Below, one piece after another: positions 1 through 62,386 of a stretch of DNA of 62,386 nucleotides. The translations under genes were made by a program, and so were the position numbers. The stretch covers positions 1-62,386 of the forward strand of contig CAYTSO010000004.1 of assembly GCA_964440545.1 (NCBI GenBank). The letters are read 5' to 3'. The notes under the pieces were generated by a model, which saw only the letters and a program-made list of their open reading frames with translations, had not been told where the DNA came from and ran no database searches. The DNA is from an uncultured Candidatus Saccharibacteria bacterium. GTDB lineage: Bacteria; Patescibacteriota; Minisyncoccia; Phycocordibacterales; UBA9973. Position 1 is the first letter of the stretch; every line of letters begins with the position of its first letter.

Positions 1-2173
1 AGGTACGTGCAGCAAAAAGTGTGCCGTGTTGATTAAAAGCAGCTGCGCCGAGGGAGGTGCCGTTTCCTCCAGGATTAACAAAAGTATGTTCTTCAATTAC
101 CGAACCATCGTCTGGGTCGATTTGCCAATAATATTCATCTCCGTAACCAAAGAAATATAAATTGTCCTCGGCGTCAAAAGCTAGACCGTTACCGTAAGGA
201 CTCCAACTAGACAGACCACTATCTCCTACTTCTTCAGCTAAACAGGTATTTCCATCACAAGAAGAAATATTTACGGTATACAAAACTCCGCTATTTCCAG
301 ACATTCCATAAAGTGTGCCGTCAGAACGAAAAGCGATGTCGCCTAGAACATGTTCGGTGGCTCCAGCATCGGTAATCACACCTAAATAGGTTCCTACACC
401 AGAGGTGGTATCAATAGTAAACAAACTTTTTGGATTGGTGGCGTTGCTGGCTGAACTACCATACAGAACACCTGTTTCTGGATGAAAAGCTAAACCGGTG
501 ATGTAGTCGCCAACAGAAGGAATATAAACACCACCCGTATCTCCGTTGGTTGGATTAATTGTGTAAAGATGGTCATCGAAACCTGTCGCACTAGGCATTC
601 CATAAAGAATTTGATCAGTTCCGCAAGTTGGAGTAGAAAAACTTTCGTCATCACCATAATCTGTTCCTTCACCGTTAACAGCATAGGCACGATAATGGTA
701 AGTAGTATCACAAGTTAAAGATGAAGCCACGACGCCAAAACCCTCTCGAACGAAATCTCCAGTGCTAGAGACGCTGCTTCCATAAGCGGTGGTTAAACCA
801 TATTCAAAACCTACTTCACTGGCTGATTCTCCGCCGGTGTCGGTGATGGTTCCAAGAAGAGCAGAAGCAGTAGAGTTGATCGCTAGAGTAGAACCGGTGA
901 CGACGGTTGGGCCAGAAACAGCACAGCCACCCAATTCAATGCCACCATTCACTATTCCTCCATCCGGGTCGGCGGTGACAGCGAAACAGGCACTACCAAA
1001 AACGGTTGAACCATTAAAGGTGGAGTCGTAGAAACTGGCGTTGCCACCAACTCTTCCCGGCGTACTACCTCTAGGAAAATTGGGACGGGCACTATTATGA
1101 CTTAAATCATTGAATGTTGCATTGCCGTCTATGCTACCGCCATAGTTGTAGCTAGAATTATAAAAAATTGCATTACCATAAACCGAGCCTTCGTTCCTAC
1201 TGGAATCATTGAATGTGGCGTTACTAGAAAGAAGTCCCTTATTGTAGCTTGAATTATTTAAGACGGCATTGCCACTAACGTTTCCAAGCTCACTATTATA
1301 ACTAGTATCATTGAAAGTTGCCGTGCCACTAATGTCATTTAAATTTAAGAAACATGCAAAAGGGGAATTTTTTAGGTTATGACTTGTGTCATTAAAGATT
1401 ACGTTGCCGTTAATATCACCAAAACAACTATTATAACTATCACCGTTAAAGATTACGTCACCAAAAATTGTATTATTGTTTATACTTGTTTCGTTAAACG
1501 TTGCTTCACCTGTAATTATATCAGCATTTCTTGCTGAATCATTAAAAGTCGCATTGCCAGTAATCGCTCCGTTGTTTTCGCTTGAGTCGTTAAAAATAAA
1601 TTCTGTAATTTCATTATTTTCCGAATCCATCGCCTTTCCTTCAACTGTTCCCCACTTCTGCGAATCATGGAGAACAATTGCTCCGTCTGACGCTGAGGTA
1701 AAAACTGCGTCTCCCTCAACAATGCCAGAATTGTAACTATCATCATTAAAAATTGCATTGCCAGAAATTGTTCCTTCCGACAGGTTAATTCCATTATAAC
1801 TATCGTCGTTAAAAATGACGTTACCTGTAATAGTAGCGCCTTTGTTGTAGCTTGAGAGTTCAAACGTCACATTATCAGCAACAATTACATTAATTGCCAA
1901 ATAGGCGAACCCATTATCAACTAATATTGAATTAACAGATACGTCTGAACCACTGTTTAAATCAACTGCGTTTGATATTACTACATCATCACTCGCGGTC
2001 GGCAACGCTGAAGCAGGAACAGTAAAAGCATCATCCTCCCACCAATTCCCCAACGTGTTCCAATCAGTATCTACGGCTGCATTGTAGTAAAGCGTAGCCG
2101 CTTGTGCTGAAGAAATATTTAAAAACAAAAAACCAAAAAATAATAAAAAGGAAACAAAAATAAATTTTTTCAT
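1..2173 (-). CDS. Secreted repeat-rich surface protein, truncated at its C-terminus by the window edge. It has a signal peptide, about 13 tandem ~20-aa GNAxFNDxSxN repeats, a YRAYA Fn3-like module and LYG/DG propeller-like repeats.
   Basis: My own minus-strand translation from ATG 2173 gives MKKFIFVSFLLFFGFLFLNISSAQAATLYYN. The frame stays open to position 1, so it is absent from the ORF track (no stop in window). A 60-nt DNA periodicity at ~1030-1860 encodes TGNVIFNDDSYN, SGNAIFNDDSYN, GNATFNDSARN and GEATFNETSIN. EVGFEYGLTTAYG...TYHYRAYA lies at ~680-830. Confidence 0.8.
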   Translation of the reverse strand, partial: MKKFIFVSFLLFFGFLFLNISSAQAATLYYNAAVDTDWNTLGNWWEDDAFTVPASALPTASDDVVISNAVDLNSGSDVSVNSILVDNGFAYLAINVIVADNVTFELSSYNKGATITGNVIFNDDSYNGINLSEGTISGNAIFNDDSYNSGIVEGDAVFTSASDGAIVLHDSQKWGTVEGKAMDSENNEITEFIFNDSSENNGAITGNATFNDSARNADIITGEATFNETSINNNTIFGDVIFNGDSYNSCFGDINGNVIFNDTSHNLKNSPFACFLNLNDISGTATFNDTSYNSELGNVSGNAVLNNSSYNKGLLSSNATFNDSSRNEGSVYGNAIFYNSSYNYGGSIDGNATFNDLSHNSARPNFPRGSTPGRVGGNASFYDSTFNGSTVFGSACFAVTADPDGGIVNGGIELGGCAVSGPTVVTGSTLAINSTASALLGTITDTGGESASEVGFEYGLTTAYGSSVSSTGDFVREGFGVVASSLTCDTTYHYRAYAVNGEGTDYGDDESFSTPTCGTDQILYGMPSATGFDDHLYTINPTNGDTGGVYIPSVGDYITGLAFHPETGVLYGSSASNATNPKSLFTIDTTSGVGTYLGVITDAGATEHVLGDIAFRSDGTLYGMSGNSGVLYTVNISSCDGNTCLAEEVGDSGLSSWSPYGNGLAFDAEDNLYFFGYGDEYYWQIDPDDGSVIEEHTFVNPGGNGTSLGAAAFNQHGTLFAART

Positions 2174-2240
2174 ATTAAAGAAATTATACTAAATATTCTT
2201 TCAGAATATGAGTTTTTTGTGTGGATAAGTAAAGTTCAAA

Positions 2241-2486
2241 TTAATCTAAGTGAACAACTTTAATTTTCCAAACTTTATTTTTATTTTTGCGAGTTCCGGC
2301 TATTGGTTTTTCCCCGGATTTTATTTTTTTAATTATATTTTCAATATCCTCCAGATTGTAAACACGGTAATTATTAATTGGATGTCGAAAAGCAACTAGT
2401 TTCCCCGAATTATCCCAGTTGCGCAAGGTTAATTTTGAAACGTTCAGAATTTCTGCTGCCTCCTTAATTGTGATAAATTTTTGCAT
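2241..2486 (-). CDS. Small MerR/excisionase-type helix-turn-helix DNA-binding protein
   Basis: This is ORF 2241..2507. The motif ITIKEAAEILNVSKLTLRNWDNSGKL is present. The track start is TTG; in-frame ATGs lie at 2492 and 2486. A TATATT box (2495-2500) sits 8 nt upstream of ATG 2486. Confidence 0.6.
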   Translation of the reverse strand: MQKFITIKEAAEILNVSKLTLRNWDNSGKLVAFRHPINNYRVYNLEDIENIIKKIKSGEKPIAGTRKNKNKVWKIKVVHLD

Positions 2487-2617
2487 AACCATATAATATA
2501 CTAACAAACATTGATAAGCAATACTAGTAATAAGTATTAATGTTTATTATGCATTAATATTGTTATTCTGCAAAAGATAAATTTGTGTTAAATATTACAG
2601 GAGAGTATAATCATAAT

Positions 2618-4081
2618 ATGGTAAATGAAATATTTAATCTAATAGAAGGTGGTACGAGCAAACAAGAAAAAGAACAGATCGAAAAGGCATACAATTTTGC
2701 CAAAAAAGCGCATGAGGGACAAAAAAGAATGAACGGGGATCCGTATTTTATTCATGTTTTTGAGACAGCAAAGAATTTGGCTAAATTCGGAATGGACACC
2801 CAGACAATTATCGCTGGATTATTGCATGATGTTTTGGAGGACACAGAAACAAAAGAGGAGGAAATAAAAAAAGAATTTGGCGATGATGTTTTGTTTTTAA
2901 TAAATGGTGTAACGAAGTTAGGCACTCTAAGATACCGTGGTCATGAGAGACATGTCGAAAGTTTGCGAAAGTTTTTTATTGCCATGGCGAACGATCTACG
3001 AGTTGTTATTATAAAATTTGCTGATCGACTTCATAATCTTAAAACTCTACAACATGTACCGGAAGAAAAAAGACACAGAATAGCATTAGAGTCAATTGAG
3101 GTTTATGCTCCCCTGGCAAACCGCTTGGGTATGGGTAAGCTAAAGGGAGACATCGAGGATGCAGCCTTCCCCTTTGCTTATCCTGAAGAGTATAAGAAAA
3201 TTGAAGAAATAATTAAGGAAAAAAAAGATCTTTATAAAAAATATCTTACGGAAGTTAACCAAAAGCTCAAGAAGGAATTGTATAAAAATCAAATAAATTT
3301 TACTGAGATTGACTATCGTATTAAACATAAATACAGTTTGTATAAAAAGCTCTTGAAATATAACATGGATATTGAAAAGATCTACGATATTGTTGCGCTT
3401 CGGGTAGTCGTTAACAATGTAGAAGAATGCTATAGAGTTTTGGGACTTGTCCACTCAATCTGGACTCCTCTCCCTGGGAGAATCAAGGATTATATTGCTG
3501 TCCCTAAACCAAATGGCTATCGCTCTCTACATACAACCATTTTTACTGGTTCGGGCGGAATAGCAGAAATACAAATAAGAACAAAGGAAATGCACGCTGA
3601 GGCAGCCTATGGTGTTGCGGCTCATTTTGCCTACAAGGAAGGTGCTGGTAAAAAAAACAAAGACGACAAGGATAAATATCGATGGGTTGAGGAATTAAAG
3701 CATTTAAATTATTTTCCGGCCAATCCAAAAAAGTTTATTGATCATTTAAAAATGGATTTTTTTAACGATCGAATTTTTATCTTTACTCCAAAAGGTGATG
3801 TTATAGATCTGCCAGAAGATTCATCCCCTCTTGATTTTGCTTATGCAATACATTCAGATATTGGTGAACATACTTCCGGGGCTAAAATCAATACCAAAAT
3901 GTCCCCAATTTATTCAAAGTTAAAAAACGGAGATGTGGTTGAAATAATTACCAAAAAAGACGCGCGTCCATCAAGCAAATGGCTTGAATATGCAAAAACA
4001 AACCTAGCTAAAAAACACATAAGGTCATATTTAGACAAGAATAGTTTATTGGCAAAACTTAAATCATTTGGTCGTAGCTAG
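2618..4081 (+). CDS. rel: Bifunctional (p)ppGpp synthetase/hydrolase, RelA/SpoT homolog (HD, synthetase and TGS domains; no ACT domain)
   Basis: HD motif HDVLEDT, synthetase motif DYIAVPKPNGYRSLHT and TGS motif GDVVEIITK are present. I chose ATG 2618 because TATAAT (2606-2611) lies 6 nt upstream. The in-frame GTG at 2585 is an alternative start. Confidence 0.9.
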   Translation: MVNEIFNLIEGGTSKQEKEQIEKAYNFAKKAHEGQKRMNGDPYFIHVFETAKNLAKFGMDTQTIIAGLLHDVLEDTETKEEEIKKEFGDDVLFLINGVTKLGTLRYRGHERHVESLRKFFIAMANDLRVVIIKFADRLHNLKTLQHVPEEKRHRIALESIEVYAPLANRLGMGKLKGDIEDAAFPFAYPEEYKKIEEIIKEKKDLYKKYLTEVNQKLKKELYKNQINFTEIDYRIKHKYSLYKKLLKYNMDIEKIYDIVALRVVVNNVEECYRVLGLVHSIWTPLPGRIKDYIAVPKPNGYRSLHTTIFTGSGGIAEIQIRTKEMHAEAAYGVAAHFAYKEGAGKKNKDDKDKYRWVEELKHLNYFPANPKKFIDHLKMDFFNDRIFIFTPKGDVIDLPEDSSPLDFAYAIHSDIGEHTSGAKINTKMSPIYSKLKNGDVVEIITKKDARPSSKWLEYAKTNLAKKHIRSYLDKNSLLAKLKSFGRS

Positions 4082-4082
4082 T

Positions 4083-5078
4083 TTAGATACTGAAATTAGA
4101 AATATTATATAGCTCGGCATCATCTTGTTTTATTTCATCTTGAGTTCTGTCGTCGAGCGCTTCTTCTGAATTATCTATTTCAGTTTTTCCTTTATTTTCC
4201 TGAGAAATATGGTTTATATGATTCTCAAGCATTTCGATGGGTTTTTTTTCTATTTCAGATTTCTTGATTAAGTCTAAGATTGTACGCAAATCCTCTGTGG
4301 AAAAAAAATCAATTTTTATTTGCCCGCCGAGTTCCTTCCTGTCTATGTGGACACGAGTTCCCAATTTTTCCTGAAACTCTTCCTCTAATTCTGTGATTTC
4401 CGGGTCAGGCATAAATTCTTTCTTGCGTACACGGTCATAGGCAATTTTTCTAGCAAGTTTTTCTGCCTCCCGTACGGTAATCTTTTTGTATAAAATTTCC
4501 TTAAATAAAACTAGTTGCTCTTCTGGGTGGTCAATAAGCATTAAAATAGGGCGGGTATGTCCTTCGGTGATTTTTCCCTCAGACAGAGCATTTAAGATTT
4601 CCTCTGGCAAGCTCAAAATACGCAAGGAGTTGGAAACGTATACCCTGCTTTTGCCCATTTTTTTTGCTATCTCGTTATGGGTAAATTTGAACTCATTAAC
4701 TAACCTTAGGAATGCTCTAGCTCGATCAACCGCATTTAAGTCCTCCCGTTGGAGGTTTTCTATAATAGCAAGTTCAAGCTTCATAATTGCTGTATCGCCA
4801 GTGCGGATAATAACAGGAATTTGCGATACCATAGCAAGTTTGGCGGCACGTAATCGCCGTTCTCCGGCTATCAATTCATATTCTGTTACCAGGCCACCAC
4901 CCTCCTTTTCAACTTCAACTCGAGAAACAATAAGTGGCTGTAGAACCCCATATTGTTTTATTGAATCGGCTAAATCTTGCAACCGCGCCTCGTCAAAATC
5001 CCGTCTTGGCTGAAACGGATTTGGTTTAATTTTGTCGGTATTGATCCAAAAAATTGAATTAGAATATACGTTGGACAT
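4083..5078 (-). CDS. parB: Chromosome partitioning protein ParB/Spo0J
   Basis: KPNPFQPRRDFD, GVLQPLIV and GERRLRAAKLA motifs; 331 aa. Confidence 0.9.
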   Translation of the reverse strand: MSNVYSNSIFWINTDKIKPNPFQPRRDFDEARLQDLADSIKQYGVLQPLIVSRVEVEKEGGGLVTEYELIAGERRLRAAKLAMVSQIPVIIRTGDTAIMKLELAIIENLQREDLNAVDRARAFLRLVNEFKFTHNEIAKKMGKSRVYVSNSLRILSLPEEILNALSEGKITEGHTRPILMLIDHPEEQLVLFKEILYKKITVREAEKLARKIAYDRVRKKEFMPDPEITELEEEFQEKLGTRVHIDRKELGGQIKIDFFSTEDLRTILDLIKKSEIEKKPIEMLENHINHISQENKGKTEIDNSEEALDDRTQDEIKQDDAELYNISNFSI

Positions 5079-5113
5079 GACTCTATTTTAACATAAAGAA
5101 TTTTTTTTGGTAA

Positions 5114-5142
5114 TTGATTTTTAAGCGTTTTTTGTGTAAAAT
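5114..5142 (+). promoter_or_regulatory. Sigma70-type promoter for tRNA-Leu (and probably murA-miaA)
   Basis: TTGATT (5114-5119), 17-nt spacer, TAAAAT (5137-5142). The tRNA starts at 5160. Confidence 0.45.
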
Positions 5143-5159
5143 GTGTGAATTGGGTTTTT

Positions 5160-5243
5160 GCCCGGGTGGCGGAATTGGTAGACGCGATAGACTCAAAATC
5201 TATTGTTGGCAACAACATGAGAGTTCGATTCTCTCCCCGGGCA
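5160..5243 (+). tRNA. tRNA-Leu(CAA), class II with a long variable arm; no encoded CCA
   Basis: Acceptor stem GCCCGGG/CCCGGGC, anticodon loop CTCAAAA, T-arm GAGAGTTCGATTCTCTC. Confidence 0.9.
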
Positions 5244-5250
5244 CAATAAA

Positions 5251-6582
5251 ATGAAACAAACAAAAATACAACATAGTACTTCCACTGACTTTTTGGTAAA
5301 AGGCGGAAAGAAATTGCATGGCACTATTAGAACAAATTTCTCAAAAAACGGGTCAGTGGGACTTTTGTGTGCCTCATTGTTGAACAAAGGTACGACCACC
5401 CTGCATGGTATTGCTCGAATTGAAGAAGTTAATAGGGTAATTGAAATATTGAAAAGCATAGGAGTTAAAATTAAATGGGAAGATAAAAATACCGTAAAAA
5501 TTATTCCGCCAAAGAACTTTAATTTTAAAAATATCAATATTGAATCTGCAATCAGGACTCGTTCTGTAGTTATGTTAATTGGCCCTCTTGTGCATTATTT
5601 AAAATCCTTCAGTTTGCCCCATGCGCATGGTTGTACTTTAGGCAAACGCACCATCGCCGCTCATATATACGCTCTAGAGGAGCTGGGGATAAAAATAAAA
5701 ACTACATTTCAAAATTATGAAATAAACGCTAAAAGTAAAAAACCAGCAGAGATTGTGATGTATGAATCTGGAGATACGGCTTGTGAAAATGTTCTAATGG
5801 CTGCCGCCTTAATTCCCGGAGTGACAAAAATAAGTTTTGCGAGCGCTAATTACATGGTGCAGGAAATTTGTTTTTTTCTTGAAAAGTTGGGGGTAAGGAT
5901 AGAGGGCATCGGCACCGCCACTCTAACAGTGCATGGTATAGAAGAAATAAATAAAAATATTGAATACTGGAATAGCGAGGATCCAATTGAGTCCATGATG
6001 TTTATTTCTGCCTGCGTGATAACTGACTCAAAATTGACCATTACTAGATGCCCTATTGATTTTCTTTCTTTAGAACTAGAAAAGCTTAGGAGAATGAATT
6101 TGCAATTCAAAATTCTAAGAAAATATTATTCTTACAACAGAAGGACCAAGCTTGTCGACATTAGAATTTTCCCAAGTAAACTTATTGCTTTGTCTGATAA
6201 AATTCATTCAAATCCTTATCCTGGTATAAACATAGACAATCTTCCCTTTTTTGTGCCCATTGCTATCCGGGCCAAAGGTCAAACCATGATTCACGATTGG
6301 GTTTATGAAAATCGGGCCATCTACTTTACAGAGCTAAATCGTCTTGGGGCGAATATTGTTTTAGCCGATCCACATCGAGTTTACGTTACTGGTGGCACTA
6401 AATTAAGGGCTGCTCAAGTGGTCTGCCCGCCTGCACTACGCCCTTCTATGATTATTTTTATTTCCATGTTAGCAGCCGAAGGAACTTCCATATTGCGAAA
6501 TGTGTATATGATCAATCGTGGCTATGAAGAAATTGCCAAACGCCTAAACTCCATCGGCGCAGATATAAAAATTTTGAAATAA
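5251..6582 (+). CDS. murA: UDP-N-acetylglucosamine 1-carboxyvinyltransferase
   Basis: 443-aa EPSP-synthase-fold protein. N-terminus LVKGGKKLHGTIRTNFSKNG; Cys-containing loop HAHGCTLGKR. Starts 8 nt after tRNA-Leu. Confidence 0.85.
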   Translation: MKQTKIQHSTSTDFLVKGGKKLHGTIRTNFSKNGSVGLLCASLLNKGTTTLHGIARIEEVNRVIEILKSIGVKIKWEDKNTVKIIPPKNFNFKNINIESAIRTRSVVMLIGPLVHYLKSFSLPHAHGCTLGKRTIAAHIYALEELGIKIKTTFQNYEINAKSKKPAEIVMYESGDTACENVLMAAALIPGVTKISFASANYMVQEICFFLEKLGVRIEGIGTATLTVHGIEEINKNIEYWNSEDPIESMMFISACVITDSKLTITRCPIDFLSLELEKLRRMNLQFKILRKYYSYNRRTKLVDIRIFPSKLIALSDKIHSNPYPGINIDNLPFFVPIAIRAKGQTMIHDWVYENRAIYFTELNRLGANIVLADPHRVYVTGGTKLRAAQVVCPPALRPSMIIFISMLAAEGTSILRNVYMINRGYEEIAKRLNSIGADIKILK

Positions 6583-7433
6583 TGAATAAAGTAATTGTAA
6601 TTCTTGGTCAAACGGCTACCGGTAAGAGTGATTTGGCGGTAAAATTGGCCAAAAAACTAAATGGCGAGGTTATTTCTGCAGATTCAAGACAAGTTTATAA
6701 AGGTCTAGATATTGGAACGGGTAAAATAACTAAAAAGGAAATGAGGGGTGTCCCCCATCACCTTCTTGATGTAGCGGGTCCCAAACATAGATTTAATGTA
6801 TCCGAATATCAAAAATTAGCCATCTCAGCGATAGCGGAGATCGTAAAAAGAGACAAAATCCCGATTATTTGCGGGGGTACTGGCTTTTATATTGATGCAA
6901 TAACCAAGGGCCTAATTTTTCCCGAAGTTCCACCTAATCAAAAACTTCGTAAACAGCTATACTCAAAATCCGCGATAGCATTATTTGAGTATCTTAAAAA
7001 AATTGATAAAAGACGCGCTAGTGATATAAAAAGAAAAAATGAGCAAAATAATAAAGTCAGATTGATTAGAGCTATCGAAATTGCTAAAGCACTAGGTAAG
7101 ATCCCCCACTTGGAAACCGAGCTTCCAAGTTATAAATTCATTAAAATTGGTTTATATCTACCTCCGGAAAAATTAAAAAAGAAAGTGGAAAAAAGAGTTA
7201 AAAAAATGTTTCAGGCAGGTTTGTTGAATGAAATAAAAAAATTAAAACGCGCCGGTATATCTGAAAAAAGATTAAAAGAATTTGGTTTCGAGTACCATAA
7301 ACCAACTCAAGAAAAGGTGATTTCAGAAACTCTTAAATATGCCAAACGACAAATGACTTGGTTCAAACGAGACAAGGAAATAAGGTGGTTTACTGATCCT
7401 AAAAAAGCATTTAGTGCGTTGAAAAAGGATTAA
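6582..7433 (+). CDS. miaA: tRNA dimethylallyltransferase
   Basis: P-loop GQTATGKS; ISADSRQVYKGLDIGTGK; start overlaps the murA stop. Confidence 0.9.
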   Translation: MNKVIVILGQTATGKSDLAVKLAKKLNGEVISADSRQVYKGLDIGTGKITKKEMRGVPHHLLDVAGPKHRFNVSEYQKLAISAIAEIVKRDKIPIICGGTGFYIDAITKGLIFPEVPPNQKLRKQLYSKSAIALFEYLKKIDKRRASDIKRKNEQNNKVRLIRAIEIAKALGKIPHLETELPSYKFIKIGLYLPPEKLKKKVEKRVKKMFQAGLLNEIKKLKRAGISEKRLKEFGFEYHKPTQEKVISETLKYAKRQMTWFKRDKEIRWFTDPKKAFSALKKD

Positions 7434-8082
7434 AGTCGGTATTTGTATCGTAGTAATCCTCTTGTTCTCTTTTCTTTAAAAATGATACAATTTTATAGGT
7501 AGCAGGCGTAAACAATATTTCTACGGCTGTTTTAAAAATGTAATTGGAGATTATTATTGTCAAAAGCAAGGAACCCGGCAGAATACCCCAAAATGCAATC
7601 AAAACAAATAGAATACTGTCTATGAATTCGCCAATTACCGTTGATCCTATGGTGCGAGTCCAGAGCCACCTCCCTTTTGTTAGAATTTTCATTTTCGCCA
7701 AAACAAATGAATTAGAAAAGGCTCCGCAGAAATAAGCAATTAGGCTCGCAATAACAATTCTTGGCGTTAAACCCAAAATAGCGTCGTAGGCAGCTTGATT
7801 GCCCCAATCAGGGGCTGGAGGCAATTTACCCACCACGACAAATACCACAGACATCATCAAGGCCATAAAAAAACCAAGCCAGATCACTCTCCTGGATTTT
7901 TTATAACCATAAACTTCTGTTAAAATATCTCCAAAAATATAGGAGAGAGGAAAAAGCAAAGTACCCGCGTCAAAAGTAAACCATCTCAGGTCCACTATTT
8001 TCGTTGAAGCGATATTTGATATCAACAATACCGAGACAAAGAATACACTTATCGTTGTCAAATATTTGTAGCCCTTTTGCAT
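7411..8082 (-). CDS. Queuosine precursor transporter (YhhQ/VUT family, DUF165)
   Basis: Polytopic membrane protein with FPLSYIFGDILTEVYGY. Confidence 0.75.
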   Translation of the reverse strand: MQKGYKYLTTISVFFVSVLLISNIASTKIVDLRWFTFDAGTLLFPLSYIFGDILTEVYGYKKSRRVIWLGFFMALMMSVVFVVVGKLPPAPDWGNQAAYDAILGLTPRIVIASLIAYFCGAFSNSFVLAKMKILTKGRWLWTRTIGSTVIGEFIDSILFVLIAFWGILPGSLLLTIIISNYIFKTAVEILFTPATYKIVSFLKKREQEDYYDTNTDFNPFSTH

Positions 8083-8095
8083 GATTATAATTATA

Positions 8096-8947
8096 TCAAT
8101 TATTGTTTTTTCTTATAAGGTTTGACCAATTTGGATCGTCAGAATATTTTTCAGCACTTTCGTTAATGAGATATTTTGCTCGCAATTCTTCTAGGGTAAT
8201 ATTGTTATCAATGATACCCAGTTTTTGCGCTAACTCATCAGAGTAAGCAGGCATTAGTACTTTATAGCTGAAAGGTATTCTGTCTTTTGTAATTTCATTT
8301 ACATGAGAGACGATATTTGTTGTGCAAGTATTTGTAAAGGTATTGTAAAATTCTGGTTCTGTTGATAATTTATTGGCACGCGTAAGCATTGAAACGAATA
8401 GCTTACGAATATTTTCTTTGCTCGTAATTACGGGATAAAGAAATACCTTGTCTTTGCGATAATTAGACCTTAATTTTATTACATCCTGTTCGTCTGCCAC
8501 AACATAGACGAGCTCATATTGGCGGAAAAGTCCTTTTAATGCCGAAAATGACTCCCCTATTTCTTTTCTAATTTCAACTGAAATAGCCACATAATCTCCA
8601 TCCTCAAAACCGAAGGAAAGCAGTGTGTGAGCCGCACCGAAACCGTGACCAGAAAAAGGTTCAACCATAAACCAAACTGATTCTAATTTATTTAAATCAA
8701 AAGTTTTATCATAATACCCTACCTCGTAATCACTTGTGGTGTGGTAAGAAATATTTCTTATGTTAGTGATCGAAACTTCATCCTCCTTGAATTCAGTTCT
8801 AGCAAGTATTTTTTGATCCTCGGTCCAGTTACGGGAAAGTGACGGGCGTATAAAAATTACCATTACAACATGAATGAGTAGAAGAAAAACAACAATACTT
8901 ATAATAATTTTAATTGTTTTTTTATACGATAATTTCATTTTCTTCAT
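8096..8947 (-). CDS. Membrane-anchored DUF4105-like (Lnb N-terminal domain-like) protein
   Basis: N-terminal TM helix; FGAAHTLLSFGFEDGDYVAISVE resembles the DUF4105 core (recalled from memory, not searched). Confidence 0.5.
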   Translation of the reverse strand: MKKMKLSYKKTIKIIISIVVFLLLIHVVMVIFIRPSLSRNWTEDQKILARTEFKEDEVSITNIRNISYHTTSDYEVGYYDKTFDLNKLESVWFMVEPFSGHGFGAAHTLLSFGFEDGDYVAISVEIRKEIGESFSALKGLFRQYELVYVVADEQDVIKLRSNYRKDKVFLYPVITSKENIRKLFVSMLTRANKLSTEPEFYNTFTNTCTTNIVSHVNEITKDRIPFSYKVLMPAYSDELAQKLGIIDNNITLEELRAKYLINESAEKYSDDPNWSNLIRKNNN

Positions 8948-9025
8948 CGCGGACTAAATGCTTGGATTTCAGAACTTGTTAGTTCTTACTCTCAAATTAA
9001 ATTAAGTATTAATAATATAGATAGA

Positions 9026-9649
9026 CTATTGAATTATGGAGAAAGTATCGTGGCTTTTTAGAAATGTTCCATTGGCTGAAACAGATATTCTGTAGCTTGA
9101 ACCCGGTTTTACACTTACTGTTCCTGGTCCAGCATCTCCAAATAGCGCCTTACTGGTATCCCATAAATAACTTCCAGTATTCTTTGTATTTTCAATTCCA
9201 AAAGAAGACCAGCAACCAATTTGCTTATGCGAACAATCAATTGAATCATCTTTTAAGTCCAGATTAACAGTATCAACATTCCCAAATAATTCTGGATCCC
9301 ATTTTATCTTATAAATGCTTCCGGCACTAATTTTTTCTCCACCATTAGGAGAAATAATTTTATTAATAGTTTTGAAATCTTGTTGAGGTGGAGGATAATT
9401 ATCCGCTACACACGAATATTTTTTGTTGCTTTCATCCTCTGAAATAAACGATAATTTGTAAGTATATCCCCTGGGGCAAGCACATGAGGGAACCGTAGTG
9501 TCGTACATATTGTTAACATTACAAGTTAAAACGCCATCAATGGGCTCAGAATAATTATTTTTTGCATAATATACAATGCCACCGACAACCAGGATAATAA
9601 TAACTGATACCGCAATGCCAACGCGAATAATACCTTTATTTGTTTTCAT
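9026..9649 (-). CDS. Hypothetical membrane-anchored extracytoplasmic Cys-containing protein
   Basis: 207-aa ORF with N-terminal TM helix GIAVSVIIILVVGGIVYY and a C-terminal Ig-like stretch ISPNGGEKISAGSIYKIKWDP. Confidence 0.5.
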   Translation of the reverse strand: MKTNKGIIRVGIAVSVIIILVVGGIVYYAKNNYSEPIDGVLTCNVNNMYDTTVPSCACPRGYTYKLSFISEDESNKKYSCVADNYPPPQQDFKTINKIISPNGGEKISAGSIYKIKWDPELFGNVDTVNLDLKDDSIDCSHKQIGCWSSFGIENTKNTGSYLWDTSKALFGDAGPGTVSVKPGSSYRISVSANGTFLKSHDTFSIIQ

Positions 9650-9712
9650 AAAGTTAGTATATCACAACACAAGTGCAATGCGGTGTATTGAAGAAGTTGT
9701 TCACGCAATAAT

Positions 9713-10309
9713 TTATGACTTAACCCCTGATTGCCTTTTCTCTTCTTCTTGCAAAGCTTCTTCGTGAATTTTGTTTAAAACAGGATTATTTTCTCCGCCT
9801 AGAATTTCCTCAATTTTTTTATTTAAAGATTCAATTATTTCAGTGTTAGAGGGTATTTCATAATAACCACTATCATGTCTTCCTTCCAAAATTTTAGCTA
9901 TCTTCTTTTCTTCCTCAATTATTTTATCCAGTTTTGCTTTGGCTGAAAGTATTTCAGCTCGGGTTTCTTGTGTTTTGTCCCAACGTTTTTTGTGTTCGTC
10001 ATAATGCTCAAGGTTCAATTTTTCCTTCTCTTCCTTCTCAATATTCATCTTACTAAATTGGTGTCTTGCAATTACAATTTCATGCAGTTCTTGTTCTTCT
10101 AATTTATATTTTGTTATTAAATCTTCAAGGCTTTTTATTGCGGCCCCCTTAATTTCTGGTAGCTGCTTTCTTCTATCTTCTGCTCCCTCAATAGATTTAT
10201 TGAGATGAATTTGTTCTTCTCTGGCGGAAAATGTTTGTTCAACCTTGTCCTGTATGTCTTTCTTCTCTTCAGCCTGTTTGGCTTTTTTTAATAAATCTTC
10301 TATGCTCAT
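9713..10309 (-). CDS. Hypothetical coiled-coil protein (Glu/Lys-rich)
   Basis: 198-aa ORF, heptad-like and charged, with native AT-rich composition. Confidence 0.5.
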   Translation of the reverse strand: MSIEDLLKKAKQAEEKKDIQDKVEQTFSAREEQIHLNKSIEGAEDRRKQLPEIKGAAIKSLEDLITKYKLEEQELHEIVIARHQFSKMNIEKEEKEKLNLEHYDEHKKRWDKTQETRAEILSAKAKLDKIIEEEKKIAKILEGRHDSGYYEIPSNTEIIESLNKKIEEILGGENNPVLNKIHEEALQEEEKRQSGVKS

Positions 10310-10399
10310 ATAATTTTATTATATTAAATTTAGTAATAGTAATATTGTATAACACTTTATTAAAACAATAAAGTTCACAACATTCACAAAGTTCACGAG

Positions 10400-10470
10400 C
10401 GGGCGATGAGGGAATCGAACCCCCGCCAAAGGTTTTGGAGACCTTCGTTCTACCACTAAACTAATCGCCC
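10400..10470 (-). tRNA. tRNA-Trp(CCA)
   Basis: The reverse complement is GGGCGATTAGTTTAGTGGTAGAACGAAGGTCTCCAAAACC.... Anticodon loop CTCCAAA; acceptor stem GGGCGAT/ATCGCCC. Confidence 0.9.
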
Positions 10471-10525
10471 TAAACTAAAAAACGACCTAAGGCCGTATTT
10501 AGTATAACAAAATTCCGTAAAAAAT

Positions 10526-10684
10526 CTATTTTTTTACTTCCTTGTGTTTGGTCTGCTTTTTGCACCACTTGCAGTATTTCTTGAGCTCGATTTTTTTAGT
10601 AACGAGTTTCTTGTTTTTACTAGACCAGTAATTAATCCTTTTACAGGTTCCGCAGCCAAGTTTTATAAGTCTATCTTGTGACAT
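10526..10684 (-). CDS. rpmG: 50S ribosomal protein L33 (52 aa; below the ORF-track size cutoff)
   Basis: My own translation gives [52 protein letters not shown], with CxxC...CxxC. It lies next to tRNA-Trp, as in many bacteria. Confidence 0.85.
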
Positions 10685-10742
10685 AGCTATAGATTAGTAT
10701 AAAAAGATCTTAAAAGCAACCCCTCAATACTTCCAGAAAGAT

Positions 10743-11882
10743 CTAAACAACAATTCTCGGGAGCAAGGAGCTAATTCGAGTAACCATCTCATAATTTACT
10801 GTGTTTATTCTTTTTGCCATCTCTTCGACGCTCATAGTTTCCTTTCCTTGCTTGCCTAAAATTATGACCTCGTCTTCAGCTTTAACATTTTTTAAATGAT
10901 TTACATCTACAACAATCATATTCATCATCACCCTGCCAAGCACCTTGCATTTTGTGCGATCAATCAGAACACAACCGTTGTTAGAAAAACCTCGATCAAA
11001 ACCATCAGCATAACCTTGTGGGATGATTGCAATTTTAGTTATTTTTTTTGTTTTATAGGTTAAACCGTAGCCTATGGTTCTGTTTTTTGGTAAAACTTTC
11101 ACTTGCGCAACCTTGGTTTTCCAGGTTAGTACTGGTTTTAAATCTAATCCAGATTTTTTGTAAAGCTTTTTTAAATATTCTGACGGCCATAAACCATAAG
11201 CACCTATACCAAGGCGAATTAATGAATTAATGCCTTTTTCTTTTTCATAAGCCAGAAGACCTGAGGTCGCAGAAATATGAGTTACTAAATTCCTGAAACC
11301 AAATTTTTCAGCCAATTTTATTGCACGAGTATATTCCTCTATTTGTTTTTGAGCATGAGAAAAATCTGGAGTATCTTCAATGTTGGCAAAATGAGCATAC
11401 ATACCAGTAAGCTTAATATTTTTGCATTTCTTTATTTCCTTAAAAATCTTCGGTAAATCCTCCAGCAGATAACCTTCCCTCCCTAAATATGCGTCAATGG
11501 GTAGGTGAATTTCTTGTTTTAGTTTTAGTTTTTTAGCAAATTTATTAATTTCCTTTAATTGTTCAAGGCTGAAAGCAGACAAAATACATTTGAGCTTCAT
11601 GGCGTGCCCTAGCTCATTTTTTTGAACATACCCCAAAACAAAAGTTTTTCTCTCGCTAGTTTTTCTTAGTAATTCCAATTCGGAAATACTATTCACTTGA
11701 AAATAGTCCACCCGTGAATCAAGGATTCCTACAACTTCATTCTGTCCGTGTCCGTAAGCATTTCCCTTTACAACCACAGAAAACTTTGTGCCCTTCTTGG
11801 CCAAATTTTTAAATTGTTTTATGTTGTGAATTAAATTTTTTTTTGATAATTCAACATGGGCCAAGGGTGAATTTTTTTTCAT
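10743..11882 (-). CDS. alr: Alanine racemase
   Basis: PLP-lysine motif VVKGNAYGHG; 379 aa. Confidence 0.9.
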   Translation of the reverse strand: MKKNSPLAHVELSKKNLIHNIKQFKNLAKKGTKFSVVVKGNAYGHGQNEVVGILDSRVDYFQVNSISELELLRKTSERKTFVLGYVQKNELGHAMKLKCILSAFSLEQLKEINKFAKKLKLKQEIHLPIDAYLGREGYLLEDLPKIFKEIKKCKNIKLTGMYAHFANIEDTPDFSHAQKQIEEYTRAIKLAEKFGFRNLVTHISATSGLLAYEKEKGINSLIRLGIGAYGLWPSEYLKKLYKKSGLDLKPVLTWKTKVAQVKVLPKNRTIGYGLTYKTKKITKIAIIPQGYADGFDRGFSNNGCVLIDRTKCKVLGRVMMNMIVVDVNHLKNVKAEDEVIILGKQGKETMSVEEMAKRINTVNYEMVTRISSLLPRIVV

Positions 11883-11888
11883 AAAATT

Positions 11889-12851
11889 TTATTTTACTGA
11901 AGTTCTTAATTTTTTTTCCTTCTCGAAACGTTCCAGGGCCAGCTCTATTAATCTGTCTAGGAGCTTAGTAACAGGAATTCCGCTAGCTTCCATTAATTTT
12001 GGATACATACTAATATCCGTAAATCCGGGAATTGTATTTATCTCGTTTACCACAATATTGCCATTCCTTTTTAGAAAAAAATCTACTCGGCTCATTCCTT
12101 CGCAATTAAGCACATTAAATGTTTTGATTGCCAGTTCTTGTATATTTCTAGCGGCCCTTTTGCTGATTTTTGCAGGGATTACTGTTACAGACCCCTTGTC
12201 AATATATTTAGCGTCGTATGAATAAAAATCTTGGTTAGCAACAATCTCTCCAGGCACTGATGCCATTGCGTGTTCGTTGCCAAGCACTGCGCACTCTATT
12301 TCGCGTCCAGGAATAAATTCCTCAACTATAATTTTAGTGTCATATTTAAAGGCTTCAGCAACTCCTTTTTTAAATTCGTTTTCATTTCGCACTTTATTTA
12401 TACCAACGGAAGAACCCATATTTGCTGGTTTTATAAACATTGGTAGGCCAAGATCATTTCTTGTTTTTTTAAAATTTAATTTCTCATTTTTTCTAATGGC
12501 AATAAATTTACCAATCGGGATTTTTGCATCTCTTAAAATTCTTTTTGTTATTTCCTTGTCCATCCCAACCGCTGAACCCAACACGCTTGGACCTACAAAT
12601 GGAATCTCAGAAAGTTTCAAAAATCCCTGCATGCTTCCGTCCTCGCCGAATGGCCCATGCAGTACTGGAAAAATTACATCGACTTTTTTTACAACAGAGA
12701 AATCAAATTTACCATTTTTGCTTATTTTAATAGGAAATATTTGATATTTATTTTTATCTAATGCTTTAATAACATTCCACGCTGAACTAACAGAGACTTC
12801 ATGCTCTGCAGATTTTCCACCAAACAGCACCCCGATTCTTAGTCTCCTCAT
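11889..12851 (-). CDS. ddl: D-alanine--D-alanine ligase
   Basis: N-terminus [14 protein letters not shown]; ATP-grasp fold; EINTIPGFT near the C-terminus. Confidence 0.9.
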
Positions 12852-12852
12852 T

Positions 12853-13992
12853 TTAGAACATTTTTATTACATCGTGATAAGTAATAACAATTAATAGAAG
12901 AATCAGCAAATAGAATCCAATCGCATTCATTGTGTTAGCAATTTTCGGGTTCATGCGCGAACCTTTAATTTTTTCAATCAAGAGAAACAAAAGCCGTCCA
13001 CCGTCCAACGCTGGAAACGGCAATAAGTTAATTATTGCTAAATTTATTGATATTAGGGCCGTAAATGACATCAGGTACACAAAGCCAAATCTATAGGCAT
13101 CTCCTACTATTCCGGCTATACCAACTGGGCCAGCAATGGAATCGAAGCTTCCTTTGCCCTGTATCCCCTCTTTTACGAGCGTAAAAAGCCCTACAACGGT
13201 TCCAATAGTCATTTGCAGGGTTAGGCGCATTCCTTCCCAAAGGGCAGTAAAAAATGGCAATTTGGCTGTTCCAATTTGGTCCATGGAAATACCAATTTTG
13301 AACTTATTATCTGTAGGGTCCATAATTGGAGAAATTTCGGCTGAATATATTTCTGTGCTTTTTCCTCGGGTATACTCAAGATTAATTTCTTCCCCGTCGC
13401 TTTCTGTCACAAAGGAAATAATTGTTTCTGGGGTAATTTCTTCTGCAACAATCTCTCCTTTTCTTATACTGATAATTTTATCGCCAATTTTTAGCCCAGC
13501 TGTTTCAGCCGGTGATTCTGTTTTCACTGAAGTAATTACTAAATTTATATTTGACAGTTCTTGTCCAGCAATTTCGCTTCCAACGGAAGTTGGAAGTCCC
13601 GACATAAAACCAAAAGAAAACAACAACCACGCCAACAGAAGGTTGGCAAAAATTCCAGCAACTAGCACTAGAGATTGTTGCCATCTTGGTTTATTTGCCA
13701 GACTTCTTTTTGCTAAGGCCGTTTTTTCAGGAGTTTTATCTTTATCCAGAAAACCAACTTCTAGTGTATCTGCTTCGTCAAGATTTTCGCCAAAGATTTT
13801 TACAAATCCCCCCAGGGGCAATAAATTAATCGTATATTCTGTTTCGCCGAATTTTTTTCCAAACAGTTTAGGGGGAAAACCAAAACCAAATTCGTCAACC
13901 CGAATTCCAAAACTTTTTGCGGTAAAAAAATGCCCACATTCATGAACAAGTACAAGCACCAATAGAACGACAATAAAAATTATAATGCTCAT
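12853..13992 (-). CDS. rseP: RIP site-2 metalloprotease RseP
   Basis: HECGH zinc motif, PDZ region, [11 protein letters not shown] motif. Confidence 0.85.
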
Positions 13993-13999
13993 TTATTTT

Positions 14000-14551
14000 T
14001 TAACCCATTACTTCCTTTTCCTTCTTTTCAAAAATTTTTTCTAGGTTTGTGTTAGCCTCATTGGTAATTTTTTGTAACTCTTCCTTAGCTCGAAATCTTT
14101 CATCTTCGGTCATCTTTCCTTCTTTTTCCATTTTTTCTATATCCCCTTGGATTGTCTCTCTTTCTCTGCGCACAGCTATTCTTTGTTCCTCTAATTTTTC
14201 CTTTAAAACTTTTACTAAAGCTTGCCTTGTTTCTGTGGTTTGCTGAGGAAAAATAACCCTTATCCCCGTATCGTCAACCGCGACAGATAGGCCTAAATTC
14301 GAGGCAACTATCGCTTTTTCAATTCCTTTAATTTGAGTTTTATCCCAAGGTGCAATCCGTAAAGTCTTTGGATCCTCAATGGATACAGATGCCACATTTT
14401 TGATTGGCACACGCGAACCATATGATTCAACTAAAATACCATCTAAAACCATAGGCGAAGCACGCCCGATGTTAAGCTGACTATATTCCTTACCCAAAAA
14501 ATCCTCTATTTTTTTAAGTTCTGTTTTAAAGTTTGAAAAATTGTATTGCAT
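14000..14551 (-). CDS. frr: Ribosome recycling factor
   Basis: 183 aa with typical RRF sequence (GRASPMVLDGILVESYG). Confidence 0.95.
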   Translation of the reverse strand: MQYNFSNFKTELKKIEDFLGKEYSQLNIGRASPMVLDGILVESYGSRVPIKNVASVSIEDPKTLRIAPWDKTQIKGIEKAIVASNLGLSVAVDDTGIRVIFPQQTTETRQALVKVLKEKLEEQRIAVRRERETIQGDIEKMEKEGKMTEDERFRAKEELQKITNEANTNLEKIFEKKEKEVMG

Positions 14552-14573
14552 ACTCTTATTTTAGCATAAAAAA

Positions 14574-15299
14574 TTATTTTAATAAATTTGGCACTACCAT
14601 AGCTACTGATTCCAGTAAACTTTTTGTTGAAGACCCTGGCATGCGGAGGAATTCTCGAACCTTGAAAAAATGCTCAAATACTTTCGTGTCAAAGATATTC
14701 TTTGGCGTTATGTTTCTGTGCAAAGTTGACTCAAGTGAATTTAAAAATCTTAAAGCACTGGCTCGAGCCGAATCAGTCATAATAATTTCACCTTCTTCTT
14801 CATCAACTTTTTCCTCTTCGATCAATAATTCTTTTATAAAATTAATTCTGTCTCTTAAGGGCATGGCAATGAATTTTTTTGCCTCTATGTTTTTGTCACT
14901 TATTTTATTCTCCGGTTTGATTAAATAAAATCTAGAAATAACGGTTTTTAAAAGCATGTTAATATCTGGAACAATTAAAAAAAAGTGGCTATTTTCTGTT
15001 GGTTCTTCAAACATTTTTAATAAGACATTTTGCGCATCCAAAGATATGGTGTTGGCAAAGATTGTGAATATTTTTTTCGACGAAGAAAAGCTTTTATCAA
15101 AAGACATGGCGCGTAATTCAAGAGCTTCATTAATCTTGAAGTTATCTATAGAAATACTGACAAAGTCAGGGTTGCCAGATGTTTTAATATTTATACTCTC
15201 ACAAAATTTAAAAATTTCTGGAACGATTATGTCCCGAGCTCCTTCAATCAAATAGGCATGGTGGAGATTTTTTTTATCTAAATGTTCAAAAATGGCCAT
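14574..15299 (-). CDS. holB: DNA polymerase III delta-prime-like clamp-loader subunit
   Basis: HAYLIEG and LLKMFEEP motifs; no Walker A, which is common in delta-prime. Confidence 0.6.
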   Translation of the reverse strand: MAIFEHLDKKNLHHAYLIEGARDIIVPEIFKFCESINIKTSGNPDFVSISIDNFKINEALELRAMSFDKSFSSSKKIFTIFANTISLDAQNVLLKMFEEPTENSHFFLIVPDINMLLKTVISRFYLIKPENKISDKNIEAKKFIAMPLRDRINFIKELLIEEEKVDEEEGEIIMTDSARASALRFLNSLESTLHRNITPKNIFDTKVFEHFFKVREFLRMPGSSTKSLLESVAMVVPNLLK

Positions 15300-16336
15300 T
15301 ACCTTTTACTTAAAACTGTTTTTTTATAAACATCTAAATGCTCTAGAGCAATACCGGTGCCCTTAACAACGCAAAATAAAGCATCATCTGCCAATACAGC
15401 CTTAACGCCTGTTTTTCTATAAACCAAATCAGGAAAATTGCGTAATTGCGAAGATCCGCCGGTCATAATAATACCGTGATCGATAATATCTGACGCAAGT
15501 TCTGGGGGGGTCTCTTGCAAAACATCCTTTATTGCTTTTATAACTTGTTTTAATTCGGAATCAATTGCTTTTACAATTTCATTGGTTCCTATTTGAGCAG
15601 ACCTAGGCAAGCCTTGAATATAGTCTCTTCCCTTAATAGTTACACGTAGTTCTTCCTCCAAGGGCACTGCCGCGCCAATTTTAATTTTTACCTCCTCTGC
15701 CGTCCTGTCTCCAATCGCTAGATTGAAGGTTTTTTTAATGTAATCCGCAATAGCTGCATCAATTTTATTTCCGGCAAATTTTACTGAGGTAGAAGCAACA
15801 ATCCCCCCTAAGGAAATAACGGCTACATCTGTCGTTCCCCCCCCAATATCTACAACCATATAACCTTTTGATTCGTGAATCGGAATTCCTGCGCCTATTG
15901 CTGCTAAGATTGGTTCCTTCACAACGTATGCACTTTTTGCTCCAGCTCGCACAGCTGCTTCCACAACCGCCCGTCTTTCGGTGGAGGTAACCCCTGCTGG
16001 CACAGAAACCATCACATCCGGTTTAAATAAATTAAATTTTCCCATTGCCTTGCCTATAAAATAACGGAGCATAGCTTCTGTTACTCTATAGTCTGCAATG
16101 ACCCCATCTTTCATTGGACAATAGGTAATAATAGTGTCGGGCGTTTTACCTATCATTCCCTTCGCTTCAAGACCAATTGCTAAAATTTTATTATCTTGCT
16201 CAGAAACTGCTACCACAGAAGGTTCATTTAAAACTATCCCCTTTCCGGGCATATACACTAATGTATTAGCTGTACCCAAATCTATTCCTAGTTTGCGTGA
16301 AAAAATTCCCATAGGGGTAATATAACATAATTCCAT
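15299..16336 (-). CDS. mreB: Rod shape-determining actin homolog MreB
   Basis: GIDLGTANT and DIGGGTTD motifs. An alternative start is ATG 16312 (MGIFSRK). Confidence 0.9.
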   Translation of the reverse strand: MELCYITPMGIFSRKLGIDLGTANTLVYMPGKGIVLNEPSVVAVSEQDNKILAIGLEAKGMIGKTPDTIITYCPMKDGVIADYRVTEAMLRYFIGKAMGKFNLFKPDVMVSVPAGVTSTERRAVVEAAVRAGAKSAYVVKEPILAAIGAGIPIHESKGYMVVDIGGGTTDVAVISLGGIVASTSVKFAGNKIDAAIADYIKKTFNLAIGDRTAEEVKIKIGAAVPLEEELRVTIKGRDYIQGLPRSAQIGTNEIVKAIDSELKQVIKAIKDVLQETPPELASDIIDHGIIMTGGSSQLRNFPDLVYRKTGVKAVLADDALFCVVKGTGIALEHLDVYKKTVLSKR

Positions 16337-16344
16337 GCTAGAAT
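16336..16344 (+). promoter_or_regulatory. Extended -10 element for priA, 6 nt upstream of the ATG (leaderless candidate)
   Basis: TGcTAGAAT at 16336-16344, then gaaagc, then ATG 16351. Confidence 0.45.
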
Positions 16345-16350
16345 GAAAGC

Positions 16351-18291
16351 ATGAAAATAATATCGGTAATTCCGCTCCAAAAGGGTATTTTGAAGGGTGA
16401 TTTGACCTACTTTACCAATTTGAACGTATCTGTCGGCGATATTGTTGTTGTACCCTTAAGGAGTAAAAAAGTTCTAGCCCTGGCAACCTCCATAGAGGAA
16501 CTTAGGGAGGCAAAAAGCAATGTAAGAGGAATGAAATTTAACCTAAAAAAAATATTAGAAAACAAGGGAAAATCTGTTTTTTCAAGTGAATTTTTATACT
16601 CCATTTTTGATACCAGTAAATATTTTGCACAGAATATAAACAATACTTTGGTATCATTAATACCAAACACATTTTTAGAGGAGTACGAAAAAATAATAAA
16701 AATAAAGAACAAATCAGTCATAAAAAAAGGTAACATAGAAAATACAAAAAAAATAAAAGCAGAAAAATTATTATTCCAGTACAGAACCGAAGATCGTATT
16801 TCTGTCTACAGAACCCTGATTCGCGAATCTTTTGCCAGAAACAAATCAATCGTCATGGTTTTGCCAACCCAATTTGATATAGAAAAATTTGAGAAGCAAT
16901 TATCACGAGGCATCGAGCAATTTACTTTTGTTGTGCATAGCGGAAATACTGCAAAGAAAAACTTATTGACTTATGAAAAAATAATTAGTTCCGATCACCC
17001 GGTTTTTATCTTATGTACTCCGCCGTTTCTTGCAATCCCAAGAAAGGACATTAATACAATAATTTTGGAACGGGAAAACTCAAATGCGTATAGAACTATA
17101 TCCAGGCCACATCTTGATCTGAGAATTTTTGTGGAAATTTATGCTTCAAGAATAAACGCTCGACTTATTATTGCTGATGATATTCTTCGCTACGAAACAA
17201 TTGAACGGAAAAATACAGACGATCTGGCCCCCTTACACCCCTTATCTTTTAGGACTGATTTTACAGGCGAAATTGAGGTATTCGGAAGACAAAAAAGAAA
17301 TGACAAAAAATTCAGTATTTTTAGCAACGAAAGTATAAAGGAAATTAAATTTGCCCTAGAAAACAAGAGGAATGTTTTTATTTTTTCACTAAGAAAAGGA
17401 CTTGCGACCATGACCGTATGCAAAGACTGTCACGAAACAGTAAATTGTGAAGCGTGCGGAGCACCACTGGTTTTATATTTATCTCATAAGGGTAAAAAGA
17501 GAATGTTTGTCTGCAATAGGTGTGAGAAGGAAATTGGCGGTGATATCGCTTGTGCTTCTTGTGGGAGCTGGAATTTAATACCGCTTGGAATTGGTACTGA
17601 TAGTGTGCAAGAAGAGATAAAAAAGCTCTTTCCAAAAAATAATATTTTTAAGTTAGATAAAGAGTCTGCCAAATCAACCTCTGGAGCAAAAAAAATAATA
17701 AGTGAATTTGAGAAGGCGAAGGGAGCAATCCTTGTTGGTACTGAAATGACTTTCTTTTATCTCAAAGAAAAAGTTTCACTTTCAGTCATTGCCTCCTTTG
17801 ATTCGCTCTGGAGCATTCCAAATTTTAAGATGGGAGAAAAAATTGTAAGAATTTTGTTTTCAGTGATCGAAAACACCAAGGAGAAAATTATTATCCAGAC
17901 GAAAAACAAAGAAGATTCAGCTATTCTCGCAATTAAATCCGGCAATTTACTTTCCTTTGTGCGAGAAGAATTAGACAATAGGCGTGAATTAAATTACCCT
18001 CCCTTTAGACGTTTTATAAAAATAACTCACCTGGGAACGAAAGATCAAACCATTAAAGCAAGAGAAGAGTTAAAAGAAATTTTTCAAGAATATTCTCCAG
18101 AAATATATAGCGGTTTTATAACTAAATTAAAAAATAAATATGTCACAAACGCTTTAATAAAAATTGATACGCGTAAGTGGTCCTTGCCGGAGCTTAAGGA
18201 AGACGCTTCAATCGATGAAAATTTGCTCAAAAAATTAACCGCCCTCCCAACGTCTTTTGATGTTTTGATAGATCCAGAAGATTTGTTGTAA
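16351..18291 (+). CDS. priA: Primosomal protein N' (PriA) homolog with degenerate ATPase/helicase motifs
   Basis: Four CxxC pairs are retained (CKDCHETVNCEACG...CNRCEKE...CASCGS), as is the NYPPF tail. LLFQYRTEDRIS replaces Walker A, and IILERENS replaces DEEH. Confidence 0.8.
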   Translation: MKIISVIPLQKGILKGDLTYFTNLNVSVGDIVVVPLRSKKVLALATSIEELREAKSNVRGMKFNLKKILENKGKSVFSSEFLYSIFDTSKYFAQNINNTLVSLIPNTFLEEYEKIIKIKNKSVIKKGNIENTKKIKAEKLLFQYRTEDRISVYRTLIRESFARNKSIVMVLPTQFDIEKFEKQLSRGIEQFTFVVHSGNTAKKNLLTYEKIISSDHPVFILCTPPFLAIPRKDINTIILERENSNAYRTISRPHLDLRIFVEIYASRINARLIIADDILRYETIERKNTDDLAPLHPLSFRTDFTGEIEVFGRQKRNDKKFSIFSNESIKEIKFALENKRNVFIFSLRKGLATMTVCKDCHETVNCEACGAPLVLYLSHKGKKRMFVCNRCEKEIGGDIACASCGSWNLIPLGIGTDSVQEEIKKLFPKNNIFKLDKESAKSTSGAKKIISEFEKAKGAILVGTEMTFFYLKEKVSLSVIASFDSLWSIPNFKMGEKIVRILFSVIENTKEKIIIQTKNKEDSAILAIKSGNLLSFVREELDNRRELNYPPFRRFIKITHLGTKDQTIKAREELKEIFQEYSPEIYSGFITKLKNKYVTNALIKIDTRKWSLPELKEDASIDENLLKKLTALPTSFDVLIDPEDLL

Positions 18292-18295
18292 TTTT

Positions 18296-18970
18296 TTACG
18301 AAACAATAACTGTAAATTCCCCTCTTTGTTTGTCTTTGTTGGCACTGAAATACTCTAAAACCTTTTCTGGAGTTCCAGTTTTGAACTCTTCGTAAATTTT
18401 TGTAAGCTCGCGAGCGATACAAACATTTTTGTCTGGACAAAACTTAGCGAGTGATTCTAGAGTTTTTAGAATTCTATGCGGTGACTCGTAAAAAACCATT
18501 GTGCGTTTTGATTCTGCAATTTCTTTAAATAAAGTTTCCCTACCTTTCTTGTGTGGTAAAAAACCAAGAAATGTGAATTCGTGTGTGGGTAAGCCGGAAC
18601 CAGATAATGCGGTTATCAATGCCGTTGCTCCAGGAATCGGAATCACATTTACGCCATTGTTAAAATGCTCTTTAATTTTTGACACAAGCAAGGCTCCTGG
18701 ATCAGAAATCCCGGGTGTTCCAGCATCAGAGACCAGAGCAAGATTCTTCCCTTCTTCTAATAATTCAAAAATTTTATCGGTTTTTGCAAGCTTGCTTTGA
18801 GCGTGATAGCTCATCGTTGGTTTACTAATATTATATTTATCTAAAATCTTTTTTGTTTCCCTGGTATCCTCACACAAAATCAAATCAACACTTTTCAGTG
18901 TTTCAATTGCTCGGAGTGTGATATCTCCCATATTCCCAATCGGCGTCGCTACTATGTAAAATTTAGACAT
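18296..18970 (-). CDS. rsmI: 16S rRNA (cytidine1402-2'-O)-methyltransferase
   Basis: FYIVATPIGNMGDITLRAIETLKSVDLILCEDTR. Confidence 0.9.
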   Translation of the reverse strand: MSKFYIVATPIGNMGDITLRAIETLKSVDLILCEDTRETKKILDKYNISKPTMSYHAQSKLAKTDKIFELLEEGKNLALVSDAGTPGISDPGALLVSKIKEHFNNGVNVIPIPGATALITALSGSGLPTHEFTFLGFLPHKKGRETLFKEIAESKRTMVFYESPHRILKTLESLAKFCPDKNVCIARELTKIYEEFKTGTPEKVLEYFSANKDKQRGEFTVIVS

Positions 18971-18974
18971 AAAT

Positions 18975-19418
18975 TTATTTTCTTTGATATTTTCCCATTA
19001 ATTCTGCTTCTGCTAAAATATGTCCCTGCATAGCGTTGACCAATTCCGCAGAGCCTGATGAGGTGGGAAGGTCGAACATTGTGTCTAGGGCATATAGTTT
19101 TAAAAAATATCGATGCGAATTTTGGGGCGGGCACGGTCCGTCATATTCATTCTTGGGCCAGCTGTTTTGCCCTTGCACTGCACCAGAGGGAACACTATTT
19201 TCTGCAATGTTGGTGGTATTTGGAGAAATGTTCCACATAACCCAGTGATCCCAGGTAACCCCGCGAGTGGCATCTGGATCATCCATAATAAGTGCTAAGC
19301 TTTTGGCGTCCCCTGGAACATTAGTAATAAGAAATGGCGGATTAATATTTTCTCCATCACAAGTATATTTGCTCGGAATTAAACCGCCATTTTCAAATGC
19401 ACCACTTATTATATTCAT
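18975..19418 (-). CDS. YbhB/YbcL family Raf-kinase-inhibitor-like (PEBP) protein
   Basis: 147 aa; YTCDGENINPPF and a PPQNSHRY-type PEBP motif. Confidence 0.8.
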   Translation of the reverse strand: MNIISGAFENGGLIPSKYTCDGENINPPFLITNVPGDAKSLALIMDDPDATRGVTWDHWVMWNISPNTTNIAENSVPSGAVQGQNSWPKNEYDGPCPPQNSHRYFLKLYALDTMFDLPTSSGSAELVNAMQGHILAEAELMGKYQRK

Positions 19419-19440
19419 ACTAATATATTAACACAAATAA

Positions 19441-19476
19441 AAAAGACCCCGAGCGGTGTAAACACGTCTCGGGGTC
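19441..19476 (-). terminator. Intrinsic terminator
   Basis: On the minus strand, GACCCCGAG(ACGTGTTTACACCG)CTCGGGGTC is followed by TTTT. It lies 23 nt upstream of the PEBP ATG. Confidence 0.7.
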
Positions 19477-19477
19477 A

Positions 19478-19510
19478 CTATTTGGGACTAGCCCTGGCCA
19501 TATTGGCCAT
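19478..19510 (-). CDS. Candidate 10-codon leader micro-ORF (MANMARASPK)
   Basis: AGGAGG (19517-19522), 6-nt spacer, ATG 19510. The TAG stop ends 1 nt before the terminator stem. Confidence 0.2.
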   Translation of the reverse strand: MANMARASPK

Positions 19511-19610
19511 AACTCACCTCCTTGCCCGCCTGGGCGGTTTGATTGGGTGATGGCGTGTCCTCTGTTGGCCGTCGGGACCGCCGTTTTTGGGGCTAAGAAC
19601 GACTAGGAGG

Positions 19611-19639
19611 AGTATAGCATACTCTATAATTCTTGTCAA
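19611..19639 (-). promoter_or_regulatory. Near-consensus sigma70 promoter with an extended -10
   Basis: On the minus strand: TTGACA (19639-19634), 17-nt spacer ending in TGc, TATACT (19616-19611). It starts 4 nt after the atpC stop codon. Confidence 0.6.
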
Positions 19640-19642
19640 GTG

Positions 19643-20092
19643 CTATTTCCTGTATTTACGGTTGCGCCACTTATCGGCGATTTTAACACGATTGAGCGAA
19701 CGCTCAAGTTCTGCTTCAAAATGTTCAAAGTCAACGTGTTCTTTGTTCTCCATCAACTTCTTCAGCTCTTCTGCTCGCGCTTTCGCTTGCTCGATCTTCT
19801 CGTCGTGGAGCTCTGACACGTACTCTGCAAAATCAGCCAGTACCGCAACTTCGGTCTCTCCTTTTTCATTTTTTTTGACTTCAACAAAACCGCCCACCAC
19901 CGCCATGGGCACCTGCTCCCCTTTTGCAAGAGCGACTACGTCTCCTGACGTTAACCCAGCCACTAATGGGATGTGATTCGGAAGAATAGTAATTTCGCCC
20001 AAAGTCGTGGGTAAACTTACTTGATCAACCATTTCCTCTAAAACCAGTCTTTCGGGTGTTACTATTTTTAATTTTAATTGCTTGGTGCTCAT
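19643..20092 (-). CDS. atpC: F1 ATP synthase epsilon subunit
   Basis: Last gene of the atp operon; 149 aa with typical N-terminal beta-sandwich sequence. Confidence 0.9.
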   Translation of the reverse strand: MSTKQLKLKIVTPERLVLEEMVDQVSLPTTLGEITILPNHIPLVAGLTSGDVVALAKGEQVPMAVVGGFVEVKKNEKGETEVAVLADFAEYVSELHDEKIEQAKARAEELKKLMENKEHVDFEHFEAELERSLNRVKIADKWRNRKYRK

Positions 20093-20094
20093 CT

Positions 20095-21456
<1,362 letters not shown>

Positions 21457-21481
21457 TTAATAATTTAATAATAATATTTTA

Positions 21482-22387
21482 TTAATTCACACTAGCCATA
21501 CCTGCGCTAATCTCTGAAATTTCTCTTGTAATATTTGCTTGTCTTGCTTTGTTAAACATTAAGGTCAAATCATCAATCATTTCGCCCGAGGCCTCGCTAG
21601 CGTTCTTCATTGCAATCATCCTAGCAGACTGCTCAGAAGCATTTGATTCTAAAATCATTTGATAGATTTGCATTTGGGTTATTTTTTCAGCTAAAGATGA
21701 AATAAGTATGTTGAAATCTCCCTCAAATAAATAATTAATTTTTTCTTTTCCTTTATTTACCAATATGTTCTCATCTGTCTCAAGAGAATTAATTAAATCC
21801 TTCAAATCTCCCTTCGAAACAGGAAGTAATTGTTTCAGGTTCGCTCTTTGTACTAAAGGAGAAACAAAGTCAGTGTAAGCCACCAGAACCCTATCATAAC
21901 GGGAAGATAGGTATTCCTCCGAAAGTATTTTTGCGATTGGAATAATTTCAAAAAGACTGGCGTCATCACTAACCTCGGAAAAAGTTGCAATAATTTTTTT
22001 ATTTAAACGTCTCATGGCAAGATCACCCTTTTTACCAATTGTAACAATGTCTATGTTTATGTTTTCATTTTCTTTTTTCAAAAATGAAAATGCCTTCTTG
22101 ATTATTTGCGCATTGTAAGCGCCACAAAGACCACGATTCGAACTAACAAGAACCAATAATATGTTTTTTATTTCTCTTTGTTCAAAATATGGGTGAACTG
22201 TATTTTCTATATTCTCTGCAATCGAAGATAAAATATCCCAGGAATATTCAGCATATAAGCGTGAGGCCAACGTGCTGTTTACTGCCTTCTTCATTTTTGA
22301 AGCAGCTACCAACTCCATCGCCTTGGTGATTTTTTTAGTATTCTTTATGCTTTTTATTCTTCTTTTTATTTCTTTTGTACCCGCCAT
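21482..22387 (-). CDS. atpG: F1 ATP synthase gamma subunit
   Basis: Position in the operon; N-terminus IKRRIKSIKNTKKITKAMELVAASKM. Confidence 0.93.
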   Translation of the reverse strand: MAGTKEIKRRIKSIKNTKKITKAMELVAASKMKKAVNSTLASRLYAEYSWDILSSIAENIENTVHPYFEQREIKNILLVLVSSNRGLCGAYNAQIIKKAFSFLKKENENINIDIVTIGKKGDLAMRRLNKKIIATFSEVSDDASLFEIIPIAKILSEEYLSSRYDRVLVAYTDFVSPLVQRANLKQLLPVSKGDLKDLINSLETDENILVNKGKEKINYLFEGDFNILISSLAEKITQMQIYQMILESNASEQSARMIAMKNASEASGEMIDDLTLMFNKARQANITREISEISAGMASVN

Positions 22388-22391
22388 ATGT

Positions 22392-23894
22392 TTATTTACT
22401 CAGAGATTTTTTGAAATCATCAATCACCTTTTTTAATTCTTCTTCGCCTTTTTCGTCCCAAATCTTTTTCTCAGTGATTTGTTTGTAAAAAGTTTTTGCG
22501 TTACGTTCGCTGTGTTCAATAAGTCCTTGCTCGAATTCTTTAATTTTATCGATCGCAATATCATCCATGTAACCCTTGGTCAATGCATAAAGGACGACAA
22601 CTTGATGTTCAATCTTCATTGGTGAATATTGTAATTGTTTTAAGACCTCCACGGCTCTTTTGCCGCGTTCTAGTTGACGCTTAGTGGCATCGTCGAGATC
22701 GGAGCCGAACTGTGCAAACGCTTCAAGTTCTCGGAACTGCGCTAGATCAAGCTTGAGTGTTCCTGCCACTTTCTTCATTGCTTTGATTTGAGCACTAGAG
22801 CCAACACGAGAAACCGAAAGACCAACATTTACTGCCGGGCGAACACCTTTGTAAAAAAGGTCTGTTTCCAAAAATATTTGTCCATCCGTAATGGAAATAA
22901 CATTCGTGGGAATATAAGCAGATACATCTCCTGCTTGTGTTTCAATAATTGGCAACGCTGTGATAGATCCTCCACCATATTCTTTATTTTTTCTACAAGC
23001 ACGTTCAAGTAAGCGAGAATGTAAATAAAAAACGTCACCTGGAAATGCTTCACGGCCTGGTGGACGACGAAGGAGAAGCGAAATTTCGCGATATGCGACA
23101 GCGTGTTTTGATAAATCATCATAAATTATTAATACATCTTTCCCTTGATCCATAAAATATTCCGCTATTGAAACTCCAGCATAGGGTGCAATGTACGACA
23201 TCGGGGCTGGTTCGGATGCGCCAGCTGAAACAATAACTGTGTATTTCATCGCGCCACCCTCTTCAAGACGTGCTTCAATTTTCCTTAACTTTGAATCTTT
23301 TTGTCCGATTGATACATAAACGCAAATCAAATTCTGTCCTTTTTGGTTTAAAATTGTGTCGATAGCAATAGCAGTCTTCCCCGTCTGACGATCCCCAATA
23401 ATAAGTTCGCGCTGTCCACGACCAATGGGAATAATACTATCAATAACTTTTATTCCGGTAGCAACCGGTTCAGAAACAGAAAGACGAGTAATAACCCCAG
23501 AAGCCACTCTTTCGATCGGATAAGTCGTTGTTGACTTCAATGGTCCTTTGCCGTCAACAGGAATACCAATAGCATTAACTACGCGCCCCAAGATGGAATC
23601 AGAAACTCCAATTTCCAGAATTCTTCCTGTAGCCTTGACTTCATCCCCTTCTTTAATTTTAGAAAAATCACCTAAAACAATCACACCAATCGCATCTTCT
23701 TCAAGGTTGAGCGCGACACCTGTTTCACCATTAGAAAAAGTCACCATTTCGGAAGATTTAATATCCGAGAGGCCAGAAACCTTTGCAATACCATCGAAAA
23801 CCTCCAGAACTTTACCAACTTTTTCAACCCTTGCTTCTGCTGTGAAATTTTCTATTTCCCTTTTTAAATTTTCTATGATGTGATTTGTACTCAT
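22392..23894 (-). CDS. atpA: F1 ATP synthase alpha subunit
   Basis: GDRQTGKT P-loop; 500 aa. Confidence 0.97.
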
Positions 23895-24301
23895 ACGCTC
23901 TTTTTTAAATATTCTTGTAATTTATTAATTTTATTCTTCATTGTTAAGTCTATTATTTCGTCATTTACTTCGATTTTATATCCGCCTAGCAGTTTTTCAT
24001 CTATATTTAAAATTAATTCTATTTCCTTTGCTTTGTATCGTACGGCAAGCAAATGTTTGAGCTCGTGTTTTGTTTTCTCATCAAGATTGCTCCCGCTCGA
24101 GACCTTAGCCACCACCCTTTCTTCTTTTCTGTTTATTATTTTTTCTAAATGTTTAAATATGTCAGGAGTTTTGTTTAATAATCTTTTTTTTACTAAAAAT
24201 TTAACTATTTTTGGAAAAATTAAAGATTGTTCCCTTAAATCCTTACCCATAAGCTCTGAATAAATGGCCTCCGCTATGTTGTTGTTTGAAATTACGGTCA
24301 T
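23891..24301 (-). CDS. atpH: F1 ATP synthase delta (OSCP) subunit, short form (136 aa)
   Basis: Operon position; C-terminal [24 protein letters not shown]. Confidence 0.8.
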
Positions 24302-24304
24302 TTT

Positions 24305-24766
24305 TTACAAACTATTTAGATCTTGTTTACTTTTAATTAATTTTTCTGTTGCTTGCATGGCAAGATTGATTATTTCGTTTTTTGCCTCTCCTACCATTTT
24401 TATTTTTTCTGCCTCAAGCATTTTTTTACCACTTTCTATTGTAGCGGCAGCTTCTTTTTTTGCATCTTCTAGCATCGCAACTTTTTTTGCTTCAGCTTCT
24501 TTTTTGCCGTCTTGAAAGATCTTGTTTGCCTCAACCTTAGCCCTGGCAAGTATTTCTTCATATTCTGCCCGTGTTTTTTCTATAAGTACCTCGTTTTCCT
24601 TGGCATCTTCAATACCCTTTGCTATTTTTTCGCTACGTTCGGCCATTAATTTCGAAAGTGGCTTTAGGGCGAAAACATACAATACCAAAAAGACAATTCC
24701 AAAATTAATTGCTTGGGCAATCATAATCTTCCAGTCTATGTGAAATGTTGAAATAATTGATTCCAT
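24305..24766 (-). CDS. atpF: Fo ATP synthase subunit b
   Basis: One N-terminal TM helix followed by a long charged helix; operon position. Confidence 0.85.
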   Translation of the reverse strand: MESIISTFHIDWKIMIAQAINFGIVFLVLYVFALKPLSKLMAERSEKIAKGIEDAKENEVLIEKTRAEYEEILARAKVEANKIFQDGKKEAEAKKVAMLEDAKKEAAATIESGKKMLEAEKIKMVGEAKNEIINLAMQATEKLIKSKQDLNSL

Positions 24767-24804
24767 GGTTGATTTTCAAGAGCGAGGCGATTATATAAAT
24801 CTCC

Positions 24805-24859
24805 ACCCTGTTAAATAAATTTTGCTTTGCAAAATTTGCCCAAAGGCATTTAACAGGGT
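24805..24859 (-). promoter_or_regulatory. Nested perfect palindrome (intercistronic stem-loop) between atpE and atpF
   Basis: Outer 12-bp arms ACCCTGTTAAAT (24805-24816) and ATTTAACAGGGT (24848-24859). Inner 9-bp arms AAATTTTGC (24817-24825) and GCAAAATTT (24829-24837). Confidence 0.5.
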
Positions 24860-24896
24860 AAGAAAAATTATATTCACTTCATTCATTAATTTTCTC

Positions 24897-25136
<240 letters not shown>

Positions 25137-25168
25137 CTAATAATAATTTTGACCTTTAATTAATAATT

Positions 25169-26128
25169 TTATGCCATTTCATTTATTGCTTCTTTAATTA
25201 AAATTTTTTCATCGTCGTTTTCTTTTTTTAAGTGGGTTGATTCATATTCCTCGTGTTCTGCATGATCAGTTGAAGCAATTGTGAAGTAAACTACGAGCAA
25301 AATTGAAAAAATGAGTGCTTGTATAACTCCTACCAATAGTTCAAGAAAAAGAAATGGTATTGGAACGATATAGGCCACTAAGGCTGCCATGGAAACTAAC
25401 AGAACCTCCCCAGCAAAAACGTTTCCAAAAAGACGAAAAGAGAGGGAGGCTATTTTTGCAAATTCTCCGACAATTTCTATCAAACCGACAAAGAACGTAA
25501 TTGGAGCAACAATTATTATTGTTGGCTCGTGGCGAATCTTGGTGAAAATCTCCCCGAGCACCTTGAGATTAACATATTTATTAAAAGTTTTCCATATACC
25601 GATAGAAAAAACACCAAAAAGATTCGCGCCCAAAACTGCCATCACCGCCAGTGCCACTGTTGTGTTTATATCCGCAGTTCCTCCACGAAGAAACGGAACA
25701 AATAAAAGTCCATGTTCTCCTTCTTCAATTATTCCAAAAGCCCCAAGAGGAAGTATGCCCAACCAATTGTTTATCAAAATAAAAAAGAAAACCGAGATTG
25801 CAACTGGAAAGATTTTTTGAGAAATAGCCCTGTTTCCTGTCACCTGATCGCACAAACCAAGGGCTCCGTCTATCGCTATTTCAAAAATATTTTGTAATTT
25901 ACCAGGAACAGTTTTAAGTTTTAGGCGAATAAATAAGGATAAAACTAATATAATGCCAACCACTGCCCAGCTAGTAAGCAAAGCATTGGTAATTGTAAAA
26001 TTTTCAAAATGAACGAGCGGTTCAGCAAATAGAGTAATTTCTTGAGAAATATGTTCTTCCCCTCCGGGCACGGATGCCTCCGAGGATGTTTCCGATATTG
26101 ATTCTGTGTGATTTTCAGCTGTCGTCAT
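25169..26128 (-). CDS. atpB: Fo ATP synthase subunit a (with an N-terminal extension)
   Basis: Polytopic. The conserved Arg region is LSFRLFGNVFAGE. Confidence 0.9.
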   Translation of the reverse strand: MTTAENHTESISETSSEASVPGGEEHISQEITLFAEPLVHFENFTITNALLTSWAVVGIILVLSLFIRLKLKTVPGKLQNIFEIAIDGALGLCDQVTGNRAISQKIFPVAISVFFFILINNWLGILPLGAFGIIEEGEHGLLFVPFLRGGTADINTTVALAVMAVLGANLFGVFSIGIWKTFNKYVNLKVLGEIFTKIRHEPTIIIVAPITFFVGLIEIVGEFAKIASLSFRLFGNVFAGEVLLVSMAALVAYIVPIPFLFLELLVGVIQALIFSILLVVYFTIASTDHAEHEEYESTHLKKENDDEKILIKEAINEMA

Positions 26129-26135
26129 TTTATTA

Positions 26136-26405
26136 TTATTTTTGTTCTGACTCTTTTTCTATCTCTTTTAGCTTTTTTAGGTAATTTTTCATTACTCGGT
26201 AGATACCAAAACAAGTTGCGACAAAGCCAAGCCCCGCAAAAACAAGAAATATTTTTGGTCTCGTACCAAAGTGATTATCTAGCATTTTGCCAAAAATTAG
26301 AGCCAATATTATAGGTACGATAATCCAGGTCGAAACCTCGCTCATTATCTGTATTCCAGGCTTCCACCAAGGACCACTGTTTGGGTTTTGGTTATTGTCA
26401 CTCAT
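26136..26405 (-). CDS. AtpZ/AtpI-family small membrane protein (first gene of the atp operon)
   Basis: 89 aa, two TM helices, located directly upstream of atpB. Confidence 0.65.
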   Translation of the reverse strand: MSDNNQNPNSGPWWKPGIQIMSEVSTWIIVPIILALIFGKMLDNHFGTRPKIFLVFAGLGFVATCFGIYRVMKNYLKKLKEIEKESEQK

Positions 26406-26407
26406 GA

Positions 26408-26434
26408 AAACAAAGCCGTAAAACGGCTTTGTTT
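26408..26434 (-). terminator. Hairpin downstream of the cyclase gene, overlapping the atp promoter/leader
   Basis: 11-bp perfect stem AAACAAAGCCG/CGGCTTTGTTT with a 5-nt loop. Confidence 0.4.
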
Positions 26435-26435
26435 A

Positions 26436-26464
26436 ATTATAGAATAAAGTTATTCTTGATGCAA
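26436..26464 (-). promoter_or_regulatory. Sigma70-type promoter of the atp operon
   Basis: On the minus strand: TTGCAT (26464-26459), 17-nt spacer, TATAAT (26441-26436). Confidence 0.5.
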
Positions 26465-26479
26465 ATGTGGAAAAATGTC

Positions 26480-28465
26480 TTATTTTTCGGTCAGAATATG
26501 AGAACCATCCCAATCTTTAGCTGGTGGATTTTTTTTGAATTCCTGAATTCGCTCTAGATACATCTCAACCAACCCATCCTCCCTTTTTATTTTTTCAAAT
26601 AATTCTATAGTCTGTTCCCAGTTTTGTGCCCGATAAAATTTAATGGCTTCGGAAAATTTGTCTATCATCTTTTTTTCCTCTTCTTCTACTTCTTTTGACA
26701 AACCGATTAATTCAAAAATTTCCACGCCAATTTTTTTCCCTTTTACTACTACCTTGTCCAAATATCTAAAAACAAAACTATCACCAGCTGCTTCCTTGGT
26801 GAACTGGCTAACAATTATTTTTACCTTATATTTTTTGGTCAGACTTTCAAGGCGTGAGGATAGATTAACTGCATCACCCATTACCGTGTAATCAAATCTT
26901 TTATCTGAACCAATATTTCCAACGATTACTTCCCCGCTGTTGATACCAATACCTATGTCCGGAACAAAACCATATTCCTCGTTCCATCTTGAAATATTTT
27001 GATTTAATTTTTTAACCATGGATATGGCAGTACGACAAACATTTTCCGCATGAAGATCTTGGCGAATTGGAGCACCCCAAAAAGCCATAATGGCATCACC
27101 GATATACTTATCCACCACCCCCCCCGCTTCCATAATTAAATCAGACATTAGAGACAAATAATCATTTAAAAAGGAAACTAAATCATGGGCGGACAATTTT
27201 TCGGAAATTGAGGTGAAACCGCGAATATCCGAAAACAAGATAGAAAGTTCCCGATTTTCTCCTCCTAGTTTTAATTTTTTGGGATCAATTAAAATTTCTT
27301 CAATAATTTCCGGCGAAACATAACGGGAAAATGCTTTTTTTATCTTTCTTTTTTCTCGCACATCAGTAAGATTTCTAAAAATAACAACTGTTAAATATGT
27401 CAGCATTATAGAAACTATCGAATAAAGTATGTCTAATATATATCCCTGTTCAAATAGAACTAACGCCGACAGAAGATACAAAAGGAATAAAACAAAAACA
27501 AAAATCGTTCCTTTTATTAAATTGAGCCTAAACATAAACAAGCAAGTGCCCAAGATTAGTAAAACAAAAATTACTATTTGCCAAAAATTGTTTACTGGTC
27601 GAAGAAAACTATTTTCGATAATGGTGCTAATGGCGTTGGCGTGAATTTCAACTCCACTCATGGGTTGGCCGCCCGAGGTAGGCACCATATAATTGTCATG
27701 TAGATCCGGGGCAGTGGCTCCAATTAAAACTATTTTGCCGTTCATGGAAACTTCCTTATCTCCTGAGAGAAATTCTTGAGCGGAAATAGAATTAAAGCTT
27801 CCCGGTGGCCCCGAAAAATTTATAACCATTTTCCCTTGTTGGTCTAGGAGAATATTGGGTAGCTTTTTTTTATTAAATTCTTCAGCAACCACTTTGGCGA
27901 AAGAGTAATATTCAACTCCTTCCGGTCCTAGTAAATTTATTAACGACTTCCTAAGAATGCCGTCTCGGTCCAAAATAATATTGGCAACCCCTTGAGAAGA
28001 AATTCCTCTCAATCCAATAATGGGTGAAATGTATGAATCAAGCCTAATTTCACCAAAAGTTAAGTTTGTTTCCGCCAGCAAAGGTAAAACGACTGCCGGG
28101 CAATTTTTAAAAGATTCTACTAATTTTTGGTCACTCCAAGGATCACTGGGTTCAGAAAAATTTATATCAACACCCAAAACCGCAGGTTGTTGATTGCATA
28201 TTTTACTAATAATTTCAGCGTGGATTTTCCTATCCCAAGGCCAACGTCCTAATTTATTAATACTAGAACTGTCAATTTCAATTATCAAGATATCTTGATT
28301 AGGCGGACGACTTAAAAACAATTTGTCCAAAAAACTCATTCTCCAACTAAAAAAAACATTATTGCTAAAAACAAAAATTATTAAAGTGCTAATAATAATA
28401 GTAAAGAGTGAAATTTTTAACGCTTCCTTTTTCATTAAATTAGTAGTACATATTGTAAGTTGCAT
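26480..28465 (-). CDS. CHASE2-sensor class III adenylate/guanylate cyclase
   Basis: N-terminal TM helix, a periplasmic CHASE2-like region, three TM helices, and cyclase motifs LSILFSDIRGFTS and KYIGDAIMAFWGAP. Confidence 0.85.
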   Translation of the reverse strand: MQLTICTTNLMKKEALKISLFTIIISTLIIFVFSNNVFFSWRMSFLDKLFLSRPPNQDILIIEIDSSSINKLGRWPWDRKIHAEIISKICNQQPAVLGVDINFSEPSDPWSDQKLVESFKNCPAVVLPLLAETNLTFGEIRLDSYISPIIGLRGISSQGVANIILDRDGILRKSLINLLGPEGVEYYSFAKVVAEEFNKKKLPNILLDQQGKMVINFSGPPGSFNSISAQEFLSGDKEVSMNGKIVLIGATAPDLHDNYMVPTSGGQPMSGVEIHANAISTIIENSFLRPVNNFWQIVIFVLLILGTCLFMFRLNLIKGTIFVFVLFLLYLLSALVLFEQGYILDILYSIVSIMLTYLTVVIFRNLTDVREKRKIKKAFSRYVSPEIIEEILIDPKKLKLGGENRELSILFSDIRGFTSISEKLSAHDLVSFLNDYLSLMSDLIMEAGGVVDKYIGDAIMAFWGAPIRQDLHAENVCRTAISMVKKLNQNISRWNEEYGFVPDIGIGINSGEVIVGNIGSDKRFDYTVMGDAVNLSSRLESLTKKYKVKIIVSQFTKEAAGDSFVFRYLDKVVVKGKKIGVEIFELIGLSKEVEEEEKKMIDKFSEAIKFYRAQNWEQTIELFEKIKREDGLVEMYLERIQEFKKNPPAKDWDGSHILTEK

Positions 28466-30221
28466 CTAATCCAAAGGTTGTTATCTCTTCAGATACTCCT
28501 TCGTAATTCACGTCGTTTTTTGAGTAGAAAACGCCAACCATACCGAATCCGCCATCCTGATCAGAGGTAAGTAATCCTCCTTGGTTGACAGAACCTATAT
28601 TCCCGCTTAGAGTCCATTCTGCTTGTGTGGTAACATCTTCAAGAAAGCCATCGTCGTATTCCAGAACCGCCCTAAATTGCTTTGTACTATTAGGTTCCAT
28701 GGTATTCGGTGAATCACTCAAAACAAGCAAGTTTAACGGAATTGCTGACGCACCCGGAGAAGAACCTCCTGAGCTTCCCCCAGAGCTTGGCCTCGCAACC
28801 ACCGGCTCATCTTTTATTGGATTGTTTGTATTGTCTATTTGATTATCAGCATTGTCTGCGGAATTTTCAATAATAGACTCGTTGTTTTCTACCTCCTCGG
28901 TAAATCTTTCGTTTAATAAAATATCCACCAGAATTCCTATTCGCTCACGCAAAGGAACAGCAACATCAGTGTTTTTTAATGTTCTTATTTTTTCTCTATT
29001 CTCTAAAAGGTATTCTATTAAGAATTTTGAATTTTTTCTACGCAACCTCTTTAAATCACGTAAAAATTCTTCTTGTTCTTTAAAGGACCAATATTCCCTT
29101 TCGTCCTCGGCTAATATTTCTTTCCTAATTTCTCTCAGTAATTTTTTTGCTTCGTACTCAGGCATGTTTGGTGTTACGTCTTTTAATACATTTGCCGTTA
29201 AAGCAAAAACTTTTTTAATTTTATTCCTGCCTTTTTTTAAATCATCATCGGTAGAAATTTTTATTATCTTCTTAAAATCTTCACGTCCTTTTTCAAGTAC
29301 GGCTTTTCCGATAATCGGTTTGCCAGCTGAGATTAAATACTGTCCTTCCATCAACCTATTGACTACAAAAGAAACCATTAAATCAATTTTTTTCTGATCA
29401 TCTGAAGCAAAAGCCAATCTGGCTTTTTCTGCAGCAATTTTTGCTTTATAAAAAGCCGAGCCGGGTAAAACTCCTGTTCTGCTTTTGATGATTTTTAATT
29501 GATTTTCTTTGATTTTGTTGTCAAAATCTTGGTCTTTCTTCTCATTCTCAACGAACCAAGCACTGGAACTTTCTTCGAGATCAATAGACTTAATTTTGGG
29601 CGAGGAGATGGTTGTTGGTTTCTGTTCCGGATTGAATAATACTTCTGAATTTTCGATTAAGTCAATTTTTTCACTGTCATTCTGTCCACCTTCTTGGTCA
29701 ACAAAAGAAACCTCTACAAAATCCTCTAAGGCTTGAATTTTAACAATTCCATCTTTGTCAGTTGAAAAATTTAGGACGGTTCCTCTAACCACCGCTACCG
29801 TGTCACCGCCAACGATTTGAAATGAGGCTTCTCGGTCTAGCAGTTGATTTACTCGTGACCAGATATTTCCCGCAGTAAGTTTTATGGAAATATTAGTAAG
29901 AGAATTGTCTTCCTGGTTAATAAAGATTTCTTCTAAGGTTATTTCACTATTAGGACCTATTCTTGAAACAGCATTGTCAAAAAAATTAATTTCTACCTCT
30001 CCATCTACCCCGGTCTTTACTGTATCTTGCGCTTGCAAAATTTTTCCGACCTTGATTTGTTCTTCTTTGTCTCCAATTATTAATTTTGCCTCTCCAGCTA
30101 CTGACAGAACTTCCGCGTGTGGTGTAGGCAGGTCTATTGGCTTAGCCAAGGACATAAAACCAAAAAATAACACACCACCAAAAATAATTATTAAAATTAA
30201 TATTATGATTTTTTTATTCAT
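28440..30221 (-). CDS. Membrane-anchored FecR-like protein with a long helical region and a C-terminal Big_2-like Ig domain
   Basis: I trimmed the start to ATG 30221 (MNKKIIILIL) because the track ORF extends over tRNA-Ile. FecR-like stretch GEAKLIIGDKEEQIKVGKILQAQDTVKTG. The 3' end overlaps the cyclase start by 26 nt. Confidence 0.6.
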   Translation of the reverse strand: MNKKIIILILIIIFGGVLFFGFMSLAKPIDLPTPHAEVLSVAGEAKLIIGDKEEQIKVGKILQAQDTVKTGVDGEVEINFFDNAVSRIGPNSEITLEEIFINQEDNSLTNISIKLTAGNIWSRVNQLLDREASFQIVGGDTVAVVRGTVLNFSTDKDGIVKIQALEDFVEVSFVDQEGGQNDSEKIDLIENSEVLFNPEQKPTTISSPKIKSIDLEESSSAWFVENEKKDQDFDNKIKENQLKIIKSRTGVLPGSAFYKAKIAAEKARLAFASDDQKKIDLMVSFVVNRLMEGQYLISAGKPIIGKAVLEKGREDFKKIIKISTDDDLKKGRNKIKKVFALTANVLKDVTPNMPEYEAKKLLREIRKEILAEDEREYWSFKEQEEFLRDLKRLRRKNSKFLIEYLLENREKIRTLKNTDVAVPLRERIGILVDILLNERFTEEVENNESIIENSADNADNQIDNTNNPIKDEPVVARPSSGGSSGGSSPGASAIPLNLLVLSDSPNTMEPNSTKQFRAVLEYDDGFLEDVTTQAEWTLSGNIGSVNQGGLLTSDQDGGFGMVGVFYSKNDVNYEGVSEEITTFGLDATYNMYY

Positions 30222-30262
30222 GTTCCAATTATAAAGCAAAAATAGAAAAAAGATATTATTTG

Positions 30263-30334
30263 TGAGCGTGGATGGGATCGAACCATCGACCTCTGTCTTA
30301 TCAGGACAGCGTTCTACCACTGAACTACACGCTC
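30263..30334 (-). tRNA. tRNA-Ile(GAU)
   Basis: The reverse complement is GAGCGTGTAGTTCAGTGGTAGAACGCTGTCCTGATAAGACAG.... Anticodon loop CTGATAA. Confidence 0.9.
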
Positions 30335-30375
30335 AAAATTATTTAGATATCAACATAAAATATAACATAAAATAA

Positions 30376-30406
30376 ACAAAAAACCACCCTTTTGGGCGGT
30401 TTTTTG
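30376..30406. terminator. Bidirectional intrinsic terminator downstream of the RRM gene
   Basis: A-run, then ACCACCC-TTTT-GGGCGGT, then T-run. Confidence 0.6.
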
Positions 30407-30420
30407 TTTAAGTTCATTAT

Positions 30421-30714
30421 TTATCGTCCCCCGTATCCACCATTTCCACTTCTTGGAGCGCGAGGTTCCATTGGACGGGCTTCGTTGACGGTAAGTTTGC
30501 GTCCTTCGAATTCTTGGTCATTAAACATAGAGATTGCTTTTTGGGCCTCTTCGTCAGATGACATTTCTACGAATCCAAAACCTTTTGAACGACCGGACAT
30601 TTTGTCCATAATAATCACAGCTGATGCAACTGTACCAGCTTGAGAGAAAAGCTCTTTAAGAGCATCCTCCTGCGTTGCGTAAGGGAGACCCCCTACATAT
30701 AGCTTTGTAGCCAT
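30421..30714 (-). CDS. RRM (RNP-1) RNA-binding protein with a Gly/Arg-rich tail
   Basis: RNP-2 motif LYVGGL, RNP-1 motif KGFGFVEM, C-terminal SGNGGYGGR. Confidence 0.9.
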   Translation of the reverse strand: MATKLYVGGLPYATQEDALKELFSQAGTVASAVIIMDKMSGRSKGFGFVEMSSDEEAQKAISMFNDQEFEGRKLTVNEARPMEPRAPRSGNGGYGGR

Positions 30715-30852
30715 ATCTTGTTAACTTCTCCTATTTATTAAAAAATAGGCAAAAACTACCTAATAAAACGTAGAAACTCTTTTTTCGCTAAATGAGACCC
30801 TACATTGAAAGCATAGCACATTGAAAATTTATAGCAATTTATTAGAAAATTT

Positions 30853-31815
30853 TTACTCTTCTTCATTTCCGACCTCACCGGATTCAAGATCGTTGACTAT
30901 TTCACTAATATCCCCTTCCATAACTCTTGGCAAATTATGCCAAGATTTTTTAATTCTATGATCCGTAACACGATCTTGCGAAAAATTATAAGTACGAATT
31001 TTTTCAGAACGATCACCAGTACCAATTTGGCTTTTTCTTTCACCAGCATATTTTTTTGCCTCTTTTTCCTCTTCTAGTTGTTGCAATTTTGCTGTCAAAA
31101 TCATCATCGCTTTTTCACGATTGGCTAATTGGCTTCTTTCATTTGTGGAACGCACATCCAGTCCAGTTGGTTTATGAATTATCCGGACAGCTGTTTCAAC
31201 CTTATTTACATTTTGTCCGCCCTTGCCCCCCGAGCGAGAATATTCCATTTCAAAATCGGCTGGATTAATTTCAAAAGTTATTTTTTTTCTTATCGGAAGC
31301 ACTGCCACAGAAGCAGTTGAGGTGTGTACACGTCCATTTTTTTCAGTAGCTGGAACTCTTTGTACTCGATGTACCCCAGTTTCATAACGCATTTTTTTGT
31401 AAACATCTTTCCCCTTGATTTCAAAACTTGCTTCTTTATAACCATTTAAGGAACTTTTTGATTCATAGTTTATTTTCCACTGCCATCGTTGCGCTTCAGC
31501 AAATTTTTCATACATATGCGCTAATTCCCAGGCAAAAAGAGAGGCTTCATCCCCACCAGCGCCAGCTCTTACTTCTAGGACTATTTCACTGGGAAATTCT
31601 TCGGCTTCTTTTTCTTTGTCCAAAATATCTTGTATTTGTTTTTCTATGTGTGCTTTTTGTTCTTGAATGGACCTTAGTTCGCCTTGTACCATTTCTTCTA
31701 GGTTTTTATCCTTTAACATTTCTTCTACCTCTTTTTCTTCACGCAACAAACGCTCAAGTTCACCAGCCAAATAACTTGTGTTATGATTTTTTTTTAATTC
31801 ATTAATGTCTAGCAT
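30853..31815 (-). CDS. prfA: Peptide chain release factor 1
   Basis: PAT tripeptide (RVPATE) and GGQ (SGGKGGQNVNK). Start trimmed to ATG 31815 (MLDINELKK). Confidence 0.9.
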   Translation of the reverse strand: MLDINELKKNHNTSYLAGELERLLREEKEVEEMLKDKNLEEMVQGELRSIQEQKAHIEKQIQDILDKEKEAEEFPSEIVLEVRAGAGGDEASLFAWELAHMYEKFAEAQRWQWKINYESKSSLNGYKEASFEIKGKDVYKKMRYETGVHRVQRVPATEKNGRVHTSTASVAVLPIRKKITFEINPADFEMEYSRSGGKGGQNVNKVETAVRIIHKPTGLDVRSTNERSQLANREKAMMILTAKLQQLEEEKEAKKYAGERKSQIGTGDRSEKIRTYNFSQDRVTDHRIKKSWHNLPRVMEGDISEIVNDLESGEVGNEEE

Positions 31816-31900
31816 AATATAGTAAAATTTTGTAAATAAACTTTGCAAGAGCATACTCCTTGCGACCTAACGAAGCAAAGTTTGATTTACAAAATTTTAA

Positions 31901-32119
31901 TTACTTTTTAGTTTTTATGGAAGCGGCTGCTCGCTTTTTAAATCGCTCAACGCGTCCAGCAGTGTCCATAATTTTTTCATTACCAGTGTAAAAAGGATGG
32001 CATTGGCTACAAATCTCTATTTTTATTTCTGGAACGGTAGAACCAACTTCAAAAACTGCTCCGCAGGCACAGGTAGCTTTTGTTTTTAAATCATATTTTG
32101 GATGTATCTCTTTTTTCAT
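31901..32119 (-). CDS. rpmE: 50S ribosomal protein L31
   Basis: MKKEIHPKY...[10 protein letters not shown]. Confidence 0.93.
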
Positions 32120-32172
32120 TGCTCAAGAATATTATCACAGCTTTCAGTTAAAAGCAATTAGAACTATAAAAA

Positions 32173-33549
32173 CTAAAGTAAGTCTATGTTTGCCTGTATT
32201 CCAATTTTCAAATTCATCACACTCCTACTATAAGAACAAGAGGCACCACCCGAACCATAATAGGCGCAGGCTGCCTTATGCTGGGCACTGGCACTATTTC
32301 CAACAGCACCCTTGTCAGTTAACATCGTCGCGGAAGCGAAAAAGGCATCTCGGGGATTCCATGGATTTGGTTTATGCCCTAGCATCGCTTGTAAACGACT
32401 TACATAGCCCGCCCAGGTTGATGGAATGAACTGAGCAGGTCCCATAGCTCCACCATAACCACCAACGCCAGCGATAGGACAAGAAACTGCTGTTTGGAAT
32501 GGATTAAGTCCTAATTCGCTTGTTATTTTCATAAAATCTTCAACGTCACCCTTCCTGCCTGGTAATCCCATGGGCTTCATCACATTAGCAAATGGTGTGC
32601 CTGTGTTTTTTCCTACCCCTGCTCCAGTGTCAGGATTTGTTAAATAACATTGACCAACATTTGCCCCAAGATTGCTTTCTTGGGTAAGAATGGCAAGCAA
32701 AAATGCCGGATCAATTCCTGTAACTTTTTGGGCTTCGGTGGCATACATAAGAGCAGTTCCAAAATCAATTTTTGTGGAAGTTCCAGCAAGTGGAAATAGG
32801 GCAGCTCTAATTCTATCAGCCTGTGCTTTTTTTTGTGCAGCGAGCAATTGATAAGCGGCTTCCTTCTCTTTTGAAATTTCCAATAACTCTTTTTTGTCTG
32901 CCTCAGACTTAGCAACATTTCTCTGGGCACTCTCCAGTTCAGCCTTGGCGTCAGTTTCAGCATCTTGTTTTTTTTCAAGTTCTTCTTTAACTGCCTCGGT
33001 TTCTGTTTTTACTCCTTTAATAGTATCTACTGAATCCTTTACCGCTTTTTTTATTGAAGCATAAGATTCCAGGTCGCTATAAAAATTTGAAACAGTGTTA
33101 TCGGAAAGAATTAGGTGAATAAGATTTTCATTATCAAATTCATTTGTATTCCGAAGAAGTTGCGCCAATGATTCATACTCCCGATCGATTTTTGTAGAAA
33201 GTGATTTAATTGTACTTACCTTTTCATTTATGTTTGCTTTTAGTTGCGCAATAGCAAGACTCCTCGCTTTTATTTTCGCTTTCAGGGCATTAATCTGCGC
33301 GGTTAGGTAATCCACGTCACCCTTCAATGTACCTGTTTGTTTTTGCTGTTCTTTTTGCTTATTTAATAGGTCCTGAAGCTCCGCTTCTATTTGAGCTAAT
33401 TCCTTTTTGCAATAGTCCTTTTCGGACTGACTAGAAGAACTGGTTATACTAAGACAATCAAAAGCTGCGGATGTTTCTGACACCGACAAGGCAAAAAGGT
33501 AAACAAAAAACAAACTTAATAATATAAAAACTATGGCTTTTTTCTCCAT
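32173..33549 (-). CDS. Secreted coiled-coil protein with a C-terminal lytic transglycosylase-like (SLT_2/MltB-like) domain
   Basis: Signal/TM segment, long coiled coil, LAILTQESNLG catalytic-Glu context and GAMGPAQFIPSTW. Confidence 0.6.
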   Translation of the reverse strand: MEKKAIVFILLSLFFVYLFALSVSETSAAFDCLSITSSSSQSEKDYCKKELAQIEAELQDLLNKQKEQQKQTGTLKGDVDYLTAQINALKAKIKARSLAIAQLKANINEKVSTIKSLSTKIDREYESLAQLLRNTNEFDNENLIHLILSDNTVSNFYSDLESYASIKKAVKDSVDTIKGVKTETEAVKEELEKKQDAETDAKAELESAQRNVAKSEADKKELLEISKEKEAAYQLLAAQKKAQADRIRAALFPLAGTSTKIDFGTALMYATEAQKVTGIDPAFLLAILTQESNLGANVGQCYLTNPDTGAGVGKNTGTPFANVMKPMGLPGRKGDVEDFMKITSELGLNPFQTAVSCPIAGVGGYGGAMGPAQFIPSTWAGYVSRLQAMLGHKPNPWNPRDAFFASATMLTDKGAVGNSASAQHKAACAYYGSGGASCSYSRSVMNLKIGIQANIDLL

Positions 33550-33569
33550 AGTTTTTATTATAACATATT

Positions 33570-34259
33570 TTATTTTTCTGTCGGCTTTTGTTCCTTTGCT
33601 GGGGTAGACTTTTCTTCTCCTCTGCCTTCTTCCCCTTCTTCTTCTTTCTTCCCTTTCTTTTCAACCTCAATTTCAGACAGATCAACTGGCGCAGCCTCCT
33701 CTTCCTTTTCTTCCACTTGTTCCACAATGGAAGCAACAACATCAGTCGGATTATCTACAATAGTAACCCCGGTTGGTAATTTTATATCTGAAACAAAAAT
33801 TTGATCATCTAGTGTTTCTAGTTTTGAAATATCAACAACGAGATCATGGGGCAAATCGCTTGGCAATGCTTCGATTTTAACTTCATGCAAAACCTTCACG
33901 AGATTCCCGAGCCCGTTTTTTACCGCATTAGAAATACCTTCAAAGACAAGTGGAACCTCAACTGTAATTTTCTTGGTCATGTCTATCGCTAGAAAATCAA
34001 CATGGATTGGATCCTCGGTAATCGGATCAACTTGCACTTCATGAATGAGAACATCAACTTCAGTACCTGTCGGCATATTGATTTTAATGGCGGATGATTC
34101 CCCTGCTTCTCGCCAAACCTTTTTAAATTCAGAAGTTGAAATTGAGATAGGTGTATTTTTCTTTCCTGCTCCGTAAAAAACAGCTGGAATTTCTCCAGAT
34201 TTTCTTAGGGCATTTAATTTCACACCCTCCTCCCTGTTTTTAGCTTTTATTAGAAACAT
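33570..34259 (-). CDS. rplY: 50S ribosomal protein L25/Ctc with an acidic/Lys-rich tail
   Basis: GEIPAVFYG motif. I chose ATG 34259 because TATACT lies 6 nt upstream. The track start is 34280. Confidence 0.85.
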   Translation of the reverse strand: MFLIKAKNREEGVKLNALRKSGEIPAVFYGAGKKNTPISISTSEFKKVWREAGESSAIKINMPTGTEVDVLIHEVQVDPITEDPIHVDFLAIDMTKKITVEVPLVFEGISNAVKNGLGNLVKVLHEVKIEALPSDLPHDLVVDISKLETLDDQIFVSDIKLPTGVTIVDNPTDVVASIVEQVEEKEEEAAPVDLSEIEVEKKGKKEEEGEEGRGEEKSTPAKEQKPTEK

Positions 34260-34265
34260 AAAAAT

Positions 34266-34294
34266 AGTATACCCGAACACTTATTAAAAGTCAA
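34266..34294 (-). promoter_or_regulatory. Sigma70-type promoter of rplY (leaderless candidate)
   Basis: On the minus strand: TTGACT (34294-34289), 17-nt spacer, TATACT (34271-34266), 6 nt, ATG 34259. Confidence 0.55.
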
Positions 34295-34337
34295 AAGCAT
34301 CCTTACGTAGCATAACGATAATAAGTGTACGGGTATA
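34268..34337 (-). terminator. Long hairpin downstream of fba (18/19-bp stem) that encloses the rplY promoter
   Basis: Arms at 34268-34286 and 34319-34337 with one mismatch. CTATTTT follows on the minus strand. Confidence 0.5.
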
Positions 34338-34376
34338 TATAAAAAAGATTAAAAAACAAATTCAAATAATTAATTT

Positions 34377-35372
34377 TTAGTATTTTCCAACACTTGCCAT
34401 ACTATTGACTTTTGCTCTTTCAATCAGAAGATTCTGCGCAAACGTAATATCCTCCGGATTTTTTGCCCAACTTGCCAGTGCTTTATTTTGAATTGCGCGG
34501 GAAAAAGAAAACGTAAGAGGCCAAGGCAATGCACCCATCTGATGCATTAAGCTTAGATGTATCGTCGCTTCTTCATCCTCTTGTCCGCCAGAGAGAAAAA
34601 CAATTCCGCCAATCCGTGCTGGCACATGCTCCACAAGACACTTAATTGTTATTCTTGCCACTTCCTCTGGTTTAGATTTTTCTTTTGCCTGCTTGCCCGC
34701 TAGCACCATACTTGTTTTTAAAATTATTCCAGGAATAAAAACTTCCTTCTTTTGCAATTCATCAAAAATGATATCTAAATTTTTTGCTGTAACTTCATAG
34801 CAATCATTTATGGTGTGACTTCCATCAAACAATACCTCCGGTTCAAGAACGGGAACCATGTCAAGCTCCTGACAAATAGAAGCGTATTTAGCCAAAACCA
34901 CTGCGTTTTCTTTTAAGCAATCTTCTGATGGGGTATTTTGACCAATTGAATAAACTGCGCGCCATTTAGTAAAAACTGCGCCCAGATTTTTGTACTCCTC
35001 CAATCTGTTTTTTAGACCATCCAGTCCTTTGGTAATTTTTTCACCCTCGTGCCCAGGAAGATCAATTAGTCCTTGGTCAACTTTTATTCCTATATCAATT
35101 CCTTTTCCTTGTAAAATATTGGTGAAGTCCTTTCCGTTTTTTGTCGACTGCCTAATTGTTTCATCAAAAAGGATAAAGCCTGAAATATACTTTTCAATAT
35201 CAGGTGTTGTTATGAGAAGCTCTCGATATTCCCTACGTTTTTCCTCAGTAGCAGGAATACCAAGTTTTTCAAAGCGCTCATTGCAGGTATTTAAACTTTC
35301 ATCAATAGCCAAAATTCCCTTGGGTGGCATCGTTAAACGATTAACTATTTCAATTAATTTTTCCTTATTCAT
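34377..35372 (-). CDS. fba: Class I fructose-bisphosphate aldolase
   Basis: 331 aa. N-terminal PKGILAIDES; Schiff-base Lys context IILKTSMV. Confidence 0.8.
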   Translation of the reverse strand: MNKEKLIEIVNRLTMPPKGILAIDESLNTCNERFEKLGIPATEEKRREYRELLITTPDIEKYISGFILFDETIRQSTKNGKDFTNILQGKGIDIGIKVDQGLIDLPGHEGEKITKGLDGLKNRLEEYKNLGAVFTKWRAVYSIGQNTPSEDCLKENAVVLAKYASICQELDMVPVLEPEVLFDGSHTINDCYEVTAKNLDIIFDELQKKEVFIPGIILKTSMVLAGKQAKEKSKPEEVARITIKCLVEHVPARIGGIVFLSGGQEDEEATIHLSLMHQMGALPWPLTFSFSRAIQNKALASWAKNPEDITFAQNLLIERAKVNSMASVGKY

Positions 35373-36829
35373 TTTAATAAATTAATTAATAATTGTTTTG
35401 CTGTTTGCGGATTGGCGCTGCCTTTTGTTTCTTTCATTATTTGACCCACCAATGACATAATTGCCTGATCTTTGCCTCCTTTGTAATCGGCAACTACTTT
35501 TGGATTTGCTTCTATAATTTTTTGTACAACTTCGCTTAGTGCCCCTTCATCGTTTTCTTGAAGTAATTTATTTTCAGTCGCAATTTTAAGAGGCGAAGCA
35601 TCCTTTACCGCAATCATTGCCAGAATGTCTTTGGCAGCGCGAGAAGAAATTTTGTCTTCTGATGCTAAGCTTATCAATTCCGCAAAATTCTCCGCACTTG
35701 GAAGCCCGGCTTCCAAGTTGGATTTCCGCAAACCGAGTAGGTCAGAGGTGATATAGTTTGAAGCCGTTTTTATTTTATTTTTGTCATCCAAAATTTTCGC
35801 AATATTTTCAAACCACTCTGCTAATTCTGGGTTGTTTACATAAACCTCTATGTCCTCTTCTTTAATTTCAAAATCTTTTTTGTACCTAGCACGCTTGGCT
35901 TCCGGCAACTCTGGTAATTCTTTTTTTATTTTTTCTAAATCCCAACCAGAGGCTGATCCGCCTTCGGTGGAAAACGTTCCACGTAAAAACATTTTCGGCA
36001 AATCTGGATCTGGAAAATACCGATAGTCAGCGCTCCCTTCTTTTTTTCGCTGGGAAAACGTTTGTTGTTTGTTTTCGTCCCAGCCCCGGGTTTCTTGTGT
36101 AATTTCATCAGCCTTCCCTTGTTCCAGTAGTTTTATCATTCTGTCAATCTCGTATTTAATGGCTCGCTCTACACTACGAAAAGAGTTTAAATTTTTTACT
36201 TCAACTTTCGTGCCTAATTTGTTCTTTTCATCCGAAATTGAAATATTTGCCTCTACTCGCATTTCACCCTTTTCCATATTTGCTTCAGAAATATCCAAAT
36301 ACCAAAGTACTAACTGCAATTCTTTGGCGAACATGGTTGCCTTTTCGGCTGCCTCTTTGGCATTCTCAAAAGTATGTGGTTCCGTAACTAGTTCCATAAG
36401 TGGTACTCCAGCTCGATTAAAATCGATCAGTGAAAAATTACCTCGGTCGTGTTTATTGTTCGCAGTATCTTCTTCAAGATGTACGCGAGTAATATCAAAA
36501 TCTGTTAAATGTCCGCCAGAAACAATTGGATACTTATATTGAGAAATCTGATAACCCTTTGGAATATCAGGATAAAAATAATTTTTACGATCAAATTCTG
36601 AAAAATCTGCAATTTCTCCGCCAAGGGATAACCCAACTTTTATAACATTTTCTATAGCCTTTTTGTTTGGAACAGGCAGGGCCCCCGGTTGCGCTGTGCA
36701 AACTGGACAGATATTTACGTTTGGCTTTTCTTCGTCGGGGTCATTTTTGCAAGCACAAAACATTTTCGTTAATGTTTTTAACTCTGCATGTATTTCTAAA
36801 CCAATTGTAGGATAATATTTCCTCGCCAT
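35369..36829 (-). CDS. gatB: Asp/Glu-tRNA amidotransferase subunit B
   Basis: IGLEIHAELKT and CPVCTAQPGALP motifs; C-terminal YqeY-like domain. Confidence 0.95.
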   Translation of the reverse strand: MARKYYPTIGLEIHAELKTLTKMFCACKNDPDEEKPNVNICPVCTAQPGALPVPNKKAIENVIKVGLSLGGEIADFSEFDRKNYFYPDIPKGYQISQYKYPIVSGGHLTDFDITRVHLEEDTANNKHDRGNFSLIDFNRAGVPLMELVTEPHTFENAKEAAEKATMFAKELQLVLWYLDISEANMEKGEMRVEANISISDEKNKLGTKVEVKNLNSFRSVERAIKYEIDRMIKLLEQGKADEITQETRGWDENKQQTFSQRKKEGSADYRYFPDPDLPKMFLRGTFSTEGGSASGWDLEKIKKELPELPEAKRARYKKDFEIKEEDIEVYVNNPELAEWFENIAKILDDKNKIKTASNYITSDLLGLRKSNLEAGLPSAENFAELISLASEDKISSRAAKDILAMIAVKDASPLKIATENKLLQENDEGALSEVVQKIIEANPKVVADYKGGKDQAIMSLVGQIMKETKGSANPQTAKQLLINLLK

Positions 36830-36831
36830 GT

Positions 36832-37842
36832 TTAATCTTTCTTTAGAATTTTTGCTAATCCATCGCTAAATTCCTTTATCATTTTATCATCAAATAGTGA
36901 AATGGTAAAAACATTTTTATTGATTTTTTCGAATTCTTTTATTTTTTTTGTAATAATTTTAGGATCTTCTATCAGGTCGCTCTTGGTTAAAATTATTATT
37001 TCTTTTTTGGAACAAAGATCTCCTTCTCCAAATTTTAAATTTTTGTCGTATTTTTCTAATTCTTTGCGAATTTCTTTATAGGCTTTCATCATTCCCGCTG
37101 AACCCTTGGACAGGTTTTCAAATGAAATTAGATGAGCAAGCATTTTTGTACGCTTAATATGACGTAAAAATTTAACACCTAATCCTTTTCCCCCTGACGC
37201 TCCTTCAATAAGTCCAGGAATATCTGCCAAAATATATCCGTAAAAATTTCCCAGATTGGGATCCAAGGTGGTAAATGGATAATCTCCCACTTTTGCTTCT
37301 GCGTTAGTTAAAGCATTCAGTAACGAAGTTTTTCCTGCGTTAGGCAGACCAATCAAGCCAACATCAGCAAAAAGCTCTAATTCAATTTTGAAGCTTCCTT
37401 TTTCGCCCTCTTGTCCCTCACGTGATTCTTTTGGTGTTGTGTTGACGGAGCTTTTGAAGTGTTCATTGCCAAAGCCACCATATCCACCCTTTAAGATCAT
37501 AATTTTTTGCCCCTCCTCGATTAGTTGCCAAGTTTCATCTGTTTCAAGATTCGTAACGACGGAACCAACTGGCAACTCTAAAATAAAATCTTCGCCGTTT
37601 TTTCCATGCAAACTTTTCTTACCTCCATCCTCGCCACGACCAGCTGAAAAATTCTTTTTTGTTTTGTACTTAGAAAGGACGTGAATATCACGTACGGCCA
37701 AAATATAAAAATCACCACCGCGCCCTCCGTCCCCCCCAGCGGGTCCGCCTTTTGGTATAAATTTTTCCTGGCGCCAACGCACGACACCGTTTCCTCCGCG
37801 TCCAGCCTCAGCGGATATTGTCATTTCATCAATAAATGCCAT
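36832..37842 (-). CDS. obg: GTPase Obg/CgtA
   Basis: Gly-rich Obg fold (GGRGGD) and G-domain GLPNAGKTS. Confidence 0.95.
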   Translation of the reverse strand: MAFIDEMTISAEAGRGGNGVVRWRQEKFIPKGGPAGGDGGRGGDFYILAVRDIHVLSKYKTKKNFSAGRGEDGGKKSLHGKNGEDFILELPVGSVVTNLETDETWQLIEEGQKIMILKGGYGGFGNEHFKSSVNTTPKESREGQEGEKGSFKIELELFADVGLIGLPNAGKTSLLNALTNAEAKVGDYPFTTLDPNLGNFYGYILADIPGLIEGASGGKGLGVKFLRHIKRTKMLAHLISFENLSKGSAGMMKAYKEIRKELEKYDKNLKFGEGDLCSKKEIIILTKSDLIEDPKIITKKIKEFEKINKNVFTISLFDDKMIKEFSDGLAKILKKD

Positions 37843-37843
37843 C

Positions 37844-38764
37844 CTATGATTCTACCGCAATTTGAGCTAATTTAATAGCTCCTTTTTTAGATTTTGCTAC
37901 CGCCAAAAAAAGTCCCTTGTGACAGAAAATTGCATCAGAAACTCTTGTAATTTTTTGAAATTCCTCGTCTTGGAGCCCTGCCCAACTTGAGGGAAAATCT
38001 TTACGACACTTGAATTCATCGCCTTCTTTGTTTACGGCTTTCACGACCCAGGCACTTTTGTTTTCTCTTGGAAAAATAACAAAAAGAGGCTCAGGTAATT
38101 TTTCAAAAACTTTTTTAAACGGATGATATTTTTCTAAAATAATAATTTTTTTATCTTCACTCTCTTGGTAAGTCTTTAGAACATTTTCTTCAGCCAGTAC
38201 AGCATCTCGAACATGGGCTATGTTTCTTAATATTATTTCTCTTGCAAACTTAACTGATTTCAAGAAATTTTTATCATAATCCTTCCATTCTTCTATTGAA
38301 GTTGGTCGCATAAGTTTAAAAAGATCTTGAATCAAAAATGGAGAGATTTTGTGCGTTTTTTTAAACAAACTGATGCCATTATCGTCAGCATCAATAGGTG
38401 AAACTAAGTTTTGGTCTATGGCCTGAGCAATAATTTCAGATCCAGAAAGTTTTGGACCAAATTTCTTCCACACCAAACCGAAAGAGGCATATTCTATGCC
38501 ATTCTTTCTTTTTCCAGCTCCGCCTTTTTGATGATGATCAAAACTGTTTTCTTCTTCACTATAAATTTCTCCAACATCAAAAACATAATCACCTTCCTCA
38601 ATTATTTTTTTCTCTCTTGTTCTTATTATTTCAAATACTTCTTTTTGACCTTCTAAAAAAAGTGAAAGAGTTGCACAGGCAAAAATATCATCGCAATGAA
38701 AAGGCCCATCATGGGTAATTAATTTTTTTACCTTAGAATTTCTCATATTAAAAAAGGGTATCAA
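37844..38764 (-). CDS. MYG1/UPF0160 family metal-dependent hydrolase
   Basis: THDGPFHCDDIFACATL; 306 aa. Confidence 0.8.
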   Translation of the reverse strand: MIPFFNMRNSKVKKLITHDGPFHCDDIFACATLSLFLEGQKEVFEIIRTREKKIIEEGDYVFDVGEIYSEEENSFDHHQKGGAGKRKNGIEYASFGLVWKKFGPKLSGSEIIAQAIDQNLVSPIDADDNGISLFKKTHKISPFLIQDLFKLMRPTSIEEWKDYDKNFLKSVKFAREIILRNIAHVRDAVLAEENVLKTYQESEDKKIIILEKYHPFKKVFEKLPEPLFVIFPRENKSAWVVKAVNKEGDEFKCRKDFPSSWAGLQDEEFQKITRVSDAIFCHKGLFLAVAKSKKGAIKLAQIAVES

Positions 38765-39203
38765 CTACTTCCTTTACCGTCGCTCCGTCCGCTTTCCCTT
38801 TTAGCTCCTTCATTAGAGCAGACATAAGCATGCCTTTTTTGGTACTATCAGTAATATTAAGCTCTTCTTTTTTTGCCTGGGCTATCTTTTCAACCTCACT
38901 TCTGTCCATCAATTTCGGCAAATAGGCTTCTAAGATAGACAATTCGGACTCTTCTTCCTTTACTAAATCTTCCCGACCTCCTTTTTTAAATTGTTCTATG
39001 GAATCCTTCCTCTGCTTGGCTAATCGAGAAATTACAACTAGGGCATCTTCATCCGACAAAATCTCATTTGGTTTTTTCCCTTTCGCCACCAATTCATTGG
39101 TAAAAGCCGCTGACATCCCTCGAAAAACTTTTAGACGTAATGTGTCTTTTGCCATCATCGCTTCCTTAATTCCATTTTTTATTTTTTCATGTAACATATC
39201 CAT
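38748..39203 (-). CDS. GatB/YqeY domain-containing protein
   Basis: Start trimmed to ATG 39203 (MDMLHEKIKNGIKEAMMAKD). The track ORF carries a spurious 49-aa N-terminal extension. Confidence 0.8.
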   Translation of the reverse strand: MDMLHEKIKNGIKEAMMAKDTLRLKVFRGMSAAFTNELVAKGKKPNEILSDEDALVVISRLAKQRKDSIEQFKKGGREDLVKEEESELSILEAYLPKLMDRSEVEKIAQAKKEELNITDSTKKGMLMSALMKELKGKADGATVKEVVDTLF

Positions 39204-39217
39204 ACTATAACAAATTA

Positions 39218-39226
39218 TGTTAAAAT
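39218..39226 (+). promoter_or_regulatory. Extended -10 element 6 nt upstream of the exonuclease ATG (leaderless candidate)
   Basis: TGtTAAAAT (39218-39226), then aataaa, then ATG 39233. Confidence 0.45.
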
Positions 39227-39232
39227 AATAAA

Positions 39233-39949
39233 ATGAACAAGTTGATATTCTTTGATACCGAGACGACTGGCAACACGGAAAAAGATTTTTTGGTTCAAAT
39301 TGCCTACAAACACGGCGACGAGAGTTTTGTCGGTCTTTACCGCCCGCCAATTAAAATTCCACCCGAGGCCTCGGCCATACACCACATTACCAATAAAATG
39401 GTTGAGGATAAACCAATTTTTAAAGAAGGTACTGACTTGCCGATTATTAAAATACTTTTCGAAGATAAAGACTCTGTTGTGGTTGCCCACAACGCACCCT
39501 TTGATCTTTTGATGATAGAAAAGGAAGGGATCAAGCCGAATAAATTTATTTGTACACTCCGGGTTGCCAGAGAATTGGACAAAGAGGGAAAAATAGAAAG
39601 ATACAATTTGCAATATTTGCGGTACTTGTTGGATTTAAATGTAGAAGCAGTAGCTCACGATGCCATGGGTGACGTATTGGTCATGGAAAAATTATTTGAA
39701 AGATTGAAAAATAAAATAATGAAGGAGGAAAAGCTAAACGAGGAAAAAGCAATAGAAAAAATGATTGCGATATCTTCACATCCCACCCTTATGAAAACCT
39801 TTAGTTTTGGTAAGCACAATGGTAAAAAATTGGAAGAAGTATTAGCAATCGATCGAGGTTATTTAGAATGGTTGTTAGAGCAGAAATTAGAAAGCGATCA
39901 AATAGACGAGGATTGGATTTATACTCTAAAACATCATTTAAAAAAATAG
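39233..39949 (+). CDS. DEDDh 3'-5' exonuclease (DnaQ/ExoX-like) with a small C-terminal helical domain
   Basis: Exo motifs FFDTETTG, VAHNAPFD and HDAMGD. Confidence 0.8.
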   Translation: MNKLIFFDTETTGNTEKDFLVQIAYKHGDESFVGLYRPPIKIPPEASAIHHITNKMVEDKPIFKEGTDLPIIKILFEDKDSVVVAHNAPFDLLMIEKEGIKPNKFICTLRVARELDKEGKIERYNLQYLRYLLDLNVEAVAHDAMGDVLVMEKLFERLKNKIMKEEKLNEEKAIEKMIAISSHPTLMKTFSFGKHNGKKLEEVLAIDRGYLEWLLEQKLESDQIDEDWIYTLKHHLKK

Positions 39950-39950
39950 T

Positions 39951-40634
39951 ATGCAAGAAAAAAATACTTGGAATTTAATTAAAAAAATTGGAACCGTAAA
40001 AAAAATAGATGAGGGCGGAGATTCAACAGTATATTCAATTAACGATGATAAAACAGGAGAAATATTAGGGGTTGCAAAAAATTATGACAACCTTAGCGGT
40101 GGCTTTGCTGGACTAAATAATCCTGAGCTTACAAAAAAGATTTTGAGTAAATATCATCAAGATACAGAAAAGGCGTTTCGAATGCTAGAAAAAGATCCAA
40201 ATCCTTTGAAGCAAAGCATGGAAATTAATGGCGAAAATTATCTCTTTAAATATAAGATTGTACAACAAGGGGACTTCATGCTCGCACAAAGAAGAAAATC
40301 TAGTTTTAGCGAGACAGAGGAAGAAGTTCCTTCACTAGTGGGTCAGGAGTATGTTAAGGGTTTAAATTTCGAATTGCTGGTCAAGATGCCAAGGGGCGCT
40401 ATCCCTTCAGAGGGACAAGAGATATTTGCCAAAAACTATGATCTTTACAAAAAATTAGAGGAAATGATTAAAAAATTTCTTATCTATTTATCCGAGACCG
40501 TTGGGGCCTCCTTTAGTTTCGGCGCAATGAACATTAAACCTTTTGTAAACCCTCGGGAGAGAAGTATTGATATCATTATTACTGATTTGTCAGCAAACAT
40601 TCGATCAGATTATCACAAAATTAGAAAACTATAG
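39951..40634 (+). CDS. Hypothetical protein
   Basis: 227-aa ORF of native composition, adjacent to the exonuclease stop. I recognised no motif. Confidence 0.5.
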   Translation: MQEKNTWNLIKKIGTVKKIDEGGDSTVYSINDDKTGEILGVAKNYDNLSGGFAGLNNPELTKKILSKYHQDTEKAFRMLEKDPNPLKQSMEINGENYLFKYKIVQQGDFMLAQRRKSSFSETEEEVPSLVGQEYVKGLNFELLVKMPRGAIPSEGQEIFAKNYDLYKKLEEMIKKFLIYLSETVGASFSFGAMNIKPFVNPRERSIDIIITDLSANIRSDYHKIRKL

Positions 40635-40651
40635 AGTATAATAGATAAAAA

Positions 40652-41635
40652 ATGGAAAACATTATTTGGATAATAATAGGAGTTGCGGGAGGGCTTGTTA
40701 CTGCTTATTTAATTTTTGGTAAAAAGGATAAAGAGAAAAACGAAACCATTCAACCTCTTTTATTACTTCAGCAACAAATGTCGGAACTTACCGATCGAAT
40801 AAATAAAAGCTTATTGGACGTTACACGAGAGCAAACTAAAACCAATGAGGCTACTCGGCAGTTTATAAGTATTGCTGAAAAATTAAGCGACCTAGAAAAA
40901 ACCCTAAAACACCAAAAACAACGCGGAAACTGGGGTGAGGCGTCTCTAGAGCTCATTCTTTCTAATACTTTGGCTCCAGGGCAGTATAAAATGCAATATG
41001 AATTTAAAAACGGAGAAACAGTAGACGCGGTCATCACAACCAAAGAAGGCATCATTCCAATTGACGCGAAATTTTCATTGGATAATTATGACCGAGTAGT
41101 ACACGCAATGAATGATCGACAGCGAGAGGAATTAGAAAAAGAATTCAAGAATGACTTAAAAAGAAGAATTGACGAGACAGCTAAATATGTTCGGCCGGAA
41201 GAAGGAACACTTCCCTTCGCATTTATGTACATTCCAGCAGAAGCAATTTATTATGATCTTTTAGTCAACGAGGTTGGGGCAATAAAAGTAAACACCCGAA
41301 ATTTAATTGATTACGCTTATAATGATAAAAAGGTCATCATTATTTCTCCAACTACCTTTATGGCATATTTGCAATCAATACTTTATGGATTTAAAGCTTT
41401 TAAAATAGAAGAGTCAGCAAAAGAAATCATTAAAAGGGTGGAAGAATTGGGAAAACATTTAAAGGCATATGATGAATATCACAACAAACTCGGGAACGCC
41501 TTGGGTACTGTGGTTAACCACTACAATTCCTCAAATAAAGAATTAAAAAAAATAGACAAGGACGTCCTACGTATCGCAGGCTCCTCGCCCGAACTTTCTC
41601 TTCTTGAAATTGAAAAACCCGGGTTTGAAGAATAA
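40652..41635 (+). CDS. rmuC: DNA recombination protein RmuC
   Basis: N-terminal TM helix and coiled coil, with a RmuC core (PFAFMYIPAEAIYYD). Confidence 0.85.
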   Translation: MENIIWIIIGVAGGLVTAYLIFGKKDKEKNETIQPLLLLQQQMSELTDRINKSLLDVTREQTKTNEATRQFISIAEKLSDLEKTLKHQKQRGNWGEASLELILSNTLAPGQYKMQYEFKNGETVDAVITTKEGIIPIDAKFSLDNYDRVVHAMNDRQREELEKEFKNDLKRRIDETAKYVRPEEGTLPFAFMYIPAEAIYYDLLVNEVGAIKVNTRNLIDYAYNDKKVIIISPTTFMAYLQSILYGFKAFKIEESAKEIIKRVEELGKHLKAYDEYHNKLGNALGTVVNHYNSSNKELKKIDKDVLRIAGSSPELSLLEIEKPGFEE

Positions 41636-41661
41636 AATAAAAATGTTATATTTTTTGTACT

Positions 41662-41736
41662 GGCCCTATCGTCTAACGGTTAGGACGTATCCTTCTCAAG
41701 GATAAAATCAGAGTTCGATTCTCTGTAGGGTCACCA
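41662..41736 (+). tRNA. tRNA-Glu(CUC) with encoded CCA
   Basis: GGCCCTATCGTCTAACGGTTAGGACGTATCCTTCTCAAGGATA...TAGGGTCACCA. Anticodon loop TTCTCAA. Confidence 0.9.
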
Positions 41737-41814
41737 GCCGAAATGTTTGCGAGTAACGACGAGTAAATTATCGTGGTCAATGTTAACTTCACTCTTCACA
41801 TAAAATAACCTAAA

Positions 41815-41842
41815 TTGACAAATCATTTTTTAAATGTATAAT
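41815..41842 (+). promoter_or_regulatory. Consensus sigma70 promoter of cassette 2
   Basis: TTGACA (41815-41820), 16-nt spacer, TATAAT (41837-41842). Confidence 0.6.
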
Positions 41843-41893
41843 TAACACGTAAGCTTATCAACTCGTTTTGTACTTTGTTAAAAGGAGGATCGC

Positions 41894-42058
41894 GTGAATA
41901 AATATGACGAACAGATTCTTGTGCTCAATAAACTTAAGGAAAGGGTCAAGAAGCAACTTTATTCTTGCCCCAGCGAAAAAGAGTTCGTTTTGCTTCTCTC
42001 TCTTTTCAGAGAGCACCTCAAAGAGCACGATGATCAGTCCGTAGAAAGGAGGTCATAA
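41894..42058 (+). CDS. Orphan small protein (54 aa, predicted helical hairpin), GC-rich cassette
   Basis: AAAGGAGG (41881-41888), 5 nt, GTG 41894. My own translation gives MNKYDEQILVLNKLKERVKKQLYSCPSEKEFVLLLSLFREHLKEHDDQSVERRS. Its stop overlaps the next start (TAATG). Confidence 0.45.
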   Translation: MNKYDEQILVLNKLKERVKKQLYSCPSEKEFVLLLSLFREHLKEHDDQSVERRS

Positions 42059-42237
42059 TGGCGACCATAATGAGCCAGGTAAAAATATTTAGGGAGCCCA
42101 CCCTTCTCGAAATGCAAGTGGCAATAAACAGATGGCTCCAGGAAGCCGAGGCAATCGGCGTCAAGATCATCTGCACCGACCTTTGTTTCTCAGAGAACCA
42201 ACCCATCATCGCTGTTTTCTACAGCCGGGATGAGTAA
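42058..42237 (+). CDS. Orphan small protein (59 aa), GC-rich cassette
   Basis: AGGAGG 6 nt upstream. MATIMSQVKIFREPTLLEMQVAINRWLQEAEAIGVKIICTDLCFSENQPIIAVFYSRDE. I counted 88/180 G+C. Confidence 0.55.
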   Translation: MATIMSQVKIFREPTLLEMQVAINRWLQEAEAIGVKIICTDLCFSENQPIIAVFYSRDE

Positions 42238-42247
42238 TAAATCTACA

Positions 42248-42272
42248 AGAGCCCCACCAGGGGCTCTTTTTT
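42248..42272 (+). terminator. Intrinsic terminator of cassette 2
   Basis: AGAGCCCC-ACCA-GGGGCTCT followed by TTTTTT. Confidence 0.75.
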
Positions 42273-42302
42273 GTTTATTTTCAACAAATTAATTACAGCA
42301 GA

Positions 42303-42923
42303 TTATCTCACCAAATAAATCTTCAGCCAAATCATAAAAAGAAGAATTAAAAACACAACCAGAATAGCCAAAATCTTCTGTTTTGAATTAGATATATTTG
42401 CCCTTGGTCTCATTTGACTGTCGAACATTTTAATACCTCGAGCTGTCATTTTTTCTTTCATGATTTTGCTAATTTTATGATCTATATGTCCCGCTTTCAG
42501 CATTTCAATGAAAATGGGATACCGTGTAATATAGTTATGGGGATTTCTTAAATAATCCATGGCCGTTCTTGCTACTATTTCTGTATTGGTGTATTCATCA
42601 ACCAAATAATCAACTGCTCCTAGTTTTATGCCCATCTCGATGTCCTCGATCTTACTTTTTCTGTTTTCAAAAATAATTGGGATATTTTTTGTTCGAACGT
42701 CGGCCTTTAACAAACCTAGGGCCATAAAACCATCCCTCCCCGGTAAAACAATGTAAAGATAAATTAAATCTGGCATAATTTTTACCACTTTTCCAACAAA
42801 ATCATCATTGGCATCCTCTAGGGAAAAGACGTCAAAATTTTCCTGTCTCAATCGAAGCGCATAGCTTTCTAGTGAAAAACTATAGCTGCAGATAAAAAGA
42901 ATCTTTTTCTTTTTTCTTCTCAT
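42303..42923 (-). CDS. Pseudo-receiver (CheY-like) domain protein with a C-terminal TM anchor
   Basis: The receiver fold is recognisable (PDLIYLYIVLPGRDG, GAVDYLV). The acidic pocket, phospho-Asp, Thr and Lys positions are all substituted. The C-terminus has the TM helix ILAILVVFLILLFMIWLKIYL. Confidence 0.7.
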   Translation of the reverse strand: MRRKKKKILFICSYSFSLESYALRLRQENFDVFSLEDANDDFVGKVVKIMPDLIYLYIVLPGRDGFMALGLLKADVRTKNIPIIFENRKSKIEDIEMGIKLGAVDYLVDEYTNTEIVARTAMDYLRNPHNYITRYPIFIEMLKAGHIDHKISKIMKEKMTARGIKMFDSQMRPRANISNSKQKILAILVVFLILLFMIWLKIYLVR

Positions 42924-42942
42924 GCTTTAATTATATCACTAC

Positions 42943-42972
42943 AAAAAAAGAAAAGCCCCGATCAATCGGGGC
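42943..42972 (-). terminator. Intrinsic terminator of cassette 3
   Basis: GCCCCGAT/ATCGGGGC stem (42955-42972) followed on the minus strand by a T-rich run. Confidence 0.65.
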
Positions 42973-42979
42973 AATCATA

Positions 42980-43192
42980 TTATTTATCACGTCTTCCCAG
43001 AGGAGGTTTATCTTTTCCTTCTCTATCAGAGCTCTCTTCTCTTTTCTCAATTTTTTTTCCTGCTTCCTCGCAGTCGGAACAAAAAGCAGGATATTTCCCA
43101 ACAAGCTCTTTAAAACGCCTGTTGCACCCGTAACAAAACCCTCTCTGGTTGCTCATTTTCAAGTTCCTCCTTATGAAATAGTAAGCGTCCAT
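42980..43192 (-). CDS. Orphan small zinc-ribbon protein (70 aa, or 58 aa from ATG 43156), GC-rich cassette
   Basis: CYGC...CSDC motifs. Both candidate starts have SD sites: AAGGAG plus 7 nt for 43192, and AGGAGG plus 9 nt for 43156. Confidence 0.5.
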   Translation of the reverse strand: MDAYYFIRRNLKMSNQRGFCYGCNRRFKELVGKYPAFCSDCEEAGKKIEKREESSDREGKDKPPLGRRDK

Positions 43193-43289
43193 GCTTTTTC
43201 TCCTTTGTACAAATAATTGCCGAGATAAATAATAAAAAAATATGCAAAAAAAATCAACTCCTACTTTTGTATGTTATGATATAAGTATT

Positions 43290-43721
43290 ATGAAAGATAA
43301 AATAATTAAACTTAGTATGCTCAAGGAATTTAAACAATTCCTGCTCAGAGGAAATGTTATTGACCTAGCAGTCGGTGTGGTAATCGGTACAGCTTTTGGA
43401 ACAGTGGTCAATTCTCTTGTAACAGACCTCTTGACCCCGTTTATTTCGGCCGTAGCCAAGATTCCGGATTTCAGCGGGCTTTCTTTTACAATTAACGGCG
43501 GTAAATTTATGTTAGGCCACTTTCTGAATGCGCTTATCTCGTTTGTTCTCGTCGCGGCAACAATTTTTTATTTTATTATCAAACCAATTAATCTACTAAT
43601 TGCGAAAACTAAAAAAGAACCGCCCCTAGATCCAACAACCCGTAAATGTCCAGAATGTTTGAGTGAAATACCTATTGCTGCCAAGCGCTGTTCCTTTTGC
43701 ACTCAAATTGTTTCAGAATAG
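43290..43721 (+). CDS. mscL: Large-conductance mechanosensitive channel with a C-terminal zinc ribbon
   Basis: LKEFKQFLLRGNVIDLAVGVVIGTAFG; C-terminal CPECLSEIPIAAKRCSFC. The start is uncertain (43242, 43290 or 43317). Confidence 0.85.
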   Translation: MKDKIIKLSMLKEFKQFLLRGNVIDLAVGVVIGTAFGTVVNSLVTDLLTPFISAVAKIPDFSGLSFTINGGKFMLGHFLNALISFVLVAATIFYFIIKPINLLIAKTKKEPPLDPTTRKCPECLSEIPIAAKRCSFCTQIVSE

Positions 43722-43728
43722 TTTACTC

Positions 43729-43757
43729 TTGACAGGCATATCTATATATGATATAAT
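43729..43757 (+). promoter_or_regulatory. Perfect consensus sigma70 promoter with an extended -10 (cassette 4)
   Basis: TTGACA (43729-43734), 17-nt spacer ending in TGa, TATAAT (43752-43757). It begins 8 nt after the mscL stop. Confidence 0.7.
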
Positions 43758-43783
43758 ACCAAAATACAGAAAAGGAGGAAGAA

Positions 43784-43951
43784 ATGGACTGGCGTGAAAG
43801 AAACCTGTTCCGTGAGCTCTTGAGGGAAAACCTCGAGATGCTCGAGATCCTAAGGTCCGGAATTCCGGACAAGAAAAAGATCGAAAAAATCTCGGAGATC
43901 CTCGAGGCCTTAACCAAGGGTGTAGAGATCACCGAGGTCGACGAGGGGTAG
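43784..43951 (+). CDS. Orphan small protein (55 aa, predicted helical hairpin), GC-rich cassette
   Basis: AGGAGG (43773-43778), 5 nt, ATG. MDWRERNLFRELLRENLEMLEILRSGIPDKKKIEKISEILEALTKGVEITEVDEG. I counted 86/168 G+C. Confidence 0.55.
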   Translation: MDWRERNLFRELLRENLEMLEILRSGIPDKKKIEKISEILEALTKGVEITEVDEG

Positions 43952-43980
43952 AACCCCCCACATCATCATCAAAATATTGA

Positions 43981-44010
43981 AACCCGCTTCGGCGGGTTTT
44001 ATTTTTTATT
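43981..44010 (+). terminator. Intrinsic terminator of cassette 4
   Basis: AACCCGC-TTCG-GCGGGTT followed by a T-run. Confidence 0.75.
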
Positions 44011-44019
44011 TTATTTTGT

Positions 44020-44055
44020 AAAAAAAATCCCCCGCTTCATGATTATGAAGCGGGG
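44020..44055 (-). terminator. Intrinsic terminator of cassette 5 (the hairpin loop contains the stop codon)
   Basis: CCCCGCTTCAT/ATGAAGCGGGG 11-bp stem (44030-44055) followed by a T-run on the minus strand. Confidence 0.65.
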
Positions 44056-44456
44056 TACATATTGATAAGGTTCTCACGTTTTTCGCGAACCTCTTCTTCT
44101 CTTTTTTTCTCCTCGAACTCAATGGCTCGAGGATCCGGCCCATTCGGCCAAATGACGAGTGTCACGTTGCTCTTTCTAACAACGTAATAATCGCATTTGC
44201 CGACTCCGGGAGCTGGCCCCTGGCACTTGAACTCATCCAGGGCAATGAATTCCATGCTGGAGCCTGGAATCGTACGAGACGACTGGGAAATCTCGCGTAG
44301 GGGCGCCTTGTCTTTGTTGAAGATCATCGTAATCCTCAACCGACCATTACTGGCCTCAGAGAATGTCGCCTCTACCTCATCGGCGCATCCATATCTGATT
44401 ATCCGAACACGAGCCCCGTGCTCAAGAAGCAGTGGCTTCATTTCAAGTGGCAACAT
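44043..44456 (-). CDS. Orphan protein (137 aa), GC-rich cassette
   Basis: AGGAGG (44464-44469), 7 nt, ATG 44456. Own promoter and terminator. I recognised no motif. Confidence 0.6.
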   Translation of the reverse strand: MLPLEMKPLLLEHGARVRIIRYGCADEVEATFSEASNGRLRITMIFNKDKAPLREISQSSRTIPGSSMEFIALDEFKCQGPAPGVGKCDYYVVRKSNVTLVIWPNGPDPRAIEFEEKKREEEVREKRENLINMYPAS

Positions 44457-44521
44457 GGTTTGTCCTCCTTTCCCAATATGGGAGATTTTATATTTAAAAA
44501 GCCAAGGTACGACTTATTTCG

Positions 44522-44549
44522 ATTATAACAATTTTAATGCTTTTGTCAA
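44522..44549 (-). promoter_or_regulatory. Consensus sigma70 promoter with an extended -10 (cassette 5)
   Basis: On the minus strand: TTGACA (44549-44544), 16-nt spacer ending in TGt, TATAAT (44527-44522). Confidence 0.65.
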
Positions 44550-44591
44550 CTTGACGTTGTTCATTAATTGGATAAAAGCTATACTCACCAG

Positions 44592-44840
44592 GTGAAGAAA
44601 AAAGCTAAAAAAATCTTAATTTTAATCACTGGAATTATTTTTATGATAATTGGATTGGCCGGTCTGGCGCTTCCCTTTCTACAAGGCATCCTTTTTTTGA
44701 TTATTGGTTTCTTTTTGGTATCTTTTTGTTTTCCTAAATTCCGTTCCTGGATAAATAAACAATCTCAAAGACACCCCTATTCATTTAAAGCAATACAAAA
44801 AGCAGAAAGATGGATGGAAAAAATCTTTGGAGAAATTTAG
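44592..44840 (+). CDS. Small two-TM membrane protein (YbaN/DUF454-like)
   Basis: GLAGLALPFLQGILFLIIGFFLVSF. I chose GTG 44592 because TATACT (44580-44585) lies 6 nt upstream. The track start is TTG 44568. Confidence 0.5.
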   Translation: MKKKAKKILILITGIIFMIIGLAGLALPFLQGILFLIIGFFLVSFCFPKFRSWINKQSQRHPYSFKAIQKAERWMEKIFGEI

Positions 44841-44849
44841 TTTTCTTAT

Positions 44850-44878
44850 TTGACTATTGTCCATATATTTGTCAAGAT
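44850..44878 (+). promoter_or_regulatory. Sigma70-type promoter with an extended -10 (cassette 6)
   Basis: TTGACT (44850-44855), 17-nt spacer ending in TGt, CAAGAT (44873-44878). Confidence 0.4.
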
Positions 44879-44929
44879 TATTATGGGTGCCAGGTTTTGT
44901 ACCTTGGAAAAATAGAAAGGAGGTGGCGC

Positions 44930-45112
44930 ATGTCACCAGACTTTGAATTTCAGAAAGAGCAGCAAGAAGCAAAGAAAGTACTGGTAAGGCTGGTCGAACT
45001 TTTTTCGAGCATGCGTCCCCCAAACAACAGAAGGACCCTCGTAGAGATTCTACAAGAGCAGGCTCAGATGGTCGAGAAAGAAATGGGGGCCAAAAAAGAT
45101 GATAGTGAGTAA
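44930..45112 (+). CDS. Orphan small protein (60 aa, predicted helical hairpin), GC-rich cassette
   Basis: AGGAGG (44918-44923), 6 nt, ATG 44930. MSPDFEFQKEQQEAKKVLVRLVELFSSMRPPNNRRTLVEILQEQAQMVEKEMGAKKDDSE. Confidence 0.5.
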   Translation: MSPDFEFQKEQQEAKKVLVRLVELFSSMRPPNNRRTLVEILQEQAQMVEKEMGAKKDDSE

Positions 45113-45115
45113 TCG

Positions 45116-45143
45116 GGGTTCGCTTAAGCGAACCCTTTTTTTT
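45116..45143. terminator. Bidirectional intrinsic terminator (cassette 6 and murF)
   Basis: GGGTTCGC-TTAA-GCGAACCC followed by a T-run. Confidence 0.7.
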
Positions 45144-46464
45144 ATTTTATATTTTTCCACTCTTCATCTTGGCGAACCAAGAGTTTTTCCTTATTTTTTT
45201 GATCCAGAAGAATCATTTCCACTATTCGTTCCATTCGCATGCCTTGTGAGCCTTTCACTAAAATTATATCGTCTTTTTGAACAAAGTTTTTTATAAAATT
45301 TCCAGCTTCTTGAGAATTTAAAAATTCAAAAATATTTTTTTCTTCCATCCCTGCCTCTACCGCTCCTTCTTTTATTGATTTTGCTCTGGGTCCGACAATA
45401 ACAATATAATCAGCTTTATCTTTCGCTATTTTCCCAATATTTTTATGCGCCTCAACTGTATGTTTACCAAGCTCTAACATATCTCCCAAGACAGCAATTC
45501 TTCTGCCCTTTAGCTTAATTTCCTTTAAAGTATTAAGCGCGGATTCGCAAGCCAGAGGAGAAGAATTATAGGTGTCATCTATAATAAAGGTTTCTTTTAT
45601 CCCCTTCAAAAGTCGCATCCTTCCTGAAGGTACGTCATAATTTTTTAGAGAATTTATCGCTGTCACCATATTCAATTTTAGACCAGAAGACAAGGCAAGA
45701 GCAGCGAGTGAGGCATACACATGATTTCTACCGAACACTCCCTCAATAACAACAGGCAGGCTATTTCCTTCTTCATCTGCTCTAAAAATTATTCCAATTG
45801 GCTCTCCTGCCTCATTATAGGAGATTGATTCCCCAGAACCTAAAATATCTGCTCCTTCGCTAAACCCATAAGTAATTAGACGATGTTTGCTTTTTGCCTT
45901 CATGCCAAGCACAACCGGATCGTCAGCGTTCAAAACTAAAAGTCCGTCCGGTTTTAGGGTTTTTATAAGTTGACTTTTTTCGTCTACTAAATGTTTGTAG
46001 GAATTAAAAAATTCTATATGGGGCGGGGTTTCTCCAATCGCGGTAATAATTACCGCATCTGTTTTAACCCAAGAAGCGGTTTTTTTCATATCACCTTGTT
46101 TTCCTACGCCAACCTCAAGCACAAGCCAAGTAGGATATTTATGTGGCCAAACAAAAAGCCAAAGACCTCTCAGGATATTTTCAAGCCAAATTAGTGGATT
46201 ATTCCAGCCATTTGGGCAACCAAGAATGGTCAATGGCAAGCCTATTTCACTATTAAAGCTCTTTTCGCTCTTTCGGATGTACGCCATTTTAGATAGCGCA
46301 GCGTAAACTGCATCCTTTGTTGAAGTTTTTCCGACGGATCCAGTAATTGCAATAATCTTTGGTTTATATTTCCAAAGTACTAGTTGCGATTCTATTTTAA
46401 GAATATAAGCTATTATCTTTTTAAAAATTGTTTTCATATAAATTTTATCTGTCTGGTGGAACAC
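45142..46464 (-). CDS. murF: UDP-N-acetylmuramoyl-tripeptide--D-alanyl-D-alanine ligase
   Basis: Mur ligase P-loop ITGSVGKTSTKD; 440 aa; position in the dcw cluster. Confidence 0.85.
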   Translation of the reverse strand: MFHQTDKIYMKTIFKKIIAYILKIESQLVLWKYKPKIIAITGSVGKTSTKDAVYAALSKMAYIRKSEKSFNSEIGLPLTILGCPNGWNNPLIWLENILRGLWLFVWPHKYPTWLVLEVGVGKQGDMKKTASWVKTDAVIITAIGETPPHIEFFNSYKHLVDEKSQLIKTLKPDGLLVLNADDPVVLGMKAKSKHRLITYGFSEGADILGSGESISYNEAGEPIGIIFRADEEGNSLPVVIEGVFGRNHVYASLAALALSSGLKLNMVTAINSLKNYDVPSGRMRLLKGIKETFIIDDTYNSSPLACESALNTLKEIKLKGRRIAVLGDMLELGKHTVEAHKNIGKIAKDKADYIVIVGPRAKSIKEGAVEAGMEEKNIFEFLNSQEAGNFIKNFVQKDDIILVKGSQGMRMERIVEMILLDQKNKEKLLVRQDEEWKNIK

Positions 46465-48169
46465 TATAGTAATTCAATAAAAATTTGGTTATGTCTAAGA
46501 AAGGATCAGTCCAGGTGGTGGCAGCATAAGGCACGCCCTTAGGATTTATTGCGTAAAGAAAGATTATAAATTCAGGATCGTAAGCAGGAAAATAACCAAA
46601 GAAAGAATGATTATGCCTGTCTTCATAATATCCTCCGTTTACGTTATCTGCAACTTGAGCTGTTCCAGTTTTTACCGCAATACTAAAATTTTCTAATTTT
46701 TTTGTTCCCCCAGCAACGCCCTTGTCCATTACATTCACTAACATTCTGGTTATTTCCTGAGAAGTTTCTTTGCTAATCTTGGTGGGCGCAAGAGGATAAA
46801 TCATTTCTTTGATAACACCACTATCGTACCTTATCTCTTTAACAATATGGGGTACAACTAAGTTTCCGCCATTCCCCAAAGAAGCAAGCGCTCGAATCAA
46901 TTCAATCGGGGTAAATGCAATACCCTGACCAAAAGCAGCGTTGGCATATTCTATTTCCCTAGGACTTTTTAGAATTCCTGAAACTAGACCACTGGTTTCG
47001 TTTGGTAAATCAATTCCAGTTTTATCCTTTATGCCATAAGATAATAAATAATCACGTAATTTTGTTTTGCCTAATTTTTGTTCTACAAAAACCATGCCTG
47101 TGTTCAGTGATTGGCTTAAAACTTCCTGCATGCTTGTGCCTGGACCTCTACCCTTTTTGTCAAAGTTGAATATTTCATGTTTTTCAACTATCACAGATCC
47201 GTAATCATGATAAGTAGTATCAGCTGTAAGCACCCCTTCATTAAGCGCGCCTGCCATCACTAAAGGTTTTACCACCGAACCAAATTCTAATACATTTTCA
47301 ACTAAAGGATTTGAGAAAACTGAAGCATTTTTAACCTGGGAAAAATTGTTTGGATCAAAATCCGGCTTGGCTGTCATAGCATAAATCGAACCGTCCTGCG
47401 GGTTCATAATTATTCCACCGATGGAATCAATTTGGTATTTATCTTTTATTTCATTTAATTTTTTTTCTAAAAAACCCTGAACTTGCGGTTCGATAGTGGT
47501 TACAATATCTCCTTCCGGTGTTTTCCCCTCAAATAAAGTTTCCTTCATGTTAGAAAAGACTTCGGCAAAAAAATTAACGTATGGATTATCAATATCGCGA
47601 GCAAGCACAGGTTCGTATTGTCTCTCCAGGCCGTAACGTCCACCGAGCTCATCTCCGTTATATCCAACCAGGCCAAGGACATGGGAGGCCAAATTATTGC
47701 CGGGATAGAAACGCCATTTTTCTTTAAAAACACTGACCCCAGATAACTTCATTTCAGAAATAGCATCTGCTTCTTCCTGGGAGAGCTGGTGCGCTATTTC
47801 TTCGTAGGGATCGTCTTTCTGCTCAGATTTTTTTATGAAATCATCGTAATCTAAAACCAGGTATTGAGATAATTTCTGAAAAACCTCTTCCGCCTTATTA
47901 ATTTTACTTGGGTTGATTGCCACCTTAAAACCAGAAATCTGAGTTGCGGCAGAAACAAGTCCTCCATCCTTGCGCTGGAAATAAATGGTGCCTCTTTCAT
48001 AAATGTTAGTAGAAGGAGTGGCATATTGGCGATTGGCAGTTTCTGAATATACCTCGCCACGAATAATTTGAACTAGGAATAGTTTTCCTATAAACACTGA
48101 AGCGAAAACGGCAACACAAAAAATGATTATTCTAGACCTAAAAAGAAAACTAGATTTCATTGTTAGCAA
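46445..48169 (-). CDS. ftsI: Penicillin-binding protein (FtsI/PBP2-class transpeptidase)
   Basis: SxxK (SVVKP), SxN (SLNTG) and KTG (KTGTA) motifs; N-terminal TM helix. Confidence 0.85.
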   Translation of the reverse strand: MLTMKSSFLFRSRIIIFCVAVFASVFIGKLFLVQIIRGEVYSETANRQYATPSTNIYERGTIYFQRKDGGLVSAATQISGFKVAINPSKINKAEEVFQKLSQYLVLDYDDFIKKSEQKDDPYEEIAHQLSQEEADAISEMKLSGVSVFKEKWRFYPGNNLASHVLGLVGYNGDELGGRYGLERQYEPVLARDIDNPYVNFFAEVFSNMKETLFEGKTPEGDIVTTIEPQVQGFLEKKLNEIKDKYQIDSIGGIIMNPQDGSIYAMTAKPDFDPNNFSQVKNASVFSNPLVENVLEFGSVVKPLVMAGALNEGVLTADTTYHDYGSVIVEKHEIFNFDKKGRGPGTSMQEVLSQSLNTGMVFVEQKLGKTKLRDYLLSYGIKDKTGIDLPNETSGLVSGILKSPREIEYANAAFGQGIAFTPIELIRALASLGNGGNLVVPHIVKEIRYDSGVIKEMIYPLAPTKISKETSQEITRMLVNVMDKGVAGGTKKLENFSIAVKTGTAQVADNVNGGYYEDRHNHSFFGYFPAYDPEFIIFLYAINPKGVPYAATTWTDPFLDITKFLLNYYSVPPDR

Positions 48170-48506
48170 TTTTTATACTGCCAAGAGTTTTTCTGGTCGC
48201 AAAAGTTGCTTTGGTTTCTTTAAATCCCATCGAAGAGGACAGAGAAATATCAATATTGTTCGAAACAGACAAATAAGAAAGTTCGAGATTTCTTACCTCG
48301 TTTGATAGAGACAAGGCCTCTTTTTCTAAAGCTCTTCTTTCCACAATATTAAAAACCATGTTTCCTAAAATTAACACATAGAGAAAAGCAAGGCCGGCCA
48401 AAACAAAAAACAAAGTATTCAAAATAGCTCTACGGCCTTCAATGTTTCCGCTTATGATATTTGCATTTTGAATGCGTGTTTTAAATTGTAATGCTACTTG
48501 TCTCAT
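48150..48506 (-). CDS. ftsL: FtsL-like cell division protein
   Basis: Single TM helix plus a coiled coil, located between rsmH and ftsI. Confidence 0.55.
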   Translation of the reverse strand: MRQVALQFKTRIQNANIISGNIEGRRAILNTLFFVLAGLAFLYVLILGNMVFNIVERRALEKEALSLSNEVRNLELSYLSVSNNIDISLSSSMGFKETKATFATRKTLGSIKIANNEI

Positions 48507-49369
48507 TTTATTTTTTCCAAAATCCTTAATTTCGCACTTCTAGACCGTGGATTATTTTTTGTTTCCTCTTCCGTTGCTTTAATTGGTTTTTTATTTATTA
48601 AAATTGCCAATCCTTCCTTTTCCTTTAACTTATAAAATTTTTTGGTAATCCTATCTTCTAAGCTATGAAAAGAAATCACTGCCATTCTTCCTTCCGCTTT
48701 TAGGACCTCAAAAGCTTTCTCCAGTCCCTTTTGCAAAACCCTCAATTCGTCATTTACTGCTATTCTTAATGCCTGAAAAGTTTTTGTGGCGAAATGGATT
48801 TTTCCTCTTTTGTATATTCCGGGAACCCCCTTCTCAATTATTTTTACTAAATCATGGGTGGTTTCTATCTTATTTTTTTCTCTTGCCTGGATGATCGCTC
48901 GAGCAATTTTTCTTGAATATTTTTCCTCTCCATAGCCATATATAATATCGGCTAAATTTTTTTCCTCCCAGGTATTTACAATATCTTTTGCCGTAACGTC
49001 TTCCGGAAGAGGATTTTCCTTCATGGTCATCAACAAGGGTTCGTTTTTCATAAAAGAAAATCCTCGTCCAGAATTTTCCAATTGGTCTGAACTCAAACCA
49101 AGATCAAAAATTATGCCATCAACTTTTTCACTCTTTAAAACTTTGTCTAGATCAGAAAAATTTTCATTGTGAAAAGAAATTCGAGCATTATTTTGTTTCC
49201 AAACATTTTTGTCCTGATCTAGGGCAATTATTTTTGCTTCTGGAAATTTCTTTAAAATTTCCTTGCTGTGCCCACCTCCTCCATAGGTACAATCGAGAAC
49301 AACCGAATTTGGTTTAATATTCAAACCCTCTATTGTTTCTTTTAAAAGAACTGTTTTATGCACACTCAT
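48503..49369 (-). CDS. rsmH: 16S rRNA (cytosine1402-N4)-methyltransferase
   Basis: HKTVLLKETIEGL, DCTYGGGGHS and DLGLSSDQL motifs. Confidence 0.95.
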   Translation of the reverse strand: MSVHKTVLLKETIEGLNIKPNSVVLDCTYGGGGHSKEILKKFPEAKIIALDQDKNVWKQNNARISFHNENFSDLDKVLKSEKVDGIIFDLGLSSDQLENSGRGFSFMKNEPLLMTMKENPLPEDVTAKDIVNTWEEKNLADIIYGYGEEKYSRKIARAIIQAREKNKIETTHDLVKIIEKGVPGIYKRGKIHFATKTFQALRIAVNDELRVLQKGLEKAFEVLKAEGRMAVISFHSLEDRITKKFYKLKEKEGLAILINKKPIKATEEETKNNPRSRSAKLRILEKIK

Positions 49370-49794
49370 AACCTTTCTGCTAATTCCCCCGCCTGTTTTT
49401 CAACCACTTCTTGATTCTTCAGCCATGTTTTTTCATTCCAAATTTCCACTCTGTCTTCCACTCCGATGATGGCTGCCTTGTCCTTAAGCCCAATTCTGTC
49501 CTTTAAAAAATCTGGAATTAAAATTCTACCGATTGAATCTATTTCTACTTCTGCTGCTCGACCAAACATGTATCGATTAAAACTTCTTTGGTCTGCTTTC
49601 AGAAAAGAAAGATCATTGCTACTGGTAGAAAGTCTCTGGCTTACCTTCACCCACTCTTTAGCTGTAAAAACGAACAAACAAGAATCTAAGCCGGGAGTAA
49701 TAATAATTTTCTTGCCCATTTCCTTTCGAAATTTTTTCGGCATTGATACTCTATTTTTTTCATCTATTGTGTGGATGTATTCGCCGATGAGCAT
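49366..49794 (-). CDS. mraZ: Transcriptional regulator MraZ
   Basis: Start trimmed to ATG 49794 (MLIGEYIHTIDEKNRVSMPKKFR). Two SpoVT/AbrB-like repeats. Confidence 0.9.
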   Translation of the reverse strand: MLIGEYIHTIDEKNRVSMPKKFRKEMGKKIIITPGLDSCLFVFTAKEWVKVSQRLSTSSNDLSFLKADQRSFNRYMFGRAAEVEIDSIGRILIPDFLKDRIGLKDKAAIIGVEDRVEIWNEKTWLKNQEVVEKQAGELAERL

Positions 49795-49924
49795 AAGTTT
49801 AAAAAAATTACTTATTAACAGATTTCCCACTTTTTCCCACTTAGTTAACATTATAAACCACCAATATATTATGACCAAATAAAAACTGTGGATAACTCTC
49901 CAAGGATTCAAGAACAATAATTTA

Positions 49925-49953
49925 TTGACTAATATCCTGGAATGTGACATATT
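49925..49953 (+). promoter_or_regulatory. Sigma70-type promoter with an extended -10 (cassette 7), divergent from mraZ
   Basis: TTGACT (49925-49930), 17-nt spacer ending in TGa, CATATT (49948-49953). Confidence 0.5.
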
Positions 49954-49975
49954 TTCACTGAAAGGAGACTGTGAA

Positions 49976-50113
49976 ATGTTTATGTTCGTTGTAACTATGG
50001 GTGTGTTCTTTTTGGCAACCAAGGCCTTGACGACCTTTGTGATTTTTGCCGGAGTAATCGTGTGGAAAATTGGTTTTGATATCCTTGGGGTTGACCACGA
50101 TTCCCCTATCTAA
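49976..50113 (+). CDS. Orphan 45-aa hydrophobic (two-TM-like) micro-protein
   Basis: AAAGGAG, then 7 nt, then ATG 49976. MFMFVVTMGVFFLATKALTTFVIFAGVIVWKIGFDILGVDHDSPI. Confidence 0.45.
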   Translation: MFMFVVTMGVFFLATKALTTFVIFAGVIVWKIGFDILGVDHDSPI

Positions 50114-50125
50114 GGAGGTAATGTG

Positions 50126-50317
50126 ATGGTACTAGAGATAATTTGGCCCACGAAGAGGTTCTTTAATTCAGCGCAGGTTGCGAAGCTTCTCGGAAAACCA
50201 GTAAACCCAGAGAACGCTTTCCGACCCGAGATTCTTCAGATTCGGGGAGGAAACGACGAGGACATCAAAATTTTAACAGACCCCGAAAACGGGTTCAGGG
50301 TGAAAAAAGTCACCTAG
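50126..50317 (+). CDS. Orphan 63-aa protein (possible small HTH: FFNSAQVAKLLGKP)
   Basis: AGGAGG (50113-50118) overlaps the upstream stop, then 7 nt, then ATG 50126. The track start is GTG 50123. Confidence 0.5.
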   Translation: MVLEIIWPTKRFFNSAQVAKLLGKPVNPENAFRPEILQIRGGNDEDIKILTDPENGFRVKKVT

Positions 50318-50329
50318 AAAGGGGGCAGA

Positions 50330-50449
50330 ATGGTATGGTTTCTACTTGGCGTGCTAGTTGTTTTCATTCTAGCCGCCATCGCAGAAAAGCAAGGCAAAGC
50401 AACAGAAACGGGGGCGTACGATACCCCCCTGATTGACTTCGAAAAGTAA
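50330..50449 (+). CDS. Orphan 39-aa single-TM micro-protein
   Basis: AAAGGGGG, then 4 nt, then ATG 50330. MVWFLLGVLVVFILAAIAEKQGKATETGAYDTPLIDFEK. Confidence 0.4.
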   Translation: MVWFLLGVLVVFILAAIAEKQGKATETGAYDTPLIDFEK

Positions 50450-50461
50450 ATATTGTAAATT
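50433..50461 (+). promoter_or_regulatory. Candidate internal sigma70 promoter placing a TSS at the first base of hairpin 1
   Basis: TTGACT (50433-50438), 17-nt spacer, TAAATT (50456-50461). Position +7 is 50468. Confidence 0.4.
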
Positions 50462-50467
50462 CTTTCT

Positions 50468-50539
50468 GTGGGGAATCCCGCACCAAGATGGGGCGAGTAC
50501 GGACAGCGTCCGTGACGATTCTATCGCGGGATTCCCCAC
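50468..50539 (+). repeat. Inverted repeat / hairpin 1
   Basis: GTGGGGAATCCCGC (50468-50481) and GCGGGATTCCCCAC (50526-50539) are perfect reverse complements. An inner hairpin ACGGAC-AGC-GTCCGT is present. Confidence 0.9.
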
Positions 50540-50559
50540 GCCAATGTTCCTTCCCTTGT

Positions 50560-50627
50560 GCGGGGAATCCTGGAATCATACGGGCCTTGTTCCCCCCAAG
50601 GTCCCCCCGGGTTCTGGGATTCCCCGC
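50560..50627 (+). repeat. Inverted repeat / hairpin 2
   Basis: GCGGGGAATCC (50560-50570) and GGATTCCCCGC (50617-50627) are perfect reverse complements. An inner helix GGGCCTTG/CAAGG(T)CCC is present. Confidence 0.9.
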
Positions 50628-50665
50628 TCCAACGCTCTTATTCAGAGCTAAATCTAAAAATAAAC

Positions 50666-50690
50666 GCCTCGCTTTTGCGAGGCTTTTTTT
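50666..50690 (+). terminator. Intrinsic terminator of cassette 7 / the hairpin RNA
   Basis: GCCTCGC-TTTT-GCGAGGC followed by TTTTTTT. Confidence 0.75.
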
Positions 50691-50709
50691 ATTTATATAT
50701 CACATAAAA

Positions 50710-50734
50710 CTGAAGGAAATCGGACTTCCTTCAG
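50710..50734 (-). terminator. Intrinsic terminator of lysS
   Basis: CTGAAGGAA/TTCCTTCAG 9-bp stem followed on the minus strand by TTTTAT. Confidence 0.6.
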
Positions 50735-50740
50735 CAGAAA

Positions 50741-52198
50741 TTATTCCTTTGGTCGCATTAGTGGGAACAACTGAGTTTCCCGAACCGGCTTATCAACCAG
50801 AAAAGCAAAAAGGCGTTCACCAAAACCAAAACCAAAACAAGGTGGCATCCCATATTCAAGCATTTCTACAAACTCCATATCAGGCATCATTGCCTCCTCG
50901 TCTCCTTTTTCAATTAATTTTTTTTGTACCTCAAAACGTTCCTCTTGGTCGAGAGGGTCATTCAGTTCAGCATGTGCCCGGCCAATTTCACTTCCGGCAA
51001 TAATTACCTGGAACATTTCTGTCTTGCGACTATCCTTTGGATTTTCCTTAGAAAGCGGGGCAACAAGTTTCGGGTGATTCATCAGAAAAGCTGGACCAGA
51101 AATATTTTTCCGACAATATTTCCACAAAGAATCCGTCATCCTTTCTTTGTTTTTTCCTTCAAATTCTACCCCGAGTTTTTTCAGTGTATCTTCCATTTTT
51201 TCTTCATCGTCCTCCAATACATCAATACCGGTTTGTTTTTTAACCTCCTCTACATAATCTATTTCCTGCCAGTCGCCTGCCAAATCAAACTTGTGTCCCC
51301 TTGTTTGAAATTCTGTTTTTCCGAAAACTTCTTTTGCTATTTTTATATATAAATCCCGCACCATTTTTTTTCCTTCATCTGTGTTTAGATAAGAAGCATA
51401 AAATTCCATATTGGTGAATTCCTGAAGATGCTCAGCGCTTCCTCCTTCATTTCTGTAAACTCTTCCGATTTCAAAAGTTTTCGGAAAACCAGCGGCCATT
51501 AATCTTTTTTGCCAAAGTTCTCCTACGGAAATTCTTAAATATACATCCAGATCAAAATCACTATGGTGAGTTTTAAATGGTCTAGCTTCTGCTCCACCGG
51601 TAGTTAATTCAAGAGTTGGTGTTTCCACTTCCAAAAATCCCCTTTCTTTTAGAAAATTTCTAGTAACTTCCCAGAACTTTTCCTTCTTTTCAAAGACTTC
51701 CTTGATTTCGGGACTCATTAAAATATCTAGATACCTTTTTCGAAATCTTTCCTCTGGGTCAGTAAGCCCGTGCCATTTTTCCGGCAAGGGACGCAGGCTT
51801 TTTGACAACATGCCCCAATCTTTTATTTCCAACGTCTTTTCTCCCCTATTTGTTTTAAAAAAGGTTCCTTGAATTTCTATAAAATCTCCGATGTCAATTA
51901 CTTCATTCCACAAATCAAATTTTTCATCGCCGACGATATCTTTCTTGAGTAATCCTTGGAAGCTCCCCGTTCCATCATTTAAGGTGATAAAAATAATTGC
52001 CCCCTGTCCACGAATAGACATTATTCTTCCGGCAATCCATTTTGCGTCCTTTTTATTTTCCAGAATCTCAAAATTGTCAATCGCTGTTTTAAGCGTTATT
52101 TCCCTTTTGGAAAATGCCGGATAGGGATTTATCCCTTTATCCTTTAGGAGTTTAAGTTTTTCAATTCTCGTGTCCCTAATTTCATCAATTGAAGACAT
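50741..52198 (-). CDS. lysS: Lysine--tRNA ligase (class II)
   Basis: 485 aa; OB anticodon-binding domain plus class II core (FRNEG-like YRNEGGS). Confidence 0.95.
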   Translation of the reverse strand: MSSIDEIRDTRIEKLKLLKDKGINPYPAFSKREITLKTAIDNFEILENKKDAKWIAGRIMSIRGQGAIIFITLNDGTGSFQGLLKKDIVGDEKFDLWNEVIDIGDFIEIQGTFFKTNRGEKTLEIKDWGMLSKSLRPLPEKWHGLTDPEERFRKRYLDILMSPEIKEVFEKKEKFWEVTRNFLKERGFLEVETPTLELTTGGAEARPFKTHHSDFDLDVYLRISVGELWQKRLMAAGFPKTFEIGRVYRNEGGSAEHLQEFTNMEFYASYLNTDEGKKMVRDLYIKIAKEVFGKTEFQTRGHKFDLAGDWQEIDYVEEVKKQTGIDVLEDDEEKMEDTLKKLGVEFEGKNKERMTDSLWKYCRKNISGPAFLMNHPKLVAPLSKENPKDSRKTEMFQVIIAGSEIGRAHAELNDPLDQEERFEVQKKLIEKGDEEAMMPDMEFVEMLEYGMPPCFGFGFGERLFAFLVDKPVRETQLFPLMRPKE

Positions 52199-52228
52199 TT
52201 TTTATTTTTCTCCGCAGCCGCGGAAATT

Positions 52229-52696
52229 TTAAGAAACACTTATTATTTTATAATCAACTGAACCATTTGGAGTTTTGAAAGAGGCATTTTCCCCTTTCCT
52301 TTTTCCGAAGAGAGCTAAACCGATGGGTGAGCGATTTGAAATTTTTCCTTTTGCCATGTCTGCCTCTTCAGATCCTACTATAACATAATTTTTCTGTTCT
52401 TGAGAACCCTTTTTTTGCACAACAACTTTGGAGCCAATGCCAACAATATCACCACCGCCGCCTTTGACAATCTGAGCGGATTGTAGGATTTTTTCTATCT
52501 TTTGAATACGTTCTTCCAATTTGCCTTGTTCCTCGCGAGCTTGATGATATTCCGCATTTTCTGAAAGATCTCCAAGGGACTTAGCGTACTCTAAATTTTC
52601 CAGAATTTCTTTTCTTTCCGTGCCCTTTAAGTGTTTCAGTTCTGCCAACAGAGCTTCTTTTTTTTCTTCAGTTATATAATTATCTGTTTTGTCCAT
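52229..52696 (-). CDS. greA: Transcription elongation factor GreA
   Basis: 155 aa with acidic coiled-coil tip DLSENAEYHQARE. Confidence 0.95.
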   Translation of the reverse strand: MDKTDNYITEEKKEALLAELKHLKGTERKEILENLEYAKSLGDLSENAEYHQAREEQGKLEERIQKIEKILQSAQIVKGGGGDIVGIGSKVVVQKKGSQEQKNYVIVGSEEADMAKGKISNRSPIGLALFGKRKGENASFKTPNGSVDYKIISVS

Positions 52697-52724
52697 AAAT
52701 TTATTAATTCGCCTAATAAACGAG

Positions 52725-52754
52725 AAACATAAACAAGCGGAGCTGTTTATGTTT
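52725..52754 (-). promoter_or_regulatory. Perfect 11-bp hairpin in the greA leader
   Basis: AAACATAAACA (52725-52735) and TGTTTATGTTT (52744-52754). Lies downstream of promoter TTGACT-N16-TAATAT (52781-52808). Confidence 0.35.
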
Positions 52755-52780
52755 AGTCGTCTTAATATGTAGTTGTATAT

Positions 52781-52808
52781 ATATTATATTTTTTTACAAA
52801 AAAGTCAA
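52781..52808 (-). promoter_or_regulatory. Sigma70-type promoter of greA
   Basis: On the minus strand: TTGACT (52808-52803), 16-nt spacer, TAATAT (52786-52781). Confidence 0.45.
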
Positions 52809-52814
52809 CAATAA

Positions 52815-53729
52815 TTAGTAATAATTTTTTGACAAGTAAGCTCTTCCTGAGTCCGCAAAAACAACAACGACTAAATCGTCTTTATTGAGTTTAGTAGCAT
52901 AATCTTGGACTGCGTGAGCCACTGCCCCTCCGCTGGTTCCGAGGAAGAGTCCATGCTTCGAGGCCATAATTTTTAGCATGGCAAAGCTTTGCTCATCTGA
53001 AACCGGAATAAATTCATCTATCACCGACTCATCAAGACAGGGCGTTTCAAAATCAATTCCGATACCTTCCATCTTATACGGCTTTGGATTCCCTTTTGTG
53101 GAATGAAAAGAGTTGGCAACATCGACAGCGATAATCTTAATTTTAGGATTTTTTTCTTTCAAAAATTTCCCAACTCCACTAATTGTTCCACCGGTTCCCG
53201 CAGCAGCAAAAAAATGAGTAATCTTTCCGTTGGTCTGTTGCCATATTTCTGGTCCTAGTGTTTCATAATATGCTTGTGGGTTAGAAAGATTGAAGTATTG
53301 GTTCGGAACAAATGAGTTTGGTATTTCCTTTTGAAGTCGAAACGGTCTAGTATGATAATTTTCTGGATCGTCTAAATCAACGTTGGGACACATAACGTCT
53401 TTCGCCCCGTATGCCCTTAAGGTTTTTATTTTTTCCTCGCTTACTTTATCTGAAACAGTAATAATGACCTTGTACCCTTTTACCGCCCCTATCATTGCTA
53501 TGGCAACTCCTTGATTTCCGGAAGAAGCCTCAATAATTGTGCTACCTGGCCTAAGTAATCCATTTTTTTCGGCCTCCTCAATCATGAAAAGTGCAGAGCG
53601 ATCTTTTACGCTACCACCCGGATTCATATATTCTAACTTCGCAAAAATTTCTGCAGCAGCATCAAAGGGAACTTTTACCAGAGGTGTGTTGCCTATTGCG
53701 TCAAGTAAATTATTCGTTGGTTTCCTCAT
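52815..53729 (-). CDS. PLP-dependent cysteine synthase family protein (CysK/CysM/CBS-like)
   Basis: PLP-Lys motif GGSVKDR; glycine loop GTGGTISG. Start trimmed to ATG 53729. Confidence 0.8.
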   Translation of the reverse strand: MRKPTNNLLDAIGNTPLVKVPFDAAAEIFAKLEYMNPGGSVKDRSALFMIEEAEKNGLLRPGSTIIEASSGNQGVAIAMIGAVKGYKVIITVSDKVSEEKIKTLRAYGAKDVMCPNVDLDDPENYHTRPFRLQKEIPNSFVPNQYFNLSNPQAYYETLGPEIWQQTNGKITHFFAAAGTGGTISGVGKFLKEKNPKIKIIAVDVANSFHSTKGNPKPYKMEGIGIDFETPCLDESVIDEFIPVSDEQSFAMLKIMASKHGLFLGTSGGAVAHAVQDYATKLNKDDLVVVVFADSGRAYLSKNYY

Positions 53730-53785
53730 AATATTAAATATATCATCTTGATTAAATAATGCCAGTGTGATAATCTTTTTATTAT

Positions 53786-54019
53786 ATGGCAAAAACAGTT
53801 ATAGAAGTTAAAAAAAATCCTAACGAAAATAACGCGAGTGTTTTGCGTCGTTTTTCTAGGCGAATCCAGGAATCTGGAATTGTCCGCAAAATTAAGGGCT
53901 CTCGCTATAGTATGAGAAAAGAGTCAAAGCTCAAAATAAAGAAAAGCGCCCTAAAGAAAATGGAAAGAAGAAAGGAAATAGAAAAACTCCGAAAACTAGG
54001 AAAGATGGGGTCCAGGTAA
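53786..54019 (+). CDS. rpsU: 30S ribosomal protein S21
   Basis: 77 aa, very basic; LRRFSRRIQESGI. Confidence 0.9.
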   Translation: MAKTVIEVKKNPNENNASVLRRFSRRIQESGIVRKIKGSRYSMRKESKLKIKKSALKKMERRKEIEKLRKLGKMGSR

Positions 54020-54030
54020 TTTCTAACGGG

Positions 54031-54429
54031 ATGGAAGACCAATTTTCTCTGATAAACCAAACTAAACTAGCCTTGCCTGTTGAAAGGCAAACCTTACAAA
54101 AAATCAAAAATGACATTTTGGGGGAAAAATATTCTCTTTCTATTGCTTTTGTTGGCAACAAGCAATCTCAAAAAATTAACAAAAATTACAGAAAAATAAA
54201 TAGTGCCACCAACGTTCTGTCTTTTGTGTTAAACAAAAATGTAGGCGAAATTATAATATGTCCAAGCCTTGTCAAAAAGGAAACAAAAAAGTTCGGCAGA
54301 AATTTTGAGCAGTTGCTGGGCTTGTTAGTTATCCACGGAATGCTTCATTTAAAGGGGTATGAGCACGGCGCAAAGATGGAAGAAATGGAAGAAAAATACT
54401 TGTCTCGTACTAAATTTTTAAAGAAGTGA
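54031..54429 (+). CDS. ybeY: rRNA maturation RNase YbeY
   Basis: HGMLHLKGYEH zinc motif. Confidence 0.9.
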   Translation: MEDQFSLINQTKLALPVERQTLQKIKNDILGEKYSLSIAFVGNKQSQKINKNYRKINSATNVLSFVLNKNVGEIIICPSLVKKETKKFGRNFEQLLGLLVIHGMLHLKGYEHGAKMEEMEEKYLSRTKFLKK

Positions 54430-54468
54430 TATAATAATGATATTAAAAATTAAAATTTTAGTATCGGG

Positions 54469-55632
54469 ATGATAAGAAATATTTCTGTCGGAATAGACAT
54501 AGGGTCGTCCACAACACGAGTCGTGGTCGGAGAATTTTTAAAGGGAGAAAAAAATCCTAGAATCATTGGCGCTGGCGAAAGTCCTACCCTTGGACTTAGA
54601 CATGGTTATGTAGTGAATGAAACTCAAGCAACAAACTCAGTAAAAAACGCCATACAAATGGCAGAAAAATTTTCAGGAATAAAAATAAAACGCGCTTTTG
54701 TTTCACTTTCCGGAACTACCCTGCGCGGAGAAACTAATTCTGGAGAAACAATAATTTCCAAAGCAGACGGCGAGGTAACAAATTTAGACATTACCAAAGT
54801 ACTACAAGATTGTGAGGATAATTTAAGCACGGGCAATAAAAAAATTATTCATATGTACCCATCCTCCTTTCGACTTGATGGAAAAGAGGTATTGGGACGA
54901 CTAGAGGGAATGCGAGGGACAAAACTTGAAGCAAAAGCCTATTTTGTCACTTATTCTATGGTTCATTTGGAGGATTTGCTGGGTGTCATTGCCGGAGCTG
55001 GGGTAGAAACAACGGACGTAATCGCTTCGCCGGTTGCTGCCGGTAATTTTGTTTTATCTGAAAAACAGAAAGTTGTCGGGGTAGCTCTTGTTAATATCGG
55101 AGATCAAACTACTTCCCTTTCGGTTTTTGAAAATGGTTCATTGATATCAATTCGTTCATTTTCCATAGGTTCCTCTGACATAACCAATGACATTGCCCTT
55201 GGTTTTAAAATACCATTAGAAAAAGCTGAGGAAATGAAACTTGGAAACTACGGTGAAGAATTCTCAAAGAAAAAACTTGATGAAATTATCGAAGCGCGCC
55301 TTTGCGATATTTTTGAGTCAATTGAAAATAATTTAAAGAAAATAAAAAGAGCTGAGTTGTTACCAGCCGGTATTGTTTTCATCGGTGGTGGAGCAAACAT
55401 TCCAGGCCTTGTTGAATTGTCAAAATCTGTTTTAAAACTTCCTTCCAGTATCGGCACCACTGATATTTTTGGCAACAATAAAACTAAGCTTCGGGACCCT
55501 TCTTGGTTTACCGCCTTGGGTCTTTTAATTTCCGGCAAGGACGGCGTAAATTATTCTGACGGTTCTCTAAAAAACATTTTTAAAGATCTAAAAAACACAA
55601 TAAAATCAGGAATAAAACAACTAATGCCGTAA
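54469..55632 (+). CDS. ftsA: Cell division protein FtsA
   Basis: Actin-fold motifs VGIDIGSSTTRVVV and NIGDQTT; lies upstream of ftsZ. Confidence 0.9.
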   Translation: MIRNISVGIDIGSSTTRVVVGEFLKGEKNPRIIGAGESPTLGLRHGYVVNETQATNSVKNAIQMAEKFSGIKIKRAFVSLSGTTLRGETNSGETIISKADGEVTNLDITKVLQDCEDNLSTGNKKIIHMYPSSFRLDGKEVLGRLEGMRGTKLEAKAYFVTYSMVHLEDLLGVIAGAGVETTDVIASPVAAGNFVLSEKQKVVGVALVNIGDQTTSLSVFENGSLISIRSFSIGSSDITNDIALGFKIPLEKAEEMKLGNYGEEFSKKKLDEIIEARLCDIFESIENNLKKIKRAELLPAGIVFIGGGANIPGLVELSKSVLKLPSSIGTTDIFGNNKTKLRDPSWFTALGLLISGKDGVNYSDGSLKNIFKDLKNTIKSGIKQLMP

Positions 55633-55664
55633 AAACTTTACTTTTTTCGGCTTTCTGTTAATGT

Positions 55665-56858
55665 ATGGTTATGCCAAAAGTAAACCAAGAAATACAAAGT
55701 TTTGCTCGCATTATGGTAATCGGAATCGGAGGATCTGGAAAAAACGCAGTGAACCATATGATAAATACAAAAGTTAAAGGTGTCTCATTTATTTGCATGA
55801 ATACGGACACGCAAGACTTGCATCACTCCCTCGCAGAGAAAAAAATTCACATTGGAAAAAATTTAACGAAAGGTCTCGGCGCTGGCATGGACCCAGAAAT
55901 TGGAAAGAAGGCGGCTGAAGAAACTAAATCAGAAATTCAAGATGTCGTGAAGGGCGCGGACATGATTTTTCTTGCTTGCGGCATGGGTGGAGGCACTGGC
56001 ACAGGAGCCGCGCCAATAGTTGCACGGGCAGCCAAAGAACAAGGAATTCTTACTGTTGCCGTTACCACAAAACCTTTCTTTTTTGAAGGAAACCACCGAA
56101 TGAAAATAGCGGAAAAAGGAATAGAGGAATTAGCAAAAGAAGTAGATGCAATAATCATCATTCCAAATGATAAATTGCTTCAACTAGCCGAGCAAAGCAC
56201 CAATTTTAAAGATGCTTTTGCTAGGTGTGATGATATTTTGCGCCAAGCAGTAGAGGGTATTTCTGACCTAATTACAACTCCAGGCGTTATAAACGTTGAC
56301 TTTGCGGACATTAAAGCAGTAATGGCTAACGCAGGCTCAGCTCTTATGGGAATAGGTAGCGCTTCTGGCGAAAAAAGAGCTGAAAAAGCAGCCCTTTCTG
56401 CCATTAATTCTCCCCTTTTGGAGGTTTCTATCCATGGAGCAAAGGGAGTACTTTTTGCTATTTCCGGTGGAGATGATTTGACTATCAATGAGATCCAGGA
56501 GGCAGCAAAGATAATCACTGAATCAATTGACAAAGACGCTCGGGTTATTTTCGGAACAATTCGCGATGAAAAATTAAAAAAGGGTGAGATAAAAGTGACA
56601 GTTATCGCCACCAACTTCCCTGCTGACCTTCCTCGTAAAAATCTTTTTAGTGGAACAGCAACTGGAAATCAATTAGTAAAAAACGAGAATCCTGCTGTAA
56701 TAAAAAAAGAAATACACAATAGTATTCAAAATGGAAACGCAAACGGTGGAGATTTTTTTAAAAAAGTAGAAAAAAAGGAAGTGAAAGAGGAAATTATTGA
56801 AGATGACGGAGATGATTGGAGCGCTGTTCCTGCCTTTCTAAGACGAAAGAAAAATTAA
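55665..56858 (+). CDS. ftsZ: Cell division GTPase FtsZ
   Basis: GIGGSGKNAV; tubulin signature GGGTGTGAAP. Confidence 0.97.
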   Translation: MVMPKVNQEIQSFARIMVIGIGGSGKNAVNHMINTKVKGVSFICMNTDTQDLHHSLAEKKIHIGKNLTKGLGAGMDPEIGKKAAEETKSEIQDVVKGADMIFLACGMGGGTGTGAAPIVARAAKEQGILTVAVTTKPFFFEGNHRMKIAEKGIEELAKEVDAIIIIPNDKLLQLAEQSTNFKDAFARCDDILRQAVEGISDLITTPGVINVDFADIKAVMANAGSALMGIGSASGEKRAEKAALSAINSPLLEVSIHGAKGVLFAISGGDDLTINEIQEAAKIITESIDKDARVIFGTIRDEKLKKGEIKVTVIATNFPADLPRKNLFSGTATGNQLVKNENPAVIKKEIHNSIQNGNANGGDFFKKVEKKEVKEEIIEDDGDDWSAVPAFLRRKKN

Positions 56859-56879
56859 AATTTTGTTATAAAAAGTTTA

Positions 56880-56926
56880 AGGCCTCACGAAGCATGTTGC
56901 TCCGCGAGGCCTGATTTTTTATTTTT
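56880..56926. terminator. Intrinsic terminator shared by ftsZ (+) and cassette 8 (-)
   Basis: AGGCCTC...GAGGCCT extended hairpin (56880-56912) followed by a T-run. Confidence 0.7.
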
Positions 56927-57176
56927 TCGCTTTACTCCTTCTTCTCCCGAGCCCACCTTGGCTTTTGGGACACTGGCAGATGCCAGCGATGTGGAGCCGT
57001 CCGCCAGCGACCCAATATGGAAATTTTGGTTTGTCATTGCCACTCTTCCGTGGCTCAGAGTCACCCTTGGGAGAAAAATGCCTCTGCAGAACCAACTCGC
57101 CATAGCTCAGTCTCTCCGCCATTCTTCTTCCTCCTTCTCCAAACCAGCTTACCTCCTCTGTTAAAGCGTATAACAT
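56919..57176 (-). CDS. Orphan basic small protein (85 aa, or 67 aa from ATG 57122), GC-rich cassette
   Basis: SD AAGGGGGA plus 5 nt for ATG 57176, and GGAGG plus 7 nt for ATG 57122. ...MAERLSYGELVLQRHFSPKGD...CQCPKSQGGLGRRRSKAKK. Confidence 0.5.
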   Translation of the reverse strand: MLYALTEEVSWFGEGGRRMAERLSYGELVLQRHFSPKGDSEPRKSGNDKPKFPYWVAGGRLHIAGICQCPKSQGGLGRRRSKAKK

Positions 57177-57258
57177 TGTGATCCCCCTTTCCGTGAATCC
57201 ATATATTAACACGCCCCGCAGGACGAGAGATTTAAAAGAACGAAATATATTAGCCAAT

Positions 57259-57287
57259 ATCTTAACAAAAAAATGGCCTTTTGTCAA
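57259..57287 (-). promoter_or_regulatory. Sigma70 promoter with an extended -10 (cassette 8)
   Basis: On the minus strand: TTGACA (57287-57282), 17-nt spacer ending in TGt, TAAGAT (57264-57259). Confidence 0.55.
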
Positions 57288-57310
57288 AAGCTTGACGTAT
57301 AGTGTATAAT
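57281..57310 (+). promoter_or_regulatory. trxB promoter (leaderless candidate). Its -35 overlaps the -35 of the divergent cassette-8 promoter.
   Basis: TTGTCA (57281-57286), 18-nt spacer, TATAAT (57305-57310), 6 nt, ATG 57317. Confidence 0.45.
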
Positions 57311-57316
57311 TAAAAG

Positions 57317-58243
57317 ATGATATACGATTTAATAATTATTGGGGGTGGGCCGGCAGGTAGTGCAGCTGCTGTTTATGCAGCGCGTAAAAGACTAAAAACA
57401 CTTTTTGTCACATTCGAATGGGGCGGGCAGAGTGTCGTTTCGGAGAAAATTTATAACTGGATAGGTAGTGTTTCAATTTCTGGCGCAGAACTGGCAGAAA
57501 ATTTTAAAAAACACGTACTAGCCAATGTCGGAGAAAGCCTGGAAGTAAAAGAGGGAGAGAAAGTAAATATGATAGAAAAGCACACAGAAGGGTTTATTGT
57601 AAAAACAGACACTGGTCAAGAATATTTAACTAAAACAATTTTAATCGCTAGTGGAAGCGGACGCAGAAAACTTCCTGCTAAAAATGCTGACAAGTTGGAG
57701 CATAAGGGACTTACTTATTGCGCCTCCTGTGATGGTCCCCTCTTTGCGGACATGGATGTGGCTGTCATCGGTGGAGGCAATGCGGCTTTTGAAACAGCTG
57801 CTCAACTTCTCGCCTATTGCAAATCTGTTACCTTGATAAATAGAAGCGACACTTTTCGAGCCGATGAAATTACTGTAGAAAAAGTTTCAAAAAATCCAAA
57901 AATAAAAATAATTAAGAACGTAGAAATTTTAGAAATACTGGGCGAAAAGTTTGTAGAGGGGCTAGTTTACAAGGACAATATCACTAGCGAACAAAAAGAA
58001 TTGGGGGTTGCTGGTATTTTTATAGAAATCGGACAAATTCCAAACACCGATTTTGTTAAAGATTTAATTCCACTTGATAAAATCGGTAGAATAGAAATTG
58101 ACGCTTGGTCTCAAAAAACCAAAGTTTCAGGCATTTGGGCAGCCGGAGATTGCACTAATGTTCTCTATCACCAAAATAACATCGCCGCCGGCGATGCGGT
58201 TCGTGCTTTGGAAGACATCTATTTGGCAATACATACAAAATAA
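57317..58243 (+). CDS. trxB: Thioredoxin-disulfide reductase
   Basis: GGGPAG FAD motif, redox CASC (YCASCDGPLF), GGGNAA NADPH motif. Confidence 0.9.
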   Translation: MIYDLIIIGGGPAGSAAAVYAARKRLKTLFVTFEWGGQSVVSEKIYNWIGSVSISGAELAENFKKHVLANVGESLEVKEGEKVNMIEKHTEGFIVKTDTGQEYLTKTILIASGSGRRKLPAKNADKLEHKGLTYCASCDGPLFADMDVAVIGGGNAAFETAAQLLAYCKSVTLINRSDTFRADEITVEKVSKNPKIKIIKNVEILEILGEKFVEGLVYKDNITSEQKELGVAGIFIEIGQIPNTDFVKDLIPLDKIGRIEIDAWSQKTKVSGIWAAGDCTNVLYHQNNIAAGDAVRALEDIYLAIHTK

Positions 58244-58257
58244 AAAATTTTGTAAAT

Positions 58258-58342
58258 TGGCGGAGGGTACAGGACTTGAACCTGTAAGGGATTTCTCCCG
58301 CTGGTTTTCGAAACCAGTGCCATACCATTAGGCGAACCCTCC
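58258..58342 (-). tRNA. tRNA-Ser(CGA), class II, with encoded CCA
   Basis: The reverse complement is GGAGGGTTCGCCTAATGGTATGGCACTGGTTTCGAAAACCAG.... It has a long variable arm. Anticodon loop TTCGAAA. Confidence 0.9.
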
Positions 58343-58368
58343 TTGTCCTCTATGTTAAAACATCCGTA

Positions 58369-59541
58369 TTATTTCTGCAAAATTTTCGGCTGAAGAAAAA
58401 TAAAAACACTCATCGCAACAAAAGCTACTATTGCGGCAAAAATAAATGCATAAGTAGGACTAGAAACCCACAAAGTGCCTGCTATAACCGAAGCGGGAAG
58501 ATAAATAATTCCAACGGTAAAATTGTAAAAACCAATAGCGGTCGCTCGTCTTTCTTTTTCTATATCAGAGATGAAAGCCTTACCTTGGGCTTCATCAATG
58601 GTATAAAAAATACCGAATAATAAAAAGAGAGTAATTACTTGCCATTTTTCAGTAGCAAAAATAAAGCCTAGAGACATTAATATGTATGTTAAATATCCCA
58701 AGACAATAATATATTTTCTACCAATATAATCCCCCAGCCTGCCAATAGGCATAGAAAAAATTACAAAAGAAATATTAAAAAGAACATAAAGCAAAACCAC
58801 GTCCTTGACTGCAAACCCAATAAGATATGCCCTTAGAAGCAAAAAACCAAAACTAAAATAAGCTAAGGAAAAAATTCCAGCAGGAATAAGAAATAGTTTG
58901 AAACCTCGACTTAAAGTTCTCCAGGCTTTAAAAATATTTTCTCTTTCGTGGGGAATTCCCGGTTGATCCCTCATGGTAGAAAGTACCAAAACTGCTAACA
59001 CTGCGATAACAATAGCAAAAATGAAAATCAAATTGAAGATGCTTGTTTTCTGTCCAAAACATAGAAGAAAAAAATAGGCTACCAGCGGACCAAGGATGGC
59101 CCCGGCCTTGTCCATGGCTTTGTGAAGCCCGAAAGTATATCCACGCCTTGATTCGTCTGCCACAGCCGAAAGCCAGGCATCTCTAGGTGGACCACGGAAG
59201 CTTTTACCTAAACGTTCAATTATCCTAAAAGAAGCAAGCGCTACCACAGAACCACCCAACAACAACATAAATTTTGCTACGGAAGAAAAACCATAGCCAG
59301 CCAAGGTTAGAGATTTTCTTTTGCCTGTTTTATCTGAAAGCCAACCAGAAAAATAATCAAGTGAGGACGCGGAAAAATCAGCAAAACCTTCTATTAAACC
59401 TAGCAACGAAGCGGAAGCCCCCGCTACCGTGGTAAAAAAAATGGAAAAGATTGAAAAAATTGATTCAGAACTAACATCAGTCAAAAAACTCACAAGCCCT
59501 AGTTTGATCACATCAGGATGAACTTTGAAGAATCTTTGCAT
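58369..59541 (-). CDS. MFS transporter
   Basis: 390 aa, about 12 TM helices, with an MFS loop-like GKRKSL. Confidence 0.8.
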   Translation of the reverse strand: MQRFFKVHPDVIKLGLVSFLTDVSSESIFSIFSIFFTTVAGASASLLGLIEGFADFSASSLDYFSGWLSDKTGKRKSLTLAGYGFSSVAKFMLLLGGSVVALASFRIIERLGKSFRGPPRDAWLSAVADESRRGYTFGLHKAMDKAGAILGPLVAYFFLLCFGQKTSIFNLIFIFAIVIAVLAVLVLSTMRDQPGIPHERENIFKAWRTLSRGFKLFLIPAGIFSLAYFSFGFLLLRAYLIGFAVKDVVLLYVLFNISFVIFSMPIGRLGDYIGRKYIIVLGYLTYILMSLGFIFATEKWQVITLFLLFGIFYTIDEAQGKAFISDIEKERRATAIGFYNFTVGIIYLPASVIAGTLWVSSPTYAFIFAAIVAFVAMSVFIFLQPKILQK

Positions 59542-59542
59542 G

Positions 59543-59614
59543 TGACCCTACCGGGAATCGAACCCGGATTACCGGCTTGAAAAGCCGATGTCCTAACCGT
59601 TAGACGATAGGGCC
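59543..59614 (-). tRNA. tRNA-Glu(UUC)
   Basis: The reverse complement is GGCCCTATCGTCTAACGGTTAGGACATCGGCTTTTCAAGCCGG.... Anticodon loop TTTTCAA. Confidence 0.9.
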
Positions 59615-59661
59615 GTATGAAAAATATAACATTTTTAAGCCTAATTGCAAAATGTAAAACC

Positions 59662-59694
59662 AAAAAGAAAAGTCTCGATTCAAAGAACCGAGAC
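59662..59694 (-). terminator. Intrinsic terminator of cassette 9
   Basis: On the minus strand, GTCTCGGTTCTTTGAATCGAGAC is followed by TTTTCTTTTT. Confidence 0.6.
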
Positions 59695-59717
59695 ACAGAT
59701 TTTTTTTGCCTACAAAT

Positions 59718-59927
59718 TTATCCCGGAAGCACTTCCGCGGAAATACCCTTCTGAGCAAAGAACTCTTCGATGTCCTCCCTGCTTGTGCCGACAATCGACA
59801 CAACTGGGGGCTGTTGCCTCCAGCTGATCTCTACTAAGCCCCTTAAGAGACCCCTTCTTTTCAGCTCGGCAACAAGCCAAGTTATTTGATTTGGGGTGCA
59901 ATTCAGTATTCGAATCCTCATTTCCAT
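59718..59927 (-). CDS. Orphan small protein (69 aa), GC-rich cassette, second gene
   Basis: GAGGGGG, then 4 nt, then ATG 59927. MEMRIRILNCTPNQITWLVAELKRRGLLRGLVEISWRQQPPVVSIVGTSREDIEEFFAQKGISAEVLPG. Confidence 0.5.
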   Translation of the reverse strand: MEMRIRILNCTPNQITWLVAELKRRGLLRGLVEISWRQQPPVVSIVGTSREDIEEFFAQKGISAEVLPG

Positions 59928-59944
59928 CTTACCCCCTCTTTTGG

Positions 59945-60157
59945 TTAAAGCGTGAGATATTCCGCGTTTATCCCGGACAAGGCCAGGAACGGCGCCACGT
60001 CCGCAAACAATGCATCTTTTACCCGGACGATCCTATTCTTTTCGTCCTCTACCATTACCTCCTTTCCGTACAAAATCCGTCGAGTTTGATCTACAACGGA
60101 CTTGAAGGAATCCTTGTTGCCACCACCCGAACTTACCTTAATCAAAAGATCTGCCAT
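59945..60157 (-). CDS. Orphan small protein (70 aa), GC-rich cassette, first gene
   Basis: GGAGG, then 6 nt, then ATG 60157. MADLLIKVSSGGGNKDSFKSVVDQTRRILYGKEVMVEDEKNRIVRVKDALFADVAPFLALSGINAEYLTL. Confidence 0.5.
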   Translation of the reverse strand: MADLLIKVSSGGGNKDSFKSVVDQTRRILYGKEVMVEDEKNRIVRVKDALFADVAPFLALSGINAEYLTL

Positions 60158-60174
60158 GCCTCACCTCCAGGTAA

Positions 60175-60203
60175 TTTTTATCACACAAAAACTGCTTGGT
60201 CAA
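60175..60203 (-). promoter_or_regulatory. Sigma70-type promoter with an extended -10 (cassette 9)
   Basis: On the minus strand: TTGACC (60203-60198), 17-nt spacer ending in TGa, TAAAAA (60180-60175). Confidence 0.4.
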
Positions 60204-60251
60204 GGATATTTTGTTTGTTAATTTCAATTATATTTTTTATAATCGTTTTGT

Positions 60252-60839
60252 ATGGAAAAAAAACAAAAATTAGAAAACCTGCATAAAAAATGGACAAACG
60301 AATGCGAATGCGAGCTAAAAATAACAGCAACGCAAGCTGTACCTGGTGTAGGAAATGCGGAAGCTGAAATTGTTTTTATTGGCGAGGCACCGGGAAAATC
60401 TGAAGACAAACAAGGAGAACCATTTGTCGGGGCAGCTGGAAAATTTTTAAACGAAATGCTTGAACATATTAATCTAGAAAGAAAGGATGTTTATATTACC
60501 AACATCGTAAAATATCGCCCACCAAACAATCGTGACCCATTACCCGAGGAAAAATCTGCTTGCCGGCTATGGTTGTTAGAAGAGTTAAAAATAATCTCTC
60601 CCAAGGTTATAATTTTCCTCGGTCGCCATGCGATGAATAATTTCTTTCCGGACTTACAAATATCTAGCGCTCACGGAAAATTATTAATTAAACAATTTAA
60701 GGGCATGTCTACAAAATACTTCTTTCCCCTTTACCACCCAGCTGCCGCTTTGTATGACGGCTCTATGCGTGATGTTTTAATAAATGATTTTAGAAAAATC
60801 CCAAAAGTCTTAAAAAATATTGATAAACAAATAGCTTAG
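60252..60839 (+). CDS. udg: Uracil-DNA glycosylase, family 4
   Basis: [20 protein letters not shown] and HPAA motifs. Confidence 0.85.
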
Positions 60840-60855
60840 TGTATAATCAAAAAAT

Positions 60856-62076
60856 ATGAAAAATCCATTTGAAAATGCTATGGCCCAGCTTGAAAAGGCC
60901 GCTAAAATAAAAAACTTTGATAAGGAATTCATTAATTGCTTAAAGCAGCCCGACCGAGATATAAGAATTTCCATACCAACTAAGCTGGACAACGGATCAT
61001 TAAAAATCTTTGAGGGTTATCGGGTGGAATATAACAACGCTCTTGGGCCATACAAAGGTGGTATCCGGTATCATCATAACACAGAAATAAACGAAGTTAG
61101 GGCGCTTGCTTTCTGGATGACCATAAAATGCGCCGTTGCGGGAATTCCCATGGGCGGTGGCAAGGGCGGAATCACTGTTGATCCGAAAGAATTATCTAAA
61201 GGAGAATTAGAAAGACTTTCTCGCGGTTGGGTACAAAAACTTTCTGACATATTGGGACCTCACAAAGATGTTCCCGCACCAGACGTAAACACTACCCCTG
61301 AAATTATGGCTTGGATGTCAGACGAATTTGAAAAAATTACCGGTGATAAGACCAGAGCGACTTTCACCGGAAAGCCGTTAGACAACGGTGGATCAGCTGG
61401 CCGAGGACCAGCTACGGGTCTCGGTGGGTTTTATGTCTTTAATTCATTGCGTGCTCAAATCGGACTTCCGGAAAAATGTAAAGTAGCCATTCAGGGTTTT
61501 GGAAATGTTGGAAGCAATGCTGCCCGTATTTTTACAGAAAATGGTCATACTGTTGTTGCTGTTTCAGATTCAAAAAGCGCAATAGTGAAAAATGATGGGT
61601 TGGATTTGGTAAAAGTTGAAGAGCATAAGAAAAATACTGGTGCCTTGAAAGATTTTCCTGGTGCAAAAAATATTACCAACGAAGAACTGCTTGAGCTTCC
61701 CTGTAATCTTTTGGTGCCAGCTGCCTTTGAAAACGTTATAACAGAAGCCAACGCACCAAAAATTAAAGCTGGAGCGATTCTAGAGCTCGCTAATGGTCCA
61801 GTAACCCCAGAGGCTGATGAAATATTGTTTAAAAAAAATATTCCAATAATTCCAGATGTTCTAGCAAATTCCGGCGGGGTGACAGTCTCATATTTTGAAT
61901 GGGACCAAAATTTAAAAAATGAAACTTGGACAGAAAAGGAAGTGAATGCTAGGCTTCTGCCAATGATGAACGACGCTGCTCAAAAAATATTTGAAAAGGC
62001 CAAAGAAAACAAAACACATCTCCGCATGGGGGCTTTTATCTTAGCGCTTGAAAGAATTCAAGAAAAAATGTTATAA
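60856..62076 (+). CDS. gdhA: Glu/Leu/Phe/Val dehydrogenase family (glutamate dehydrogenase)
   Basis: Catalytic Lys motif GGGKGG; Rossmann motif GFGNVG. Confidence 0.9.
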   Translation: MKNPFENAMAQLEKAAKIKNFDKEFINCLKQPDRDIRISIPTKLDNGSLKIFEGYRVEYNNALGPYKGGIRYHHNTEINEVRALAFWMTIKCAVAGIPMGGGKGGITVDPKELSKGELERLSRGWVQKLSDILGPHKDVPAPDVNTTPEIMAWMSDEFEKITGDKTRATFTGKPLDNGGSAGRGPATGLGGFYVFNSLRAQIGLPEKCKVAIQGFGNVGSNAARIFTENGHTVVAVSDSKSAIVKNDGLDLVKVEEHKKNTGALKDFPGAKNITNEELLELPCNLLVPAAFENVITEANAPKIKAGAILELANGPVTPEADEILFKKNIPIIPDVLANSGGVTVSYFEWDQNLKNETWTEKEVNARLLPMMNDAAQKIFEKAKENKTHLRMGAFILALERIQEKML

Positions 62077-62082
62077 ATTAAA

Positions 62083-62113
62083 GGCGCGCGGTTAGCACAG
62101 TTGTAGCGACGCC
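62083..62113 (+). repeat. Degenerate partial copy of the tRNA-Val 5' half
   Basis: GCGCGGTTAGCACAGTTGTAGCGACGCC compared with tRNA GCGCGGTTAGCTCAGTTGGTAGAGCGACCCC. Confidence 0.5.
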
Positions 62114-62122
62114 TAAAATTAC

Positions 62123-62195
62123 GCGCGGTTAGCTCAGTTGGTAGAGCGACCCCTTGACGTGGGGTAGGCCACAGGTTCGAATCCTGTATCGCGCA
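62123..62195 (+). tRNA. tRNA-Val(GAC)
   Basis: Acceptor stem GCGCGGT/ATCGCGC, anticodon stem ACCCC/GGGGT with loop TTGACGT, T-arm ACAGGTTCGAATCCTGT. Confidence 0.9.
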
Positions 62196-62297
62196 CTAGC
62201 AAGATAGCAACTAAACTGCTTTAGTTGCGTACAGAATTCGAAAGGAGTTTCATTGTTTTATAAAATAAAATTGAAACTCACCTGCCGATGTAGTCGG

Positions 62298-62318
62298 CGA
62301 ATCCTGTATCGCGCACCA
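62298..62318 (+). repeat. Direct repeat of the tRNA-Val 3' end (19/19 nt), here followed by CCA
   Basis: CGAATCCTGTATCGCGCAC at 62178-62196 and again at 62298-62316, exactly 120 nt apart. The second copy continues CA-GTTTTTTT. Confidence 0.7.
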
Positions 62319-62386
62319 GTTTTTTTAGATTCCCACCTCCCTACTAATCCACCCCTTTCTAGTAGAAACCGGTATTTCCTTGGTTC

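What the first reader, a model, noticed from the sequence alone, without database searches (positions are those of the whole stretch)
19441..19639. Stand-alone GC-rich structured transcription unit between atpC and the PEBP gene
I counted 57% G+C (102/180) in this intergenic block, in a 28-38% GC genome. It has its own TTGACA-N17(TGc)-TATACT promoter starting 4 nt after the atpC stop, and a strong terminator (19445-19476 plus a U-run). The predicted transcript is about 160 nt.

It contains several mutually exclusive helices. GGCGG at the 5' side or GGCGGG further 3' can pair with the central CCGCC. CCAUCACC can pair with GGUG..AUGG, which would sequester an AGGAGG SD and an AUG. 5' CCUCCU can also pair with that SD.

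The SD and AUG open a 10-codon ORF (MANMARASPK, 19510-19478) whose stop lies 1 nt before the terminator stem. A terminating ribosome would therefore melt the terminator. That layout fits either a novel sRNA or a riboswitch/leader-peptide attenuator controlling the downstream PEBP-rsmI unit. I could not match it to SRP, RNase P, tmRNA, 6S or any riboswitch consensus I know.
Basis: partly seen in the sequence, partly recalled or inferred. Interest (0 to 1): 0.7.

Follow-up and report, generated by a model that had tools for sequence, protein, structure and literature searches.

The report
Orphan small-RNA cassette after atpC
A roughly 210-base, GC-rich insertion between atpC and a PEBP gene in an uncultured Patescibacteria genome looks like a self-contained small-RNA gene, but it has no relatives anywhere we could search, so it is a real but unverifiable orphan rather than a riboswitch.

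Summary
The sequence features are real. There is an 11/12 sigma-70 promoter with an extended -10. The predicted transcript is about 165 nt and 58-61% GC, against 37% for the window. It ends in a -21.7 kcal/mol intrinsic terminator, and a 10-codon ORF with a Shine-Dalgarno (SD) site abuts that terminator. No Rfam family matches.

The RNA folds into one well-populated four-way junction, and only on the minus strand (z -2.8, against -1.0 for plus).

The element is a lineage-specific insertion. Syntenic relatives have 12 nt between atpC and PEBP. The atpC-rsmI interval varies from 1 nt to 2.1 kb and holds unrelated promoter/SD/terminator mini-cassettes in other relatives. I found no homologue in 99 loci, phages, plasmids, IMG/VR or JGI metagenomes, so covariation cannot be tested.

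PEBP carries this genome's native leaderless promoter signature (TGnTAnnnT-N6-ATG). That signature is kept in relatives that lack the element. No antiterminator exists. The riboswitch/attenuator reading is therefore disfavoured.

Best reading: an acquired, autonomous small-RNA or micro-ORF cassette of unknown function, which also terminates the atp operon. Rivals are a decayed protein cassette, a translation-coupled attenuator and a type I toxin-antitoxin-like module.

The parts
19434..19642 (-). Extent of the lineage-specific insertion, from the atpC stop codon to the PEBP -10 box
   Evidence: Relatives L083, L084 and L085 have atpC stop + 12 nt + PEBP ATG (TAG-TATAAT-N6-ATG). The window has 224 nt here.
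19611..19639 (-). Sigma-70-type promoter TTGACA-17-TATACT with extended -10 (TGc)
   Evidence: Scores 11/12 with TG. A local alignment to the promoter of the L097 unit (GCACTTGACAA...TATGCTAT.CT) scores 31, against a shuffle maximum of 28. L092 has the same TTGACAAGA at the same site.
19440..19604 (-). Predicted transcript of about 165 nt. The start site (A at 19604, 7 nt after the -10) is inferred, not measured.
   Evidence: MFE -66.6 kcal/mol. For 19440-19610, z = -3.8 against dinucleotide shuffles.
19488..19596 (-). Four-way junction. P1 19596-19590/19494-19488. P2 19582-19574/19562-19552. P3 19550-19546/19518-19514 with an inner hairpin 19537-19534/19529-19526. P4 19509-19504/19500-19495.
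   Evidence: The centroid equals the MFE. Minus strand z = -2.83 (1 of 200 shuffles as stable); plus strand z = -1.02. Helix probabilities are 0.55-0.99.
19514..19523 (-). AAGGAGGUGA, a 10-nt Shine-Dalgarno sequence. AAGGA is unpaired and GGUGA is paired in P3.
   Evidence: Unpaired probabilities are 0.98, 0.97, 0.85, 0.38, 0.81, 0, 0, 0, 0, 0.13. Only 4 of 56 native genes have an SD, whereas the mini-cassettes in this window all carry AAGGAGG.
19478..19510 (-). 10-codon micro-ORF MANMARASPK. The AUG is partly paired in P4, and codons 6-8 form the 3' strand of P1.
   Evidence: L097 has an SD-led micro-ORF MIRASP whose R-A-S-P codons all differ synonymously from these.
19439..19476 (-). Intrinsic terminator: a 9-bp G+C stem with an inner 3-bp stem, then U6
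   Evidence: -21.7 kcal/mol, base-pair probability 0.99. This is the only part that attracts weak Rfam hits, all to terminator-shaped models.
19416..19433 (-). PEBP's own leaderless promoter TGtTAATAT-N6-ATG. This is context and marks the right boundary of the element.
   Evidence: Position-specific enrichment of TGnTAnnnT at -12. The same geometry is present in L081, L083 and L085 and, with N7, in L092.
19482..19550 (+). Antisense 22-codon hydrophobic ORF MGLALAILAITHLLARLGGLIG (TTG start). Relevant only to the type I toxin-antitoxin rival.
   Evidence: Mean Kyte-Doolittle hydropathy is 1.78. None of 5000 local shuffles reaches it, but 8 of 622 small ORFs in the window do. No convincing plus-strand promoter or SD is present.

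Best explanation
The element is a lineage-specific mini-cassette inserted into the hypervariable atpC-rsmI interval of a Paceibacteria/Nomurabacteria-type (Patescibacteria) genome. It works as an autonomous transcription unit.

A near-consensus sigma-70 promoter directly after the atpC stop codon drives a minus-strand RNA of about 165 nt. This RNA folds into a stable four-way junction, which half-buries its own 10-nt SD and its AUG. It ends at a strong intrinsic terminator. That terminator also ends atp-operon transcription, which in relatives runs straight into PEBP.

PEBP-rsmI is then transcribed separately from its own leaderless promoter, which sits immediately downstream of the U-tract.

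The product is most likely a stand-alone structured small RNA, possibly also expressing a 10-residue peptide. It is not a cis-acting leader of PEBP.

Shown here: the sequence signals, the strand-specific fold stability, the insertion status and the independent PEBP promoter signature. Inferred: that the unit is transcribed, the start site, and any function of the RNA.
For: - Promoter scores 11/12 with an extended -10. Terminator is -21.7 kcal/mol.
- G+C of 58-61% equals that of the window's tRNAs (47-61%) and exceeds that of the protein-coding mini-cassettes (43-49%).
- Fold stability is significant only on the promoter and terminator strand: z = -2.83 against -1.02. The ensemble is well defined.
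- The sequence is identical in two independent assemblies.
- It is an insertion. L083, L084 and L085 have a 12-nt atpC-PEBP spacer. The atpC-rsmI interval varies from 1 to 2094 nt across 18 non-self relative loci.
- Comparable cassettes with their own promoter, SD and terminator occupy the same interval in L092 (whose -35 begins with the same TTGACAAGA at the same site), L005 and L097.
- L097 shows that a cassette of this style can lack any long ORF.
- PEBP has its own leaderless promoter.
- No antiterminator is seen.
Against: - No homologue exists in anything searchable, so there is no conservation or covariation evidence that the RNA is under selection.
- The nearest relatives in a database of 5.8 billion proteins are only 87-90% (AtpC) and 76% (PEBP) identical, so there is no population-level variation to read.
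- A perfect SD plus AUG is unexpected in a pure non-coding RNA (p about 0.001-0.01). It is the hallmark of the protein-coding cassettes in this genome.
- The z-score of -2.8 is moderate for a GC-rich sequence.
- There are no expression data.
Confidence: 0.45

Rival explanations
1. Vestigial cassette. The element is the decayed remnant of an acquired small protein-coding cassette (promoter, leader, SD, start codon, then terminator) whose ORF was truncated to 10 codons. It has no function of its own beyond incidental termination of the atp operon.
For: - It has the same style as the protein cassettes in this window and in relatives: a TTGACA..TGnTAnnnT promoter, a 7-10 nt AAGGAGG SD, an ATG and an intrinsic terminator.
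- L092 carries an 88-aa ORF cassette at exactly this site, starting with the same TTGACAAGA.
- The element is an orphan and a recent insertion in a hot spot.
- Leaders of 45-75 nt occur in other cassettes.
Against: - G+C (58-61%) is well above that of the coding cassettes (43-49%) and at tRNA level.
- Strand-specific fold stability interlocks the leader with codons 6-8 of the micro-ORF.
- There is no protein-level similarity in any frame to the cassette proteins of the window, L092 or L005.
- The promoter, SD and terminator are all intact, which is not expected of a decaying locus.
Confidence: 0.2
2. Translation-coupled attenuator. When the junction unfolds and the micro-ORF is translated, the terminating or stalled ribosome covers the 5' arm of the terminator. 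Transcription from the strong promoter, and from the atp operon, then reads into PEBP-rsmI. When the SD and AUG are sequestered, the terminator forms.
For: - The stop codon lies 1 nt before the terminator stem.
- The SD is half-buried and the AUG is partly paired.
- SD plus AUG is unlikely by chance.
- Internal genes in this genome are translated without an SD, so read-through mRNA could still express PEBP.
- L097 has an SD-led micro-ORF MIRASP in a non-coding unit directly upstream of rsmI. Its R, A, S and P codons all differ synonymously from those of the window's MARASPK. RAGP and RAPP are known ribosome-arrest cores (PMC12992588).
Against: - PEBP has its own conserved leaderless promoter downstream of the terminator.
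- No antiterminator or second populated conformation exists.
- The ORF has no run of regulatory codons.
- Relatives express PEBP-rsmI without any such element.
- The window and L097 RNAs are not otherwise alignable by sequence or by covariance model.
- In L097 the UCUCCUU of the Ser-Pro codons pairs with the SD, which gives an RNA-level reason for those codons.
- RASP does not occur in the text of the RAPP-motif paper I consulted, and the paper reports that arrest depends on an N-terminal adjacent region as well as the C-terminal core; whether 6-10 residues could supply that is my inference.
Confidence: 0.15
3. Type I toxin-antitoxin-like module of the Ibs/Sib layout. The strongly expressed minus-strand RNA is an antisense antitoxin that fully overlaps a 22-codon hydrophobic toxin ORF on the plus strand (19482-19550).
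For: - MGLALAILAITHLLARLGGLIG has mean hydropathy 1.78, which none of 5000 dinucleotide shuffles of the element reaches.
- The ORF lies entirely inside the region covered by the minus-strand RNA.
- On the plus strand, a hairpin followed by GUUUUUG lies after the ORF (the complement of P2).
- Orphan status and insertion into an intergenic hot spot are typical of such loci (my own knowledge of Ibs/Sib).
Against: - There is no convincing plus-strand promoter or SD, and the start codon is TTG.
- 8 of 622 small ORFs in the window are equally hydrophobic.
- Half of the peptide (LALAILAI) is the reverse complement of the palindromic P4/P1 stems with 9-nt spacing, so its codons are not independent and the shuffle p-value is inflated.
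- Plus-strand fold z is only -1.0.
- There are no paralogues or homologues.
Confidence: 0.08
4. A small protein gene: the 41-codon minus-strand ORF (19639-19514, TTG start, MTRIIEYAILLLVVLSPKNGG...), translated from atp read-through transcripts.
For: The ORF exists. AGGA lies 8 nt upstream of the TTG. The N-terminus is hydrophobic.
Against: - Its start codon is the first three bases of the -35 hexamer.
- The C-terminal half is rich in G/C-ending and AGG/CGG codons, unlike native genes (GC3 about 0.3).
- No gene was called here in three assemblies.
- It is absent from all relatives.
Confidence: 0.02
5. A highly diverged member of a known RNA family (SRP, 6S, a tRNA-like RNA or a known riboswitch) that Rfam models fail to recognise in Patescibacteria.
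For: The RNA has a four-way junction with a 7-bp closing stem and junction lengths of 7/1/4/0 nt, which is loosely tRNA-like. Patescibacterial RNAs are often divergent (my own knowledge).
Against: - No hit at E<=10 with permissive filters on a 401-nt query.
- ARAGORN finds the 7 tRNAs of the window but nothing here.
- A housekeeping RNA would not be absent from this locus in all relatives while also undetectable elsewhere in their fetched loci.
Confidence: 0.05

Closest known systems
Stand-alone bacterial small-RNA genes with their own sigma-70 promoter and Rho-independent terminator, as found by GC-rich-intergenic-region screens in AT-rich genomes (PMC8632094, PMC11109978, listed)
   Same: A discrete unit bounded by a promoter and a terminator. 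It sits in an unusually GC-rich intergenic region of an AT-rich genome, its fold is stable on one strand only, and it is about 165 nt long.
   Different: Those candidates are accepted on conservation and covariation across species. This one has no detectable homologue and is a recent insertion. It also carries a perfect SD plus a micro-ORF.
Leader-peptide transcription attenuators (pyrBI/trp type; my own knowledge)
   Same: A short SD-led ORF whose end abuts an intrinsic terminator, so that a ribosome at the end of the ORF would prevent hairpin formation.
   Different: There is no antiterminator or alternative fold, no regulatory codon run and no conservation. The downstream gene has its own promoter between the terminator and its start codon.
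Ibs/Sib type I toxin-antitoxin loci of E. coli (my own knowledge)
   Same: A structured RNA with a strong promoter, broadly comparable in size to Sib, fully overlaps a roughly 20-codon, very hydrophobic ORF on the opposite strand. The locus is an orphan in an intergenic region.
   Different: No promoter or SD for the putative toxin, a TTG start, no repeated copies and no sequence similarity.
RAPP/RAGP-type ribosome arrest peptides (SecM, ApdA, ApdP, ApcA; PMC12992588, PMC10951233)
   Same: The micro-ORF ends in R-A-S-P-(K)-stop, which is one residue away from SecM's RAGP. L097 has a second SD-led micro-ORF, MIRASP-stop.
   Different: RASP does not occur in the paper I consulted. By that paper, arrest in ApcA, ApdA and ApdP requires an N-terminal adjacent region as well as the C-terminal core, and these arrest peptides were found upstream of protein-localization genes. 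Here the peptides are 6-10 residues and sit upstream of PEBP and rsmI.
Promoter/SD/terminator mini-cassettes in the same clade (window 41815-42290, 43729-44010, 44043-44549, 56880-57287; L092 1040-1400 and 1893-2170; L005 1770-2440; L097 3019-3570)
   Same: A near-consensus TTGACA-N16/17-TAnnnT promoter placed a few bases after the preceding stop codon, usually with TGn (absent at 41815). A 7-10 nt AAGGAGG-type SD, an intrinsic terminator and G+C above the genome average. They insert into intergenic hot spots, and all products are orphans (no Pfam).
   Different: All except L097 encode ORFs of 49-156 aa. The window element has only 10 codons, a leader of about 90 nt, and a much higher G+C.

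Membership tests
Any Rfam 15 family | Covariance-model score at or above the family's gathering threshold | tested here: not met
   No hit at gathering threshold in the window other than 7 tRNAs. At E<=10 on 19350-19750 the only hits are 10-17 bit matches, below the gathering thresholds of 34-70 bits; the four that overlap the element lie on the terminator or the P4 hairpin.
Transcription-terminating riboswitch | Aptamer conserved across species, with covariation | tested here: not met
   No homologue in 99 loci (blastn, nhmmer, covariance model R1), phages, plasmids, IMG/VR or JGI metagenomes.
Transcription-terminating riboswitch | Mutually exclusive terminator and antiterminator folds | tested here: not met
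   Folds truncated before the 3' arm leave the 5' arm essentially unpaired. No competing long-range helix has a probability above 0.1.
Transcription-terminating riboswitch | Lies in the 5' UTR of the gene it controls | tested here: not met
   The TGtTAATAT-N6-ATG leaderless promoter of PEBP lies between the terminator and the ATG. The signature is position-specific across the window and is kept in relatives without the element.
Leader-peptide attenuator | Short SD-led ORF that overlaps or abuts the terminator region | tested here: met
   AAGGAGGUGA-N5-AUG, 10 codons, stop codon 1 nt before the stem.
Leader-peptide attenuator | Regulatory codons, or a documented arrest motif, in the leader peptide | tested here: not met
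   MANMARASPK has no codon run. RASP resembles RAGP but does not occur in PMC12992588.
Type I toxin-antitoxin (Ibs/Sib layout) | Very small hydrophobic ORF fully overlapped by an antisense RNA that has its own promoter | tested here: met
   The 22-aa ORF at 19482-19550(+) has hydropathy 1.78. The minus-strand unit spans 19604-19440. The promoter is predicted only.
Type I toxin-antitoxin (Ibs/Sib layout) | Toxin mRNA with its own promoter and ribosome-binding site | tested here: not met
   No plus-strand promoter scoring >=9/12 lies near the ORF; the nearest candidate, at 19342-19369, is weak. There is no SD and the start codon is TTG.
Trans-acting small RNA gene | Independent promoter and Rho-independent terminator bounding a non-coding transcript | tested here: met
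   This rests on sequence prediction only.
Trans-acting small RNA gene | Detected transcript and identified target | not testable with these tools
   No transcriptome data are available. blastn of the element against the window gives only chance matches of 14 nt or less outside itself.
tRNA / tmRNA | Recognised by ARAGORN or by the tRNA covariance model | tested here: not met

The most novel reading that the evidence does not exclude
The micro-ORF is a ribosome-sensing leader. Translation of MANMARASPK right up to the terminator stem, possibly with pausing at the SecM-like R-A-S-P, decides whether the strong promoter and the atp operon read through into PEBP-rsmI. rsmI encodes the 16S rRNA C1402 2'-O-methyltransferase of the ribosomal P site. 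This would be a feedback loop in which ribosome state controls a ribosome-modifying enzyme.

A related SD-led MIRASP micro-ORF sits in a non-coding unit directly upstream of rsmI in relative L097. That would make this a small, clade-specific family of peptide-based attenuators in an otherwise SD-less, leaderless-mRNA organism.
Probability: 0.06. Interest if true: 0.7.

Novelty: new member of a known kind. Interest (0 to 1): 0.33.

Why it matters
To my knowledge, almost nothing is known about regulatory RNAs in Patescibacteria (CPR). If this unit is expressed, it would be one of the first candidate small RNAs in that group. It would also be an example of a non-coding cargo in a set of mobile-looking mini-cassettes with their own promoter, SD and terminator. 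These cassettes contrast sharply with the host's native gene style, which is leaderless and lacks an SD.

The context found here may be of more general interest than the element itself. It includes a hypervariable atpC-rsmI interval, native TGnTAnnnT-N6-ATG promoters, and SD-led orphan cassettes.

As it stands, the element is a single-genome orphan with no comparative support, so its value is as a lead for transcriptomics rather than as a finding.

Tried and rejected
- **Rfam.** Gathering and permissive E-value searches found nothing.
- **Element against 80 atpD-anchored loci from GTDB species representatives.** blastn and nhmmer found nothing. The same was true after adding 19 more loci.
- **Phage and plasmid collections.** blastn 'distant' found no match.
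- **IMG/VR.** Three exact 21-23-mers gave 0 hits. Six degenerate 24-nt patterns gave 0 confirmed hits.
- **JGI metagenomes.** I translated the stop-free frame of the RNA into a pseudo-protein so that one scan tested six wobble-tolerant 24-nt patterns. The only result was a chance hit inside a coding ORF (L089).
- **Single-sequence covariance model of the four-way junction (R1).** Searched against 46 CPR (Patescibacteria) loci plus L089 and the window, partly with filters off. Only the element itself was found.
- **Closer relatives through PEBP and AtpC protein searches.** The nearest are 76% and 87-90% identical, and none carries the element.
- **Homology of the window element to the L097 non-coding unit.** Only the promoter aligns above shuffles. 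The transcribed part does not: score 26 against a shuffle mean of 29.7.
- **Remnant of a known cassette protein.** tblastn of the window, L092 and L005 cassette proteins against the element gave nothing.
- **Retron, MITE, tRNA-like and tmRNA readings.** There is no reverse transcriptase nearby, no terminal inverted repeat and no ARAGORN hit.
- **Literature on leaderless translation in Patescibacteria.** No paper held all three search terms.
Full report
**What is there**

On the minus strand, the atpC ORF (19643-20092; PF02823) ends in TAG. Three bases later a near-consensus promoter begins: TTGACA (19639-19634), a 17-nt spacer ending in TGc, then TATACT (19616-19611). It scores 11/12. Only six sites in the 62-kb window score that high, against about three in shuffles, and the three perfect ones sit in front of small SD-led genes. 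This promoter type therefore appears to be in use in this organism.

From the inferred start at A19604, the sequence runs 165 nt to a strong intrinsic terminator. The terminator stem is GACCCCGAG/CUCGGGGUC (19476-19445), followed by U6. Its energy is -21.7 kcal/mol and its pair probability is 0.99.

G+C is 57.6% for the transcript and 60.7% for its folded core. The window is 37.4%. That equals the window's tRNAs (47-61%) and exceeds the local protein-coding mini-cassettes (43-49%).

The same sequence occurs base for base in two independent assemblies of sibling samples.

**Structure**

Whatever 5' end is assumed, the RNA folds into one four-way junction. P1 is UUAGCCC/GGGCUAG. P2 is an 8-9 bp hairpin. 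P3 is UCACC/GGUGA with an inner CCGC/GCGG tetraloop hairpin. P4 is UGGCCA/UGGCCA.

The centroid equals the MFE. The core has z = -2.83 (1 of 200 shuffles as stable) on the minus strand but only -1.02 on the plus strand. Helix probabilities are 0.55-0.99. The only alternative pairs above 0.1 are local register shifts and one pair extending P1, and none forms a competing long-range helix. The 'mutually exclusive helices' therefore exist on paper only. Folds truncated before the terminator's 3' arm reveal no antiterminator.

The 10-nt SD, AAGGAGGUGA, has its AAGGA exposed and its GGUGA paired. The AUG is partly inside P4. Codons 6-8 of the micro-ORF MANMARASPK (19510-19478) form the 3' strand of P1. 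The stop codon lies 1 nt before the terminator stem.

**Known families**

Rfam 15 gives nothing at gathering threshold. At E<=10 it gives only noise, mostly on the terminator hairpin. ARAGORN finds nothing here.

**Organism and relatives**

AtpD is 88-90% identical to that of MAGs labelled Minisyncoccia or Nomurabacteria. None of the 80 atpD-anchored loci contains the element.

Syntenic relatives with atpC-PEBP-rsmI-priA-mreB (L083, L084, L085) have exactly 12 nt between the atpC stop and the PEBP ATG, reading TAG-TATAAT-N6-ATG. The element is therefore an insertion of about 210 nt.

Across 18 non-self relative loci, the atpC-to-rsmI interval ranges from 1 nt to 2094 nt. Its contents vary:

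- Nothing (L002, L091, L093).
- PEBP alone.
- Unrelated small genes (L001, L081, L098).
- A 65-70% GC cassette with its own promoter, a 156-aa ORF and a terminator (L005).
- In L092 (AtpC 88% identical), a cassette at the very same site. Its -35 begins with the same TTGACAAGA. It is followed by AGGAGGTGGAATATG, an 88-aa ORF and a terminator. A second cassette lies between PEBP and rsmI.
- In L097, a 550-nt unit of 49% GC in front of rsmI. Its promoter aligns with the window's above shuffle level. It contains no called gene, only three SD-led micro-ORFs (MVYTTGFV, MSGFT, MIRASP). It has no Rfam or tmRNA hit.

**Search for homologues**

All of the following were negative:

- Phage and plasmid blastn.
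- Three k-mers and six degenerate patterns against IMG/VR.
- Six degenerate 24-nt patterns against JGI metagenomes, which gave one chance hit.
- A covariance model of the junction against 46 CPR loci plus L089 and the window.

Protein searches show that the nearest organisms in the database are only 76% (PEBP) and 87-90% (AtpC) identical. Covariation therefore cannot be assessed.

**Why it is probably not a PEBP leader**

Only 4 of 56 genes in the window have an SD. TAnnnT peaks sharply at -12 relative to the ATG: 10 genes, 7 of them preceded by TGn. Away from -13/-12, other offsets have about 2 genes each and almost no TGn, one each at -21 and -6. This is the signature of leaderless mRNAs.

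PEBP has exactly this signature, TGtTAATAT-N6-ATG at 19433-19416, placed between the element's U-tract and its own ATG. L081, L083 and L085, which lack the element, have TATAAT-N6-ATG. PEBP therefore has its own promoter, and the element lies upstream of it.

**What the element resembles**

The window contains a distinct class of units with a near-consensus promoter, a 7-10 nt AAGGAGG SD, a small ORF, an intrinsic terminator and raised G+C. Their ORFs are 54-137 aa, and none of the ten I scanned (eight from the window, plus L092 and L005) has a Pfam match. They lie at 41.8-42.3, 42.98-43.17, 43.7-44.0, 44.04-44.55, 44.9-45.1, 50.1-50.45 and 56.9-57.3 kb.

The element has all the expression signals of this class. 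It differs in having only a 10-codon ORF, a structured leader of about 90 nt, and tRNA-level G+C. Together with the strand-specific fold stability, this makes me favour an RNA (or RNA plus micro-peptide) cargo over a decayed protein gene. The decayed-cassette reading cannot be excluded.

**Rival signals**

(a) The antisense 22-codon ORF MGLALAILAITHLLARLGGLIG is more hydrophobic than any ORF in 5000 shuffles of the element. However, 8 of 622 small ORFs in the window match it. Half of it derives from palindromic stems. It also lacks a promoter and an SD. The type I toxin-antitoxin reading is therefore weak.

(b) The window's MARASPK and L097's MIRASP share R-A-S-P, with synonymous differences in all four codons. 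The motif is one residue away from SecM's RAGP arrest core (PMC12992588). Against this, the RNAs are otherwise not alignable. In L097 the Ser-Pro codons pair with the SD. RASP does not occur in the arrest-motif paper I consulted. I record this as an unexplained lead.

**Verdict**

The element is an orphan, lineage-specific, self-contained transcription unit. It is most probably a small structured RNA cassette that also insulates the atp operon from PEBP-rsmI. It is not a member of any known RNA family, and it is unlikely to be a riboswitch or attenuator for PEBP. Without homologues or expression data its function stays open, and interest is moderate to low.

Noticed in passing
window 50434-50695 (+): A second, more striking GC-rich non-coding unit. 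It has a TTGACT-17-TAAATT promoter-like site, then two tandem copies about 90 nt apart of a long hairpin built on GTGGGGAATCCCGC/GCGGGATTCCCCAC, then a clean terminator. MFE is -112.6 kcal/mol with z = -7.6. No Rfam hit reaches the gathering threshold.
   Followed up: partly
window, whole (e.g. 4083-5078, 9026-9649, 14000-14551, 16351-18291, 36832-37842, 39233-39949, 42303-42923, 57317-58243): Native genes almost never have a Shine-Dalgarno sequence (4 of 56). First genes of operons carry TGnTAnnnT exactly 6 nt before the ATG, which suggests that leaderless mRNAs are the norm in this organism.
   Followed up: partly
window 41815-42290, 42980-43172(-), 43729-44010, 44043-44549(-), 44917-45112, 50112-50451, 56880-57287(-): A class of mini-cassettes with a near-consensus sigma-70 promoter (seen for four of them), an AAGGAGG SD, ORFs of 54-137 aa, G+C of 43-49% and, in the four I read through, an intrinsic terminator. 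None of the eight window cassette proteins I scanned has a Pfam match. Their expression signals differ from those of the native genes, which suggests horizontal acquisition.
   Followed up: partly
L097 3019-3570 (+): A unit of about 550 nt and 49% GC, bounded by a promoter and a terminator, directly upstream of rsmI in a relative. It has no called gene but holds three SD-led micro-ORFs (MVYTTGFV, MSGFT, MIRASP). Its promoter is similar to the window element's. There is no Rfam or tmRNA hit, and the 3' half folds with z = -2.8.
   Followed up: partly
L001-L007, L083-L099: interval between atpC and rsmI: The interval is hypervariable among close relatives (1 nt to 2.1 kb). It holds PEBP, unrelated small orphan genes or GC-rich cassettes, for example a 742-nt insert in L005 (58% GC overall, with 100-nt windows up to 71%) that carries a 156-aa orphan ORF. 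It looks like an insertion hot spot.
   Followed up: partly
window 50332-50451 (+): A 39-codon ORF, MVWFLLGVLVVFILAAIAEKQGKATETGAYDTPLIDFEK, with a hydrophobic helix and a charged tail, lies just upstream of the double-hairpin RNA. It could be a small membrane protein or a toxin-like peptide.
   Followed up: no
L008 6189-6286 (+): A SAM-I riboswitch (RF00162, 49 bits) lies downstream of the atp operon in a relative. This shows that Rfam models do detect riboswitches in this group.
   Followed up: no
window 1-1500: The raised G+C (about 54-56% at 811-1060) lies in a stretch with no listed ORF of 100 aa or more. I judged it from the sequence alone to be a repeat-rich ORF that runs off the window end. 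I did not test this.
   Followed up: no

What the first reader, a model, noticed from the sequence alone, without database searches (positions are those of the whole stretch)
41737..45143. tRNA-Glu-adjacent mosaic: five GC-rich, self-contained small-ORF cassettes interleaved with native genes
Between tRNA-Glu(CUC) (ends 41736) and murF, three AT-rich native-looking genes alternate with five compact units. The native genes are the pseudo-receiver, mscL and the YbaN-like gene. The units lie at 41815-42272, 42943-43192, 43729-44010, 44020-44549 and 44850-45143.

Hand counts give 51% GC (86/168, 43784-43951) and 49% GC (88/180, 42058-42237). That compares with 28% (17/60, 42303-42362) and 38% (23/60, 6582-6641) in native genes. 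The cassettes use GC-rich codons (CTC, GAG, GTC, CGG). Each has an AAAGGAGG-type SD and its own GC-rich hairpin plus T-run terminator, and most have a TTGACA-N16/17-(TGn)TATAAT promoter. They sit within 4-10 nt of neighbouring stop codons.

This is the architecture of phage 'morons', meaning autonomous accessory cassettes. However, the window contains no integrase, transposase or phage structural gene. Four more units of the same style occur at 19.5, 50.0, 57.0 and 59.9 kb, the last beside tRNA-Glu(UUC). None of the encoded proteins (39-137 aa) is recognisable to me. Taken together, they may form an undescribed accessory gene system, for example addiction, defence, anti-defence or host-interaction factors.
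Basis: partly seen in the sequence, partly recalled or inferred. Interest (0 to 1): 0.75.

Follow-up and report, generated by a model that had tools for sequence, protein, structure and literature searches.

The report
Small orphan gene cassettes beside tRNA-Glu
Next to a tRNA gene in an uncultured ultra-small (Nomurabacteria) bacterium lies a variable spot holding five self-contained mini-genes of unknown function whose codon usage and translation signals differ sharply from the rest of the genome; they are probably imported or fast-evolving accessory genes, not a coordinated system.

Summary
Between tRNA-Glu(CUC) and murF, five compact units (six small ORFs, 54-137 aa) alternate with three resident genes.

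- **Expression signals:** each unit has its own promoter, a full AAGGAGG Shine-Dalgarno (SD) site and an intrinsic terminator. All three perfect promoters in the 62 kb window lie here.
- **Codon usage:** GC3 (GC at third codon positions) is 0.49-0.75, against 0.31±0.04 for 56 native genes. Unit B is the exception at 0.34.
- **Translation signals (new here):** native genes are almost all SD-less and often leaderless. The cassettes therefore differ from them in translation signals as well.
- **Comparative context:** the organism is a Candidatus Nomurabacteria (Patescibacteria). In 17 relatives with tRNA-Glu in this orientation, the gap from murF to its 3' end ranges from 18 bp to 7.1 kb with unrelated content, so this is a clade-wide hot spot.
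- **Closest genome:** it keeps murF-ybaN-mscL-receiver in order but has none of the cassettes.
- **Homologs:** all cassette proteins are orphans. D has one 37-41% homolog, in an identical cassette directly downstream of murF in another relative.
- **Negative searches:** no phage, plasmid, defence or Pfam similarity, no integrase, and no att repeats.

Best reading: independently gained, strongly expressed accessory small genes, probably from GC-richer Patescibacteria. There is no evidence that they work together. Interest is moderate.

The parts
41662..41736 (+). tRNA-Glu(CUC). Its 3' end faces the variable zone. It is conserved next to rmuC in relatives.
   Evidence: ARAGORN and Rfam. The same tRNA lies between murF and rmuC in relatives.
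41815..42275 (+). Cassette A. Perfect promoter at 41815-41842. A1 (54 aa) at 41894-42058 and A2 (59 aa) at 42058-42237 are translationally coupled by a TAATG overlap. Terminator at 42247-42268 plus a T-run.
   Evidence: GC3 is 0.49 and 0.65. Both have AAGGAGG(T) SD sites. Both are singleton clusters.
42303..42923 (-). Resident receiver-domain protein with a C-terminal TM helix and native codon usage. A TGnTATAAT box lies 6 nt upstream of the ATG, so the transcript is leaderless-type.
   Evidence: Pfam Response_reg, E = 6e-8. 64% ortholog in L004. -10 box.
42945..43192 (-). Cassette B. 58-aa CxxC...CxxC zinc-ribbon protein at 42980-43156 with a Lys/Glu-rich tail. Terminator at 42972-42955. Codon usage is native-like.
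   Evidence: codon-fit rank 4 of 96. Only sub-threshold zinc-ribbon hits.
43242..43721 (+). Resident mscL with a C-terminal zinc ribbon. The likely start is at 43317.
   Evidence: Pfam MscL, E = 6e-35. 77% ortholog in L004, adjacent to ybaN.
43729..44010 (+). Cassette C. Perfect extended promoter at 43729-43757. 55-aa acidic helical ORF at 43784-43951. Terminator at 43978-44001.
   Evidence: GC3 0.75. mRNA folding z = -3.7. 9 palindromic hexamers against 2.2 expected.
44022..44549 (-). Cassette D. Perfect promoter at 44549-44522. 137-aa ORF at 44043-44456. The terminator hairpin at 44055-44030 contains the stop codon.
   Evidence: GC3 0.56. One homolog, P0010, at 37-41% identity in an identical cassette downstream of murF. 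CDS folding z = -5.4.
44592..44840 (+). Resident YbaN/DUF454-like membrane protein with native codon usage. A TATACT box lies 6 nt upstream of the GTG start.
   Evidence: Pfam DUF454 hit below the curated cutoff. 57% ortholog in L004, 15 bp from mscL and 41 bp from murF.
44857..45143 (+). Cassette E. Weak promoter (TTGTCC-N16-TATTAT). 60-aa charged helical ORF at 44930-45112. The terminator at 45115-45136 abuts the murF stop codon.
   Evidence: GC3 0.49. AAGGAGGT SD site.
45142..46464 (-). murF, the conserved anchor on the far side of the hot spot. It is the last gene of the mraZ-mraW-ftsL-ftsI-murF cluster.
   Evidence: Pfam Mur ligase domains. Synteny in about 30 relatives.
50100..50449 (+). 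Unit F. F1 (64 aa) at 50123-50317 and F2 (39-aa TM peptide) at 50330-50449, divergent from mraZ.
   Evidence: GC3 0.57 and 0.50. Small SD-led, high-GC3 ORFs occupy the same lysS|mraZ gap in L004, L005, L006, L030 and L033.
56880..57285 (-). Unit H. Promoter TTGACA-N17-TAAGAT. ORF ending at 56919, either 85 aa from 57176 or 67 aa from 57122 (the latter has a perfect AAGGAGG). Terminator at about 56880-56912.
59670..60205 (-). Unit G. Bicistronic G2 (70 aa) at 59945-60157 and G1 (69 aa) at 59718-59927, plus a terminator, beside tRNA-Glu(UUC).
   Evidence: GC3 0.56 and 0.54. Singleton clusters.

Best explanation
**What it is.** The 3.4 kb segment is this genome's version of a clade-wide insertion hot spot. 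The hot spot lies between the end of the cell-division/cell-wall cluster (murF) and the 3' end of tRNA-Glu(CUC)-rmuC in Candidatus Nomurabacteria.

**Contents.** Three longer-resident genes are shared in order with the closest relative: ybaN-like, mscL and a receiver protein. Every junction between them has been filled by a self-contained small-gene expression unit.

**How each unit works (inferred from sequence).**
- It is transcribed from its own sigma-70-type promoter.
- It is translated through a full-length Shine-Dalgarno site on a 30-70 nt leader.
- It is closed by an intrinsic terminator, which also insulates the neighbouring genes.
- These signals should give strong, independent expression of small cytoplasmic proteins of 54-137 aa.

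**Where the units came from (inferred).**
- The native genes are SD-less or leaderless and have GC3 about 0.31.
- The cassettes have GC3 0.49-0.75, a shift seen in every codon class, and they carry canonical SD leaders.
- They are most likely accessory genes acquired one at a time.
- The likely sources are GC-richer Patescibacteria or their unsampled mobile DNA.
- Entry would be by integrase-independent recombination, followed by fast divergence.

**What is not known.** The functions are unknown and probably unrelated to one another. Structural hints are:
- a zinc-ribbon protein (B)
- two acidic helical proteins (C and E)
- a beta-rich domain with a charged C-terminal helix (D)
- a translationally coupled pair (A1/A2).
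For: **Composition.**
- GC3 of the cassettes is 0.49-0.75, against 0.313 +/- 0.037 for natives.
- The shift is general. C at two-fold pyrimidine-ending sites rises from 0.30 to 0.59. G at two-fold purine-ending sites rises from 0.27 to 0.54. GC at four-fold sites rises from 0.32 to 0.51.
- Highly expressed native genes stay at baseline: atpE 0.24, atpD 0.29, ftsZ 0.31, bL25 0.30.
- Pooled cassette codons fit Patescibacteria loci with GC3 of about 0.5-0.55 best, and the host genome ranks only 36th of 96. Native genes rank 1-27, mostly 1-13.

**Expression signals.**
- All three perfect promoters and the strongest terminators in the window belong to the cassettes.
- 48 of 55 native genes have no SD site. 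21 of 55 have a -10 box 4-12 nt before the start codon, against 5.8% at random positions.
- Seven of the eleven small ORFs carry a 7-8-nt AAGGAGG-core SD site (all six in the mosaic, plus F1). G2 has an 8-nt GGAGGTGA site. F2, H and G1 have GGGGG-type sites.
- Relatives are also SD-poor.

**Hot spot.**
- The distance from murF to tRNA-Glu ranges from 18 bp to 7.1 kb in the 17 relatives that carry tRNA-Glu(CUC) in the window's orientation, with unrelated gene content.
- The closest genome, L004 (MurF 80% identical), has murF, then 41 bp, ybaN, then 15 bp, mscL. It has none of the cassettes.

**Orphan status.**
- Eight of the ten small proteins looked up are singleton clusters, and two are not in the collection.
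- A word-index search for D finds only D itself.
- An exhaustive search finds one real homolog of D.
- That homolog sits in a cassette with the same anatomy directly after murF in another Nomurabacteria-like contig. The cassette is therefore inherited or moved as a unit within the clade.

**Background literature.** HGT in Patescibacteria is mostly within the phylum (PMC12455944). Orphan genes normally match host GC, and phage-derived or de novo orphans are lower in GC (PMC11293555).
Against: - No donor has been identified, and there is no mobility gene, att repeat or attC site. Acquisition is inferred from composition alone.
- The D homolog in the relative has codon GC3 (0.37) like its neighbouring murF fragment.
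- Small SD-led, terminator-bounded orphan ORFs are found at the same two hot spots clade-wide, mostly with native GC3. The mean excess is +0.03 over 80 ORFs. This also fits native, fast-evolving genes.
- A positional counterpart of F1 in L004 is also GC3-elevated (0.59 against 0.39). Its sequence similarity to F1 is not significant. If it is nevertheless an ortholog, the elevation would have to be maintained rather than transient.
- Cassette coding sequences fold more stably than shuffled controls: D z = -5.4, C z = -3.7, mean -1.9 against -0.1 for native genes. This suggests selection on the RNA that could itself raise GC.
- Insertion cannot be polarised against deletion, because only L004 shares the ybaN-mscL backbone.
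- There are no expression data.
Confidence: 0.5

Rival explanations
1. The cassettes are native, rapidly evolving small genes rather than imports. Their GC-rich codons, strong SD sites, 3' hairpins and internal mRNA structure are all maintained by selection for very stable, very highly translated mRNAs.
For: - The D family is present at the same murF-adjacent locus in another lineage with the same promoter, SD and terminator anatomy. Its terminator stem encodes the conserved C-terminal PAS residues.
- Both D and its homolog have significantly structured coding sequences, z = -5.4 and -3.8.
- The positional counterpart of F1 in L004 is also GC3-high.
- SD-led, terminator-bounded orphan small ORFs occur clade-wide at the same hot spots.
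- B has native codon usage.
Against: - The GC shift affects G- and C-ending codons in all classes equally, as a mutational background would.
- Other small or highly expressed native genes show no such shift: atpE 0.24, bL25 0.30.
- In relatives this gene class has on average native GC3.
- The cassettes are absent from the closest genome.
- E, A2 and G2 show no excess RNA structure.
Confidence: 0.27
2. The cassettes are phage-derived morons, or parts of a defence, anti-defence or toxin-antitoxin system left by a decayed mobile element integrated at tRNA-Glu.
For: - Moron-like anatomy.
- Position next to the 3' end of a tRNA.
- Two translationally coupled small-ORF pairs, A1/A2 and G2/G1.
- Presence/absence polymorphism between genomes.
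Against: - No DNA or protein match in 50,697 phage records, and no DNA match in 72,556 plasmid records.
- No relatives in IMG/VR for the D family, A2, G1 or H.
- No PHROG or PADLOC hit better than E = 0.02.
- No integrase, transposase or phage structural gene in the 62 kb window.
- No duplicated tRNA 3' end.
- The resident genes between the cassettes keep the order seen in L004. A single decayed element would not leave that pattern.
Confidence: 0.1
3. Some units are not protein genes but small structured RNAs, and the ORFs are incidental.
For: - C and D fold far better than shuffles.
- The 19.5 kb and 50.45 kb units really are promoter- and terminator-bounded structured RNAs.
- There is no homolog-based coding evidence for any unit except D.
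Against: - Codon-position periodicity is strong. For C, GC1/GC2/GC3 are 0.52/0.27/0.75.
- SD-to-start spacing is correct for every ORF.
- D is conserved at the protein level at 37-41% identity over its full length.
- Independent gene callers called the same ORFs.
- No Rfam family matches the region.
Confidence: 0.08

Closest known systems
Phage 'morons' (autonomous accessory transcription units in lambdoid prophages; from my own knowledge of the literature, Hendrix/Juhala 2000)
   Same: - A single small ORF, or a pair, with its own promoter and intrinsic terminator.
- Composition unlike the flanking genes.
- Inserted between conserved genes and present or absent between related genomes.
   Different: - They sit in a bacterial chromosome among housekeeping genes, not in a phage genome.
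- There is no phage homology.
- They are GC-richer than the host, whereas acquired or phage genes are usually AT-richer.
- They are distinguished from host genes by SD-led rather than leaderless translation.
tRNA-associated genomic islands, islets and 'plasticity zones'
   Same: - Located at the 3' side of a tRNA gene.
- Hypervariable in length and content across the clade (18 bp to 7.1 kb).
- Atypical composition and many orphan genes.
   Different: - No integrase and no direct repeat of the tRNA end.
- The atypical DNA is not one block. It consists of five separate units of 250-530 bp interleaved with compositionally native genes.
Integron gene cassettes
   Same: Compact, mostly orphan small ORFs packed tightly together, with composition differing from the host.
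   Different: - No IntI integrase and no attC-like sites.
- Mixed orientations, and each unit has its own promoter and terminator.
- Interleaved with resident genes.
Species-specific orphan genes (SSOGs) as surveyed in gut bacteria (PMC11293555)
   Same: Short, lineage-restricted, without viral matches, located in variable regions.
   Different: In that survey orphans match host GC, and de novo or phage-derived orphans are lower in GC. Here GC3 exceeds the host by 0.18-0.44.

Membership tests
Phage moron | Own promoter and own intrinsic terminator flanking one or a few ORFs | tested here: met
   There are perfect promoters for A, C and D, weaker ones for B and E, and five strong terminators.
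Phage moron | Embedded in a phage or prophage genome between phage genes | tested here: not met
   The flanking and window-wide genes scanned are housekeeping or uncharacterised. There are no phage, PHROG or IMG/VR matches.
Phage moron | Nucleotide composition distinct from neighbours, and presence/absence between related genomes | tested here: met
   GC3 0.49-0.75 against 0.31. Absent from L004 and from 160 other related loci.
tRNA-linked genomic island | Adjacent to the 3' end of a tRNA gene and variable among relatives | tested here: met
tRNA-linked genomic island | Tyrosine or serine integrase at the tRNA-proximal end | tested here: not met
   No integrase or recombinase domain in the region or among the window ORFs scanned.
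tRNA-linked genomic island | Direct repeat of the tRNA 3' end (attL/attR) at the far boundary | tested here: not met
   A search with up to 3 mismatches finds only the tRNA itself. No such repeat appears.
Integron cassette array | attC recombination sites (RYYYAAC...GTTRRRY) after each ORF, and an intI gene | tested here: not met
   A regex scan of 41600-45300 on both strands finds none. No integrase is present.
Type II toxin-antitoxin pair (A1/A2, G2/G1) | Two small co-oriented ORFs, overlapping or closely spaced, in one operon | tested here: met
   A1/A2 have a TAATG overlap. G2/G1 are 17 nt apart under one promoter and terminator.
Type II toxin-antitoxin pair (A1/A2, G2/G1) | Sequence membership in a known toxin or antitoxin family | tested here: not met
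   No Pfam, NCBIfam or PADLOC hit at meaningful E-values.
Type II toxin-antitoxin pair (A1/A2, G2/G1) | Toxicity of one partner neutralised by the other | not testable with these tools
   This requires expression experiments.

The most novel reading that the evidence does not exclude
In a lineage whose own genes are translated without Shine-Dalgarno sites, these SD-led, GC-rich, highly structured small-gene units form a separate translational class that can be controlled as a group. The candidate controllers are the neighbouring promoter- and terminator-bounded structured RNAs that expose C-rich or anti-SD stretches:
- the L004 lysS|mraZ RNA, with an unpaired 5' CCUCCUUUCC
- the window RNA at 50462-50698, with unpaired C-runs
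- the 19.5 kb RNA.

This would be a dedicated expression channel for mobile or accessory small proteins in CPR bacteria.
Probability: 0.1. Interest if true: 0.75.

Novelty: new variant of a known kind. Interest (0 to 1): 0.4.

Why it matters
CPR/Patescibacteria genomes are tiny and mostly uncultured, and up to half of their genes are unknown. How these organisms gain new functions is poorly understood.

This locus shows a concrete, integrase-free hot spot at murF|tRNA-Glu. Single small genes arrive or turn over there as ready-to-express units.

It also gives a simple three-part signature for finding such genes: an SD leader in an SD-less genome, GC-rich codons, and a private promoter and terminator.

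If the signature holds genome- and clade-wide, it would offer two things:
- a way to separate accessory from core small proteins in CPR metagenome-assembled genomes
- candidates for host-interaction factors.

By itself it remains a set of hypothetical proteins in a variable region.

Tried and rejected
**Known RNA families.** Rfam at gathering and E-value thresholds found only tRNAs and sub-threshold, terminator-like noise.

**Known protein families.** Pfam, NCBIfam, PHROGs and PADLOC gave nothing for any small ORF. The antisense ORFs also gave nothing.

**Phage or plasmid origin.**
- blastn against phage and plasmid records, and tblastn against phage records, found no match to any cassette. 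The single weak blastn hit falls in mscL.
- Four IMG/VR scans found nothing.

**Homologs in relatives.** tblastn against 163 related loci (1.78 Mb) found none at E < 0.08.

**D homologs.**
- The word-index search with D found only D itself.
- The profile of D plus its homolog returned only those two.

**Structure of D.**
- AlphaFold2 gave pLDDT 44 from the single sequence and 59 from a 2-sequence alignment.
- Foldseek against the PDB gave a best E-value of 0.025 and TM about 0.33 to PH/EVH1-like folds. This is too weak to use.

**Other ideas tested.**
- Shared flanking repeats or MITE-like ends among the cassettes: none found.
- Expression-driven codon bias: rejected, because atpE, atpD, ftsZ and bL25 sit at baseline GC3.
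- Palindrome enrichment as a general cassette property: only C shows it.
- Homology of C to the small ORF that converges on the D homolog: none.
- Homology of F1 and G1 to the L004 small ORFs: not significant.
- Population variation: the Logan contigs aligned are 100% identical to the window, so no dN/dS is possible.
- Polarising insertion against deletion with an outgroup: only L004 shares the ybaN-mscL adjacency.

Full report
**1.

The region 41737-45143 contains tRNA-Glu(CUC) at 41662-41736. It also contains three genes with recognisable domains:
- a receiver-domain protein at 42303-42923(-)
- mscL at 43242-43721(+)
- a DUF454/YbaN-like gene at about 44592-44840(+)

murF lies at 45142-46464(-).

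Between these genes sit six small ORFs in five units:
- A1 41894-42058 and A2 42058-42237 on the + strand, with a TAATG overlap
- B 42980-43156(-)
- C 43784-43951(+)
- D 44043-44456(-)
- E 44930-45112(+)

Per-gene statistics make the contrast sharper than overall GC does. The 56 native genes have GC3 = 0.313 +/- 0.037. The cassettes have A1 0.49, A2 0.65, C 0.75, D 0.56 and E 0.49. B is native-like at 0.34.

The only three perfect TTGACA-N16/17-TATAAT promoters in the whole 62 kb window lie here, each 40-70 nt upstream of a cassette ORF. The five best terminator hairpins of the 40-47 kb stretch close the five units.

In 40-47 kb both signal types are enriched over dinucleotide shuffles:
- promoter-like sites: 35 against 18.5 +/- 4.5
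- terminator-like sites: 17 against 6.5 +/- 2.6

In 1-20 kb the excess is much smaller: 69 against 60.6 +/- 7.5 promoter-like sites and 27 against 15.6 +/- 4.2 terminator-like sites, few of them strong.

Independent Logan assemblies of four sequencing runs carry the same junctions, with 100% identity where aligned. The mosaic is therefore not a chimera.

**2.

Of 55 native genes, 48 have no Shine-Dalgarno-like sequence. Twenty-one have a >=5/6 -10 hexamer ending 4-12 nt (mostly 6-8 nt) before the start codon, against 5.8% at random positions. These are leaderless-type transcripts. Relatives are likewise SD-poor, mostly 0-20% of large ORFs.

The small ORFs contrast with this:
- Seven of the eleven carry a 7-8-nt AAGGAGG-core match on a 30-70 nt leader: all six in the mosaic, plus F1.
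- G2 has an 8-nt GGAGGTGA match.
- F2, H and G1 use GGGGG-type sites.

The cassettes therefore differ from resident genes in codon composition, translation-initiation mode and transcription punctuation together.

**3. The codon shift is not the signature of high expression**

The shift is general:
- C at two-fold pyrimidine-ending sites rises from 0.30 to 0.59.
- G at two-fold purine-ending sites rises from 0.27 to 0.54.
- G+C at four-fold sites rises from 0.32 to 0.51.

Small or highly expressed native genes are at or below baseline: atpE 0.24, atpD 0.29, ftsZ 0.31, ribosomal protein bL25 0.30. rpmG (0.47) and atpC (0.47) are exceptions.

In a likelihood test against the synonymous-codon tables of 96 loci, native genes mostly rank their own genome 1st-13th (atpC 17th, rpmG 27th). 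The pooled cassettes rank it 36th and fit Patescibacteria loci with GC3 of about 0.5-0.55 best. B ranks it 4th.

**4. Organism and comparative context**

MurF finds about 35 Candidatus Nomurabacteria/Paceibacterota genomes at 66-80% identity. The backbone lysS-[gap]-mraZ-mraW-ftsL-ftsI-murF-[gap]-rmuC-exoX is conserved. tRNA-Glu(CUC) sits next to rmuC in most of the relatives scanned.

The distance from the murF stop codon to the tRNA's 3' end ranges from 18 bp (L026) through 0.4-3.7 kb to 7.1 kb (L030). The gene content is unrelated: msrA/B-like genes, large surface proteins, sigma factors, two-component systems and ATPases. This is a clade-wide hot spot.

The lysS|mraZ gap is a second hot spot.

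Only the closest genome, L004 (JBAYHY010000001), shares the three resident genes. Its order is murF, 41 bp, ybaN, 15 bp, mscL, an alpha/beta hydrolase, then the receiver gene. No cassette ORF is detectable there or in 1.78 Mb of related loci. Relative to L004, every junction between the resident genes is occupied in the window.

**5. Orphan status**

- Eight of the ten small proteins looked up are singleton clusters at 90% identity among about 15 billion proteins, and two are not in the collection.
- There are no Pfam, NCBIfam, PHROG or PADLOC hits.
- There are no phage or plasmid matches to any cassette and no IMG/VR relatives for four of the families.

An exhaustive phmmer search with D found one true homolog, P0010: 129 aa, 37-41% identity over the full length, E = 3e-10.

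P0010 is encoded on an 887-bp contig that begins with a Nomurabacteria-type murF 3' end. It is followed immediately by TTGACA-N17-TATAAT, AAAGGAGG, the ORF, and a terminator whose stem encodes the conserved C-terminal PAS residues with the stop codon in the loop. A convergent small ORF follows. This is the same anatomy as cassette D.

Three things follow:
- D is a real, constrained protein gene.
- The cassette persists or moves as a unit within the clade.
- It evolves much faster than MurF, whose aligned C-terminal fragment is about 79% identical (read by eye from the translations).

**6. Evidence that complicates simple import**

- The D homolog has GC3 0.37, like its murF fragment.
- SD-led, terminator-bounded small ORFs occur across relatives at about 0.5 per 10 kb. 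They are mostly singletons, often sit in the same two hot spots, and have a mean GC3 excess of only +0.03. The window's mosaic has five such ORFs in 3.4 kb (six in the whole window), with a mean excess of +0.26.
- Some relatives (L030, L033, L006, L004, L005) do carry non-homologous high-GC3 small ORFs at these spots.
- One of these is a positional counterpart of F1 in L004, although their similarity is not significant.
- Cassette coding sequences are more structured as RNA than shuffled controls. D has z = -5.4 and its homolog -3.8. C has z = -3.7. The cassette mean is -1.9, against -0.1 for seven native coding sequences.

A selective cause for GC enrichment, namely mRNA stability, therefore remains a serious rival to import.

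**7. No mobility machinery or shared ends**

- There is no integrase or transposase among the window ORFs scanned.
- There is no duplicate of the tRNA 3' end.
- There are no attC-like sites.
- There are no repeats shared between cassettes beyond the promoter and SD consensus.
- One 9-mer, GTACCTTGG, occurs only twice in the window. Both copies are in the sense 5' UTRs of D and E.

The insertion mechanism is unknown. I infer illegitimate or flank-guided recombination after DNA uptake, consistent with reports that HGT in Patescibacteria is mainly within the phylum (PMC12455944).

**8. Function**

Nothing can be assigned.
- B is a CxxC-X17-CxxC zinc ribbon with a charged tail.
- C and E are acidic or charged helical peptides.
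- A1/A2 and G2/G1 are coupled pairs without toxin-antitoxin homology.
- D models as a beta-rich domain plus a long C-terminal helix at low confidence (pLDDT 59), with no significant fold match.
- None of the mosaic proteins has an evident signal peptide or TM segment. F2 is a TM peptide.

**9. Verdict**

This is a real, well-delimited feature. It is a tRNA-adjacent, integrase-free hot spot populated by autonomous small-gene units that are compositionally and translationally foreign to an SD-less, AT-rich CPR genome.

It resembles phage morons in anatomy and genomic islets in location, but it fails the membership tests for phage moron, tRNA island, integron and toxin-antitoxin system. The idea of one 'accessory system' is not supported.

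I rate it a new variant of a known kind, of moderate interest. The most interesting open angle is the contrast between SD-led and leaderless translation, together with the neighbouring structured RNAs.

Noticed in passing
window, whole (55 native gene starts): Native genes are almost all SD-less. 48 of 55 have no SD motif. 21 of 55 have a >=5/6 -10 box ending 4-12 nt upstream of the start codon, against 5.8% at random positions, which indicates widespread leaderless mRNAs. Relatives are also SD-poor.
   Followed up: partly
It contains only a 10-codon ORF behind AAGGAGG. The sequence just after the -10 box starts CCTCCTAG. It matches no Rfam family.
   Followed up: partly
window 50433-50700 (+); L004 5835-6070 (-): A structured RNA with its own promoter lies between F2 and lysS. 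It has two tandem hairpins built on GGGGAATCCC/GGGATTCCCC (z = -8.8). L004 has a positional counterpart (z = -6.5) with an unpaired 5' CCUCCUUUCC, the complement of the cassette SD context GGAAAGGAGG. Neither matches an Rfam family.
   Followed up: partly
window 19643-20092 (-): atpC is the only gene of the ATP synthase operon with elevated GC3 (0.47, reaching 0.70 in one 90-nt segment) and an AAGGAG SD site. It may be a xenologous replacement or may share whatever pressure acts on the cassettes.
   Followed up: no
window 43784-43951 (cassette C): C has 9 palindromic hexamers against 2.2 expected (z = 4.7): CTCGAG three times, TCCGGA twice, and GAATTC, GTCGAC, GAGCTC and AGGCCT once each. It also contains a 16-nt perfect palindrome, GTCCGGAATTCCGGAC, at 43855. 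No other cassette shows this.
   Followed up: partly
window 44502-44510 (-) and 44899-44907 (+); 41869-41877 (+): GTACCTTGG occurs exactly twice in 62 kb, both times in the sense-strand 5' UTRs of D and E. A1 has the related TGTACTTTG at a similar position. It may be a shared operator or RNA motif, or it may be chance.
   Followed up: partly
window 56919-57176 (-): Unit H has two possible starts. An 85-aa form follows AAAGGGGG. A 67-aa form starts at 57122 behind a perfect AAGGAGG. GC is nearly equal at all three codon positions (0.52-0.54), so the coding status is less certain than for the others.
   Followed up: no
L011 13737-16342: In this relative the same murF|tRNA-Glu hot spot carries a 524-aa ATPase-like ORF followed by a 348-aa ORF with a GSGKT P-loop motif. 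By eye this looks like a two-gene defence-type module. It was not analysed.
   Followed up: no
window 650-1150 and 1-2240: There is a GC-rich stretch (up to 52%) with only low-complexity ORFs, upstream of a MerR/HTH_17-type 88-aa gene at 2241-2507(-). It was not examined.
   Followed up: no
window 10526-10684 (-): rpmG (ribosomal protein L33, assigned by eye from the sequence, 52 aa) has GC3 0.47, above the native range. Ribosomal protein bL25 (33570-34280) is at 0.30.
   Followed up: no

What the first reader, a model, noticed from the sequence alone, without database searches (positions are those of the whole stretch)
50433..50690. Tandem long GC-rich hairpins sharing a GGGGAATCC/GGATTCCCC stem core: candidate novel sRNA
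I counted 60% G+C (108/180, 50461-50640). Hairpin 1 has 14-bp perfect arms, GTGGGGAATCCCGC (50468-50481) and GCGGGATTCCCCAC (50526-50539), around 44 nt that contain a second hairpin (GTACGGAC-AGC-GTCCGTGAC). Hairpin 2 has 11-bp perfect arms, GCGGGGAATCC (50560-50570) and GGATTCCCCGC (50617-50627), around 46 nt that contain GGGCCTTG/CAAGG(T)CCC.

The 5' flanks are also similar: TTCTTTCTGTGGGGAATCC (50460-50478) and TTCCCTTGTGCGGGGAATCC (50551-50570). This suggests a diverged tandem duplication in which the stems are conserved while the interiors differ. That is the pattern expected for selection on RNA structure or on a stem-binding protein.

A TTGACT-N17-TAAATT promoter (50433-50461) places +1 exactly on the first base of hairpin 1. 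A strong terminator follows at 50666-50690, giving a transcript of about 220 nt. No ORF in the region has an SD. Possible roles are a protein-sequestering or antitoxin-like RNA for the adjacent micro-protein cassette, a REP-like mRNA stabiliser, or a recombination/binding site in DNA.
Basis: partly seen in the sequence, partly recalled or inferred. Interest (0 to 1): 0.75.

Follow-up and report, generated by a model that had tools for sequence, protein, structure and literature searches.

The report
Orphan small RNA gene, Nomurabacteria
The two GC-rich hairpins are real and most likely form the body of a roughly 220-nt non-coding RNA with its own promoter and terminator; relatives of this RNA sit at the same spot in several uncultivated Nomurabacteria genomes, it matches no described RNA family, and its function is unknown.

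Summary
The region is the most GC-rich 180 nt of the window (0.606 against 0.374) and folds far better than shuffles (z = -8.5).

The window comes from a Candidatus Nomurabacteria (CPR) genome. The hairpins lie in a hypervariable spacer, 130-2560 bp across relatives, between lysS and mraZ.

BLAST finds no homologue. A promoter + long stem + N-CCA descriptor, run over about 1 Mb of 80 related loci, hit only this spacer (plus one true tRNA), always on the strand opposite lysS/mraZ. Hits are in L019, L020 (two units) and L028; L018 and L140 carry related units.

The arms differ between species but still pair: 83 of 84 basal pairs are canonical, against 58% when arms are swapped between hairpins. 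G·U pairs make the + strand 6-9 kcal/mol more stable. A wider set shares a 3' module (UUGUUCUU, small hairpin, terminator).

There are no dispersed copies, no Rfam match, and no tRNA, REP or MITE features.

Verdict: a lineage-restricted candidate sRNA family, a new member of a known kind. Its mechanism is inferred, not shown: a stable RNA whose 5' hairpin protects it and whose C-rich unpaired segments may pair with targets. Expression is untested.

The parts
50433..50461 (+). Promoter of the RNA gene: TTGACT-N17-TAAATT, with TG just upstream of the -10. It overlaps the last codons of micro-ORF3.
   Evidence: Consensus scan. An equivalent TTGAC(T/A)-N16-17-TAnAnT lies upstream of the homologous hairpins, scoring 8-11 of 12 and ending 6-31 nt before the stem, in L020 (twice), L019, L028, L018 and L140, within otherwise unalignable sequence.
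50468..50539 (+). Hairpin 1 (72 nt). The basal helix has 14-15 bp, then an ACCAAGA bulge (50482-50488), a G.U-rich middle helix, and an apical stem ACGGAC-AGC-GUCCGU. The predicted transcription start is at its first base.
   Evidence: -44.2 kcal/mol on the + strand, -37.7 on the - strand. The orthologue in L020 has compensatory changes.
50540..50559 (+). Single-stranded linker GCCAAUGUUCCUUCCCUUGU. It begins with the N-CCA-A tail of hairpin 1 and holds AUGUUCCUU (50544-50552), a variant of the UUGUUCUU motif of relatives. It is C/U-rich and resembles an anti-SD sequence.
   Evidence: Unpaired in the MFE and centroid structures. Motif comparison. C-rich unpaired runs.
50560..50627 (+). Hairpin 2 (68 nt). 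The basal helix has 18 bp including three G.U pairs. The apical stem is GGGCCUUG/CAAGGUCC with a 7-nt loop UUCCCCC.
   Evidence: -44.4 kcal/mol on the + strand, -37.6 on the - strand. L028 has a similar base, GCGGCGACCUGG...CUGGGUCGCCGC-UCCAAC.
50628..50665 (+). 3' tail: UCCAAC, a small hairpin GCUCU-UAUUC-AGAGC (50634-50648), then an A-rich spacer.
   Evidence: The tail resembles the one after L020 hairpin 1, GCCAAGCUCUUUAUUUUGAGAAC.
50666..50690 (.). Intrinsic terminator GCCTCGC-TTTT-GCGAGGC plus T7. It reads as a terminator on both strands, so it ends the RNA gene and backs up lysS termination.
   Evidence: both strands.
49925..50449 (+). Neighbouring micro-ORF operon. The promoter is TTGACT-N17-CATATT (49925-49953). 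ORF1 is 49976-50113 (45 aa, hydrophobic). ORF2 is 50123-50317 (64 aa). ORF3 is 50330-50449 (39 aa, hydrophobic N-terminus). Each has an SD. This is context, not shown to be functionally tied to the RNA.
   Evidence: The ORF2 family is in WIN, L017, L018, L019, L020, L137 and L140. No Pfam or PHROG match.
49831..50740 (.). The hypervariable lysS-mraZ spacer that holds all of the above.
   Evidence: The order greA-lysS-gap-mraZ-rsmH is conserved in 80 relatives. The gap is 132-2564 bp and its content differs between species.

Best explanation
The two hairpins are the structured body of one small non-coding RNA gene of about 223 nt. Transcription starts at about 50468, the first base of hairpin 1, from the promoter at 50433-50461. 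It ends at the terminator at 50666-50690.

The gene belongs to a lineage-restricted family found only in the variable lysS-mraZ spacer of some Candidatus Nomurabacteria, always on the strand opposite the flanking genes. A family unit has this order:
1. a promoter (absent where the unit lies in the 3' UTR of an upstream small ORF);
2. one or two long GC-rich hairpins whose sequence evolves fast while pairing is kept;
3. a short C-rich tail, usually N-CCA-A;
4. a U/C-rich single-stranded stretch (UUGUUCUU in relatives, AUGUUCCUU here);
5. a small hairpin;
6. an intrinsic terminator.

Shown: the anatomy, the homologues, the conserved pairing, the strand bias, the single-locus distribution, and the absence of any known family.

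Inferred (mechanism): a hairpin that starts at +1 shields the 5' end from 5'-dependent decay and gives a stable RNA. The unpaired C/U-rich segments are the likely working surfaces. These are the linker at 50540-50559, the apical loop UUCCCCC of hairpin 2, and the tails. They would act by pairing with purine-rich (Shine-Dalgarno-like) mRNA sites or by binding a protein. The targets are unknown.
For: Taxon and synteny:
- 80 loci with LysRS 64-87% identical, titled mostly Ca. Nomurabacteria, Paceibacterota or (TPA assemblies) Saccharibacteria, keep greA-lysS-gap-mraZ-rsmH.

Homologues:
- A descriptor (promoter, stem of 10 bp or more, N1-2CCA) was run over 0.98 Mb on both strands. It hits only the spacer, on the strand opposite lysS, in WIN, L019, L020 (twice) and L028. 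The one other hit is a true tRNA.
- L018 and L140 carry related units.
- L028 shows a clean stand-alone unit: upstream terminator, TTGACA-N17-TATATT, hairpin, small hairpin, terminator.

Pairing:
- 41 of 41 cells are paired in 14 pairs. Three pairs changed on both sides. Sliding the 3' partner gives 34-64% paired.
- In seven hairpins anchored at the helix base, 83 of 84 basal pairs are canonical. Ten of 12 positions show two or more pair types. Arms swapped between hairpins pair at 58%.

Strand:
- WIN h1, WIN h2, L020 h1, L020 h2 and L018 are 6-9 kcal/mol more stable on the + strand.
- G.U pairs number 28 on the + strand against 16 on the - strand.
- Unpaired C:G is 138:36 on the + strand (C/G 3.83); the reverse complement gives C/G 0.67.

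3' module:
- UUGUUCUU is invariant in six species.
- Model R2 finds 11 matches with E < 0.01 in 1.03 Mb. All are in the spacer and on that strand. Six are training sequences and five are new: L026, L027, L033, L051, L057.

Not repeats, not a known family:
- No other copy in the window.
- Scans of IMG/VR and JGI metagenomes with the stem pattern give only unrelated, mostly high-GC, chance-like hits.
- No phage or plasmid similarity.
- No Rfam family at gathering score. No consistent sub-threshold hit in WIN, L020 or L028.
Against: - No expression data of any kind. The promoter, start site and terminator are consensus matches supported only by conservation.
- The family rests on few, related genomes: seven hairpins in six species for the promoter-bearing subgroup. 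The helices used for the 83/84 count were defined by their pairing, which is partly circular.
- The window's own unit lacks the exact UUGUUCUU motif and is not found by model R2 (E > 1). Its link to the wider family runs through L020.
- In L026, L027 and L033 the equivalent hairpin directly follows a stop codon and has no promoter. A cis role in an mRNA 3' end is therefore possible.
- No target was found. Complementarity of the linker and tail to the neighbouring operon is at background level. The complement of the motif has no conserved position in the 13-kb loci.
- The unpaired C excess is largely explained by composition plus folding bias. Shuffles give C/G 3.0 against 3.8 observed.
Confidence: 0.6

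Rival explanations
1. A cis-acting 3'-end element of the micro-ORF operon. The hairpins would stabilise the upstream mRNA against 3' exonucleases. Together with the bidirectional terminator they would insulate the operon from convergent lysS transcription. On this reading they are not a separate RNA gene.
For: - The hairpins follow ORF3 on the same strand, and the putative promoter lies inside ORF3's last codons, so operon read-through must include them.
- In L026, L027 and L033 the equivalent GC hairpin starts about 20 nt after a stop codon with no promoter-like site scoring 8/12 or more.
- The region is a convergent gene junction with a bidirectional terminator.
Against: - In L028 the unit is preceded by a strong terminator and has its own near-consensus promoter (11/12), so it cannot be the 3' UTR of the upstream gene.
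- In L018 the whole unit lies upstream of the ORFs, next to mraZ, driven by the main divergent promoter.
- L020 hairpin 2 has its own promoter.
- Hairpins 1 and 2 lack U tracts, so they are not terminators themselves.
- An invariant single-stranded UUGUUCUU downstream of the hairpin is not expected for a pure stabiliser.
Confidence: 0.17
2. A protein-binding or decoy RNA that mimics the acceptor arm of tRNA. It would be a blunt helix of 12 bp or more starting with 5'-G, followed by a single-stranded N-CCA-A, with two units in tandem like a tRNA operon. It would be recognised, and perhaps processed, by enzymes that read tRNA ends.
For: - N-CCA follows the basal helix in WIN h1 (GCCA), WIN h2 (UCCA), L020 h1 (GCCA), L020 h2 (CCCA) and L028 (UCCA). 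'CCA' is among the few invariant columns.
- The stem starts 6-7 nt after the -10 element in WIN h1, L020 h1 and L028.
- WIN h2 and L028 carry G1-C72, C2-G71, G3-C70 and U73. From general knowledge this is the bacterial tRNA-Gly acceptor identity set. This is a recollection, not a test.
- Only 2 of 7 tRNA genes in the window encode CCA, so the motif is not a genome-wide habit.
Against: - L140 has ACCCCCCCC and L019 has ACCCACAA after the stem, so CCA is not universal.
- Discriminator bases and the first pairs differ between members.
- ARAGORN and the Rfam tRNA model find nothing here, even at E <= 10.
- No cloverleaf is possible for hairpin 2, because there is no 3' T-stem strand.
- No tRNA-end enzyme or toxin is encoded nearby.
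Confidence: 0.08
3. An antitoxin-like or regulatory RNA dedicated to the adjacent micro-protein cassette. In a type I-like version it would control the hydrophobic ORF1 and ORF3. In another version it would be the RNA partner of the ORF2-like protein.
For: - ORF1 (45 aa) and ORF3 (39 aa) are hydrophobic, like type I toxins.
- Among close relatives (LysRS 80% or more), the GGGRAYCC-type hairpin occurs in 5 of 7 spacers that encode an ORF2-like protein and in 0 of 8 that do not. These counts are not phylogenetically independent.
- ORF3's SD is AAAGGGGG and hairpin 2's loop is UUCCCCC (read directly from the sequence).
Against: - The RNA is on the same strand as the ORFs, not antisense.
- Duplex energies of the linker and tail with the operon mRNA fall inside the background: 27% and 20% of control chunks are as good.
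- L017 and L137 have ORF2-like genes but no hairpin RNA. L028 and eight units of the wider family have no ORF2-like gene.
- In L018 the order of RNA and ORFs is inverted.
- ORF2's model (pLDDT 70.6) has no significant structural match (best E = 0.23).
Confidence: 0.08
4. A DNA-level element: a REP/BIME-like or MITE-like repeat, or a recombination or ssDNA-origin site left by a mobile element in an insertion hotspot.
For: - The spacer is hypervariable and has higher G+C than its surroundings.
- In L134 and L135 the same spacer holds a Y1 transposase gene flanked by short palindromes.
- Inverted repeats by themselves cannot tell DNA function from RNA function.
Against: - Only one locus per 62 kb here and per 13 kb in 80 relatives, always at the same site and on the same strand.
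- No direct repeats flank the element.
- No Y1 transposase homologue in the window.
- The L134 palindromes (CCGCTAGG-N6-CCTAGCGG) are unrelated in sequence and size.
- Public-collection scans show no dispersed family.
- G.U pairs on one strand and a flanking promoter and terminator fit a transcript.
Confidence: 0.05

Closest known systems
Stand-alone and 3'-UTR-derived bacterial sRNAs that have a 5' stem-loop and C-rich unpaired regions, such as the RsaE/RoxS-type sRNAs of Firmicutes (comparison from general knowledge)
   Same: - Short transcript bounded by a sigma-70-type promoter and an intrinsic terminator.
- Stable hairpin at or near the 5' end.
- Unpaired C-rich runs (UUCCCCC loop, UCCUUCCC linker) that could pair with G-rich SD sequences.
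- Both promoter-bearing and 3'-UTR-embedded versions exist within one family.
   Different: - No sequence or covariance-model similarity to any Rfam family.
- The hairpins are unusually long (53-101 nt) and make up most of the RNA.
- No target is known.
- The organism is a CPR bacterium, for which three full-text literature searches, only one naming the candidate phyla radiation, turned up no sRNA report.
REP/BIME elements and their RAYT (Y1) transposases
   Same: GC-rich imperfect palindromes in an intergenic region between convergent genes. A RAYT-like gene with flanking palindromes occupies the same spacer in L134 and L135.
   Different: - Single locus, not dispersed.
- 68-72-nt hairpins rather than palindromes of roughly 20-40 nt.
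- No Y1 gene in the window.
- Own promoter and terminator.
- Strand-specific G.U pairs.
tRNA acceptor-TpsiC minihelices and tRNA-like structures
   Same: A basal helix of 12 bp or more beginning with G, followed by an unpaired N-CCA in 5 of 7 members. Tandem arrangement with a 20-nt spacer.
   Different: No cloverleaf, no T-loop, and no match to the tRNA model. CCA is absent in two members. The acceptor 'identity' varies between members.
Type I and type III toxin-antitoxin RNAs
   Same: A small RNA next to genes for very small hydrophobic proteins. Tandemly repeated structured RNA units.
   Different: - Same strand as the ORFs, with no significant complementarity (type I).
- The repeats are about 90 nt, number only two, lie downstream of the ORFs, and no ToxN-like endoribonuclease is present (type III).

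Membership tests
Any Rfam 15 family (including 6S, SRP RNA, tmRNA, RNase P, tRNA, riboswitches) | Covariance-model score at or above the family's gathering threshold | tested here: not met
   - The whole window at gathering score gives only 7 tRNAs, all elsewhere.
- The region at E <= 10 gives a best hit of STnc100, 27.1 bits against a gathering score of 47, driven by the terminator.
- The homologous regions of L020 and L028 give different, insignificant hits.
- Twelve related loci at gathering score give only tRNAs outside the spacer.
Independent bacterial sRNA gene | Own promoter upstream of the structured part | tested here: met
   TTGACT-N17-TAAATT at 50433-50461. Equivalent sites scoring 8-11 of 12 lie upstream of the homologous hairpins in L018, L019, L020 (twice), L028 and L140. 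This is a consensus match plus conservation only; there is no mapping of transcription starts.
Independent bacterial sRNA gene | Intrinsic terminator at the 3' end | tested here: met
   50666-50690: a 7-bp GC stem, a 4-nt loop and T7. Terminators also follow the homologous units.
Independent bacterial sRNA gene | Secondary structure conserved through compensatory change | tested here: met
   (100% and 99% of cells paired; 3 of 14 pairs changed on both sides and 10 of 12 positions with two or more pair types). The sample is small and related.
Independent bacterial sRNA gene | A discrete transcript is made | not testable with these tools
   No transcriptome data are available here.
REP/BIME or MITE | Many dispersed copies in the genome | tested here: not met
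   One locus in the 62-kb window. One locus per relative in about 1 Mb, always in the same spacer. Whole genomes could not be scanned.
REP/BIME or MITE | Associated RAYT/Y1 transposase, or terminal inverted repeats with target-site duplication | tested here: not met
   No Y1 homologue in the window (tblastn best E = 0.22). No flanking direct repeats are seen in the sequence.
tRNA or tRNA-like structure | Cloverleaf recognised by ARAGORN or the Rfam tRNA model | tested here: not met
   No tRNA gene lies in the spacer in any of 60 relatives.
tRNA or tRNA-like structure | Acceptor-type helix followed by N-CCA | tested here: inconclusive
   Present in 5 of 7 hairpins. Absent in L140 and shifted in L019.
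Type I antitoxin sRNA | Extended complementarity to the toxin mRNA | tested here: not met
   The RNA is on the same strand. The best duplexes of the linker and tail with the operon mRNA are -17.0 and -18.7 kcal/mol, and are matched by 27% and 20% of control chunks.
Type III (ToxI-like) antitoxin RNA | Tandem repeats of about 34-45 nt directly upstream of an endoribonuclease toxin gene | tested here: not met
   There are two units of about 90 nt downstream of the ORFs. No Pfam or PHROG hit was found for the neighbouring ORFs.
Intrinsic terminator (for hairpins 1 and 2 themselves) | GC stem immediately followed by a U tract | tested here: not met
   The tails are GCCAAUGUU and UCCAACGCU. The scan reports only 50666-50683 on the + strand.

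The most novel reading that the evidence does not exclude
The hairpins are tRNA acceptor-arm mimics. They would be primary transcripts that begin at the first base of a helix of 12 bp or more and end in an unpaired N-CCA-A, set in tandem like a tRNA operon. WIN h2 and L028 even carry the G1-C72/C2-G71/G3-C70/U73 set of bacterial tRNA-Gly.

Such 'minihelix RNAs' would be processed or bound by enzymes that read tRNA 3' ends, such as RNase P, the CCA-adding enzyme, a synthetase, an aminoacyl-tRNA-dependent transferase or a tRNA-targeting toxin. They would act as decoys or as non-ribosomal aminoacyl carriers in a reduced CPR cell, next to the cell-wall (dcw) cluster.
Probability: 0.07. Interest if true: 0.8.

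Novelty: new member of a known kind. Interest (0 to 1): 0.42.

Why it matters
Regulatory RNAs are essentially uncharted in the Candidate Phyla Radiation. These are tiny-genome, mostly uncultivated bacteria with few recognisable regulators.

A conserved, promoter-to-terminator RNA gene gives a concrete target for metatranscriptomic validation. It lies in the most GC-rich spot of an AT-rich genome and sits beside the division/cell-wall cluster. If validated, it would be a new covariance model for annotating these genomes.

The locus also shows how such RNAs evolve. The hairpin body turns over fast while pairing is kept. Paralogous copies stay alike within a genome. The unit moves relative to its neighbours.

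If the function turns out to be ordinary, such as translational repression through C-rich seeds, the gain is modest: one more orphan sRNA family.

Tried and rejected
**Searches for homologues that found nothing useful**
- BLASTN of the island against 80 syntenic loci gave nothing. Homologues were only found by eye and with a structural descriptor.
- The pattern GGGGAATCC-N30-60-GGATTCCCC in IMG/VR gave 16 loci, and a stricter pattern in JGI metagenomes gave 28 loci. All are unrelated, mostly high-GC, and lack the family's flanks, so they are chance-level.
- Exact-protein look-ups of LysRS and ORF2 found nothing on record.
- ORF2 searched by words and by phmmer against 1.84 billion representatives found only itself plus one spurious hit.
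- There is no similarity to phages or plasmids.

**Covariance models**
- Model R1, built from three hairpins, is too sequence-specific. It recovers only the training set and L020 h2.
- MAFFT could not produce structure-consistent alignments of all hairpins, so the basal-helix statistics were computed with a script.

**Readings that were considered and rejected**
- A tRNA remnant or integration site: no tRNA lies in the spacer of any relative.
- oriC: there is a single DnaA box and no skew switch.
- A target for the UUGUUCUU motif in neighbouring genes: none is conserved.
- ORF2 as an RNA-binding partner: the structure search is not significant.
- SRP or 6S RNA: considered from the shape, but no model hit and the conserved motifs are absent.
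- Integron attC: considered, but there is no ORF between the two hairpins. The presence of intI was not tested.
Full report
**1. Observation**

- Hairpin 1 has 14-bp perfect arms at 50468-50481 and 50526-50539.
- Hairpin 2 has 11-bp perfect arms at 50560-50570 and 50617-50627. These extend to 18 bp if three G·U pairs are allowed.
- G+C is 108/180 = 0.60 at 50461-50640. This is the only 180-nt stretch of the 62-kb window that reaches 0.58; the window mean is 0.374.
- The 9-mer GGGGAATCC and its complement occur four times in the window, all within this region.
- As RNA, the + strand of 50455-50695 folds to -113.2 kcal/mol, against -71.5 ± 4.9 for shuffles (z = -8.5). The - strand gives z = -6.25.
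- The promoter-like site at 50433-50461 and the terminator at 50666-50690 are both reported by the consensus scan. The terminator reads as such on both strands.

**2. Setting**

The neighbours on the - strand are greA, lysS (50741-52198), mraZ (49366-49830), rsmH, ftsL and a PBP gene.

A scan of one genome per species returned 80 loci with LysRS 64-87% identical. Their record titles name mostly Candidatus Nomurabacteria, Paceibacterota or, for the TPA assemblies, Saccharibacteria, all CPR lineages. Nearly all keep the order greA-lysS-gap-mraZ-rsmH.

The gap varies from 132 to 2564 bp. Apart from about 100 nt next to mraZ, its content differs from species to species. The window's 910-bp gap holds, on the + strand:
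- a promoter;
- three SD-led micro-ORFs of 45, 64 and 39 aa;
- the hairpin region.

G+C is raised throughout the gap, at 0.45-0.53.

**3. Homologues**

BLASTN finds none. Read in the window's orientation, however, the gap of L020 (LysRS 85%) contains TTGACT-N16-TAATAT, then 7 nt, then GUGGGGAACCCCGU...ACGGGGUUCCCCGC-GCCAAG. This is a clear orthologue of hairpin 1. It has U→C in the 5' arm matched by A→G in the 3' arm, and the same apical GGAC-NGC-GUCC. A second promoter + hairpin unit lies about 130 nt further on.

A descriptor (promoter-like site, stem of 10 bp or more, N1-2CCA) was run over 0.98 Mb on both strands.
- It hits only this spacer, always on the strand opposite lysS/mraZ, in WIN, L019, L020 (twice) and L028.
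- The one other hit is a genuine tRNA-Glu.

L028 is the cleanest case: upstream terminator, TTGACA-N17-TATATT, 6 nt, a 67-nt hairpin, UCCAAC, a small hairpin, then a terminator.

L140, a close relative of L019, has a shorter hairpin. L018 carries the whole unit upstream of the ORFs, next to mraZ.

**4. A wider family**

The single-stranded stretch after the hairpin is UUGUUCUU in L018, L019, L020, L034, L060, L061 and L140, and is invariant in the six of these that were aligned. It is followed by a small hairpin and a terminator.
- The 8-mer occurs 18 times on this strand of 86 gaps, against 5 on the other strand and a mean of 6.2 for permuted 8-mers.
- A covariance model of this 3' module (R2) finds 11 matches with E < 0.01 in 1.03 Mb. 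All are in the spacer and on this strand. Five are new: L026, L027, L033, L051 and L057.
- In three of those new members (L026, L027, L033) the GC hairpin follows a stop codon, and none of the five has a promoter-like site scoring 8/12 or more upstream. The unit therefore exists in both promoter-bearing and 3'-UTR-embedded forms.
- The window's own unit has only a variant, AUGUUCCUU (50544-50552), in the linker and is not detected by R2. Its membership of the wider family rests on L020, which has both unit types.

**5. RNA rather than DNA, and which strand**
- In the alignment of WIN h1, WIN h2 and L020 h1, all 41 cells of the 14 basal pairs are paired. Three pairs changed on both sides. Sliding the partner by 1-3 columns gives 34-64% paired.
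- For seven hairpins anchored at the helix base, 83 of 84 cells are canonical and 10 of 12 positions show two or more pair types. The 5' arm of one hairpin pairs with the 3' arm of another at only 58%. The helices were defined by their pairing, so this count is partly circular.
- The five closest hairpins are 6-9 kcal/mol more stable on the + strand. G·U pairs number 28 on the + strand against 16 on the - strand.
- Unpaired positions of the six promoter-bearing units hold 138 C but only 36 G. Each unit has an unpaired CCC-containing run and none has unpaired GGG. Much of this follows from composition and folding bias: shuffles give C/G 3.0 against 3.8 observed.

**6. What it is not**
- No Rfam family reaches threshold in the window or in 12 relatives. 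Sub-threshold hits differ between homologues.
- ARAGORN finds no tRNA here or in the spacer of 60 relatives.
- There are no further copies in the window and no Y1 transposase.
- Collection-wide scans with the stem pattern give only chance-like hits.
- There is no phage or plasmid similarity.
- The linker and tail are not unusually complementary to the neighbouring operon.
- The complement of the motif has no conserved position nearby.

**7. Relation to the micro-ORFs**

A local HMM shows that ORF2 belongs to a family of 65-75-aa proteins. One or two copies per gap occur in WIN, L017, L018, L019, L020, L137 and L140. The family is invisible to Pfam and PHROGs, and ORF2 finds no homologue by word or phmmer search.

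Among close relatives, the GGGRAYCC-type hairpin is found in 5 of the 7 gaps with this protein and in none of 8 without it. On the other hand, L017 and L137 have the protein without the RNA, and the wider family has the RNA without the protein. The two therefore travel in the same islet but are separable.

A single-sequence AlphaFold model (pLDDT 70.6, β-α-β-α-β) has no significant structural neighbour.

**8. Mechanism**

Shown: a single-locus, strand-specific unit bounded by a promoter and a terminator, whose long helices are maintained by compensatory change.

Inferred:
- (a) The transcript starts at the first base of hairpin 1. The -10 element ends 6-7 nt before the stem in WIN, L020 h1 and L028. 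From general knowledge of 5'-end-dependent RNA decay, this arrangement best protects a bacterial RNA.
- (b) The free evolution of the hairpin sequence argues that the helices serve as a stable scaffold or shape-specific binding site, not as a seed.
- (c) The conserved or C/U-rich unpaired stretches are the candidate interaction sites. These are the tail N-CCA-A, the UUGUUCUU-like linker and the UUCCCCC loop. They could pair with purine-rich SD regions, as C-rich sRNAs of Firmicutes do (general knowledge).

The within-genome similarity of paralogous stems fits gene conversion or a genome-specific partner. WIN has GGGGAATCC twice, while L020 has GGGGAACCCC and GGGGGACCCC.

**9. Verdict**

It is a lineage-restricted candidate sRNA family that is absent from Rfam: a new member of a known kind. 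Its function is unknown and its expression is untested.

The most novel reading still open is mimicry of the tRNA acceptor arm. It rests on N-CCA after 5 of 7 helices and is weakened by L140 and L019.

Noticed in passing
window 49887-49895 (+): A perfect DnaA box, TGTGGATAA, lies between mraZ and the divergent micro-ORF promoter. The same box is at the same place in most relatives' spacers. There is no cluster of boxes and no GC-skew switch, so it is probably a regulatory site rather than oriC.
   Followed up: partly
window ~49823-49842: Two TTTCCCAC repeats (GTGGGAAA on the mraZ strand) lie just upstream of mraZ, inside a roughly 100-nt block that is 75-92% identical across species. They look like MraZ boxes with the mraZ promoter.
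   Followed up: no
window 50123-50317 (+); also gaps of L017, L018, L019, L020, L137, L140: ORF2 belongs to an unannotated family of 65-75-aa proteins with the motif I-x-I-x-x-W-P-x-K ... L-G ... R-P-E ... G-F. One or two paralogues occur per spacer. The predicted fold is beta-alpha-beta-alpha-beta. It has only weak, non-significant resemblance to ferredoxin-like folds (Cas2, RRM, uL30).
   Followed up: partly
window 49976-50113 and 50330-50449 (+): Two SD-led hydrophobic micro-ORFs of 45 and 39 aa flank ORF2. Similar tiny membrane-type ORFs follow the ORF2-like genes in L017, L018 and L020.
   Followed up: no
L134/L135 gap (locus 4962-6518); L060 gap after the sRNA terminator: A 217-aa Y1 transposase (PF01797) is inserted in the same spacer. 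It is flanked by CCGCTAGG-N6-CCTAGCGG hairpins, a REPtron-like layout. The same short palindrome also occurs in L060, so a REP-like family exists in this lineage. It is unrelated to the hairpins studied here.
   Followed up: partly
L129 gap (reverse-complement coordinates ~755-945) and L130 gap (~262-445): A promoter is followed by a long hairpin (GGTGGTCATAGCCAC...GTGGTTATGACCACC) and a stem that sequesters the SD of a small ORF. This is a candidate cis-regulatory leader, different from the element studied here.
   Followed up: no
window 50482-50488; L020 hairpin 1: An ACCAAGA bulge sits directly above the basal helix on the 5' side in the window. It sits on the 3' side in the L020 orthologue. 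CCAA also recurs in the tails.
   Followed up: no
window 50540-50559 and 50628-50648, compared with L020: The tails appear swapped between genomes. The tail after WIN h2 (GCUCUUAUUCAGAGC) matches the tail after L020 h1. The tail after WIN h1 (AAUGUUCCUU) resembles the tail after L020 h2 (UUUGUUCUU). This suggests recombination between the tandem copies.
   Followed up: partly
window 49909-49917 (+): CAAGAACAA, the exact complement of the family motif UUGUUCUUG, lies between the DnaA box and the -35 element of the micro-ORF promoter. Its meaning is unknown.
   Followed up: no
window 50709-50735 (-): A second terminator-like hairpin lies directly after the lysS stop codon. lysS is therefore followed by two terminators before the hairpin region.
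   Followed up: no
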